24,449 nt of DNA from Nitrospirota bacterium (lineage in GTDB: Bacteria; Nitrospirota; UBA9217). Below are positions 1-24,449 of the stretch, one piece after another (position 1 is the stretch's first letter; each line of letters opens with the position of its first letter). The translations under genes were made by a program, and so were the position numbers. The notes below the pieces were generated by a model, which was not told where the DNA came from, made no database searches, and worked only from the letters and a program-made list of their open reading frames with translations. Where the stretch lies: assembly GCA_029858565.1 (NCBI GenBank), contig JAOUEV010000051.1, forward strand, positions 1 through 24,449, given 5' to 3'.

Positions 1-818
1 GCTGATCTCATGATCGACTGCCCCCATTCGAACAGGACCGTTCCGCTTTTCCAGGAAAAACAATCCAGCAATCGGTCATGGAGATAAGTCAGGTTCTCTT
101 CCTGGAAACGGCGGGGTGTCAGGCAGCCCATCTTGATGAAAATATCGCGGGGATCCTCCATGCCCGGCTTCCTTCGGTTCTCGTACTCCTGCAGTTCCGT
201 GGCATTGGCGATGTTCTTTCGGGCCAAATAGTTCCCAAAGTCGTCTTTTTCCTCCATCACCTCTACATCCGTGGCAGCTCCATCTAGGAAGAAGAACCTC
301 CTGCTCGAACCGTCCCGTTCCGCTGTCAAGATGCCCGTTCCGTGCTTAAGGAAGAGATAGAGCAGGACCTGTTCAAAAGGGCTTCGTTCCAAATCCCCTT
401 TGATAGGGGCAGGCTGCTGCGAGACCTGGCGCGCGGGCTCCGCGGGTCGCGCCTGCAGTGACGCGCTGATCAAGCTGTAGAGCATTTCCGAGGAAAAGGG
501 TTTGACCAGGAAATTGGTGAGGGTAAACTCCTTCTTGAGCCGGTCGATCTCCTCGGGATCGTTCACATACCCGCTCATCATGATGATGGGAACGTTTTTT
601 CCCTTGGCGCTCTCCCGGACCTTCCTGCAGACCTCATCCCCGTTCATCAGCGGGAGCCGAAGGTCGACGAGCAGGAGATCGTAGTTCCCCGAGGCAAAAT
701 AACGAAGGGCGTTCACGCCGTCAGGTGCAATGTGGGCGGTCATTCCCTTCTTTTGCAGATACTGGCCGATCAGATCGGCAAGCTGCTCGTTGTCTTCAAT
801 GATAAGGATGTTCGCCAT
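1..818 (-). CDS. Response regulator: N-terminal receiver domain plus DUF4388/PATAN-like domain; 3' end runs off the window
   Basis: Not in the ORF track because there is no stop inside the window. Manual translation from ATG 818: MANILIIEDNEQLADLIGQYLQKKG...YDLLLVDLRLPLMNGDEVC...PIIMMSG...FLVKPFS (receiver ED, D, S and KP motifs), then IKGDLERSPFEQVLLYLFLKHGTGIL...RRFFFLDG...CFSWKSGTVLFE (DUF4388-like pattern). Confidence 0.85.
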   Translation of the reverse strand, partial: MANILIIEDNEQLADLIGQYLQKKGMTAHIAPDGVNALRYFASGNYDLLLVDLRLPLMNGDEVCRKVRESAKGKNVPIIMMSGYVNDPEEIDRLKKEFTLTNFLVKPFSSEMLYSLISASLQARPAEPARQVSQQPAPIKGDLERSPFEQVLLYLFLKHGTGILTAERDGSSRRFFFLDGAATDVEVMEEKDDFGNYLARKNIANATELQEYENRRKPGMEDPRDIFIKMGCLTPRRFQEENLTYLHDRLLDCFSWKSGTVLFEWGQSIMRS

Positions 819-850
819 AATAGGCGCCGGTTTCAGCCGGCACTGTATCT

Positions 851-879
851 ATTATACAAATAAGCGGAAAAAGAGTCGA
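851..879 (-). promoter_or_regulatory. Putative sigma70 promoter of the response regulator
   Basis: Minus strand TCGACT-17 nt-TATAAT, about 30 nt upstream of ATG 818. Confidence 0.5.
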
Positions 880-930
880 GAGCTAAGACAGCTCAGGAGA
901 ATGGTTATCGTAACATGTCCGCGGGAGAGG

Positions 931-1896
931 TCACTTCTTTTTTCCCAGGACCAGAACAGTATCCCCAAGTCGTTTGGTCTTGATGCCTGAGCAACCGGCT
1001 TCCCTGAGCCATGAACCGATCTCCCGGGCTGTGTAAGAGCGTCCTTCGCTGGTGTTCACCACCATGTTCACCGAAAAAAGCGCGCCCGGGAGTGGGCCTG
1101 CGCGATCGTCATCAAGGGAAAATTCATGGACCGCGATCGTCCCGCCCGGCGCGAGTGCCTCGAACGTTTTAGCGAGAAGCGCACGATTCTCCAGGGGGCC
1201 ATGGGAATGGAGTATCTGGCTGAGCAGGACCAGGTCATAGGGGCCGCCGATATCGTCGAAATGGAAGTCTCCTCCGCGGAACGAGATCTTTTTCGCTCCT
1301 GCGGTCCGCACGATCTCGCGGGCCACGTCAATAGTATTGGGAAGGTCGAAGAGCGTGACCGCGATGCCTTTCTTTGCCAGGGCGATGCTGTACGTGCCCG
1401 GACCTCCCCCAAGGTCCAGCGCCTGTCGCACTCCGCGCAGATCGAGCGCAGAGATGACCTGCCGGACCCGGGGCAGAGCGTTATTATGCATGGCCCTGAT
1501 GAAGACATCGTGATCCCGCTCGCCGGTCCTGTTCGGCATCCCGGAACGTACCACCTCATCGAGCCCGGACCAGCTCTTCCAGAGGGTGTCCGCGTGTCGC
1601 AGCATGTCGCCTTGATAGGCCGGACTCCCGGGAAGGAGGAATTGTTTTGCAAGCGGGGTAAGGCTGTAGGTCACTTTTTGTTTTTTCAGCAAGCCCAGTG
1701 CTGCCAGAGCGTCGAGCAGTATCTCCGTGGCCCGGAGGTCGGTCCTGAGCACCGAAGCAAGGCCGGAAGCGGATGTTCCTGCTCCGACCTGCTCGAATAT
1801 CCGCAGATTGTTCGCGGTCAGGAGAACACGAGATGCGCGGAATCCTCCCCAAAGCTGTGCAAAAGCCGCAGCGGCATCGTGTTTTGCTCTTTTCAT
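931..1896 (-). CDS. SAM-dependent O-methyltransferase (Methyltransf_2 family with N-terminal dimerisation domain)
   Basis: LDLGGGPG SAM motif, LFDLP, GDF, YDLVLLSQILH; N-terminal LLDALAALGLL dimerisation helix; GGGAG RBS; ATGA overlap with the upstream gene. Confidence 0.9.
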   Translation of the reverse strand: MKRAKHDAAAAFAQLWGGFRASRVLLTANNLRIFEQVGAGTSASGLASVLRTDLRATEILLDALAALGLLKKQKVTYSLTPLAKQFLLPGSPAYQGDMLRHADTLWKSWSGLDEVVRSGMPNRTGERDHDVFIRAMHNNALPRVRQVISALDLRGVRQALDLGGGPGTYSIALAKKGIAVTLFDLPNTIDVAREIVRTAGAKKISFRGGDFHFDDIGGPYDLVLLSQILHSHGPLENRALLAKTFEALAPGGTIAVHEFSLDDDRAGPLPGALFSVNMVVNTSEGRSYTAREIGSWLREAGCSGIKTKRLGDTVLVLGKKK

Positions 1897-2300
1897 TGCT
1901 TCGCTCCCTTCAGTTGATCGTAGCAGGCCATGATTTGCTCAAGCGCAGCGGTAAGGGCGCGCGCTTGTTTTTGCGGTCCTGTGGACAGCTCAAGCAGCAA
2001 CGGACCGCAAAAGAACCAGGTGCACCTCCAGGCGCGCTGCCAGCGCGGTTTTGTGCATCCTGTTCGCCCGAGGAACTGGCATGCGTTGTCCAACGGCCAG
2101 GAAGGATCGTGGCTTGGCACTTCCTCTCCCAGCACGGCAAGATAGGCCCGGTCCGCTTCCGTGAACGCGCCGTGGCGCTGCTTGCAGCAGACCTCGGCAC
2201 AGTCCGGACAGACGCGGCTGGTATACTCTTCGATGAGCGGCGAGCACTCTATCAGCAGCCGTTTCAGCTCCTGGGCGATGGCAGGGGCGTTCTTGCTCAT
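1893..2300 (-). CDS. Cysteine-cluster protein (YkgJ/CxxCxxCC-like, putative Fe-S or Zn binding), 135 aa
   Basis: Start is likely ATG 2300 (ATGA overlap with the upstream stop). Motifs CPDCAEVCC...CQFLGRTGC...RAWRCTWFFC. The 271-aa ORF-track version has an implausible N-terminal extension that overlaps another gene. Confidence 0.75.
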   Translation of the reverse strand: MSKNAPAIAQELKRLLIECSPLIEEYTSRVCPDCAEVCCKQRHGAFTEADRAYLAVLGEEVPSHDPSWPLDNACQFLGRTGCTKPRWQRAWRCTWFFCGPLLLELSTGPQKQARALTAALEQIMACYDQLKGAKQ

Positions 2301-2581
2301 GGCGAGAGACGCTCCCCGCAGTGCCGGCACGTTGACGGCACGCAACAGGACCAGGAGAAAATCTCGAAGCCCAGGAATCTCCGCGGACGGAGCAGTACCG
2401 GCATGCGGCAGGCGGGGCAGCGAAAGAGGAATGCGGCGACAGCGTAAAGGATGGTGCTTACGGCAAGATATCCGATCAGTAGCAGTTCGCCGGCCTGAAA
2501 GCTCCAGACGCACCAGCCGATCAGGAAATAGACCGCGAGCCAGATGATCAGGATGCCGTTGTATCGGGAGCGTCTGTCCAT
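2297..2581 (-). CDS. Small membrane protein with two TM helices and a C-terminal zinc-ribbon (CPAC...CC...CRHC)
   Basis: Two hydrophobic segments, then paired CxxC motifs; stop overlaps the next ATG (ATGA); no clear RBS. Confidence 0.7.
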   Translation of the reverse strand: MDRRSRYNGILIIWLAVYFLIGWCVWSFQAGELLLIGYLAVSTILYAVAAFLFRCPACRMPVLLRPRRFLGFEIFSWSCCVPSTCRHCGERLSP

Positions 2582-2704
2582 AGGTGAGGGAAAAAGATAA
2601 TCGCTGACGGCAGGATACCGTAAGGAAGGAGGAAAAGCAAGATGAAGACAACGTTGTGAAGACAGTGTGAAACCGCTGGACCTTTCTGAGACCGGGAATA
2701 ATAG

Positions 2705-3478
2705 TCACTTCATTTTGTCATAGGCGATCAGGGCCGCACCCAGCGCGCCGGTGACCTGGGGATCAGACGGGATCTGGAGCCTGACACCGGTCTCCTGTTC
2801 GATCGCCCTTGCCACGCCCGCATTCTTCGCTACACCTCCGGTAAAGACCACATCCTTCTGGAGACCCACCTTTCCGGTCATGGCGAGTGTTCGTTTCGCG
2901 ACCGAGCGGAACACGCCGCGCAATACCACATCTACCGGCGTCCCGCTCTGGGTCAGGCCGATGATCTCAGATTCAGCGAACACGGCGCACATGGAGGAGA
3001 TCTCCCGCGCTTCCGAGGAGTTTTCCGTGAGCTGTCCCATGTTATCGAGCGGAACGTCGAGCATCAAGCCCACCATCTCGATGAACTTGCCCGTGCCTGC
3101 GGCGCAGCGGTCGTTCATCACGAAGTTCATGACCTTGCCGTTCCCGTCAACGCTGATCATCTTCGAGTCCTGGCCGCCGATGTCGATGACCGTGCGGGCC
3201 TGCGGGAACACGTAGGCGACCCCGCGAGCGTGGCAGAGGATCTCCGACGACACGGCGTCAGCTTCTCGGAAGTAGTTCCTGCCATAACCCGTTGCGATCA
3301 CTTTTACCACATCGGACCGCCTGGCGCCGGCCGCAAGCATAGCGTCGAAGAACGCTTTTTTCGCATTCTCCGCAGGCGCGGCGCCGCTTATTGCGGTGAT
3401 CGCCTCTACGATCTGGCCGCCGTCGTACAGCACGACCTCGATGGAACGGGAACCGATATCAACGCCGGCCGTCAGCAT
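2705..3478 (-). CDS. ATP-dependent [4Fe-4S] activator (HgdC/BadF-G/YjiL/DCCP-R type archerase)
   Basis: GVDIGSRS, ATGYGR, SEILCHARG, IDIGGQDSK, MNDRCAAGTGKF, SSMCAVFAESE, FTGGVAKN, GALGAAL. ATG 3478 follows an AGGAG RBS and is preferred over TTG 3493. Confidence 0.93.
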   Translation of the reverse strand: MLTAGVDIGSRSIEVVLYDGGQIVEAITAISGAAPAENAKKAFFDAMLAAGARRSDVVKVIATGYGRNYFREADAVSSEILCHARGVAYVFPQARTVIDIGGQDSKMISVDGNGKVMNFVMNDRCAAGTGKFIEMVGLMLDVPLDNMGQLTENSSEAREISSMCAVFAESEIIGLTQSGTPVDVVLRGVFRSVAKRTLAMTGKVGLQKDVVFTGGVAKNAGVARAIEQETGVRLQIPSDPQVTGALGAALIAYDKMK

Positions 3479-3492
3479 AAAACTCCTAAACA

Positions 3493-3569
3493 AGGATTGC
3501 AGGATCAGAGAATTATAGGATTAAAGGTAGCACCAACCCGAATCCTTACTCCTGTAATCCTTTAATCCC
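3493..3569. repeat. Intergenic imperfect palindrome built from 8-nt units (AGGATTNN) on both arms; REP-like
   Basis: Left arm AGGATTGC-AGGATCAG-AGAATTAT-AGGATTAA; the right arm reverse-complements to GGGATTAA-AGGATTAC-AGGAGTA-AGGATT. Confidence 0.6.
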
Positions 3570-3573
3570 GATT

Positions 3574-4671
3574 CTAAAGCATCTCTATCAGCGTCTGCAC
3601 TCGCACCTTGATCCGTTCGCGGTCCGAGTCCGAATAATCCGTCTCGACCTTCATGTACGGCATTCCGAGCTTCTCGCGCACGAACCGGTCGATCAGGAAC
3701 GATTCCACATTATAGGTATGGCATGCCTGCCATACCAGGTCGATGACCGCCTGCACCTTGAACTCCTTCGCGAGCTTTCCGATCAGCGCTTCGCGCCCCT
3801 TGTTCGGCGTCATGCAGGAGCAGGGGAGCTGGAAGTACTTTCGTGCGATGGCCTCGACAGGATCGCCGGTCTCATCGACCTGGATATCAAGGGGTTTCAT
3901 GCCCGAGCAGGTCTCCTGCACCACGACAACGGCTCCGCATTCCTCGATCACTTCGATCAGCTTGGTCGTGCCCTGGGCTGTTGGGCAGCCGGTGATCATG
4001 ATGCGGGGAGCGCCTTTCTTCGCAGCGAACTTGCCGTGCTTCTTCCGGTCCCGCGCCTCTGCCATGAATGCTTCGAGCATGCGCAGATGGACCGGGTCCC
4101 CGGCAACGCGGTAGCGAAGCTCAGCAAGCTCCATTCCGGTTACTATCGCCGGGTCCTCCTTGCCGAGCTCGAAGGCCGAGCGCAAAAGGCTCCGTTCGTG
4201 GTTCATGTCTTTGATCGCTTTCCGGAGGTCGTCGTCGGTTATGGTGCGGTTGAAAGTCTTTTCCAGCTTCTTCCGGAGCTTTCCGACCTCGGAAACCCAG
4301 TGGGAAAAAGCCTCTTGTTCCTCGAACTTCTGGGTCAATTCCAGAATATGGACCGGTTGCTTTTCAGCGAGGAGCTCGTACATCTTTTTCTTGCCGTCGC
4401 AGGTGGTCTCCGCCACCACGAGGTCCGCGACCATCAGGAAGGGACAGCGGTTCGTGACAATGTACCCGAAGGAGGACTTGATCAGGGGACAGAGGTTCGA
4501 AGGCAGCACGGTCTCGGCCGGCGGGATCGTCCGGTTGCTCGCTCCGCAGAGACAGACCGGCACCGCGTTCGCGGCCAGGATCAGCTCGCGAGGAGTGAAC
4601 TCACAGTAGATGCCCACAACGCCTTTACCCCGGCGCCTGGCGTCGCGCACCAGGTCCACCTCATGGTTCAT
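3574..4671 (-). CDS. Double-cubane [8Fe-9S] cluster protein (DCCP/YjiM-like, 2-hydroxyacyl-CoA dehydratase family); probably the C-terminal half of a Sec read-through fusion 6171->3574
   Basis: GIYCEFTP, VCLCG, NLCPLIKS, ETTCDGKKKMYE, ITGCP, ETCSG, PCSCMTPN, QACHTYNVES, VETDYS...RVQTLIEML. No Shine-Dalgarno before ATG 4671, and the frame stays open back to the UGA at 4747-4749. Confidence 0.88.
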   Translation of the reverse strand: MNHEVDLVRDARRRGKGVVGIYCEFTPRELILAANAVPVCLCGASNRTIPPAETVLPSNLCPLIKSSFGYIVTNRCPFLMVADLVVAETTCDGKKKMYELLAEKQPVHILELTQKFEEQEAFSHWVSEVGKLRKKLEKTFNRTITDDDLRKAIKDMNHERSLLRSAFELGKEDPAIVTGMELAELRYRVAGDPVHLRMLEAFMAEARDRKKHGKFAAKKGAPRIMITGCPTAQGTTKLIEVIEECGAVVVVQETCSGMKPLDIQVDETGDPVEAIARKYFQLPCSCMTPNKGREALIGKLAKEFKVQAVIDLVWQACHTYNVESFLIDRFVREKLGMPYMKVETDYSDSDRERIKVRVQTLIEML

Positions 4672-4720
4672 GGAATTGCGGAAGTGGTCCGCAGGTGAAT
4701 TGCATGTTACGCGGGGCAGT

Positions 4721-4749
4721 TCGCCGACCGGCGAGGAAACCGGCGTTCA
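4721..4749 (-). promoter_or_regulatory. In-frame UGA plus putative bacterial SECIS hairpin
   Basis: UGA-ACGCCGGUUUCC-UCGCC-GGUC-GGCGA: 12-nt spacer, 5-bp stem, GGUC loop. Confidence 0.7.
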
Positions 4750-6171
4750 GCCGGGTTTCCTGCGCTGCTTCAGCATGTCCATGAAACCCTCCATTCTGTT
4801 CACGACCTGTGCGCTCAAACGGCCCGGAGAGTAGGGCACATCAAAGGACAGGACCGGAATGTTCAATTCCTTTGACACTATTTCGGTGATGGCTTTTTCA
4901 TCGAATGCGCAATGACTGGCGCCGGAGATGCCCGAGATGATCACGCCTTCGGCACCGTACTTCTTCGCGCCTTCGACGATCCTGCGCGCCCGGAACCCGG
5001 CGGAACCTGTCATGGGATCGTCCATGCAGTTCTCGGCAACGGCATCGAAAGGATGTCTGTCAGTAGCGATCGGGAAAAAGGCGTGGCTGATCATGTATTC
5101 GGTGCCGGCAATGCACCCGCCCAGGTCCTCGAGCAGAGTGATGAGCGCGGCATCTGTCGGCGGAGTTGCCCAAAAGATCCGTAAGGGGTCAGGGGTCAGG
5201 GGTGAGGCGTTCAAGCTCAGGCGATGCTTCACCGTTGCAAGCAGGTCATCGAGCACGCAGACGGCTTCGTCCGGGTCGGAGCATGCATGGGGGGCGATGA
5301 ACTCGGCCAGGAGCATCTCAAGTCCGGGGAGGGGCGGCTGCTTTGCGCCGTACACGAGATCTCGCAGCTCCGACACCTTGCTCCGGATGATGTTGAATTT
5401 GTCGCGGCTCTGTTCGAGCATTGCGTCCGTGACCGGAATGCCGCTTACTTCCTCCAGCCGCTTTACCACACCCTTCAACTGGCCTGCCACGAAGTCTCGA
5501 CCGGACCGCTGGTAAGGAGAACCCCCGGGCGAATGCAGGAAGGCCTCCTTGATTATCGGCGATGTCGGCTCGAACCGGACCGCCATCTCCCACCAGTGCG
5601 TGGGGAAGCCTTCAGCCTCGATCAACTGCATGACCGCGGAAAAATCATCGCAGCAGGCGCCTACGCCTGCGATACAGAGGTCGGGCCGGGGGAAGTAGTC
5701 AAGGGTCTTCATGGCGCCGAGAGCTGCCCGGACAAAACAGAGCTCCTCGCCCGCGCCGAGCTTTGCAGCTTCATCGAGCAGGTGTGATTCCTCTGCAAAG
5801 CAGGGCGCCCACCAGAGCTCGTCAGCGTAAAAAGTGAGCGAATCAGGCACCGCATAGCTCAGCACCGGCACTGGTCCCAGGTCCTTCATGGCAGCAAATA
5901 TCTTCCAGCCCTTTTCCTTGGCAAGGAACAGGCGGTCCTTTTCGCTGAAGATAAAGGCCCAGAGACGCAGGGCTGCGAGCGAACTGTCGAACTTGAGCCG
6001 TCGCAGCAGAGTGTCGCCGCGGCAGGAGTACTCGTAGGGACTGAAGAGATAACGAACGCCTCCAGGCACGAGGCTGCGCAGGAACATGCAGCTGGCCCGG
6101 TACGCCTCGGGCACCTGCGGCATCCGCTCTTCCCATTCCATGACGGAGATCTTTTTTACGTCGTTGAACAT
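4747..6171 (-). CDS. 2-hydroxyacyl-CoA dehydratase/benzoyl-CoA reductase-family subunit (divergent); N-terminal half of the predicted 865-aa selenoprotein
   Basis: Family-like motifs AKEKGWKIF, ELCFVRA, GACCDDF, QLKGVVKRLEEVSGIPVTDAML, AKKYGAEGVI, SHCAFD, LNIPVLSFDVPYS...RMEGFMDML; ends in UGA in frame with the downstream DCCP. Confidence 0.82.
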   Translation of the reverse strand: MFNDVKKISVMEWEERMPQVPEAYRASCMFLRSLVPGGVRYLFSPYEYSCRGDTLLRRLKFDSSLAALRLWAFIFSEKDRLFLAKEKGWKIFAAMKDLGPVPVLSYAVPDSLTFYADELWWAPCFAEESHLLDEAAKLGAGEELCFVRAALGAMKTLDYFPRPDLCIAGVGACCDDFSAVMQLIEAEGFPTHWWEMAVRFEPTSPIIKEAFLHSPGGSPYQRSGRDFVAGQLKGVVKRLEEVSGIPVTDAMLEQSRDKFNIIRSKVSELRDLVYGAKQPPLPGLEMLLAEFIAPHACSDPDEAVCVLDDLLATVKHRLSLNASPLTPDPLRIFWATPPTDAALITLLEDLGGCIAGTEYMISHAFFPIATDRHPFDAVAENCMDDPMTGSAGFRARRIVEGAKKYGAEGVIISGISGASHCAFDEKAITEIVSKELNIPVLSFDVPYSPGRLSAQVVNRMEGFMDMLKQRRKPG

Positions 6172-6194
6172 AAGTCAGAACAGTGTCAAATTAG

Positions 6195-7298
6195 CTATTC
6201 CATCATTTCCACGAATGCGTCGATCCGGCTCAAAAGCCGTTCCCGTCCACCCTCTGCATAATCCGAATCGAACACCAGCACTGGCAGGTCAAAGTTCTTG
6301 CGCATGCGCTCCCGTTCTGCGTACCAGTGATCGCAGAACTTGAGGCATTTGACCACAAGGCCCGCGGGCTTACTATCCTTGATTGTTTCCGCGATGCGGT
6401 CGTAGACCGCGCGGTTTGGCCGTGAGCGTGCGCAGGGTGGTTGATGGAATGACCGAAGAGTCAGATTTTTCACGAGGTCATCCTGTGTCTCGTGAGGGGT
6501 TCCATTCTCGACAGCGCTTAGACCAGTGCAGTTAAGCGGCAGGACCGCATAGCCCCGAGCTTCCAGGTCTTCGAGCAGCACGGTATCTTCGTATGCAAGC
6601 GGACTGCCGGTCAGAAGAATGGTCTTCCTGCTCTCAAAGACCGGAGATTTTGCCAGCAAATCTTCGAAAAAGCCGGCCAGTCCCTGCGGACGGGCGACGA
6701 AGAAAAGGTGGAACATGCTGTGGAGATCCAGCGGCGATACTCGGCCGGATCGTGCGGCACGGGCAAGAACACCGGCCGCGGCATCACTGTCCCGCTGCCA
6801 GGTTGCCGCACGCGCAGGATCGAACCGAACGGCGTGGCGGATCTCGAGTTCCGCTGCGATCCGCTGTATCTGGTCAGCATAGTAATCAGCCGACGACCTC
6901 GTCCTGGTCGCCGGGAGCTGGACCGGGTGGACATTCTGACCAAGTGTTCCCGCGAGCGTGTCCATGCCCCTTCGCATGGCATCGCAGGTAAAAAGCCCGA
7001 TCCAGATATCTATTTTCCCATGGGGTCCGCGCTTCTTGCTCACATTGCCCAGCAGTGTCTTGACGAGGGGACAGATATCGGGTCGTACGATCCGCTCTCC
7101 GTCGCTTTCCGCGTCTGAGGATGCTCCGCAGATCACACGGATGGGACGCATTCCCAAACCAGCGATGACCGCGGCTGGGAACGCGTGACAGGTATGGCCA
7201 ACGATCTTGATGCCAGCGGTCCTGTCGCTCTGAATTGAATCCATCTCAGCAGTGAGGCGTGAATCGCAGGCAGTGCGGATTATTGTGGACCCTGTCAT
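6195..7298 (-). CDS. 2-hydroxyacyl-CoA dehydratase-family (HgdB/BcrC-like) subunit; N-terminus possibly encoded by 7295-7414 in another frame
   Basis: IVGHTCHAFP, DICPLVK, FTCDAMRR, LTGSP, LNCTG, PPCAR, LKFCDHW, LPVLVFDSDY...RIDAFVEM; no Shine-Dalgarno before ATG 7298. Confidence 0.85.
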   Translation of the reverse strand: MTGSTIIRTACDSRLTAEMDSIQSDRTAGIKIVGHTCHAFPAAVIAGLGMRPIRVICGASSDAESDGERIVRPDICPLVKTLLGNVSKKRGPHGKIDIWIGLFTCDAMRRGMDTLAGTLGQNVHPVQLPATRTRSSADYYADQIQRIAAELEIRHAVRFDPARAATWQRDSDAAAGVLARAARSGRVSPLDLHSMFHLFFVARPQGLAGFFEDLLAKSPVFESRKTILLTGSPLAYEDTVLLEDLEARGYAVLPLNCTGLSAVENGTPHETQDDLVKNLTLRSFHQPPCARSRPNRAVYDRIAETIKDSKPAGLVVKCLKFCDHWYAERERMRKNFDLPVLVFDSDYAEGGRERLLSRIDAFVEMME

Positions 7299-7414
7299 GT
7301 TATGAAGCTGCCGCCGAGGTCATCGTGTACGCGAAGGAATGCATGATCTCGGCGTTTCTCATGCATCCTGTGCAGGATCTCGCGGTGATCGATATGGTGC
7401 ACGTTGGGCATCAT
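7295..7414 (-). CDS. 39-codon His-rich ORF, or the frameshifted N-terminal part of the 6195-7298 gene
   Basis: MMPNVHHIDHREILHRMHEKRRDHAFLRVHDDLGGSFIT; ATGA overlaps at both ends; resembles the N-terminus of the 4747-6171 protein (V..I...E...RM, FLR, GG). Confidence 0.55.
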   Translation of the reverse strand: MMPNVHHIDHREILHRMHEKRRDHAFLRVHDDLGGSFIT

Positions 7415-8211
7415 TTTTTCACGCCAACAATCCTGGTCCTGCCGAAGGCGCCTTCTTTTGCCTTCTGGAGCATAAATCCCATCTCGCCGCCCATGGCCTG
7501 CATCAGGTTCATATCCCACCCGATGATGCGCAGGGCGTCGAAGGTGAGCTGTTTGGTCAGCATGTCGATGTAGAACTGGATATAGTCCGCGAACTCCGGG
7601 GTCATGTCTTCGGACACCGTGACCTCGAAGCCGTGCTTATTGAGCAGGGACTCGTAGCCTTTCTGGCTTTCCATGTAGGGGAACTTCATGAAGCGATTGA
7701 TGCGTTCGGCATCCTTGTCGGCAAGGCCTTTCGGCCCTTCGACCCAGTCGGTGAAAGCGATGGTGCCTCCCTTTTTTAAAACCCGTGATGCCTCGCTGAT
7801 CTGTTTATCCTTGTCCGCAACATAGCACCATGCATCCTCGCCCCAGACCACGTCAAAGGTATTGCTGTCCCAGGGAATGGTCGTAACGTCGCCGAGCTTG
7901 AACTCTATGGAGCCGTTAAAGCCGCCACGCTCTGCCCGTTTCTTCGCTTCCTCGACCATATGCGCTGTGCCGTCGAGGCCATAACCCTTCACCTGGAAGT
8001 TCTTCACCAGGAACCGGAGACCCGCGCCGAGCGCGCTGCAGAGGTCAAGGACCTTCTGGTCCTTTTTGATGCCCGCTTTCTGGGCCAGGGCCATGGACGA
8101 GGCGAACCCGCCCACATGGATCTGTTCGCCCATGATCATTTCCCAGAGCCGGCCTTCCGGACCTGAGTAGACGGCATTCACATCCTTCAACGTGATATCC
8201 AGTCTCTTCAT
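7411..8211 (-). CDS. Class I SAM-dependent methyltransferase (sarcosine/tocopherol methyltransferase-like)
   Basis: GEQIHVGG, VLDLCSALGAG (motif I variant), GDVTTIPWDSNTFDVVW, RVLKKGG; AAGGA RBS. Confidence 0.9.
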   Translation of the reverse strand: MKRLDITLKDVNAVYSGPEGRLWEMIMGEQIHVGGFASSMALAQKAGIKKDQKVLDLCSALGAGLRFLVKNFQVKGYGLDGTAHMVEEAKKRAERGGFNGSIEFKLGDVTTIPWDSNTFDVVWGEDAWCYVADKDKQISEASRVLKKGGTIAFTDWVEGPKGLADKDAERINRFMKFPYMESQKGYESLLNKHGFEVTVSEDMTPEFADYIQFYIDMLTKQLTFDALRIIGWDMNLMQAMGGEMGFMLQKAKEGAFGRTRIVGVKK

Positions 8212-8257
8212 GTCGGTCCTTTCATGATGAATTGAGATCGAGCAGCCAGTGCGGTCG

Positions 8258-8362
8258 CTAGGCGCTGATCAACAGTAATGCTGATACCGCGAGCGTTGTG
8301 AGAAACCCTGTGAACAGAGCGATTCGGATAATGCGCATGGTGACCTCGAAACGATACAGCAT
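8258..8362 (-). CDS. 34-aa single-pass membrane peptide
   Basis: AAGGAGG RBS, then MLYRFEVTMRIIRIALFTGFLTTLAVSALLLISA-TAG; fills the gap between the MerT-like and methyltransferase genes. Confidence 0.6.
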   Translation of the reverse strand: MLYRFEVTMRIIRIALFTGFLTTLAVSALLLISA

Positions 8363-8399
8363 GGGAGACCTCCTTGGAGCAGGGTGTATGGATAGCCGC

Positions 8400-8786
8400 C
8401 TAGGGCGCGGCCCTGAGATTCTTGATGATCGAGAACGTGGTCAGCATGAGGCTCATGCCAGCCACGATCCAGAGTGTTACCTTCGTTTTTATGCCTACAT
8501 CGCCCTTGTGCTTGAAATAGATTCGGTAGAACGATGTGGCCAGCAGGGTGAAGGTGAACGCGTACAGGAAATAGCGATACTTCACGAACCAAGCCCCGAA
8601 GGCGACGCTTCCCAGGCCAAGACCGGCCAGGATGATGTTCATGTTTCAGAGGATGATCGTTACGACGGCCGAGCCCATGGCACCCTTGGCTGAGCCGATA
8701 CTGCCTTTGCCGGGCAGGGGACAGACCTGTCCGGTTGGAAATGCCTCTTTGGATGGTGACTTTGGCGTGAATTTGAGCTGGTTCAT
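8400..8786 (-). CDS. MerT-like membrane transporter, predicted selenoprotein (128 aa, Sec47)
   Basis: GGAGG RBS and ATG 8786: MNQLKFTPKSPSKEAFPTGQVCPLPGKGSIGSAKGAMGSAVVTIIL-UGA-NMNIILAGLGLGSVAFGAWFVKYRYFLYAFTFTLLATSFYRIYFK... Three TM segments, with the UGA at about the position of the MerT TM1 Cys pair, followed by a SECIS-like hairpin. Confidence 0.8.
8610..8648 (-). promoter_or_regulatory. In-frame UGA plus putative SECIS hairpin
   Basis: UGA-13 nt-UCCU-GGCC-GGUCUU-GGCC-U-GGGA; the loop starts with GGUC 21 nt after the UGA. Confidence 0.7.
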
Positions 8787-8818
8787 GATCCTCCCCTGTG
8801 GAATGCTGAATGATCACT

Positions 8819-8862
8819 ATTATCAGACAGGTGGAAAGGGAAGTCTAATCGTGATTCTTTAT
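8819..8862 (-). promoter_or_regulatory. Putative sigma70 promoter of the left operon with an adjacent LysR-type T-N11-A box
   Basis: Minus strand TAGACT(8847-8842)-17 nt-GATAAT(8824-8819); ATCG-N7-TTAT (8848-8862) abuts the -35. Confidence 0.45.
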
Positions 8863-8930
8863 AGGATGGAGGGGAAGGTGCGGGAAAAATTTATAGGTCC
8901 GGTTCGATAGATTCAAGAAAAGACTCTTTT

Positions 8931-9011
8931 GCCACAGAGGTCGCAGAGGACGCTAGAGAAATGACCTGGTCAGAAAGATAACATCTCAGTGCTTTCCGTG
9001 TTCTCTGTGGC
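8931..9011. repeat. REP-like imperfect palindrome with about 9-nt periodic arms, downstream of the LysR gene
   Basis: GCCACAGAG-GTCGCAGAG-GACGCTAGAGA ... TCTCAGTG-CTTTCCGTG-TTCTCTGTGGC; the outer 9 bp are perfectly inverted. Confidence 0.65.
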
Positions 9012-9037
9012 CGAGTTCAATTCTGATATTGTCGATC

Positions 9038-9931
9038 TTATGCAGAGGGCAGTCGTTCAGAGAGGAACTGGACAAAGACGCGATAGTGTCCCGGAATAGG
9101 TCGGTTCTTTCTGCAAATAATGTGGAAATTCCGCTTCATGCGTACGCCGGTGATCTTTATTTCTTCGACCAGGCCCGCCTTGAGATCGTCCTTCACCACG
9201 AATCGCGAGAGGATCGTTGCGCCGAGTCCCGCCTTGACTGCCTCGCGGAGCGAGTCGGGCGATCCGAGGATCGCCTTGATGTTCAGCGCTTTCATGCTGA
9301 TCTTGTGCAGAAGATGCTGTTTTTCCATGCTGGCGCGGGAATCCGATCCCTCTTCGCGCATCAGAAGTGGGATCGAGAAAAGCTTGAGCGGTGATATCGA
9401 CCTTTTGCCGACAAATCCCGGTTTTGCAACAAGGATCAGTTCATCCTTGAAGGTATGAATCCGTTCTATGTCACCGGCGCTCCGCGGGTCGTCGACGATA
9501 CCCAGCTGAAGATCTCCGGAGGTCACCTGTTCGATGATCTTGCGGGAGTCAGCAATGGTGACCTGGAAAAAGACCTCGGGATATTGCCTGCTGAATTCAG
9601 CGGCAAGGGGAGGGATGACGTAGGAGCCGGGAACGGCCGCGGCGCCGACGGTAATGAGACCCCGCACGGCCTTTTCCGAAGAAAGGAGATCGTTCTTGAT
9701 GTCCTTGAGCCGTTCCATCAGGTCCTCTGCGCGGTTGAAGAGCAATGTGCCTTCCTTCGTGGGGATCGTCTTTCGACCAACGCGATCAAAGAGCTGTATG
9801 CTCAGTTCCTCTTCCAGCTTCTTTACGTGCATGCTGACAGACGGTTGGGTGAGGTGCAGTTCCCGGGAGGCAATGGAAAAACTCCGGTTGCGATAGACTG
9901 AAAGGAAAACTTTGAGCTGATAGATATCCAT
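9038..9931 (-). CDS. LysR-family transcriptional regulator, CysL-like substrate-binding domain
   Basis: HTH MDIYQLKVF...SFSIASRELHLTQPSVSMHVKKLEEELSIQLFDR; PGSYVIP, REEGSDSR, AVKAGLG; GGAG RBS before ATG 9931. Confidence 0.92.
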   Translation of the reverse strand: MDIYQLKVFLSVYRNRSFSIASRELHLTQPSVSMHVKKLEEELSIQLFDRVGRKTIPTKEGTLLFNRAEDLMERLKDIKNDLLSSEKAVRGLITVGAAAVPGSYVIPPLAAEFSRQYPEVFFQVTIADSRKIIEQVTSGDLQLGIVDDPRSAGDIERIHTFKDELILVAKPGFVGKRSISPLKLFSIPLLMREEGSDSRASMEKQHLLHKISMKALNIKAILGSPDSLREAVKAGLGATILSRFVVKDDLKAGLVEEIKITGVRMKRNFHIICRKNRPIPGHYRVFVQFLSERLPSA

Positions 9932-10088
9932 AGCGGTTCTCCAGCCTCTGTTCTGTGGTGGCTTCCTGGTCGACAAGATCAACCACCATGGTCATACTAC
10001 AGTATCAGGGCTTTCGCAGTCAACAGAACCTCGCAAACAACGGCCTTTCTTCTGGAAAAAAACAGGCGTCTTGGTTATACTATTCATC

Positions 10089-10868
10089 ATGACCGAACAA
10101 AAAAGGGAACATTGCGCCCAGTGCGGAACTCAACTGCAGTATCTCACGGCTGCTGTGGACGCTAGATGCACATCCTGTGGCAAGATCTTCCGGTCTCATA
10201 TTACCTGCCCCGAGAACCACGTACTGTGCGACGCCTGTCATGGTAAAGAGGCCCGAAAAATGATCTGGGAACTGGTCAGTACAGACCAGGCAAGGGACCC
10301 GCTCGAGGCGGCGGAGCGAATGATGGCCCATCCGGCAGTCCCGATGCTCTCCTGCGATCACGCGTTCATCGCTGCGGGCGCGCTTCTGACGGCCCTCCAG
10401 AACTCTCCCTGTGGGAAAATGACGGAAAAGGACAGGAAGGAGGTCTTTGACCGCATCGAGGAACAGGCCAGGGGAGGGTATTGTGCTCTTACCGGCGTCT
10501 GCGGCATTGTTCCCGCCATTGGCGCTGTCTTCTCGGTCTTCCTCGGTGCCCGATGCGGAAGCGACCGGGAGCAGCGGATCGTGATGGATGCGGCAACCAG
10601 GACCATGCGGGCGATCACCGAGCTCACCGGACCGAGCTGCTGCAAGGCTTACGTGCGTACTTCGATCGCAGTTGCATCAGAGGTCTTTGCGGAGACCCTG
10701 GGAATCGCTCTTCCTTTGGGGCGCGCCAAGCCAGTCTGCGATCACGCGGAACGGCATCCGCATGGATGCAGGGAAGAGCTCTGTCCGTACTATCGGAAAC
10801 CGTCCAAGGACATCTTTGCAGAAGCCAAATGGGTCCCCGGTATAGCCTGTACTACCTGACGTCCCTAA
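10089..10868 (+). CDS. Cys-rich DUF5714-like protein; predicted C-terminal CTTU-RP selenoprotein (ends at 10859 if the UGA is a stop)
   Basis: CAQCG, CTSCG, CPENHVLCDACH, PMLSCDHAF, GGYCALTGVCG, GPSCCK, CREELCPYY; tail GIACTT-UGA-CGU-CCC-UAA followed by a hairpin. TATACT 7 nt before the ATG suggests a leaderless start. Confidence 0.78.
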
Positions 10869-10905
10869 AGGCCATCCCGGCGGGATGGCACGCGACAAAG
10901 GGATG
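10857..10905 (+). promoter_or_regulatory. UGA plus putative SECIS hairpin (alternatively a terminator between convergent genes)
   Basis: UGA-11 nt-GCCAUCCC-GGC-GGGAUGGC (8 perfect bp); lower stem CGUCCCU/AGGGAUG; no poly-U tract on the + strand. Confidence 0.6.
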
Positions 10906-10921
10906 AACGTGTCTTGTTCTT

Positions 10922-11341
10922 CTACTCCTGAACTATCCTGTAGCTGTGGAAAATCTGTCCTGCTTTTGCTAGCGTTGCTCCCACGGAGCAATACTTTCCC
11001 AAGGACAGTTCAATGGCACGCTTTACGGCATCAGGTTGGACCGATTTGCCTTTTACCACGTATTCAATATGTATTTCCCGATAGATCTTTGGATAATCAT
11101 CGGACTTCTCTCCGCGGATGTTCATTTCGAGCCCGCTAATGTCCTGACGTTTCTTTCGCAGGATGGAAATAACATCCATTCCTGTGCAGCCGCCAAATCC
11201 AACGAGCAGAAGCTCCATGGGACGAAAACCGGCGTTCCCACCGCCGGACGCATCGTCTGCATCCATTTCCAACCTGTGACCTGAGTCCGCCGATCCGCTG
11301 AACTGCATATTCTTGACTAAGTGAACAGTTGCATGGACCAT
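10922..11341 (-). CDS. OsmC/YhfA-family protein
   Basis: GFRPMELLLVGFGGCTGMDVISIL...KYCSV (two conserved Cys); GGAGG RBS. Confidence 0.92.
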   Translation of the reverse strand: MVHATVHLVKNMQFSGSADSGHRLEMDADDASGGGNAGFRPMELLLVGFGGCTGMDVISILRKKRQDISGLEMNIRGEKSDDYPKIYREIHIEYVVKGKSVQPDAVKRAIELSLGKYCSVGATLAKAGQIFHSYRIVQE

Positions 11342-11447
11342 AAATACAACCTCCCTGTGATGGACTATTGCGATACACGCCGATCATATTAACATACTTG
11401 AACAATCACTTATCAATAGTTTTTCATGATGCGAGCATTTATAAACT

Positions 11448-11652
11448 TTGGCATATTGGCCAAAACATGCGTTATCGTTGTTTTGTAAATAAAAGCAATT
11501 ATAAACAGTGCGTTGAATAATTATGAGGCAGATACGTTGGTAAAATTACCAATATAATAGCTAAATCTCATGGTTTATGTTTTATTTAACATTATGATTA
11601 TTAACTGAATTATTGTTCTGCAATTTAGTATTAAATTGGCAACCTATTTGCA
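11448..11652 (+). promoter_or_regulatory. Putative sigma54 promoter with upstream activator palindromes and an IHF-like site
   Basis: TTGGCAACCTATTTGCA (11636-11652, GG-N10-GC); TTGG-N8-CCAA palindromes at 11537-11552 and 11448-11463; IHF-like AATCATAATGTTA on the minus strand at 11587-11599. Confidence 0.6.
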
Positions 11653-11753
11653 CAAGAATTATAGTATGTTTCGATTAATTAAGTTGTAACTATTACGAAT
11701 AGTTACGAATACATTTCAGCTATCATGTTTATGGGTTGATAAATTTTTCTTAT

Positions 11754-11784
11754 TTGACAAAAAGGGCTATTTGCTGAATATTCT
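11754..11784 (+). promoter_or_regulatory. Putative sigma70 promoter upstream of dsrA
   Basis: Perfect TTGACA at 11754, then AATATT at 17 nt or TATTCT at 19 nt spacing. Confidence 0.4.
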
Positions 11785-12157
11785 ACTACCTCGCACCAGT
11801 CTCAGAAACGGACTCTCGTTCTTCCTTGCAGTACGGCAATACCCGGTATCTGCTTCACATCTGTCCTGATATAGTCGCAATTAAGTTCAGTGTTTTCCGA
11901 ATTACCGCAAACAAGAGTTGTCCTGGTGATTTGTTCTTGGCCAGGTTTTCAACAGTAAAGATCCATTGTCATGAAAGGGGGACAGATCACCACATCATCA
12001 ACCCTGGGAAGGATATGCGGTAGATCTCCAGATAATTCCTTCCAAAAACGCAGGTACCTTGACGAAGTTGAGCAGCCGACGTTGGTCGTTTCCGGATTTT
12101 GTCGTTGATCATTAGCTTTACACACGTTTAAGAACAATTCCATAAGGAGGGTTCCAC

Positions 12158-13336
12158 ATGGGTAATGACGGAAAGACACCGATGCTTGATGATCTGGAAA
12201 AAGGAGCATGGCCGAGTTTCGTGAAGGAGATCAAGGTCGCCGCGAAGAAGAGCAACACGGCGAAGGATCTTCTTGGAATTCTCGAGCGGTCCTATAGGGA
12301 CAAAGTCACTCACTGGAAGCACGGCGGTATCGTGGGCGTTCTCGGGTATGGCGGCGGCGTTATCGGCCGTTACTGCGATCTTCCCGAAGAATTCCCCGGC
12401 GTGGCCCACTTCCACACCGTCCGCGTCAATCCGCCGTCAGGATTCTTCTACACGTCCAAGGCGCTCAAAGAACTGTGCGATATTTGGGACAAGTACGGCA
12501 GCGGCATGACCAATATGCATGGCTCCACGGGAGACATGATCTGGCTCGGCACCCAGACCGACAAGCTTGAACCGATCTTCGCTGAGATCACGGCCAAGGG
12601 ATGGGACCTCGGCGGTTCCGGTTCCTGCCTCCGTACCCCGAGCTCCTGCGTCGGTATGGCACGCTGCGAGTTCGCCAATATCGACACAATGGACATCTGC
12701 CACACCCTGACCCACAAGTTCCAGGACGAGCTCCATCGTCCCGCGTTCCCTTACAAGTTCAAGATCAAGGTCTCGGGCTGCGCCAATGACTGCACAGCGG
12801 CCGTGGCCCGCGCCGACATGTCCATCATCGGAACCTGGCGCGACAGCATCCGCATCGACCAGGCCGAAGTGAAGAACTATTCCTCCAAGATGAACATCCA
12901 GGAGGAGATCGTCGGTATGTGCCCGACCAAGTGCATGAGCTTTGACGGTGGCGCTCTGAAGATCAATGACAAGGATTGCAACCGCTGCATGCATTGCATC
13001 AACCAGATGCCGAAGGCGCTCCGCCCCGGAAAAGAGAGGGGTGCCACGATCATGCTCGGCGGCAAGGCCCCGATCGTGACCGGCGCCCTGATGAGCTGGG
13101 TCATCGTTCCCTTCATGAAACTTGAAGCCCCCTATGACAACCTTGAAGACCTTATCCGCAAGCTCTGGGAATGGTGGGATGAGCACGGAAAGAACCGCGA
13201 GCGTATCGGCGAACTCGTTGACCGTATGGGCATGCGCTCCATGCTCGAGTCGACCGGCCTCCCGCCGGTGCCGCAGATGGTGAAGGCGCCGAGGACCAAC
13301 CCCTATGTCTTCTGGGCACCGGGCGAAGTGAAGTAA
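12158..13336 (+). CDS. dsrA: Dissimilatory sulfite reductase alpha subunit
   Basis: TPMLDDLEKGAWPSFV, THWKHGGIVGVLGYGGGVIGRY, siroheme motif CVGMARC...GCANDC, CNRCMHCIN, RTNPY; AAGGAGG RBS. Confidence 0.99.
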   Translation: MGNDGKTPMLDDLEKGAWPSFVKEIKVAAKKSNTAKDLLGILERSYRDKVTHWKHGGIVGVLGYGGGVIGRYCDLPEEFPGVAHFHTVRVNPPSGFFYTSKALKELCDIWDKYGSGMTNMHGSTGDMIWLGTQTDKLEPIFAEITAKGWDLGGSGSCLRTPSSCVGMARCEFANIDTMDICHTLTHKFQDELHRPAFPYKFKIKVSGCANDCTAAVARADMSIIGTWRDSIRIDQAEVKNYSSKMNIQEEIVGMCPTKCMSFDGGALKINDKDCNRCMHCINQMPKALRPGKERGATIMLGGKAPIVTGALMSWVIVPFMKLEAPYDNLEDLIRKLWEWWDEHGKNRERIGELVDRMGMRSMLESTGLPPVPQMVKAPRTNPYVFWAPGEVK

Positions 13337-13378
13337 TGATCTCACAAGAGAGAAAAATTTCAAGGAGGAATACCTAGA

Positions 13379-14452
13379 ATGGCCGACAAACCAAAGAGAA
13401 TAACTGACCTTGGTTCACCTGACTATAAAAAATTCCTGCCTCCCGCGATCGCGAAGAACTACGGGAAGTGGAAATATCATGAACAGCTTGGCAAGGGCGT
13501 GATGAAGCACGTTTCCGAGACCGGCGACGAACTGTACACCGTGCGTATTGCCACGCCCCGACTGGTAAGCACGGACTACATCCGTGAGATGTGCGATATC
13601 GCCGAGAAGTTCTGCGGCGGTTTCCTCCGCTGGACGACCCGCCACAACGTGGAGTTCTTTCCGGCGAAGGACCAGGTTGACGCCCTCACGGCAGACCTCA
13701 AGAAGCGCGGTCACCTGGTCGGCGGCATCGGTTACGGCATCAGCAACGTGGTGCATACCCAGGGCTGGATCCACTGCCACACGCCTGCCACTGACGCCTC
13801 GGGCGTGGTGAAGGCGGTCATGGACGAACTGCATGAGTACTTCACGACGAAGAGCTTGCCGGCACGCGTGCGCATCGCGCTTGCCTGCTGCCTGAATATG
13901 TGCGGCGCCGTGCATTGCTCCGACATCGCCATCCTCGGCATTCATCGCCTGCCTCCCAAGGTGAACGAGGCGACGCTTGCGAACCAGTGCGAGATCCCGA
14001 CGACCATCGCGTCGTGCCCCACGGGCGCCATCAGCCCGAACCCGGCCACGAAGTCGGTGAAGATCAAGGCCGAGCGCTGCATGTACTGCGGCAACTGCTA
14101 CACCATGTGCCCGTCCCTCCCGATCGCAGACGGCTCCGGCGACGGCATCTCGATCTATGTGGGCGGCAAGGTTTCCAATGCCCGCGGCCCGGCGCGGATG
14201 TCCAAGCTGGTCATCCCGTTCCTGCCGAACAACCCGCCGCGCTGGCCCGAGACCGTGAAGGCTGTGAAGCACCTCGTCGAAGTCTATGCCGCGAACGCAA
14301 AGAAGCATGAGCGCATGGGCGAGTGGATCGAGCGGATCGGCTGGGAGCGTTTCTTCAAGCTCACCGGCATTCCGTTCACCTATCAGCATATCGACGACTT
14401 CACTTTTGCCCGTGACACGTTCCGCATGACCCCCACCTTCAAGTGGGAGTAG
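13379..14452 (+). CDS. dsrB: Dissimilatory sulfite reductase beta subunit
   Basis: [71 protein letters not shown]. Confidence 0.99.
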
Positions 14453-14469
14453 GAGTAGCTATTTAGGAG

Positions 14470-14506
14470 ACCGGCCTCCCGAGTATGATGCGGGAGGCCG
14501 GTTTTT
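14470..14506 (+). terminator. Terminator-like hairpin between dsrB and dsrD
   Basis: ACCGGCCTCCCG-9 nt-CGGGAGGCCGGT followed by TTTT. Confidence 0.7.
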
Positions 14507-14540
14507 GCTCCACACTATCCGAATCAAGGGGGACACTATC

Positions 14541-14777
14541 ATGGACGCTGCAGAACTGCAGAAAAAAGTATATGAGCTCGTGGAAAAGAACATGGGGAAA
14601 AAGAAAATGAAGGCCGGCGATATCACCAAAGCCATGGAGGCCGAGGGTGCAAGCCGTGACGAGGTCAAGGCCGCGATTCGTGAACTCGTGGACGGCGGCA
14701 AGCTCGTGTATTCTTACTTCGGCGGCAGTTTCATCGAGGTGCCGCACGTAGAGGGTTCCGCCAATCCCCAGCAGTAA
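14541..14777 (+). CDS. dsrD: DsrD, allosteric activator of DsrAB (winged helix), 78 aa
   Basis: Directly after dsrB; KKK...EVKAAIRELVDGGKLVYSYFGGS; AAGGGGG RBS before ATG 14541. Confidence 0.9.
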   Translation: MDAAELQKKVYELVEKNMGKKKMKAGDITKAMEAEGASRDEVKAAIRELVDGGKLVYSYFGGSFIEVPHVEGSANPQQ

Positions 14778-16194
14778 TGTTTCCATACCCGCTGTTCCCC
14801 GGCTGGTCGTTTCGGCTGTCCGGGGAGGGCTTGGCAAGACAACCATCTCTCTCGGTGTCATCGCGGCCTGGCGAAAAAATGGTTTTCGAGTTGCCCCATT
14901 CAAAAAGGGGCCGGATTTCATTGATGCCGGGTGGTTGGGCGCCGCAGCCGGTGGCAATTGCCATAATCTGGATCTCTTCCTGATGCAGGAAGAAGACATT
15001 AACCGTTCCTTCCAGCAGTACAGCGCAGGAATGGATGCGGCGATGATAGAGGGCAACCGGGGCCTCTTCGATGGGATGGACGAGGTCGGCACGTACAGTA
15101 CGGCCCGTCTTGCCCGTATGCTGGATGCTCCGGTGGCACTTGTTGTTGATTGCACGAAAACCTCGAGCACCGCGGCTGCGGTCGTTCTGGGGTGCAAACT
15201 TTTCGACCCAGCGCTTCGCTTGGGGGCGATCATTCTCAACAACGTGGCATCACCTCGCCACGAAAGCGTCATACGAAAAGCGGTCGAGCAGCATTGTGGC
15301 ATCGCTGTCGTGGGCGCAGTACCGAGGCTCCGTCACGGTGAATTTCCCGAACGGCATATGGGGCTTACGCCGTATCAGGAACACCCCAATGTACGGGGAG
15401 CTATAGAAGCAGCACGGGATGTCGCTGAGCGATACCTTGATCTAGAGGCGCTTTGGCGCATTGCTAAGGGCGATCGTGAAGAAGACCGACATCGCGCTGC
15501 ACCAACGTCGGAAGCCTATTCAAGGGTACAGCCGGACCGTATCGCGACGATAGGCGTTATCAGGGACCGGGCGTTTCAGTTTTACTATCCGGAAAACCTG
15601 GAGGCGCTGGAGCAGCAGGGTGCAACGATACGGTTCATTGATGCCCTGGAAGATGGTGAGTTGCCGGAGATCGACGCACTGTACATCGGCGGAGGGTTCC
15701 CGGAAACACAAGCGGCAGCCCTTGCGGAGAACCGGTCCTTTACGCAGTCCCTTCGGAACGCAGTGGATTCCGGGCTTCCGGTTTATGCAGAGTGCGGCGG
15801 GCTGATATATCTGGGGCGTACGCTTCGTATTAAGGATGATGTCTTTCACATGGCGGGGGTATTGCCGGCGGATTTTGAGCTTGAAAAACGGCCCCGTGCA
15901 CACGGGTATACGGTCGTTGAAGTGGATGGCAATAATCCGTTCTTTGAAAAGGGTAGTTTGATACGGGGACACGAGTTCCATTATTCCTACATCAAGAATC
16001 CCGCCGAGTTGTCTGAAATGGTCTTTGCCATGCGAAGAGGCAAGGGTATTGAAGGCGGCCGCGACGGTATCGTTCACAAGAACGTGTTGGCGACGTACAC
16101 GCACCTGCACGCAACGGGCACTCCGCAGTGGGCAGCGGGAATGATAAAAAGCGCCCGGTCCTATCGTCAGGGAAGAAAACAGGGGAGCGCGTGA
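14777..16194 (+). CDS. dsrN: DsrN, cobyrinate a,c-diamide synthase-like siroheme amidase; 5' end frameshifted or uses a non-canonical start
   Basis: The 14935 ORF frame extends upstream as PRLVVSAVRGGLGKTTISLG...PFKKGPDFIDAGWLG; later IEGNRGLFDG, ERHMGL, FQFYYPENLE, YAECGG, GHEFHYS, YTHLH. ATG 14777 is in a different frame. Confidence 0.92.
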
Positions 16195-16550
16195 GGAGAG
16201 AGCACGGAAGAGGGACGCCGCCTGAATGTCCATTTTGCGGCGCAGAGTTGAAGCGGCCGACGGAGAAGACAGTTTCCGACGGAGAGCAGGTGCTGGGCGG
16301 GTCCTGCCAATGCGGTGCGATATATCTGGTGGACACCACGGGAAAGAATGTTGGCACCATTATGTCGCAGGCGCTGGTCATGGCTGCTGAATCGCTGTCC
16401 AAGGATATTGGGCAGTTGGTCCCTGACACAGATTACCAGGAAGAGATCCTGAGCTATGACTGGCGTAATCACCGGTCCACAGGGGTGAATGCCGGTTACA
16501 TGGATCGAACCGGGCGATTGTACATAGTGAAGGTTATAAAAGCGGAGTAA
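16191..16550 (+). CDS. Hypothetical zinc-ribbon-like protein, 119 aa
   Basis: GTG start overlaps the dsrN stop (GTGA) with a GGGGAG RBS; CPFCG...GSCQCGAIYLVDTTGKNVG. Confidence 0.75.
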   Translation: MRREHGRGTPPECPFCGAELKRPTEKTVSDGEQVLGGSCQCGAIYLVDTTGKNVGTIMSQALVMAAESLSKDIGQLVPDTDYQEEILSYDWRNHRSTGVNAGYMDRTGRLYIVKVIKAE

Positions 16551-16563
16551 ATGAGCTCCATGC

Positions 16564-16592
16564 TTGCAATGCAGAGTTAGAGTGTGTATCAT
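16564..16592 (+). promoter_or_regulatory. Putative internal sigma70 promoter for dsrC
   Basis: TTGCAA-17 nt (ending TGTG)-TATCAT, about 140 nt before the dsrC ATG. Confidence 0.55.
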
Positions 16593-16734
16593 GCACCGCG
16601 TTGCGGTACCGGTACCTGACCTGAAGCGGTGCGTTCGATATTGAATTGTGAAGAGTATTCCACGCAGATTCATGCACGAACGAAAGAGACGCCCTAGAAT
16701 GCGTCCGAACATTTAAGAAAGGGGAACAAGGAAC

Positions 16735-17070
16735 ATGGGAACTATCTCGGTTAAGGGCAAGAACATTGAAGTGGATGAGGACGGCTTCCTGGCCAACCTC
16801 GACGACTGGAACATGGATGTGGCCAATTATTTTGCGGAGGTCGAAGGAATTGCGATGACCGACCAGCACTGGGAAGTCGTCAATTTCCTGCGCGATTACT
16901 ACAAGCAGTATCAGATCGCGCCGATGATCAAGATCCTCGTGAAAGAGATCGGTAAGAAGCTCGGACCGGACAAGGGCAACACCAAGTATCTGTATGAGCT
17001 CTATCCGGGCGGCCCGGCGAAGCAGGCTTGCAAGATCGCTGGTCTCCCCAAACCGACCGGCTGCGTGTAG
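16735..17070 (+). CDS. dsrC: DsrC sulfur carrier (TusE/DsrC family) with both C-terminal cysteines
   Basis: VDEDGFL, HWEVVNFLRDYY, GPAKQACKIAGLPKPTGCV. Confidence 0.98.
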   Translation: MGTISVKGKNIEVDEDGFLANLDDWNMDVANYFAEVEGIAMTDQHWEVVNFLRDYYKQYQIAPMIKILVKEIGKKLGPDKGNTKYLYELYPGGPAKQACKIAGLPKPTGCV

Positions 17071-17236
17071 CTCCATGCCGCAGATACTGCGGCAACCGGT
17101 TGCAGTCAGAGCATGATTTCGTTCTGCCGTGATCCTTCGATTATGGAGAACACCATGCGGTGCCGCATGGCGCTGACGTGCGGGCTGCGCCGAACACCAT
17201 CATAGAGGATGTTCAGTTCGAGGAGGGAAATTCACC

Positions 17237-17422
17237 ATGATCATGGTTACGGTGGATCAGAACAAATGTGACGGATGCGCGACCTGTTCAAACGTCTGCC
17301 CGCAGGCGGTTTTCAAGATAGAGAACGGGAAAGCTGATCCTGTCAATATGTCGGAATGCATCAATTGCCTCACCTGTGTGGAGAATTGCCCGCAGCAGGC
17401 GATCACGGTGCAAGAGATGTAG
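17237..17422 (+). CDS. 2x[4Fe-4S] ferredoxin
   Basis: CDGCATCSNVCP and CINCLTCVENCP; GAGGAGG RBS. Confidence 0.95.
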   Translation: MIMVTVDQNKCDGCATCSNVCPQAVFKIENGKADPVNMSECINCLTCVENCPQQAITVQEM

Positions 17423-17446
17423 TCAAGTGTACATTACAAAGAAGCA

Positions 17447-17480
17447 AGGGGATAGTTGAAAAATTATCCCCTCTTTTTTT
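17447..17480 (+). terminator. Intrinsic terminator after the ferredoxin gene
   Basis: AGGGGATAG-loop-TTATCCCCT followed by CTTTTTTT. Confidence 0.7.
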
Positions 17481-17517
17481 AGTTGTATGAGCTTAATACT
17501 GCAGGGAGGTGATCTGA

Positions 17518-17817
17518 ATGAAGCTGGCTGTGTTCTTAAGCGACTTGCGAAGGACCGAAGATACCTACGATCGGCTGAAAGCCGATAAGCTGGGTGTCAT
17601 TCTGGTCGAGAACGGCGTTTATCATGCAGTGTTAAAGGAAGGCGGGAAGGATTCTCCCATCCTGAGCAAGGCCGGTGCGAACTTCTATGTTCTTTCCGAT
17701 GACCTGGAGACCCGCGGATTCACCGCGGCGCAGGTAAATTCCAAGGTGAAGGTAGTGAGCTACGGCGACATCGTCGACCTGATCATGAATGACTATGAAA
17801 AGACCGCGTGGCTGTAA
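17518..17817 (+). CDS. dsrH: DsrH/TusB-family sulfur relay protein
   Basis: VILVENGVYHA, FYVLSDDLETRG, VVSYGDIVDLI...W; GGAGG RBS. Confidence 0.8.
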   Translation: MKLAVFLSDLRRTEDTYDRLKADKLGVILVENGVYHAVLKEGGKDSPILSKAGANFYVLSDDLETRGFTAAQVNSKVKVVSYGDIVDLIMNDYEKTAWL

Positions 17818-17877
17818 CTCGTAGTATATCTCAGGGGATACAGCAGTAAATATTTCCATATTGATAAGGAGGAGCAC

Positions 17878-18237
17878 ATGGGCGTTTTCACAATGGGTGT
17901 TTTCCCTTCCCTGGTCGGCTCCGGTACCCTTGATTTTTCCTTTAAGCTCGCCGAAGCGGCGCTGGCCAAGGGGCACACGGTGAATATGTGGCTTTCCGGG
18001 AATGCAGTGATGATGGCGAAGAAGGGACAGCGTGCGTTCAAAGATTATTCCCATCTCGAAAAAAAGATGATGGAGCTCGTTGGCAAGGGCATGGCGATCA
18101 CAGTGTGTGAAGCTTGCGCCGAAGCACGGGGCTACCACAAAGAGGATACACCCGAGGGGATGAAGCGCGCAAGCATGGACTGGTACCTCGCGAAGACCTT
18201 TAAATCAGACAGGGTCCTTCATATAGGAGGTGAGTAA
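17878..18237 (+). CDS. dsrE: DsrE/TusD-family sulfurtransferase
   Basis: AEAALAKGHTVNMWLSGNAV...VCEACAEARG, with Cys at the DsrE active-site position; AAGGAGG RBS. Confidence 0.78.
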   Translation: MGVFTMGVFPSLVGSGTLDFSFKLAEAALAKGHTVNMWLSGNAVMMAKKGQRAFKDYSHLEKKMMELVGKGMAITVCEACAEARGYHKEDTPEGMKRASMDWYLAKTFKSDRVLHIGGE

Positions 18238-18650
18238 TGGGTGCGTTGAAATTATGCTTTGTTGTGCAGAGACCGCCGTATAAGAGCGAGAATCCCCGGC
18301 TGGCCCTGACCCATTCTATTTCCAGCCAGACGGCGGAGATCCACCTGGAAGACGGTGAAACGGTCGTCCCCACGCTCATTTTCGTGGGAGACGGCGTCCT
18401 GAATGCCACGAAGAACCAACAGGCAATGAAGCTTTACGGCGTGACGAGCACGGAGAGCCACATCAAGAACGGTCTCCTGATCGACATGCCTATCTGGGTC
18501 TGCAAGGAAGACATGGAGCGCCTTGGTCTCAAGGAAGATCAGATGATCGCTGACGCTGAGGACATGGGCGCGGATCTGAAGACAAAGTTCGTATCCTTCG
18601 CCGAGATCCAGAAAGAAATTGAAGCCTGTCCGCATCTTTTGTTCTTCTAG
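18237..18650 (+). CDS. dsrF: DsrF/TusC-family protein
   Basis: FVVQRPPY, LIFVGDGVL...KNQ, VCKEDMERLGL; TAATG overlap with the dsrE-like gene. Confidence 0.72.
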   Translation: MGALKLCFVVQRPPYKSENPRLALTHSISSQTAEIHLEDGETVVPTLIFVGDGVLNATKNQQAMKLYGVTSTESHIKNGLLIDMPIWVCKEDMERLGLKEDQMIADAEDMGADLKTKFVSFAEIQKEIEACPHLLFF

Positions 18651-18714
18651 CACGATTGTTCCCGGGGGAGCCCCGCGGTGTAAGCCGCGGGGCGGCGGGG
18701 AGGGGCGGAGCACG

Positions 18715-19230
18715 ATGGACCTGAAAGAAATACTGCGACAAAAGCGCGAAGATATCGTCGATCGGTGGTTCGAGGCTATATTAAGCTCCTATCATGAGGA
18801 TGCACGGGGCCCAATGCGCCGTACACAGGCGCAATTCACGAATCCCGTCGGCTTCAACTTCCGCGAAGGTCTTGAGGGTCTCTTTGACGCCGTTCTGCAA
18901 GGGATGCTGCCTGACACGGTAACCGGTTTTCTCGACGCCATCGTCCGTCTCCGCGCGGTTCAGGATTTTTCCCCGTCCCAATCCCTGTCATTTATCTTTG
19001 AACTAAAAAAAATCCTGCGCGCTGCTGCTGGCGCCGAACTATCGGGTGATCCGGAAACAGCGGATGAACTGGTTCGGCTTGACGGGGTCATTGATGACCT
19101 GGCTCTCTTCGCATTCGATCTGCACATGGAGTGTCGGGAAAAGATCTACGCACTAAAGGCGCAGGAGGCTCGAGACATGACGTTTCGCCTTCTCCAAAAG
19201 GCGCAGTTGATCGCCGAGCATCAGGAATAG
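18715..19230 (+). CDS. dsrT: DsrT (RsbRD N-terminal domain protein)
   Basis: MDLKEILRQKREDIVDRW...FTNPVG...LRAVQDFSPSQSLSFIFELK...LALFAFD...CREKIY; directly upstream of dsrM. Confidence 0.9.
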   Translation: MDLKEILRQKREDIVDRWFEAILSSYHEDARGPMRRTQAQFTNPVGFNFREGLEGLFDAVLQGMLPDTVTGFLDAIVRLRAVQDFSPSQSLSFIFELKKILRAAAGAELSGDPETADELVRLDGVIDDLALFAFDLHMECREKIYALKAQEARDMTFRLLQKAQLIAEHQE

Positions 19231-19292
19231 AGCGGTCACTGCGGCTATCATAGCTCCATTCGTAGTTACTTTAAACGAAACGAGGTACTGAT

Positions 19293-20288
19293 ATGACAGC
19301 CATAATTTCGTTCATCGCAGTTCTCCTGCTGGTGGCGATCGGCTATGTCGGAGGAAGTGCGGGTCCATCGGTCCGTTTCCTTTTCGGCGTGGTAATTCCC
19401 TATGCGGCATTCATCTTCTTCGTCGGCGGTTTGATCGCACGCATCATGAAATGGGCGAGCTCTCCGGTGCCGTTCAACATCGTTACGACGACAGGCCAGC
19501 AGAAGACCCTGCCCTGGATCAAGCACAGCAAGATAGAAAGTCCCTACAGCGCATTTGGCGTGGTCATCCGCATGGCGCTGGAGATACTGGCGTTCCGGTC
19601 CCTTTTCCGCAATCTGAAGACACAACTGCATGAAGGCGGACGTGTGGCCTACGGCGAAGCAAAATGGCTTTGGATGGCCGGCCTGGCTTTCCATTACTCT
19701 TTTGCGATCATCCTGTTCCGCCATCTTCGTTTCTTCATCGAAAAGGTCCCTGTTGCCGTTCAGATGACTGATATGCTGGATAGCTTTCTTCAGATCGGCG
19801 CTCCGCTCCTGTACGCTACCGATGTCGTCCTCCTGGGAGCGGTCACCTATTTGTTCATCCGCCGCGTGGCCATCCCGCAGGTGCGCTACATATCGCTTGC
19901 GGCTGACTATTTCCCTTTGTTCCTGATCTTCGGGATCGGCGCGACAGGTGTGTTGATGCGGTATTTCACGAAGACCGATATCATTAGTGTGAAGATGCTG
20001 GCCATGGGACTGATCAGCTTCAAACCGGTCGTGCCTGACACCATCGGCGCAATGTTCTTCGTTCACCTTTTCCTGCTTTCAGTTCTGTTCGCTTATTTCC
20101 CACTGAGCAAGCTGGTGCACATGGGCGGCGTATTCCTGAGCCCCACGCGGAACCTGCCGAACAACAGCCGGGCGGTGCGCCACGTCAACCCCTGGAACTA
20201 TCCTGTGCACGTTCATACGTATGAGGAGTATGAGAATGACTTCAGGGATAAGATGAAAGAGGCCGGCCTGCCGGTAGAAAAGGAGTAA
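19293..20288 (+). CDS. dsrM: DsrM, NarI-like membrane cytochrome b
   Basis: KWASSPVPFNI, SLFRN, WLWMAGLAFHYS...RHLR, YFPLSKLVHMGGVFLSPTRN, NPWN. Confidence 0.97.
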   Translation: MTAIISFIAVLLLVAIGYVGGSAGPSVRFLFGVVIPYAAFIFFVGGLIARIMKWASSPVPFNIVTTTGQQKTLPWIKHSKIESPYSAFGVVIRMALEILAFRSLFRNLKTQLHEGGRVAYGEAKWLWMAGLAFHYSFAIILFRHLRFFIEKVPVAVQMTDMLDSFLQIGAPLLYATDVVLLGAVTYLFIRRVAIPQVRYISLAADYFPLFLIFGIGATGVLMRYFTKTDIISVKMLAMGLISFKPVVPDTIGAMFFVHLFLLSVLFAYFPLSKLVHMGGVFLSPTRNLPNNSRAVRHVNPWNYPVHVHTYEEYENDFRDKMKEAGLPVEKE

Positions 20289-20290
20289 TC

Positions 20291-21910
20291 ATGTCCAAAC
20301 TTCCGAAACCTGCTGAATTAGCGAAAGTCTCATATCAGCTTCCCAAGACCGGCTGGATGGATACTCCTGTTGAGTTCAAGCCGGGGATGTTCTGCCACGG
20401 GTCTAAGCCCAAGAGCCTGGAACTGGTGGGGTTTCCCAATCCCCGCGAATGGCGGCCTGCGGACGCTGACTGGAAGCTTCCTGAAAACTGGAAAGAGATC
20501 ATCATTGAGGGGATCGCCGATCGCCTTAAGAAGTACCGGTCCTTCCGGCTGTTCATGGACATCTGCGTGCGCTGCGGCGCCTGCGCGGACAAGTGCCATT
20601 TCTTCATCGGCACCGGCGATCCGAGGAATATGCCGGTACTTCGCGCCGAGCTGATCCGGTCTGTGTACCGCAAGGAATTCACGACTGCCGGAAAGATCCT
20701 CGGCAAGATGGCCGGCGGCCGGGAACTCACTCTCGATGTGCTGAAAGAATGGTGGTACTACTTCTATCAGTGCACGGAATGCCGTCGCTGCTCGGTCTTC
20801 TGCCCCTACGGCATCGATCAGGCGGAGATCACCATCATCGGACGCGAGCTGCTCAACCTGCTTGGTCTGAACATCGAGTGGATCGCGGGCCCGGTCTCGA
20901 ACTGCTACATGAAAGGCAACCACCTGGGCCTTGAACCCCACACGATCGTCGGCAACCTCGAGTATATGCTCGATGACATCGAAACGGTCACCGGCAAGCG
21001 CATCAAGCCGACATTTAACCGGAAGGGCGCGGAGATCCTGTTCGTGACGCCTTCGGGAGATCTGTTCGCTGATCCAGGCACGTACACTGCCATGGGGTAC
21101 CTCATGCTGTTCGAGGAGCTCGGCCTGGATTATACCTGGAGCACCTACGCATCTGAAGGCGGAAACTTCGGGTTCTTCACCTCGAACGAGATGGGCAAAC
21201 GGCTCAATTCCAAGATCTACGCAGAAGCCAAGCGACTCGGCGTGAAATGGATCCTCGGCGGGGAATGCGGACATATGTGGCGCGTGCTCTCGCAGTATAT
21301 GGACACCTGGAACGGCCCTGCCGACTTCCTCGAAGTGCCAAAATCGCCGATCACCGGCACGGTGTTCGAGAACGCCAAATCCATGAAAATGGTCCATGTC
21401 GCCGAATTTACCGCGGACCTGATCAAGAACAACAAGCTCAAGCTGGATCCGAGCCGCAATGACCATCTCAAGGTCACGTGGCACGATTCCTGTAACGTTG
21501 CCCGCGGCATGGGCATGCTTGAGGAACCGCGGTACGTGCTGAAGAGCGTGGTCAACAACTTCGTGGAAATGCCTGAAGACACCATTCGCGAAAAGACCTT
21601 CTGCTGCGGCAGCGGCACCGGTTTGAACGCTTCGGAGAACATGGAGCTTCGCATGAAGGGCGGCTTCCCCCGCGCGAATGCGGTCAAGTATGTCCACGAG
21701 CACCACGGCGTCAATATGCTGGGCAATGTCTGCGCAATCGACCGCGCGTCCCTGAAAGCCCTCATGGAGTACTGGGTGCCAGGCGTGGGCGTATGCGGAC
21801 TCCATGAACTGGTTGCCAATGCCATGATCATGACGGGTGAAAAGGAGAGGACGACCGACCTGCGCGGCGAGCCCCTTCCGAGCGTTGCTGCGAAGGAGGA
21901 AAAAGCCTGA
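20291..21910 (+). CDS. dsrK: DsrK, HdrD-like Fe-S catalytic subunit
   Basis: CVRCGACADKCH, CTECRRCSVFCP, GECGH, HDSCN, TFCCGSG, CAID. Confidence 0.98.
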   Translation: MSKLPKPAELAKVSYQLPKTGWMDTPVEFKPGMFCHGSKPKSLELVGFPNPREWRPADADWKLPENWKEIIIEGIADRLKKYRSFRLFMDICVRCGACADKCHFFIGTGDPRNMPVLRAELIRSVYRKEFTTAGKILGKMAGGRELTLDVLKEWWYYFYQCTECRRCSVFCPYGIDQAEITIIGRELLNLLGLNIEWIAGPVSNCYMKGNHLGLEPHTIVGNLEYMLDDIETVTGKRIKPTFNRKGAEILFVTPSGDLFADPGTYTAMGYLMLFEELGLDYTWSTYASEGGNFGFFTSNEMGKRLNSKIYAEAKRLGVKWILGGECGHMWRVLSQYMDTWNGPADFLEVPKSPITGTVFENAKSMKMVHVAEFTADLIKNNKLKLDPSRNDHLKVTWHDSCNVARGMGMLEEPRYVLKSVVNNFVEMPEDTIREKTFCCGSGTGLNASENMELRMKGGFPRANAVKYVHEHHGVNMLGNVCAIDRASLKALMEYWVPGVGVCGLHELVANAMIMTGEKERTTDLRGEPLPSVAAKEEKA

Positions 21911-22344
21911 TGAAGATCTATAACGGTGGACCGATATTCCTCGGCATCCTGGTATTCCTGGCGATTGCGCTCTTTCCGTTCTACAACAATTTCGGAAAGG
22001 TGAACGCAAAACCGGAGCCGAAGGTGGACACTCCGGCGATCCAGGAGTACGAGAAGGCCAACGGCAAGAAAGAATGCATCGAGTCAAAGGAATGGATGCG
22101 CGGGGAGCACATGCAGATCCTGAACCAGTGGCGTGATTCGGTGGTTCGCGATTACAATCGCACTTACAAGAGCAACTCGCATCCTAATGCTGCTCCGTTT
22201 AACATGAGCCTGCAGAGCGGCTGCATGAAGTGTCATTCAAACAAGAAGAAATTCTGTGACGAGTGCCACAACTATCTGTCCGTCAAGCCCTATTGCTGGG
22301 ATTGCCATATCCAGCCCGAGGAGAAGGAGGAGGTAAAATCATGA
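21910..22344 (+). CDS. dsrJ: DsrJ, triheme cytochrome c
   Basis: N-terminal anchor, MRGEHMQILNQWRDSVVR, CMKCH, CDECH, CWDCH. Confidence 0.97.
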   Translation: MKIYNGGPIFLGILVFLAIALFPFYNNFGKVNAKPEPKVDTPAIQEYEKANGKKECIESKEWMRGEHMQILNQWRDSVVRDYNRTYKSNSHPNAAPFNMSLQSGCMKCHSNKKKFCDECHNYLSVKPYCWDCHIQPEEKEEVKS

Positions 22345-23186
22345 GCATGGATAGGAGACAGTTTCTGAAATTCTCCGGCATCGCCTCCATCCTGGGGTTC
22401 GGCGCCACGGTAGCGGACGCGACCAATCTGATAACGGGAAAGCAGCTTCTCCCCCCTCAGGTGGATAAGAACAAGGAGACTCTCACTGCTAAGCGGTGGG
22501 CAATGGTCGTGGACATGAGCAAGTTCAAGACCGACGAGGATTTCCAGAAGACGATCACGGCCTGCCACAGCATCCATAACGTCCCTGATTTCCGGAAACC
22601 TGATGGCGCTCCCGACCGGAAGTTCGAGGTCAAGTGGATATGGAAGAGCACCTATGAAAAGGCGTTCCCGGGCATGGAAAGCCAGTATCAGAGCGAGCAT
22701 GTGAAGGATATGCCCTTCATGCTGCTGTGCAATCACTGCACGAATCCGGCATGCGTACGGGTCTGCCCCACGAAGGCGACCTATAAACTGCCTGACGGCA
22801 TCACGATGCAGGATATGCATCGTTGTATCGGATGCCGCTTCTGCATGGCAGCCTGTCCTTACGGTGCCAGAAGCTTCAACTGGGTCGATCCGCGCCGGGC
22901 TGCGAATCTCGATCCGGCCAAAGGCGGCAAAGTGAACCCTGAATATCCTACCCGCACCAAAGGCGTGGTGGAAAAATGCACGTTCTGTACTGAACGGCTT
23001 GCTGTCGGGAAGAGGCCTGCCTGTGTCGAGACAGCTCCAGCGGGAGCCTTGCTCTTCGGCGATCTGGAAGATCCAAACTCGGAGGTCAGGAAGATCGTGA
23101 CAAACAAGCTTACGATCCGCAGAAAGCCTGAGCTGGGAACGGGTCCGGCGATCTACTATCTGATCGGAGGTGGCGACCATGCTTGA
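22341..23186 (+). CDS. dsrO: DsrO, periplasmic Fe-S protein with a Tat signal
   Basis: MSMDRRQFLK; CNHCTNPACVRVCP, CIGCRFCMAACP, KCTFC; ATGA overlap with dsrJ and GGAGG RBS. Confidence 0.96.
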   Translation: MSMDRRQFLKFSGIASILGFGATVADATNLITGKQLLPPQVDKNKETLTAKRWAMVVDMSKFKTDEDFQKTITACHSIHNVPDFRKPDGAPDRKFEVKWIWKSTYEKAFPGMESQYQSEHVKDMPFMLLCNHCTNPACVRVCPTKATYKLPDGITMQDMHRCIGCRFCMAACPYGARSFNWVDPRRAANLDPAKGGKVNPEYPTRTKGVVEKCTFCTERLAVGKRPACVETAPAGALLFGDLEDPNSEVRKIVTNKLTIRRKPELGTGPAIYYLIGGGDHA

Positions 23187-24351
23187 GAAAGCACTGGAAG
23201 GAAGCAAGAAATACTGGGCATGGGTGTTCTTTCTCGGCATCTTTGCCTTGAGCGGGACCTATTGGTACATACGGCAGTTCAATGAAGGCCTTGGTTTGAC
23301 CGGCATGCACCGTGACGTGTCGTGGGGATTGTATATCGGCCAATTCACGTTCCTGGTCGGTGTTGCAGCGTCGGCCGTCATGCTTGTGATCCCGTACTAT
23401 CTCCATGACTTCAAGAAGTTCGGGAAGATCGTGATCCTCGGCGAGTTCCTGGCGATCTCGGCTGTGACCATGTGCATCCTGTTCATCTTCGTGGACATGG
23501 GACAGCCAATGCGCATCATGAACGTGATGCTGCATCCGACACCGGGTTCGGTCATGTTCTGGGACTCGGTCGTGCTGTCCGGCTATCTCTTCATCAACGC
23601 ACTGGTCGGCTGGGTGACCCTGGGCGCTGACAAGAAGGGTGTGCCTCCGCCGAAGTGGATCAAACCGTTCATTTATCTTTCGATCCCCTGGGCCATCAGT
23701 ATTCACACCGTGACGGCGTTCCTGTATTCCGGCGTTCCCGGCCGTCATTTCTGGCTCACGGCGGTCATGGCTGCCCGGTTCCTGGCGTCGGCATTCGCCG
23801 GCGGCCCGGCGCTGCTGATCATATTGGCACTGATCGTGCGAAAGGTCAGCAAGTTCGATGCGGGCAAGGATGTGATCCAGGCGATCAGCAGGATCGTGGC
23901 CTATGCCATGTTTGCCAACGTTTTCCTGCTCGGGCTGGAGTTCTTTACCGCGTTTTACAGCGGCATCCCGGGTCATCAGCATCCCTTTGTGTATCTGTAC
24001 AAAGGCCTTGACGGTCATTCTGAACTGGTAACGCTCATGTGGACGTCATCGATCTTTGCGGCAGTGTCGCTCATCATGCTCTGGGTCCCCAAGATCCGGA
24101 GGAACGAAGGACTGCTGGCGCTTGCGTGCATCATGCTGTTTTCGTCCCTCTGGATCGACAAGGGTTTCGGCCTGATCATCGGTGGTTTTGTGCCGAATCC
24201 TTTCGAGGAGGTGAATCCCTACTGGCCCACCTATCCCGAGACCATGATCACGATCGGGGTTTGGGCAATCGGATTCATCGTCCTTACCTTCCTGTATAAG
24301 ATCGCCATCTCTGTCAGGGAACAGACGGCGGGCGTGGAGATCGAACACTGA
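23179..24351 (+). CDS. dsrP: DsrP, NrfD/PsrC-family membrane protein
   Basis: TGMHRDVSWGLYIGQFTFLVGVAASAVM, SIPWAISIHTVTAF, ARFLASAF, WIDKG; ATG 23179 follows GGAGG. Confidence 0.97.
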   Translation: MLEKALEGSKKYWAWVFFLGIFALSGTYWYIRQFNEGLGLTGMHRDVSWGLYIGQFTFLVGVAASAVMLVIPYYLHDFKKFGKIVILGEFLAISAVTMCILFIFVDMGQPMRIMNVMLHPTPGSVMFWDSVVLSGYLFINALVGWVTLGADKKGVPPPKWIKPFIYLSIPWAISIHTVTAFLYSGVPGRHFWLTAVMAARFLASAFAGGPALLIILALIVRKVSKFDAGKDVIQAISRIVAYAMFANVFLLGLEFFTAFYSGIPGHQHPFVYLYKGLDGHSELVTLMWTSSIFAAVSLIMLWVPKIRRNEGLLALACIMLFSSLWIDKGFGLIIGGFVPNPFEEVNPYWPTYPETMITIGVWAIGFIVLTFLYKIAISVREQTAGVEIEH

Positions 24352-24376
24352 TCCAGTCCTAGCGAACACTTCTCTC

Positions 24377-24408
24377 AGGCCTGTCCTTTCAAGGACAGGC
24401 CTTTTTTT
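24377..24408 (+). terminator. Intrinsic terminator of the dsr cluster
   Basis: AGGCCTGTCCTT-TC-AAGGACAGGCCT followed by a T run. Confidence 0.9.
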
Positions 24409-24449
24409 GTTCTCTTTTCCTTCTGGACAATGGGGAAGGGATAGTTTAA

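What the first reader, a model, noticed from the sequence alone, without database searches (positions are those of the whole stretch)
931..10905. Candidate selenoprotein-rich system: Sec-MerT-like transporter, methyltransferases and an ATP-driven double-cubane reductase beside the dsr cluster
Seen: three in-frame UGA codons (8646, 4747, 10857), each followed by a hairpin whose loop begins GG (GGUCUU, GGUC, GGC) 21, 17 and 19 nt downstream, and each giving a more sensible protein when read through. The genes are co-oriented behind a CysL-like LysR regulator: MerT-like, membrane peptide, methyltransferase, three dehydratase/DCCP modules, activator, two Cys-rich proteins and an O-methyltransferase, plus a divergent DUF5714-like gene. 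Established: bacterial SECIS elements lie just 3' of the UGA with a G early in the apical loop (E. coli fdhF has GGUC at that position); DCCP/DCCP-R pairs perform ATP-dependent low-potential reductions of unknown physiological substrate; MerT moves Hg(II) via TM1 thiols. Inference: a selenium-dependent pathway that imports, reduces and/or methylates a soft metal(loid) or organo-chalcogen compound. I do not know this gene combination as a described system, and the substrate cannot be read from the sequence.
Basis: partly seen in the sequence, partly recalled or inferred. Interest (0 to 1): 0.92.

Follow-up and report, generated by a model that had tools for sequence, protein, structure and literature searches.

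The report
Three selenoproteins around a double-cubane reductase
Three stop-like UGA codons in this sulfur-bacterium gene cluster are almost certainly read as selenocysteine, one of them inside an ATP-driven iron-sulfur reductase, which ties this puzzling enzyme class physically to selenium.

Summary
All three UGAs (8646-8648, 4747-4749 on the minus strand; 10857-10859 on the plus strand) are conserved, in-frame TGA codons in orthologues. Each is followed at a fixed distance by a hairpin whose loop starts GG. The genome has selA, selB, tRNA-Sec and two selD genes.

- **MerT-like protein:** a divergent MerT-superfamily membrane protein. Its Sec aligns with the second Cys of the MerT "CC" pair.
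- **Fused reductase:** a two-module HGD-D~double-cubane (DCCP) polypeptide of 865 aa, with Sec in a flexible interdomain linker. Eight of 8 forms with a stop there use TGA, stay in frame and carry a GGU(C/U)-loop hairpin. Close relatives have Cys, more distant ones other residues.
- **DUF5714 protein:** ends in a tail C-x-x-U-[K/R]-P. All 37 alignments reaching that residue contain TGA.

The conserved core is methyltransferase, DCCP-like subunit, fused subunit, activase and MerT-like protein. The regulator is the selenium-associated LysR type, not CysL.

The substrate remains unknown. Selenium or metalloid handling is the best guess. MerT-family selenoproteins and the DUF5714 relative MbdU are known. 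I found no record of the DCCP-linked Sec.

The parts
9038..9982 (-). LysR-family regulator of the selenium-metabolism-associated subfamily (LysR_Se), upstream of and co-oriented with the operon
   Evidence: Pfam HTH_1 + LysR_substrate. NF040786 scores 252.5 bits against a cut-off of 250. A 69%-identical homologue lies upstream of the same cluster in L038.
8400..8786 (-). MerT-superfamily membrane selenoprotein, 128 aa, Sec at residue 47 in the first hydrophobic segment; a conserved Cys lies at residue 22
   Evidence: Translation. A strong ribosome-binding site, GGGGAGGATC, precedes the ATG at 8786. NF033560 merT_RC607 scores 31 bits, below its cut-off. The TGA is aligned in 6 of 6 homologues. 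In a profile search, 134 of 150 best hits carry CC at this site, and 8 of 10 hits scanned pass the Pfam MerT cut-off.
8646..8648 (-). Sec codon (UGA) of the MerT-like protein
8611..8631 (-). SECIS-like hairpin CCUGGCC-GGUCUU-GGCCUGGG; the loop starts 21 nt after the UGA
   Evidence: The same hairpin folds in L038 and L040 and a similar one in L039. L022 has a compensatory A-U pair. L041 is weak (loop AGUUUA).
8258..8362 (-).
   Evidence: ORF listing only; conservation not tested
7411..8211 (-). SAM-dependent methyltransferase, 266 aa; its TGA is an ordinary stop
   Evidence: Pfam Methyltransf_31/11/25. NF045667 (DVU_1556 family) scores 78 bits, below its cut-off. The best solved relatives are phosphoethanolamine N-methyltransferases. 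Orthologues are 76-83% identical in 4 Nitrospirota loci. The stop is not conserved as TGA.
6195..7298 (-). HGD-D family subunit, 367 aa, DCCP-like with seven Cys in similar spacing
   Evidence: PF06050. NF040772 scores 134 bits, below its cut-off. Cys at 37/57/76/105/257/289/322.
3574..6171 (-). Fused selenoprotein of 865 aa: a divergent HGD-D module (1-474), Sec475, a 25-residue linker, and a DCCP module with the full 7-Cys motif
   Evidence: Translation. Two HGD-D stretches. NF040772 scores 451 bits. PDB 6eno/7yyl score 234 bits. About 70 fused homologues of about 865 aa exist. The AlphaFold model has mean pLDDT 86.9, and its only segment below 50 is 473-490.
4747..4749 (-). Sec codon (UGA) in the interdomain linker
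4721..4734 (-). SECIS-like hairpin UCGCC-GGUC-GGCGA (encodes S-P-V-G); the loop starts 17 nt after the UGA
   Evidence: It is present in 8 of 8 TGA forms and absent in 6 of 6 forms with a sense codon. L083 has the compensatory pair UCACC/GGUGA.
2705..3493 (-). ATP-dependent activase / DCCP reductase (BcrAD_BadFG, HgdC-like)
   Evidence: PF01869 scores 186 bits. TIGR00241 scores 244 bits. Orthologues are 70-82% identical in 4 loci.
2297..2581 (-). 94-aa Cys-rich predicted membrane protein; not found at the other loci
   Evidence: ORF. No family match. No tblastn match in L038-L047.
1893..2300 (-). 135-aa Cys-rich protein (C-x2-C-x3-CC); loosely associated with the cluster
   Evidence: No family match. 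A homologue lies 7 kb from the cluster in L038 and next to DUF5714 in L073.
931..1896 (-). O-methyltransferase with dimerisation domain; found only at this locus
   Evidence: PF00891 + PF08100. No match in L038-L047.
10089..10868 (+). DUF5714 selenoprotein with a flexible C-terminal tail C-T-T-U-R-P (the start may be TTG at 10071)
   Evidence: PF18978 scores 150 bits. NF045648 MbdU scores 324 bits against a cut-off of 600. For the tail and TGA. In the model the tail has pLDDT below 50.
10857..10859 (+). Sec codon (UGA), three codons before the TAA stop
10871..10889 (+). SECIS-like hairpin GCCAUCCC-GGC-GGGAUGGC in the 3' untranslated stretch
   Evidence: A homologous hairpin (consensus CCGUCC-GGUC-GGACGG) is present in 27 of 27 loci, in 21 distinct versions, with G-C/A-U/U-A exchanges. 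The terminator scan did not flag it.

Best explanation
What it is. The window holds three genuine selenoprotein genes around an operon for an ATP-driven double-cubane (DCCP-type) reductase. The operon probably answers to selenium through a LysR_Se regulator.

Shown by sequence comparison. Each UGA is followed by a SelB-type SECIS hairpin with a GG-starting loop about 20 nt downstream, and each is conserved as TGA in orthologues. The organism has the machinery to insert Sec. Read this way, the operon encodes:
- a three-helix MerT-superfamily membrane protein whose Sec replaces the second Cys of the metal-binding CC pair;
- a SAM methyltransferase;
- a DCCP-like subunit;
- an 865-aa fusion of a divergent HGD-D module and a canonical DCCP module, joined by a disordered linker that carries Sec475 and, 16 residues on, a Cys;
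- the HgdC-like ATPase that injects low-potential electrons.
The divergent neighbour is a Cys-rich DUF5714 protein with a flexible C-x-x-U-R-P tail.

Inferred mechanism. The selenol in the membrane helix takes up a soft, thiophilic substrate. The linker Sec/Cys arm (and perhaps the DUF5714 tail) hands it on by Se-S/Se-X exchange to the [8Fe-9S]-type cluster. There ATP-driven electrons reduce it, and the methyltransferase modifies the substrate or product.

Likely substrate class. I rate a chalcogen or metalloid species, selenium first, at about 0.4. Arsenic or mercury get about 0.15 and an organic substrate about 0.25.
For: Sec machinery: selB 389 bits and selA 604 bits on contig C101, two selD genes each with an in-frame TGA, and tRNA-Sec with anticodon TCA.

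MerT-like protein:
- TGA is aligned in 6 of 6 homologues.
- The ribosome-binding site lies before the upstream ATG.
- The database holds only 76-80-aa fragments that begin after the TGA (10 of 10 hits).
- The profile search puts U at the second C of CC in 134 of 150 hits. Eight of 10 hits scanned pass the Pfam MerT cut-off.

Fusion:
- G056 has the same frame, one TGA and 77% identity.
- Eight of 8 TGA forms are in frame with a GGU(C/U) hairpin. None of 6 sense-codon forms has it.
- Cys stands at the aligned site in 12 database homologues and in L041.
- Seven database proteins end right after the RR motif.
- The linker is the only disordered segment of the model.

DUF5714:
- 120 of 120 listed homologues end 0-3 residues after the last Cys, 114 of them exactly two residues after it.
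- All 37 genome alignments reaching residue 263 contain TGA.
- The tail reads U-[K/R/T]-[P/S] and the hairpin is present in 27 of 27 loci.

Enzyme: NF040772 451 bits, the 7-Cys motif, PDB 6eno, and the activase.

Selenium link:
- LysR_Se scores 252.5 bits.
- LysR_Se is reported next to 'dehydratase' and sel genes (passages of PMC5322559).
- 955 of 970 DCCPs lie in SelD genomes (bioRxiv 10.1101/2022.07.06.499078, section 24).

Cluster conservation: the core is present in 4 other Nitrospirota loci.
Against: - No experiment shows Sec insertion.
- The linker site is not conserved across the wider family. Of 68 fused homologues with a parsed linker, 46 have no Cys in it at all, and V/I/A/S/T are common at the aligned place. 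The linker Sec therefore cannot be essential to the chemistry of the family.
- No Cys form of the DUF5714 tail was seen. More distant stand-alone members simply lack the tail.
- The hairpins of the MerT-like gene and the fusion lie in coding sequence (LAGLGLG and SPVG), so RNA and protein constraints are confounded there.
- The methyltransferase looks like small-amine N-methyltransferases rather than metalloid methyltransferases.
- The window's MerT-like protein lacks the loop Cys that its orthologues have and scores far below MerT cut-offs.
- No mer, ars or sel structural gene lies in the window.
- DUF5714 sits beside this cluster only here. A MerT-like gene lies next to an MbdU-type gene in G033.
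- The LysR_Se score is only just above its cut-off.
Confidence: 0.62

Rival explanations
1. The linker UGA is mainly a regulatory gate. With selenium, SelB reads it and the ribosome goes on to make the DCCP module. Without selenium, translation stops after the N-terminal module. Synthesis of the catalytic module would thus be coupled to selenium supply, and the selenol itself would matter little.
For: - The site lies in a disordered, poorly conserved linker.
- 46 of 68 fused homologues have no Cys in the linker.
- No Shine-Dalgarno-like sequence precedes the ATG at 4671.
- The regulator is of the selenium-associated type.
- DCCPs co-occur with SelD.
Against: - The nearest sense-codon relatives have Cys exactly at the site (12 database homologues and L041). 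That is the usual sign of a chemically used Sec.
- All three genome-derived U forms (window, L039, L040) keep a second Cys 10-16 residues downstream.
- Several other genes here also lack an obvious ribosome-binding site, so its absence is weak evidence.
Confidence: 0.15
2. It is a mercury or arsenic handling system. The MerT-like protein imports Hg(II) or As(III). DUF5714 and the linker arm bind it through Cys/Sec. The methyltransferase and reductase transform it, for detoxification or methylation.
For: - The Sec sits at the MerT CC site.
- DUF5714 carries an invariant vicinal CC and many invariant Cys.
- In other genomes DUF5714 is fused to the same Sec modules that NCBIfam records on arsenite methyltransferases: DUF2284, and AhpD plus a UxPK tail.
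- An ESM Atlas cluster of 313 members joins DUF5714 to an LMWPc domain, which I recall as the fold of ArsC-type arsenate reductases. This is a lead only.
- The methyltransferase has a weak ArsM-core match of 64 bits.
Against: - No merA, merP, merR, arsR, arsB/ACR3 or arsC was detected among the window's proteins scanned.
- The regulator is LysR_Se.
- The best structural relatives of the methyltransferase are N-methyltransferases.
- A very low-potential ATP-driven reductase is not needed for Hg(II) or As(V) reduction. This is my own reasoning.
Confidence: 0.13
3. The complex reduces an ordinary but refractory organic compound, as benzoyl-CoA reductases and 2-hydroxyacyl-CoA dehydratases do. The methyltransferase acts on that metabolite. 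The Sec residues only serve redox maintenance or are incidental.
For: - The HGD-D superfamily is otherwise organic chemistry. BzdN, MbdN and HadC appear among the hits.
- The methyltransferase resembles phosphoethanolamine and sarcosine N-methyltransferases.
- Unfused versions of methyltransferase, three HGD-D genes and activase occur without a MerT-like gene in Verrucomicrobiota and Planctomycetota loci.
Against: - The DCCP module is an equivalog-level member of the double-cubane branch, not of the CoA-ester enzymes.
- The MerT-like selenoprotein is kept beside the cluster in all 5 Nitrospirota loci, the window included.
- The regulator is LysR_Se.
Confidence: 0.2
4. The three UGAs are plain stop codons. 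The hairpins are terminators or chance. The split ORFs are separate genes or pseudogene fragments.
For: - TGA is the commonest stop in this genome: 697 of 1449 long open frames.
- The 10871-10889 hairpin lies between convergent genes.
- Rfam found no SECIS family in the window.
Against: - The reading frame and TGA are kept across 8 of 8, 6 of 6 and 37 of 37 orthologues.
- Protein conservation continues on both sides of the codon.
- There are no U-runs after the hairpins.
- The hairpin is present only where the codon is TGA.
- The methyltransferase control behaves differently.
Confidence: 0.03

Closest known systems
Double-cubane cluster protein DCCP with its ATPase DCCP-R (NCBIfam NF040772; PDB 6eno/7yyl, which I recall as the Carboxydothermus hydrogenoformans enzyme of Jeoung and Dobbek 2018)
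   Same: The C-terminal module scores 451 bits, above the cut-off of 350. It has the 7-Cys ligand pattern, matches 6eno at 234 bits, and is encoded next to an HgdC-like activase.
   Different: - Here the DCCP module is fused behind a divergent 474-aa HGD-D module that lacks the motif.
- A Sec-bearing linker joins the two modules.
- A further DCCP-like subunit accompanies them.
- The described DCCP is, as I recall, a homodimer without Sec.
[quoted passage not shown]
MerT-family selenoproteins: the 'putative mercuric transport protein' with a C/SxxU motif, and the MerT family members with a CU motif
   Same: It is a small three-helix membrane protein with Sec at the MerT thiol site. The G033 homologue even has CU. 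The family is listed in the 2026 review table and in Haft and Gwadz (passages).
   Different: - The window's protein has L-U, not C-U.
- It has no Pfam MerT match at E 0.1 or better, and scores only 31 bits to NF033560 against a cut-off of 130.
- It carries an N-terminal G-x-x-C-P Cys.
- It sits in a DCCP operon rather than a mer operon.
- I could not compare it directly with the published accessions.
MbdU, the metal-binding double selenoprotein (NF045648; Haft and Tolstoy 2025, paper not held)
   Same: It shares the DUF5714 core (324 bits over profile positions 35-272). True MbdU genes occur in the same phylum, at 734 and 743 bits. In G033 one follows a Sec-MerT-like gene.
   Different: - The window's protein lacks the DUF2284 half, and no open N-terminal extension precedes its start.
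- It has a single Sec in a short tail, C-x-x-U-[K/R]-P-stop.
- It scores below the cut-off of 600.
- Public records hold it truncated, three of them (P0134, P0140, P0213) under the NCBI name 'DUF5714 domain-containing protein'.
LysR_Se / DCCP / SelD association and the SAO locus (Lin et al. 2015; Haft and Gwadz 2023)
   Same: A selenium-associated LysR sits next to a 'dehydratase' (DCCP) and an activase. Sec-bearing transport proteins lie beside DCCP genes. The idea of Cys/Sec relays for a soft-atom substrate is shared.
   Different: None of the Sao families appeared among the NCBIfam hits of the proteins scanned. Here the Sec is in the DCCP polypeptide itself. The transporter is MerT-like, not ABC.

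Membership tests
Bacterial SelB/SECIS-dependent selenoprotein gene (all three) | Genome encodes selA, selB, selD and tRNA-Sec | tested here: met
Bacterial SelB/SECIS-dependent selenoprotein gene (all three) | In-frame TGA conserved in orthologues, with protein similarity on both sides | tested here: met
   MerT-like 6 of 6. Fusion 8 of 8 stop-bearing forms. DUF5714 37 of 37 alignments reaching the site; only 2-4 residues follow there.
Bacterial SelB/SECIS-dependent selenoprotein gene (all three) | Hairpin just 3' of the UGA with G in the apical loop | tested here: met
   Loops are GGUC, GGC, GGA or GGUCUU, starting 17-25 nt after the U. No Rfam family matched.
Bacterial SelB/SECIS-dependent selenoprotein gene (all three) | Cys in place of Sec in homologues | tested here: inconclusive
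   Met for the MerT-like protein (CC in 134 of 150 hits). Met for the fusion (Cys in 12 database homologues and L041). Not met for the DUF5714 tail, where no Cys form was seen.
Bacterial SelB/SECIS-dependent selenoprotein gene (all three) | Selenium shown in the protein | not testable with these tools
   Needs 75Se labelling or mass spectrometry.
DCCP (NF040772) | Score above the curated cut-off | tested here: met
   451 bits against 350 for residues 501-865 of the fusion. The other two modules score 134 and 48 bits, below the cut-off.
DCCP (NF040772) | Seven-Cys ligand motif as given by Haft and Gwadz | tested here: met
   using a slightly relaxed regular expression (Cys 23...317 of the module).
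DCCP (NF040772) | Partner HgdC-like ATPase | tested here: met
DCCP (NF040772) | [8Fe-9S] cluster and ATP-dependent reduction | not testable with these tools
   biochemistry needed
MerT (PF02411 / NF033560) | Family model above its cut-off | tested here: not met
   No PF02411 hit at E 0.1 or better. NF033560 scores 31 bits against 130. Homology shows only through a profile search.
MerT (PF02411 / NF033560) | Vicinal thiol pair in the first helix | tested here: inconclusive
   The pair is L-U here and C-U in G033. The U aligns with the second Cys.
MerT (PF02411 / NF033560) | mer operon context (merR, merP, merA) | tested here: not met
   None among the window proteins scanned.
MbdU (NF045648) | Score above 600 bits and a DUF5714 + DUF2284 architecture with two Sec | tested here: not met
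   324 bits, no DUF2284, one Sec.
LysR_Se (NF040786) | Score above the curated cut-off | tested here: met
   252.5 bits against 250, a marginal pass.

The most novel reading that the evidence does not exclude
The operon is a selenium-based relay that feeds a chalcogen or metalloid substrate, selenium itself first, from a Sec in a membrane helix, through a Sec/Cys swinging arm built into the reductase polypeptide, to a double-cubane cluster. The linker UGA at the same time makes synthesis of the catalytic module depend on selenium. This would be the first physical link between DCCP enzymes and selenium. It would explain why DCCP genes are found almost only in SelD genomes, and it would point to their long-sought physiological substrates.
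Probability: 0.25. Interest if true: 0.85.

Novelty: new variant of a known kind. Interest (0 to 1): 0.66.

Why it matters
Double-cubane reductases can reduce very stable small molecules, yet no physiological substrate is known. Their near-exclusive occurrence in selenium-using genomes has been reported only as an unexplained correlation.

A DCCP polypeptide that itself carries selenocysteine turns that correlation into a testable system. It is encoded with a Sec-bearing MerT-like membrane protein and sits behind a selenium-associated regulator. There is a defined operon, defined residues to mutate and a short list of candidate substrates.

The finding also shows that public databases hold at least two of these families only as truncated proteins. 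The DUF5714 tail form is present in 41 of 63 sampled genomes of the window's family. The MerT-like form appears only as 76-80-aa fragments. Selenoproteomes of Nitrospirota are therefore undercounted.

Tried and rejected
- **Rfam scan of the window** (E up to 1): only a chance snoRNA match, no SECIS family.
- **Read-through of the methyltransferase TGA** (a 36-codon Cys-rich extension): rejected. Six of 8 orthologues end in TAA or TAG, the other two in TGA, and no extension is conserved.
- **N-terminal CU extension of DUF5714**, as might be expected for MbdU: no open frame lies upstream of 10071.
- **Foldseek of the DUF5714 model against the PDB**: no match at E 0.001 or better.
- **ESM Atlas by features**: no usable hit. 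By structure, only DUF5714 clusters appeared, one of them fused to LMWPc. This is a lead, not evidence.
- **Neighbourhood of DUF5714**: a first clustering gave '26 loci' for one neighbour. That was an artefact of antisense ORFs. The real SCO1/SenC-like neighbour is in 9 of 30 loci. None of the window's operon genes lies beside DUF5714 in 29 other loci, except the 135-aa Cys-rich protein in L073.
- **Promoter and terminator scan**: nothing decisive.
- **Expression**: no RNA holder was listed.
- **Contigs of four runs laid on 3500-10950**: contigs of X2 and X3 bridge 4747-4749, and one of X2 bridges 8646-8648. No difference at the three codons appears among the 40 rows shown, but 579 rows were not shown, so I draw no conclusion.
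- **Papers not seen**: Haft and Tolstoy 2025 (mSystems), the source of MbdU, is not held. It may already describe DUF5714 tails or related neighbourhoods. Supplementary tables were not opened, so the family lists of BSepDB and of Haft and Gwadz may bear on the novelty claim.
- **Basis of 'not in print'**: 'DUF5714' gave 0 papers. 'Double-cubane' plus 'selenocysteine' gave 5 papers, 2 of them listed. The 2026 review has 0 occurrences of dehydratase, cubane, benzoyl or HgdB.
- **Correction**: an earlier count gave the MerT-like Sec codon as 8646-8644. The right span is 8646-8648.

Full report
**Setting.** The window is contig C132 of a 3.9-Mb, 144-contig genome. Titles of related records place it among Nitrospirota. 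On the minus strand, 9982 to 931 carries, in this order:
- a LysR gene;
- a small membrane protein;
- a methyltransferase;
- three HGD-D family ORFs;
- a BcrAD/HgdC-type activase;
- two Cys-rich ORFs;
- an O-methyltransferase.

A DUF5714 gene diverges on the plus strand. An OsmC gene and a dsrAB-dsrEFH-dsrMK..P region follow.

**The observation.** The distances between UGA and loop (21, 17 and 19 nt) are exact.

**Sec machinery.** selB (389 bits) and selA (604 bits) lie together on C101. Two selD genes each carry an in-frame TGA. A tRNA with anticodon TCA lies on C73.

**MerT-like protein (8400-8786).**
- Read through, the ORF gives 128 residues with U47 at the start of the first hydrophobic stretch.
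- The ATG at 8786 has a strong ribosome-binding site, while the ATG after the TGA has none.
- Homologues in five other loci (L038-L041, L022) all have TGA at the aligned place, in the context [F/L/V][L/V/C]-U-[N/Q]-x-x-x-x-L-A-G-x-G-L-G.
- The large protein database holds only 10 relatives. All are 76-80-aa fragments that begin after the TGA, and no Cys form was found.
- A profile of the six sequences, searched against 1.84 billion representatives, finds 460 proteins. Among the best 150, 134 carry CC with the second Cys in the U column. Of ten hits scanned, eight pass Pfam MerT's cut-off, several with an HMA domain, and two match below it.
- So the protein is a divergent member of the MerT superfamily with Sec at the thiol site. 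It fails the MerT family models themselves.
- The hairpin CCUGGCC-GGUCUU-GGCCUGG recurs in 5 of 6, once with a compensatory A-U pair. It overlaps the conserved LAGLGLG codons.

**Fused reductase subunit (3574-6171).**
- Read-through joins a 474-aa HGD-D module to a 365-aa DCCP module through U475 and 25 further residues.
- In G056, from a different family of the phylum, the same arrangement is 77% identical, in one frame, with one TGA at the same place.
- The protein database holds about 70 fused homologues of about 865 aa, and a set of about 475-aa proteins. Seven of these end just after the conserved RR motif that precedes the site.
- With DNA from genomes and metagenomes I have 14 junctions. 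Eight have a stop, always TGA and always in frame, and all eight have a GGU(C/U)-loop hairpin starting 20 nt (7 cases) or 23 nt (1 case) after the U. L083 has the compensatory pair UCACC/GGUGA.
- The six junctions with a sense codon (C, G, A, S, A and V/A) have no such hairpin.
- The hairpin encodes S/P-P-V-G, which is conserved only in U forms.
- Cys stands at the site in twelve database homologues and in L041. Further away the linker varies: 46 of 68 parsed linkers have no Cys.
- An AlphaFold model (59 sequences, mean pLDDT 86.9) has one disordered segment, 473-490.
- The DCCP module passes NF040772 (451 bits against 350), has the seven-Cys pattern quoted by Haft and Gwadz, and matches PDB 6eno/7yyl. 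The 367-aa subunit has a similar seven-Cys spacing. The 474-aa module does not.

**DUF5714 (10089-10868).**
- All 120 listed database homologues end 0-3 residues after a conserved Cys, and 114 end exactly two residues after it.
- In 401 genomes of the phylum, 58 have the family (41 of 63 in the window's own family). All 37 alignments that reach residue 263 contain a TGA.
- In 27 loci parsed by a motif, the tail reads C-x-x-U, then K-P (22), R-P (3), K-S (1) or T-P (1), then 0-2 further residues and a stop. Two of the three loci missed by the motif show the same tail. One (L068) has S-P-S-U followed at once by TAG.
- All 27 carry a hairpin with consensus CCGUCC-GGUC-GGACGG, in 21 distinct versions with G-C/A-U/U-A exchanges. 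The mean stem is 7.2 bp, against 4.0 bp in shuffles.
- The tail is disordered in the model.
- More distant stand-alone members end right after C-P-Y-F, with any of the three stops. Others are fused to DUF2284 (true MbdU, 734 and 743 bits) or to an AhpD-like C-x-x-U module with a U-T-P-K-stop tail. NCBIfam also records these Sec modules on arsenite methyltransferases.
- The window's protein is thus a single-Sec, tail-only relative of MbdU. It scores below MbdU's cut-off (324 bits against 600).

**Controls.**
- TGA ends 48% of long frames in this genome.
- The methyltransferase TGA with its open extension is not conserved.
- A strict genome-wide search for a GGTC-loop hairpin plus TGA plus an open upstream frame gives 13 sites. 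The fusion site has the longest frames on both sides.

**The cluster.**
- Four other Nitrospirota loci keep methyltransferase, HGD3, fused subunit, activase and MerT-like protein, at 40-84% identity.
- In the phylum sample the fused subunit is rare, found in 3 of 401 genomes.
- Verrucomicrobiota and Planctomycetota loci have the methyltransferase, three HGD-D genes and the activase unfused. No MerT-like gene was detected there with this query.
- The LysR gene is kept in the closest locus (69% identity) and passes the selenium-associated LysR model.
- The O-methyltransferase, the 94-aa ORF and DUF5714 are particular to this locus. In G033, however, a CU-type MerT-like selenoprotein gene is directly followed by an MbdU-type gene.

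**Function.**
- *Shown:* the domain content, the Sec positions and the flexible nature of the two Sec-bearing segments.
- *Established from the literature passages read:* DCCPs reduce small refractory molecules with ATP-driven electrons. They have no known physiological substrate, and 955 of 970 lie in SelD genomes. LysR_Se genes sit next to sel genes and 'dehydratase' genes. DCCP genes appear in clusters proposed for methyl-selenium metabolism.
- *Inferred:* a thiophilic substrate is taken up at the membrane selenol. It is passed along Sec/Cys arms to the cluster, reduced, and methylated before or after reduction.
- Selenium species fit the regulator and the DCCP-SelD link best. Arsenic is suggested by the fusion partners of DUF5714.
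- The methyltransferase's likeness to small-amine N-methyltransferases keeps an organic substrate open.

**Novelty.**
- MerT-family selenoproteins and MbdU are catalogued.
- I found no mention of a selenoprotein in the HGD-D/DCCP superfamily, nor of DUF5714 by that name, in the searches made.
- No NCBIfam model of June 2026 covers the fusion, the tail form or this MerT-like subfamily above its cut-off.
- The key 2025 paper and all supplements were not available to me, so this is 'not found', not 'not published'.

Noticed in passing
window 12158-24351: A dsr region lies here: dsrA and dsrB (NIR_SIR), a CobB/CobQ-like amidotransferase (dsrN-like), DsrH and two DsrE/F-like genes, then DsrM-like (Nitrate_red_gam), DsrK-like (CCG) and NrfD-like genes. 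DsrEFH beside dsrAB is, as I recall, more typical of sulfur oxidisers or disproportionators.
   Followed up: partly
window 11400-12150: An AT-rich stretch (GC 0.40, against 0.54-0.60 elsewhere) lies between OsmC and dsrA. It is presumably the dsr promoter and leader region.
   Followed up: no
G000 contigs C62:41860(-), C97:17041(+), C85:6599(-): The genome-wide scan turned up further in-frame TGA codons followed by GGTC-loop hairpins. One has 135 open codons before it and only 4 after (another C-terminal Sec tail?). These may be more unannotated selenoproteins.
   Followed up: no
L099 (G359:C22) 198-1226: DUF5714 is fused to an AhpD-like module with G-C-Q-P-U and a C-terminal S-T-U-T-P-K-stop tail. 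This is a double-Sec architecture, and its C-terminal part matches the ArsM_AhpD_UU and MduS models.
   Followed up: partly
P0014 and P0255 (database proteins): Both show W exactly where relatives have U: 'NNTW-TAGSLPVGG' at the fusion site and 'FCWQL' in a MerT-like protein. Some gene callers probably read these TGA codons as Trp under another genetic code.
   Followed up: no
L039 12799-14998 and L041 12629-14363: In two relatives the MerT-like selenoprotein gene is followed by CcsA-like (Cytochrom_C_asm) and ResB-like genes. A DsrE-like gene lies nearby in both.
   Followed up: partly
L063, L065, L068, L069, L071, L074-L077 and others: In many genomes of the family the DUF5714 selenoprotein gene lies divergent to an SCO1/SenC-like gene (9 of 30 loci). 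It also lies near heme-copper oxidase subunit I (7 loci), HD-domain (10 loci) and type III polyketide synthase (11 loci) genes. This hints at copper or another metal.
   Followed up: partly
window 7300-7410 (minus strand): The in-frame extension after the methyltransferase TGA reads U-C-P-T-C... and overlaps the start of the next gene. It is not conserved and is best read as chance.
   Followed up: yes
L018, L019 (G000 C3 and C14): There are two selD paralogues, each with an in-frame TGA. Both are likely Sec-containing SelD.
   Followed up: no

Follow-up and report, generated by a model that had tools for sequence, protein, structure and literature searches.

Comparison of related loci indicates that the UGA at positions 4749-4747 of the 24,449-nucleotide Nitrospirota contig analyzed here (hereafter the window, all features of which are given on the minus strand) is very probably read as selenocysteine (Sec), giving a single 865-residue enzyme. 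A reading of this UGA as Sec under the control of a SECIS, with an 865-residue fusion as the product, was the core of the original prediction, and it gained support from fused orthologues, from Cys at the same alignment column, from a hairpin bound to the TGA form of the gene, and from a complete set of Sec genes in the source genome. What sequence comparison establishes is the fused architecture, the signature of recoding and the presence of Sec machinery. Actual insertion of selenium and a role for the selenol are inferred, and there is no experimental evidence for insertion.

The downstream half of the proposed enzyme belongs to the double-cubane cluster protein (DCCP) family. The Haft and Gwadz preprint (10.1101/2022.07.06.499078) describes DCCP-type enzymes as reducing very inert small molecules, with unknown physiological substrates, and as co-occurring almost perfectly with SelD for unknown reasons; of 970 high-scoring DCCPs, 955 come from genomes that also encode SelD. 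In that work DCCPs are tied to selenium by co-occurrence only, whereas the window DCCP-family polypeptide would itself hold Sec. Beside a LysR regulator that matches a selenium-associated model, such a polypeptide would be the first physical link between the family and selenium, and the fusion would offer a handle for experiments on DCCPs. A literature search, with supplements and most subscription journals outside its scope, returned no report of a Sec-containing DCCP, HgdB, BcrC or BadD-family protein.

Junction layout and domain identity

An HGD-D-type open reading frame (ORF) of 474 residues (6171-4747) closes with the TGA at 4749-4747, and the DCCP ORF (4671-3577, 365 codons) shares its frame. 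The TGA is separated by 25 open codons (4672-4746) from ATG 4671, which lies 78 nt further on. With TGA translated as U, the junction reads ...KQRRKPG-U-TPVSSPVGELPRVTCNSPADHFRNS-MNHEV... and the product ends after 865 residues at TAG 3576-3574. The 25 linker codons contain no ATG, GTG or TTG, and no Shine-Dalgarno (SD)-like word is present in the 17 nt 5' of ATG 4671. The in-frame UGA with its open codons and the lack of an SD sequence at ATG 4671 had both been claimed beforehand, and both were confirmed. Taken alone, these junction features are weak evidence, as agreement of frame has a chance of 1 in 3 and, by our estimate, 25 open codons in GC-rich DNA have a chance of about 1/2. The case is made by the comparative data.

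The two halves were assigned by profile and structure matches. The N-terminal alpha-like HGD-D domain (4750-6171, residues 1-474) matched Pfam PF06050 with 134 bits, contains many invariant Cys, and has homologues that are 72%–89% identical. The C-terminal domain (3577-4671, residues 501-865) exceeded the cut-off of the DCCP profile NF040772 (496.3 bits versus 350, covering residues 508-865 with profile position 12 at residue 508), and it matched PDB entries 6ENO and 7YYL (E = 6e-69; 236 bits against 6ENO). The top Foldseek matches were 7yzm and 6eno, and a fold search with the whole model also returned the larger subunits HadB and BzdO (3o3o_A, 8s02_A). Equivalog models for dehydratases and benzoyl-CoA reductases scored far below their cut-offs (TIGR02263, 91.5 versus 421; NF052456, 86.8 versus 700; TIGR03190, 85.5 versus 454), and none of the NCBIfam selenoprotein "exception" models matched the fusion. 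The DCCP domain has seven invariant Cys (523, 542, 561, 591, 755, 784/786 and 817). Counted by hand, their spacings are 18, 18, 29, 163, 30 and 30, which deviate by 1–3 residues from the ligand motif CX19CX18-19CX29CX166-170CX32-34CX32C given in the Haft and Gwadz preprint (10.1101/2022.07.06.499078).

The linker is conserved mainly at its end. Its last ~9 residues (SPADHFRNS) follow a P-x-E/D-Y-F-R/K-N-S pattern common to fused and split relatives, and the residues before ATG 4671 are kept through synonymous codons (Pro as CCT, CCG or CCA; Ala as GCG, GCA or GCC). These residues fall in a helix (493-498) predicted by AF2, and residues 473-490 of the same model have pLDDT below 50. The linker was not aligned to the DCCP N-terminus by phmmer.

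Two groups of known enzymes resemble parts of this arrangement. The DCCP of Carboxydothermus hydrogenoformans with its ATPase DCCP-R (6ENO, 7YYL, 7YZM) is alike in the DCCP domain and in the adjoining activase gene. In contrast, the window DCCP domain is fused behind a 474-residue alpha-like domain via the proposed Sec linker, with a methyltransferase and another DCCP-like paralogue as fixed neighbors in its cassette. The 2-hydroxyacyl-CoA dehydratase HadBC and the class I benzoyl-CoA reductases BzdNO and MbdON have the fold common to both window domains, an ATP-dependent activase in each case, and subunit sizes like those of the window halves (alpha ~400–440 residues, beta ~375 residues), but their subunits are separate and contain no Sec.

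Fused, TGA-interrupted and split relatives

We compared 58 related loci with a readable junction, including the window. Uninterrupted fusions made up 30 of these and split forms, found in other clades, 21; the remaining seven, among them the window, are interrupted at the same point of the linker by exactly one in-frame TGA, after which the linker is open for 24–25 codons. Fusion is thus the common state of these loci as judged from their sequences. Full-length fused representatives include P0122 (867 residues) and P0123 (861 residues), and further fused proteins exist, such as the N-terminally cut P0027 (824 residues). A search for fused homologues with Cys or UGA in the linker, the check proposed with the original prediction, recovered both kinds: Cys occupies the exact Sec column as TGT in L021 and TGC in L059, within the same clade, which has 100% support, and TGA occupies it in six loci besides the window. 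The TGA column recurs in seven independent assemblies, comprising Nitrospirae-labelled MAGs, one Planctomycetota-labelled MAG and metagenome contigs. The N-domains of the TGA loci are 75%–80% identical to that of the window, the downstream domain is 70%–81% identical in those that include it, and both domains are intact throughout.

The nearest relatives carry Gly (GGC, L024) or Ser (AGT, L057) at the Sec column, neither with a linker Cys, and the residue is therefore dispensable in some lineages. Fused orthologues that have Cys or lack Sec (L021 and L059, L024 and L057, and Fermentibacteria loci) have the same cassette, 60%–84% identity and the same linker length, but they have Cys, Gly, Ser or another residue where U would stand, and they lack the GGUC hairpin. 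A Sec that lies in a variable, apparently disordered linker, and alternates with Cys, Gly and Ser within one clade while the gene is split in other clades, would be an unusual setting for studying Sec gain and loss. The linker Cys 15 residues past U in the window had been suggested as a partner of Sec, a suggestion that did not hold: Cys at 11–15 residues after U is found in only three of seven TGA loci, and Cys anywhere in the tail (18 of 107 distinct tails) is recurrent, not universal. We therefore rejected it as a fixed partner and general feature.

The sample of TGA loci is small, only seven from one clade, so the association of hairpin with TGA and the covariation counts do not represent independent events. 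No orthologue of the fusion was found in forty relatives of the source genome; the cassette is patchy, and kin genomes are consequently of no use for comparison. Stop-codon identity was dropped as an argument for Sec, as the first stop is also TGA in 18 of 21 split loci, mostly via ATGA overlap.

The SECIS-like hairpin and competing readings

The SECIS-like hairpin UCGCC-GGUC-GGCGA, which follows the UGA after a 12-nt spacer as originally described, is located at 4734-4721, with its apical loop 17 nt from the UGA. Hairpins with a GGUC loop and at least 5 bp were found in six of seven TGA loci, in none of 30 uninterrupted fusions, and in none of 21 split loci. The 12-nt length of the spacer is constant across carriers and its sequence varies. 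The seventh TGA locus, L053, instead has CCGCC-CGUGAC-GGCGG at 13 nt after the UGA. The covariation check advised at the outset found three of six stem pairs altered on both sides, a count reached in 12 of 500 shuffles; the covariation score itself was reached by 33 of 500, and only six sequences could be compared. At 5 bp and about -8 kcal/mol, the window stem is short; some orthologues have 6–7 bp, and a minimal hairpin of 5/6 bp is described in PMC4607533. The distance of 17 nt is inside the 16–37 nt given for bacterial SECIS in PMC10778597, and G and U are present in the loop. When only the region from the UGA to +63 was folded, RNAfold preferred a competing pairing over the hairpin. Rfam gave no SECIS-type match in the whole window at gathering thresholds and only a chance mir-451 match at 4640-4790 with E up to 10; these null results are uninformative because the library contains only families that have been described and curated.

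The source genome encodes the components expected of a Sec-using organism, including tRNA-Sec, selA, selB and two selD genes. Sec-containing genes in it include selD and a minimum of two full-length copies of fdhA that contain an in-frame TGA (contigs C41 and C7), and both of these fdhA genes and selD-1 have GGUC(U) or AGGUC loops after 11–12 nt and a 7-bp stem following the UGA. The fdhA SECIS resembles the window element in that a hairpin with a GGUC loop directly follows the UGA and the loops differ in position by no more than one base, but its stem is at least 7 bp versus 5 bp, and the window element lies in an otherwise unconserved linker. A further bacterial reference is the SECIS of Escherichia coli fdhF, with its loop sequence and G23/U24 numbering. 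When the whole genome was scanned for TGA codons with a GGUC hairpin (5 bp or longer) behind them, 47 matches came up. In only two of them is the TGA flanked on either side by 50 or more open codons, namely the 4749-4747 site and a DUF1573-like ORF on contig C85. The other scan frames, when translated, look like noise.

If the UGA were an ordinary stop, the DCCP domain would be a separate gene, translated from ATG 4671 through coupling or re-initiation, and the hairpin between the two genes would serve regulation or stability. In other clades alpha and beta occur naturally as split genes (21 of 58 loci), including homologues with a start and ribosome-binding site of their own, the window has Met501 with the NF040772 match starting close to it, and gene callers split all TGA-type loci. 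However, the true split forms look different, with an ATGA overlap, a purine-rich leader and no linker. In the 15 split forms examined, the conserved PFxYF motif that precedes Met501 is always inside the downstream ORF, the first start is 2–9 residues before the motif in 14 (the listed start of L052 is an artefact), and ATG overlaps the stop as ATGA in 10. Initiation at ATG 4671, which has no SD-like word, would cut this motif off. In L079, ATG, GTG and TTG are all absent from the TGA to the conserved GIYCE, so its downstream domain has no possible start codon. Phe replaces Met501 in both L058 and L079. Frame and linker length are kept in all seven TGA loci, the hairpin resembles the genome's own fdhA SECIS in loop and spacing, and Cys occurs at the same column. 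We see only a slim chance that two genes are present, and consistent two-gene homologues in varying frames with their own ribosome-binding sites and an unconserved hairpin, which would have refuted the original prediction, were not what we found in the window's clade. Internal initiation at Met501 cannot be excluded in the window, and L058 has a GTG with an upstream GGAGG word, which also counts against the Sec reading.

Both products could instead be functional, with the UGA acting as a selenium-dependent switch that sets the ratio of alpha to alpha-beta forms or makes DCCP synthesis conditional on selenium. In bacteria, termination competes with Sec decoding, which is compatible with such dual output. 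The Gly and Ser of the nearest relatives suggest that it may be the codon, not the chemistry, that is under selection, and a LysR gene matching a selenium-associated model lies two genes upstream. RNAfold also predicts a second hairpin of ~10 bp directly 5' of the SECIS (4735-4761) with the UGA in its loop, but this element is not conserved across the TGA loci, as a comparable one is found only in L020 and L053. Evidence for a function of the alpha-like domain by itself is lacking, the beta subunit is invariably encoded immediately behind alpha in split lineages, and Cys at the exact site suggests thiol or selenol chemistry, not a gate. We consider dual output improbable. Mutation to a nonsense codon, decay of the fusion gene or misassembly has a precedent in a frameshifted relative (L044, P0066), but is very unlikely, to the point of being negligible, given the same TGA column in seven assemblies with intact domains.

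Proposed function, cassette and annotation

Under the Sec reading, SelB with Sec-tRNA(Sec) would be drawn to the GGUC-loop hairpin 12 nt past the UGA, and the ribosome would read through to give one selenoprotein, in which a flexible linker of ~28 residues with Sec475 joins the alpha-like HGD-D domain to the DCCP domain (NF040772). This product would be ~95 kDa and the termination product ~52 kDa, with KPG-U-TPVSSPVGELPR as the junction peptide of the former. In the absence of selenium, ribosomes would terminate at the end of the alpha-like domain, making the complete enzyme selenium-dependent, as for any selenoprotein.

Sec had originally been placed between the domains, in a linker, and not at a cluster-ligating position, and this was supported. 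Sec475 is predicted by the model to lie in a flexible linker, and its replacement by Cys, Gly or Ser in close relatives indicates that no cluster needs it as an essential ligand. Our best guess, with the role inferred, is that Sec475 is an accessory residue for redox or chalcogen handling, carried close to the alpha/beta interface by a mobile tether. A bolder possibility, which we regard as unlikely, is that Sec475 is a swinging selenol on a disordered tether. It would take up, retain or pass on an intermediate, be it a chalcogen, a metalloid or an organometallic species (as an Se-S or Se-Se adduct, for instance), with transfer between the sites of the alpha-like and double-cubane domains and the ArsM-like methyltransferase, such that the LysR_Se-linked cassette would be an ATP-driven machine for selenium (or metalloid) reduction and methylation. 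If true, this would explain the co-occurrence of DCCP and SelD.

The fusion would work together with three other members of a conserved cassette, namely a methyltransferase, a DCCP-like paralogue and an ATP-dependent activase. The paralogue (6195-7298, 367 residues) is upstream of the fusion, matches PF06050, is a cassette member by synteny, and scored 134 bits against NF040772, below the cut-off. The activase (2705-3493) is DCCP-R/HgdC-like (PF01869; TIGR00241, 243.7 bits versus a cut-off of 125.4) and was found in 14 of 16 loci checked, with none on the short contigs L057 and L058. The SAM methyltransferase (7411-8211) is weakly ArsM- or DVU_1556-like, below cut-offs, and is present in 53 of 66 loci. 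The LysR gene (9038-9982) narrowly passed the cut-off of NF040786, the model of a subfamily associated with selenium metabolism (252.5 versus 250 bits), and a LysR gene also adjoins the cassette in L024 and L079; LysR_Se is described in PMC5322559.

We also considered the methyltransferase as a second selenoprotein, as its TGA is followed in frame by UCPTC...SCTGC, and rejected it. TAG or TAA stands there in 11 of 15 loci, and the extensions after the TGA are not conserved among relatives. Since relatives end with TAG or TAA at this point, the comparison marks the TGA as a true stop. The TGA after a 182-residue ORF showed no sign of a selenoprotein.

The proposed read-through also bears on annotation. 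As in the database-truncated selenoproteins described in Haft and Gwadz 2022 (the SAO system and HgcA), the annotation ends at the UGA, and recognition through Cys homologues plus a SECIS is common to those cases and the window fusion. We found 21 database proteins, 72%–89% identical, that stop near the junction, of which ~19 end 2–4 residues past the basic pair. About 20 database entries and the MAG records behind L020, L032, L053, L058, L073 and L079 are apparently mis-split, and read as a "474-aa dehydratase" and a "365-aa dehydratase".

Fused, split and TGA-interrupted forms of the gene pair

Two ORFs annotated as "dehydratase" genes lie on the minus strand of the window, one of 474 aa (6171-4747) that ends in TGA at 4749-4747 and one of 365 aa that runs from ATG 4671 to TAG at 3576-3574. 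Twenty-five sense codons separate the TGA from ATG 4671 in frame, and translation of the window with TGA read as U gives a continuous frame of 865 residues. The window has no ATG, GTG or TTG in this linker and no Shine-Dalgarno-like word was found upstream of ATG 4671. A hairpin, UCGCC-GGUC-GGCGA (4734-4721, minus strand), begins 12 nt 3' of the UGA, and its loop matches that of E. coli fdhF. The original prediction, that UGA and a SECIS join the two ORFs into an 865-aa fusion, described this junction accurately in frame, open codons, missing Shine-Dalgarno word and hairpin spacing. We note that these features alone are weak evidence, as frames agree by chance in one case out of three and short GC hairpins are common.

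Most matches in a word-indexed search were about 474 aa in length, and several longer proteins continued across the junction. We retrieved 66 related loci (37 from genomes and 29 from metagenomes), and the junction was readable in 58 loci including the window, the other nine being cut by contig ends. Fused homologues, for which the original prediction had proposed a search, were common: 30 of the 58 were uninterrupted fusions, and an exhaustive search yielded full-length fused representatives in the database proteins P0122 (867 aa) and P0123 (861 aa). A further 21 were split or otherwise broken, and seven carried a single in-frame TGA (the window, L020, L032, L053, L058, L073 and L079). Several loci are identical copies, so these counts overstate independence.

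The fusion linker is variable, spans about 28-30 residues and ends in a conserved P-x-E/D-Y-F-R/K-N-S-M motif. It was absent from the 15 true split forms examined, all of which had the PFxYF motif inside the downstream ORF, with the first start 2-9 residues ahead of it in 14; the start listed for L052 is spurious, produced by a long open frame. Ten of the 15 (L042, L043, L046, L048, L049, L051, L054, L056, L071 and L076) have purine-rich leaders and begin the downstream ORF within the stop of the upstream one, as ATGA; they come from MAGs labelled Victivallis, Hyd24-12 or Fermentibacteraceae, from one unlabelled MAG and from metagenome contigs. In the TGA forms, the linker stays full-length and in frame, with 24-25 codons following the TGA, and the motif before Met501 (ATG 4671) is conserved although its codons differ synonymously. 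AF2 predicts a helix for this motif (493-498) and gives residues 473-490 pLDDT below 50. The alpha/beta pair has undergone fusion and fission several times. Two variants probably reflect frameshifts or assembly errors: L044, where an otherwise fusion-like linker precedes a downstream domain read in the +1 frame, and the database protein P0066, in which a near-identical N-domain is frame-shifted.

Predicted proteins and the proposed Sec column

By Pfam, three HGD-D family ORFs stand in tandem, followed by a BcrAD/BadFG-type ATPase, of the acyl-CoA dehydratase activase type (TIGR00241). The 365-aa part is predicted to be a double-cubane-cluster protein (DCCP): it scored 496 bits against NF040772 (cut-off 350) and matched PDB 6ENO and 7YYL at E = 6e-69, and DCCP structures were also the top Foldseek hits. 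The 474-aa part is a divergent family member of alpha size, and a Foldseek search with the whole model returned alpha-size chains of HadB and BzdO beside beta-size chains. Models for 2-hydroxyacyl-CoA dehydratase and benzoyl-CoA reductase scored far below their cut-offs, and no NCBIfam selenoprotein model matched the fusion. Seven Cys, the putative cluster ligands, are present in the C-domain, with spacings that deviate by 1-3 residues from the DCCP ligand motif, and the column of the proposed Sec475 at the UGA is not among them.

In an N-domain tree of 55 rows, built by a quick method, the seven TGA rows and four fused rows formed one clade with 100% support. Within it the Sec column reads TGA seven times, TGT (L021), TGC (L059), GGC (L024) and AGT (L057). 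The sister clades are fused without a fixed Cys at this column, and a Cys occurs somewhere in the tail in 18 of 107 distinct tails. Together, these patterns mark the selenol or thiol as recurrent but dispensable.

Selenocysteine decoding and the hairpin

The genome encodes tRNA-Sec, and selB and selA score above their cut-offs. Each of its two selD genes contains one in-frame TGA, and in two full-length fdhA genes a TGA occupies the canonical position; Sec-containing selD (two) and fdhA (at least two, perhaps three) regions lie at C3:2376-3290, C14:90529-91446, C41:35343-37343, C7:6454-8460 and C24:36982-37425. Selenium use by this genome is extensive. Both fdhA genes place a 7-bp stem with a GGUCU loop 11 nt after the UGA, and selD-1 places a 7-bp stem with an AGGUC loop at 12 nt, so three of five known UGA contexts have GGUC at nearly the window's distance; the loops of selD-2 and the Fdh-like gene on C24 differ. 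In the window, the loop lies 17 nt from the UGA, within the 16-37 nt given for bacterial SECIS elements in PMC10778597, and PMC4607533 describes a minimal hairpin of 5/6 bp. The proposed recoding would follow the mechanism already known from bacteria. A further selenoprotein candidate lies on contig C85 (6417-7007, minus strand), where the ORF is interrupted by an in-frame TGA (...VSAS-U-GCTAG...) and a 6-7 bp stem with a GGUC loop begins 12 nt later; the N-terminal part of this ORF scored 24.6 bits against DUF1573, just below the cut-off of 26.1.

A GGUC-loop hairpin of at least 5 bp was found in six of seven TGA loci, none of 30 fused and none of 21 split loci. Its onset lies 11-12 nt after the UGA in all six, and the spacer sequence is free to vary. 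The exception, L053, has CCGCC-CGUGAC-GGCGG 13 nt after the UGA. The stem changes from U-A to C-G in L032 and from G-C to A-U in L079, and an extension pair is swapped. Both sides changed in three of six stem pairs, a result matched by 12 of 500 shuffles, and slid registers paired far worse. The covariation, which the original prediction had proposed as a check, is suggestive, but not conclusive with only six related sequences. The hairpin-encoded peptide SPVG is absent from Sec-free clade members, which argues that conservation is at the RNA level. In the window, a further hairpin of about 10 bp (GGAAACC.GGC / GCCGGUUUCC; 4735-4761, minus strand) holds the UGA in its loop and abuts the SECIS stem; a weaker equivalent is present in L020 and L053, and none in the other TGA loci.

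We consider it very probable that the UGA is a Sec codon, in which case the two annotated genes would be one 865-aa selenoprotein. The relatives, the hairpin, the Sec machinery and Cys at the column support this reading. Against it, biochemical evidence is lacking, the TGA loci are few and cluster phylogenetically, the stem is short and faces a competing fold in the window, no Rfam family matches, split forms also usually stop at TGA (18 of 21), and the window's nearest relatives (L024 and L057) have neither Sec nor Cys. In the window itself, translation could also begin internally at Met501. However, a split-gene start there would remove the motif that every standalone partner retains, and in L079 nothing between the TGA and the conserved GIYCE could act as a start codon; Met501 is replaced by Phe in L058 and L079. 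Our literature search turned up no earlier description of a selenoprotein in this family. For the Sec-linked fusion, we favour an inferred accessory redox or chalcogen-handling role of the tethered selenol, with the selenium-gated switch of the original prediction as a minority alternative.

Cassette and genomic surroundings

A cassette of methyltransferase, DCCP-like paralogue, alpha-like domain, DCCP and activase recurred across the 16 loci checked, whose labels span several phyla. It was only partial on the short contigs L073 and L058, and among these 16 no activase was seen in L057 and L058. The methyltransferase was present in 53 of 66 loci. In the window, its TGA is followed by an in-frame Cys-rich stretch (UCPTC...SCTGC; 7300-7413, minus strand) filling the 112-nt gap before the next gene; among relatives the stop is TAG (seven), TAA (four) or TGA (four, window included) with unrelated downstream sequence, so this TGA is probably a true stop. 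Two minus-strand ORFs flanking the cassette, of 271 aa (1893-2708) and 182 aa (8269-8817), had no Pfam or NCBIfam match and occur beside it in none and one of 66 loci, respectively.

Two genes upstream, a LysR regulator narrowly passed the cut-off of 250 for the selenium-metabolism-associated model NF040786, with 252.5 bits, and the same type flanks L024 and L079. The LysR_Se subfamily was described by Lin et al., whose STRING table has a 2-hydroxyglutaryl-CoA dehydratase subunit as its top partner (PMC5322559). A DUF5714 protein with hints of a zinc ribbon (10071-10859, plus strand) is encoded divergently from the LysR gene.

The plus strand also carries a dissimilatory sulfite reductase-type gene set (12158-14452 and 19293-24351), with two NIR_SIR proteins, a CobB/CobQ-type amidotransferase at 14935-16194 and membrane-complex genes (nitrate-reductase-gamma-like, Fer4/CCG, Fer4_11 and NrfD). 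We read these Pfam hits as a DsrAB-like pair and a DsrMK..OP-like complex and, together with MAG titles, they make the host look like a sulfite- or sulfate-reducing Nitrospirota-type organism.

Follow-up and report, generated by a model that had tools for sequence, protein, structure and literature searches.

A predicted MerT-superfamily membrane selenoprotein with a lone selenocysteine in Nitrospirota, found close to double-cubane reductase and activase genes

MerT of Tn501 carries a vicinal Cys-Cys pair in its first transmembrane helix (TM1) and a second Cys pair in the cytoplasmic loop between TM2 and TM3. MerT-family proteins containing selenocysteine (Sec, U) have already been published: a 'putative mercuric transport protein' (ABB16073.1) with the motif C/SxxU, and, in the portions of the work of Haft and Gwadz consulted, a group with a CU motif (WP_250634603.1). 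The same portions describe the selenocysteine-assisted organometallic (SAO) system of Clostridia, in which Sec transport proteins are encoded beside double-cubane reductases. The window analysed here is the whole stretch of 24,449 nucleotides of a Nitrospirota contig (JAOUEV010000051.1, assembly GCA_029858565.1). Comparison with related sequences confirmed that positions 8786-8400 of its minus strand form what reads as a single gene for a 128-residue MerT-superfamily membrane selenoprotein, with the following features:

8400..8786, minus strand: coding sequence of the predicted selenoprotein, 128 aa (ATG 8786-8784, Sec codon 47, stop codon TAG 8402-8400)
8790..8794, minus strand: Shine-Dalgarno-like GGAGG with a 3-nt spacer to the ATG, as read from the sequence
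8721..8723, minus strand: codon for Cys22, within the N-terminal motif G-x-[V/M/I/F]-C of the homologue alignment
8646..8648, minus strand: in-frame TGA, the putative Sec47 codon
8610..8632, minus strand: SECIS-like hairpin of 8 pairs and one bulged U, with the apical loop GGUCUU (8624-8619); the stem starts 13 nt after the UGA
8819..8847, minus strand: promoter-like TAGACT, 17 nt, GATAAT (9/12 consensus matches)

The frame of 128 codons contains only one in-frame TGA, and the read-through product, of 128 aa, carries ...VVTIIL-U-NMNIILAGLGLG... and VCPLP, the latter including Cys22. The initial annotation had placed an ATG at 8786 preceded by GGAGG, a UGA at 8648-8646 and a 128-aa product, and had quoted the VCPLP motif; all these coordinates check out on the minus strand, Cys22 corresponding to 8723-8721. 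It had also pointed out that the open reading frame track displayed only an 80-aa fragment for this gene, and indeed the table 11 listing contains just two pieces, one of 80 aa (8400..8642) and one of 46 aa (8646..8786). Four promoter-like sites were found where 1.5 were expected, so that at 8819..8847 is weak on its own; the stretch is nevertheless kept upstream of the homologue in locus L071 (84% identical). In public collections the window gene is present as the 80-aa fragment, its close database relatives are all fragments of 76-80 aa (10/10), and N-terminal halves are filed as separate proteins of 45-48 aa.

The TGA was found in the same alignment column in 26/26 relatives, 22 of them of a type with Leu, Val or Ile before the Sec ('[L/V/I]-U', hereafter XU) and four of a 'C-U' type (CU). 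This shared TGA was recovered from five genomes among 101 relatives, from 10 of the 28 genomes that gave a match in a set of 401 from the phylum, from three further named Nitrospirota MAGs and from 13/13 metagenome loci, over a range of about 26-50% protein identity. In 20 Cys homologues (P0021-P0024 plus 16 CC-type loci of the phylum) the column is occupied by the second Cys of the MerT TM1 Cys-Cys pair; Trp never appears in it. Five independent N-terminal fragments (45-48 aa, 61-76% identity) stop exactly before the UGA, while the fragments called downstream of it start at varied later residues. Codon +2 (position 49), a Met in the window, is mostly Ile in the XU clade (Ile 16, Met 2 and Val 2 of 22). 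In an independent contig (X2, ∼94% identical), 16/19 listed substitutions within the frame fall at third codon positions (12/15 upstream of the UGA and 4/4 downstream), an insertion of 3 nt keeps the frame, and the TGA and the hairpin are unchanged. This pattern points to purifying selection on both sides of the UGA, and hence to both halves being coding. On three points that could have gone against the initial annotation's core reading, that of a MerT-like selenoprotein, the evidence came out in its favour: homologues do not begin at Met49, the region upstream of the UGA is conserved, and position 47 holds either U (26/26 in the Sec clade) or Cys (in the CC homologues).

By consensus, a bacterial SECIS is a stem-loop located a short way downstream of the UGA, with G/U in its apical loop. 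The stem GGCC-GGUCUU-GGCC proposed in the initial annotation was found at the expected place and extends to the 8 pairs and bulged U listed above. Its single-sequence fold was no better than that of shuffled sequences (z -0.62), and the case for its being real is therefore a comparative one. In 26 sequences, 94.7% of 208 stem cells are paired, with compensatory changes of the CG<->GC and GC->AU kinds; covariation was 0.132 versus 0.093 in shuffled alignments, a value reached by 0/500 shuffles, and the apical loop reads RGUNUN across relatives. Codons within the stem are frozen, wobble bases included, in the XU clade (+6 CTG, +7 GCC and +8 [G/A]GT in 22/22, +10 GGC in 20/22 and +11 CTG in 21/22), while the third-position entropy of the loop codon +9 is 1.95, and that of other invariant Ala, Ser, Val, Gly, Thr or Leu codons elsewhere 1.4-1.9. 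An alternative register (B, with a 7-nt loop and no bulge) was discarded, its pairing (86.3%) being slightly below that of register A (88.8%). An Rfam scan of the whole window returned no matches, although whether Rfam includes a bacterial SECIS model is uncertain. The genome contains the full Sec-decoding machinery: selA (604 bits), selB (389 bits, cut-off 242), a tRNA-Sec specified by selC (64 bits, cut-off 47) and two copies of selD, both of which contain an in-frame TGA.

In a phylogenetic tree the 22 XU rows formed one clade (support 99/94) with the four CU rows (G033, G222, G263 and G359) as its sister (98/89), and the Sec forms were jointly split from the CC forms (99/97). The tree left out L053, L051 (with C-N rather than C-C, at a contig end), L043 (which has CC) and L054 (missed by the CC..P pattern used for selection). 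Two candidate relatives were dropped: G091/L023 (E 0.0048, with an in-frame TAG and no recognisable motif) and G029/L053 (E 4e-4, partial, with its TGA in a different column). A scan of the genome contigs with the single protein as query returned no relative. Codon -1 is Leu in 14, Val in 5 and Ile in 3 of the 22 XU members, the Cys-Sec dipeptide being confined to the CU clade. The window protein thus falls, by its sequence, in a distinct clade of the pattern '[L/V/I]-U-[N/Q]', which has the MerT-like selenoproteins of the 'C-U' type as its sister group; XU matches were obtained from Nitrospirota only. As judged from printed motifs, the published C/SxxU and CU proteins belong to the same superfamily and have their Sec in the same TM1 column; by the same motifs, the window clade differs in having Leu, Val or Ile instead of Cys before the Sec, no C/S at -3 and a different N-terminus. 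Since MerT-family selenoproteins with C/SxxU and CU motifs were already in print, the novelty of the find is smaller than the initial annotation implied. What was not found in print is the XU branch, with its lone Sec, its conserved N-terminal Cys motif, its Nitrospirota-only matches and its truncated database entries; the main texts consulted gave no description of it, although Haft and Tolstoy (2025) may already contain the clade or its neighbourhood.

By curated criteria, membership of the MerT family is weak. The read-through protein matched the NCBIfam model merT_RC607 with E 1.9e-7 over residues 36-121, spanning the UGA, which agrees with the MerT assignment initially proposed; at 31.3 bits the match is nevertheless far below the cut-off of 130, and Pfam MerT (PF02411) gave no match to the window protein even at E <= 10. 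Relatives matched merT_RC607 with E 4e-10 and 3e-8, and also MerT PRK13751 and MerTP. Like the MerT proteins of Tn501/Tn21 represented by these models, the window protein is small, with what may be three transmembrane helices; it places its reactive residue in TM1, 12 residues before a G-L-G-L-G turn, and shares the blocks L-A-x-L-G-L-G, Y-R and F-Y-R-x-Y. An AF2 model (mean pLDDT 61, i.e. low confidence; <50 in the N-terminal 38 residues) predicts helices at 36-47/49-69, 71-92 and 99-126, the first of them broken at Sec47-Asn48. Unlike MerT, the window protein has a Leu-Sec in TM1 instead of the vicinal Cys-Cys. The initial annotation had described a single Sec in place of the Cys pair; the Sec is indeed alone, but it is only the second Cys that it replaces, the first being Leu, Val or Ile. 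Further differences are the TM2-TM3 loop (KHKGDVGIKTK), which lacks the Cys pair of MerT and any other Cys, several clade members having one Cys there; an extra N-terminal tail of ∼35 residues with a conserved Cys, found as G-x-[V/M/I/F]-C in XU members with a long N-terminus and as M-[K/R]-C-S in the short forms L034 and L070; and the absence of an accompanying mer operon. With neither a vicinal Cys nor a loop Cys, the window protein cannot reproduce the MerT relay step for step.

The surroundings of the gene in the window are as follows:

10071..10859, plus strand: divergent DUF5714 protein (PF18978, 150 bits), a relative of the 'metal-binding double selenoprotein MbdU' over the N-terminal part of the latter
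9038..9982, minus strand: LysR-type regulator (HTH_1 plus LysR_substrate), directly upstream of the selenoprotein gene
8258..8362, minus strand: small hydrophobic open reading frame of 34 aa with AAGGAGG, 37 nt after the selenoprotein stop codon; conserved in L071
7411..8211, minus strand: SAM-dependent methyltransferase, downstream; best NCBIfam matches the DVU_1556 family and arsenite methyltransferase, both below cut-off
6195-7298 and 4747-6171, minus strand: two HGD-D family genes, distant relatives of double-cubane reductases (134 and 48 bits, cut-off 350)
3574..4671, minus strand: double-cubane-cluster anaerobic reductase (NF040772, 451 bits, cut-off 350)
2705..3493, minus strand: ATP-dependent activase of the BcrAD/BadFG (acyl-CoA dehydratase activase) type (TIGR00241, 244 bits, cut-off 125)

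The 34-aa frame matched no NCBIfam family. A LysR homologue also adjoins the gene in L071 and L082. The DUF5714 protein aligned with positions 35-272 of the 468 of model NF045648 (325 bits, cut-off 600); no literature on DUF5714 was found, and for TsoA/MbdU only a 2026 review. Also present in the window are dsrAB and genes resembling dsrMKJOP.

In 11/22 XU loci a double-cubane reductase or its activase lies close by, a figure of limited reach because the loci without this association are for the most part short contigs. The activase is within 4 kb in nine XU loci (in the window it is ∼4.9 kb downstream); HGD-D or double-cubane genes occur in seven loci including the window, and true double-cubane reductases, as defined by NF040772, in the window, L024, L065 and L074. 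Neither reductase nor activase was seen in 11 XU loci, most of them contigs of 1.2-2.2 kb; four loci without either (G042, G381, G177 and L064) had at least 4 kb of flank on each side. XU gene context is heterogeneous: other neighbours encode CcsA-like (5 loci), ResB-like (3), MFS (3), SCO1 (2), B12-radical SAM (3), rhodanese-SRPBCC (3) and YedF (1) proteins. CU-type genes, in contrast to XU-type genes with their double-cubane reductase or activase, lie between TsoA-like and MbdU/DUF5714 genes, the DUF5714 gene being directly downstream in 4/4.

The explanation that we favour, and hold to be highly probable as a whole, is that the gene encodes a Sec-containing membrane protein of the MerT superfamily through which a thiophilic cargo would pass by ligand exchange. 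By analogy with MerT, a Sec/Cys relay is inferred in which the cargo would be passed across the inner membrane: the TM1 selenolate (Sec47) would take it, and the conserved cytoplasmic N-terminal Cys22 would accept it from Sec47 and pass it on to partners in the cytosol, the loop Cys of many relatives perhaps acting as a further acceptor. To judge by the gene neighbourhood, the cargo may be a soft metal, a metalloid or a chalcogen species on which the neighbouring ATP-dependent double-cubane reductase system acts, along with Cys-rich proteins of the MbdU-like, rhodanese or YedF kinds.

Three other accounts of what is moved were weighed against this ligand-exchange explanation. Trafficking of chalcogen, the protein being a YedE/YeeE analogue that delivers selenide, perselenide or persulfide across the membrane to carriers in the cytosol, is unlikely, if the best placed of the three. 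It would fit the YedF gene directly upstream in G177 (TIGR03527, 151 bits, cut-off 110), the separate rhodanese-SRPBCC genes downstream in L074 and L076, the dsr genes of the window and the tight co-occurrence of SelD with double-cubane proteins reported in the consulted portions of Haft and Gwadz. In G381, a frame with two rhodanese-SRPBCC units enters the MerT-Sec frame without a stop, although the fusion is only putative, since an internal start is possible. YedF or rhodanese neighbours are nevertheless limited to 4/22 XU loci, the window not among them, and no known transporter of Se or S turned up as a homologue.

Slightly less probable still is a classical mercury importer, i.e. a high-affinity MerT that imports Hg(II) or MeHg to be detoxified, close to the high-affinity carrier of the initial annotation. 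MerT is the sole named family matched, the Sec is at a metal-binding Cys position and the literature labels MerT-family selenoproteins putative mercuric transport proteins; the gene neighbourhood, however, points away from classical mercury detoxification. No MerA above cut-off was detected in the genome, which is rated 100% complete (best 337 bits versus 454), and neither the window nor the selected flanking ORFs scanned in relatives yielded MerR, MerP or MerA; by contrast, the one CC-type relative checked (G073, L041) adjoins a MerR-family regulator. The missing second Cys pair in the cytoplasmic loop also speaks against it.

The third account, improbable to a somewhat greater degree, is a transmembrane redox relay in which Sec47 and Cys22 would pass reducing equivalents to periplasmic thioredoxin-fold or cytochrome-maturation proteins. 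As in CcdA/DsbD, a redox-active chalcogen residue is embedded in the membrane, and some XU and CU loci offer a comparable context of cytochrome c maturation and thioredoxin-fold genes: CcsA-like (PF01578; CcsB TIGR03144 below cut-off) and ResB-like genes downstream in L065, L082, L074 and L076, divergent SCO1/SenC in G037 and G042, thioredoxin-like small ORFs adjoining CU-type genes and a Pyr_redox_2 gene next to the G080 locus. Against this, Pfam and NCBIfam searches detected no similarity to DsbD/CcdA, the protein is predicted to have three helices, not six or more, and a single membrane-embedded redox residue, neighbours of the CcsA, ResB, SCO1 or thioredoxin type are absent from the window, and the commonest neighbour is a cytosolic reductase or activase, not a periplasmic redox protein. 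Finally, that the UGA is a true stop (between two small genes, or from a nonsense mutation in a pseudogene) or is decoded as another residue merits almost no credence: the pieces of 80 and 46-48 aa kept separate in public gene calls and the unremarkable single-sequence fold of the hairpin are outweighed by the conservation of the TGA, the Cys in its column, the want of a conserved start codon after it among relatives, the selection acting on both flanks, the RNA-level constraint on the hairpin and a Sec machinery whose own selD genes contain in-frame UGA codons.

Within the favoured ligand-exchange explanation, a more specific proposal is advanced tentatively, and as more doubtful than not: together with the 8Fe-9S double-cubane reductase and its ATP-dependent activase, the '[L/V/I]-U' selenoprotein may form a dedicated, selenium-dependent module of sulfate-reducing Nitrospirota, in which the selenolate would capture a soft metal(loid) or chalcogen and the cytoplasmic Cys would hand it to the very-low-potential reductase; in the window, cargo may then pass from the reductase to methyltransferases. 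As far as the consulted portions of Haft and Gwadz go, the SAO system and the window share a Sec membrane or transport protein, for a presumed metal species, encoded next to an 8Fe-9S double-cubane reductase and its activase, and both belong to anaerobes with SelD. They differ in their components, since SAO transport relies on an ABC system accompanied by a MerB-like lyase and an efflux pump, of which no trace was seen here, and in phylum, SAO occurring in Clostridia and the window clade in Nitrospirota.

With its database entries reduced to fragments, standard annotation is blind to a whole clade of membrane selenoproteins. A lone membrane-embedded selenolate with a conserved cytoplasmic Cys partner would be an unusual transporter design, and the recurrent adjacency to double-cubane reductase or activase genes extends the link between selenium, metal selenoproteins and double-cubane proteins, as published in the portions of the literature consulted, to a new phylum and a new type of transporter; it could open to experiment the question of what double-cubane reductases act upon. 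If the proposed module is real, Gram-negative bacteria would have their own equivalent of the clostridial SAO system, and double-cubane reductases, whose physiological substrates are unknown, would gain their first genomically defined substrate-delivery partner.

On the minus strand, direct reading of the sequence gives GGGGAGGATC-ATG at 8796-8784. The frame running from this ATG (8786) to a TAG at 8402-8400 contains one in-frame TGA (8648-8646), and ORF calling with table 11 yields two pieces, one of 46 aa (8646..8786) and one of 80 aa (8400..8642), the ATG of the latter having no Shine-Dalgarno sequence before it. The read-through product has 128 residues and contains VCPLP (Cys22) and ...TIIL-U-NMNIILAGLGLG...; the coordinates, UGA and motifs quoted in the initial annotation were exact when the minus strand was re-read.

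Sequence comparison indicates that the UGA at 8648-8646 is a selenocysteine codon. When the read-through protein was used to query 101 related genomes, four in-frame-TGA homologues were obtained, with the TGA column identical on translation. A five-sequence profile run against 401 genomes of the phylum matched 30 places in 28 genomes: TGA stood at the Sec column in 10 genomes, 19 places were stop-free, and one weak partial match had a TGA at another position. When 185,579 species genomes were scanned, eight loci emerged, every one in a Nitrospirota or Thermodesulfovibrionales MAG; three were new, each with the TGA. The TGA was present in 13/13 metagenome loci, and T-G-A is invariant in the nucleotide alignment (26 sequences). 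An exhaustive HMMER search gave 14 matches: four full-length Cys proteins with a MerT-type C-C pair, five C-terminal fragments and five N-terminal ones, 45-48 aa long, that end exactly before the UGA. The residue at position 47, which the initial annotation expected to be Cys or Sec, indeed falls in the sole invariant Cys/Sec column of the joint alignment, equal to the second Cys of the C-C pair. The possibility that homologues begin at Met49 found no example: this Met is seen only in the window and the sequences closest to it, and codon +2 among the listed sequences of the window's '[L/V/I]-U' type (XU) is Ile in 16/22, Met in 2/22 and Val in 2/22. Conservation upstream of the UGA was also found, the N-terminal fragments being 61-76% identical. 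Further, a contig from a different study (X2, about 94% identical) covers 8300-8899; inside the ORF, 16 of the 19 listed substitutions lie on third codon positions (12/15 upstream of the UGA, 4/4 downstream), although single differences may be errors since X2 is a third-party assembly of a single sample with a depth of 4.5. X2 has an in-frame GAA insertion, while the TGA and 8610-8632 are unchanged. The genome encodes selB (389 bits, cut-off 242), tRNA-Sec (64 bits, cut-off 47), selA (604 bits, adjoining selB) and two selD genes, each with an in-frame TGA.

A hairpin, UCCUGGCC-GGUCUU-GGCC-U-GGGA (8632-8610, minus strand), begins 13 nt past the UGA. Its single-sequence fold energy is unremarkable. 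The stem is frozen at codon level among 22 distinct XU sequences (CTG 22/22, GCC 22/22, [G/A]GT 22/22, GGC 20/22, CTG 21/22); the loop Leu codon is free to vary (third-position entropy 1.95), and the codons of invariant Ala, Ser, Val, Gly, Thr and Leu residues outside the hairpin show entropies of 1.4-1.9. Pairing occurs in 94.7% of 208 cells (26 sequences), with 22-79% of cells paired in slid registers, and compensatory changes are seen at pair 18-38 (GC in place of CG, two sequences) and pair 21-34 (AU in place of GC, one sequence). The covariation score was 0.132, against 0.093 ± 0.008 for shuffled alignments (0/500 reached it); since, as the tool warns, related sequences can outscore shuffles even without structure, the wobble pattern is the stronger argument for the hairpin.

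The 8786-8400 product is a Sec-containing membrane protein of the MerT superfamily. A Pfam search of the read-through protein returned no MerT match, while NCBIfam merT_RC607 aligned residues 36-121 with model positions 9-94 of 97 (E 1.9e-7; 31 bits, cut-off 130); relatives reached 4e-10 and 3e-8, and a relative of the 'C-U' type (CU) also matched MerT PRK13751 and MerTP. MerT-HMA fusions occur among distant Cys homologues (P0022, P0024). A weak AlphaFold2 model (10 sequences, pLDDT 61) shows a disordered N-terminus (38 residues) and three long helices; a break falls at Sec47/Asn48. The conserved TGA, the Cys homologues, the hairpin and the merT_RC607 match bear out the original reading of a MerT-like selenoprotein. 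That Sec replaces the Cys pair holds in part: it lies in the TM1 pair column, but it matches only the second Cys, the first being L/V/I.

In a maximum-likelihood tree of 46 rows (L053, L051, L043 and L054 omitted), with groups defined by the motif itself, the 22 XU sequences form a single clade (99/94), with the four CU sequences as sister group (98/89), and the two together split from 20 C-C forms (99/97). The simplest history would be C-C to C-U to X-U. An N-terminal Cys occurs in 20/20 long-N-terminus XU sequences, as G-[P/Q/D]-x-C or R-P-[Y/F]-C some 25 residues before Sec, and the two short forms have M-[K/R]-C-S. A lone Cys in the TM2-TM3 loop, common across the clade, is missing from the window protein.

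MerT-family selenoproteins are already known. The accessible parts of two papers give a 'putative mercuric transport protein' (PF02411, ABB16073.1; PMC9312934, PMC13188914), its motif printed as C/SxxU (PMC13188914); the name is listed also in PMC1976440, as far as that text is accessible, and the available part of a preprint describes a small CU-motif group that NCBI's pipeline employs (WP_250634603.1; Haft and Gwadz, bioRxiv 10.1101/2022.07.06.499078). The XU clade is set apart from these printed motifs, fitting neither: L, V or I stands at position -1, and A, F or V predominate at position -3. It is a variant for which no describing paper was found in a literature search whose reach did not include Haft and Tolstoy 2025.

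The features surrounding the gene in the window are:
9982-9038, minus strand, LysR regulator, upstream, conserved in L071 (the nearest relative)
8847-8819, minus strand, promoter-like site, upstream, conserved in L071
8258-8362, minus strand, 34-aa hydrophobic ORF directly 3' of the gene, with a strong Shine-Dalgarno sequence, kept in L071
downstream, co-directional, SAM methyltransferase
downstream, co-directional, two distant HGD-D genes (distant relatives of double-cubane reductases)
downstream, co-directional, bona fide double-cubane reductase (NF040772, 451 bits, cut-off 350)
downstream, co-directional, its activase (TIGR00241, 244 bits, cut-off 125)
downstream, co-directional, an ORF without assignment, then an O-methyltransferase
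10071-10859, plus strand, stand-alone DUF5714 protein (positions 35-272 of NCBIfam's 468-position MbdU model, 325 bits, cut-off 600)

The downstream genes are separated by short gaps, and a search of 8150-10120 showed no terminator-like site. The 34-aa ORF matched no NCBIfam family. L071 (84% identical) also keeps the upstream intergenic sequence, including two CCTATAAA copies ~33 nt apart (about 8850-8900, minus strand) immediately upstream of the promoter-like site, which could be a binding site of the adjacent LysR regulator. MbdU is NCBIfam's 'metal-binding double selenoprotein'; the names MbdU and TsoA reportedly come from Haft and Tolstoy 2025. The window's DUF5714 protein is without the DUF2284 half and has no in-frame UGA, and the literature search found no paper mentioning DUF5714. 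Elsewhere in the window (12158-14452 and 19293-24351) lie two adjacent NIR_SIR genes resembling dsrAB and a DsrMKJOP-like set (Nitrate_red_gam, CCG/4Fe-4S protein, Fer4_11, NrfD); judging by these genes, the host appears to be a Nitrospirota bacterium that reduces sulfite or sulfate.

ORFs within 4 kb were clustered for 25 loci besides the window; missing neighbours mean little, since many contigs span only 1.2-2.2 kb. The activase occurs in nine loci (immediately upstream on the same strand in 6/9), and HGD-D or double-cubane genes in seven, window included, all XU-type. DUF5714 genes occur in five, directly downstream of 4/4 CU-type genes and divergent in the window. CcsA-like genes were found in five loci, TsoA-like ORFs in four, and LysR, MFS, B12-radical SAM and rhodanese-SRPBCC genes in three each; YedF lies directly upstream in one genome (G177). 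Three XU loci are followed by a B12-binding or radical SAM gene (L071 1414-1793; L058 3767-5236; L078 795-1925), which in L071 replaces the window's SAM methyltransferase. In genome G381 (L058 6617-8208, minus strand) a frame of two rhodanese domains plus SRPBCC continues stop-free into the MerT-Sec frame, possibly a 530-aa fusion. CU-type genes are flanked by an 89-aa ORF, matching the C-terminal part alone of selenoprotein TsoA (positions 66-144 of 144), and a DUF5714-DUF2284 gene (MbdU, 593 bits, just below the cut-off of 600); these loci (L027 6061-7894; L061 6107-7950; L060 144-2011) look like three consecutive genes cut by UGA in standard calls. The CU-type gene of G033 (L033 / L022) has a second TGA close to its end and a third-helix region degenerate relative to its relatives, which could reflect a second Sec, a frameshift or decay.

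In MerT, the TM1 Cys pair accepts periplasmic Hg(II) and hands it to cytoplasmic Cys residues via ligand exchange. The window protein differs in having a selenolate at the TM1 site, with the conserved Cys in the N-terminal tail instead; a Sec-to-Cys relay is therefore proposed by analogy, in which the TM1 selenolate would pass thiophilic cargo to the N-terminal Cys, the tail being cytoplasmic provided that MerT topology holds. Context favours a cargo that would go to the double-cubane reductase, or to carriers of the rhodanese, YedF or Cys-rich kind. As alternatives, classical Hg uptake, Se/S trafficking and a redox relay like that of CcdA each draw some support from context. The genomic context argues against mercury detoxification: no MerR, MerP or MerA was found among the scanned neighbours of the window and its relatives, nor any MerA above cut-off in the genome. 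The one CC-type relative checked does adjoin a MerR regulator. A pyridine nucleotide-disulfide oxidoreductase of the same genome (G000:C4:431-1765, plus strand; MerA model score 329 bits, under the cut-off) has one in-frame TGA and is a candidate further selenoprotein.

The proposed link to the double-cubane reductase has a parallel in SAO, in which, according to the accessible part of the preprint, selenoprotein-rich metal transport genes lie beside double-cubane reductases, nearly all of these reductases being in SelD-positive genomes (Haft and Gwadz, bioRxiv 10.1101/2022.07.06.499078); in several loci of the window's clade too, the Sec-bearing MerT-like gene has HGD-D or double-cubane genes nearby. 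The clade would be of greater interest if this link represented a functional module.
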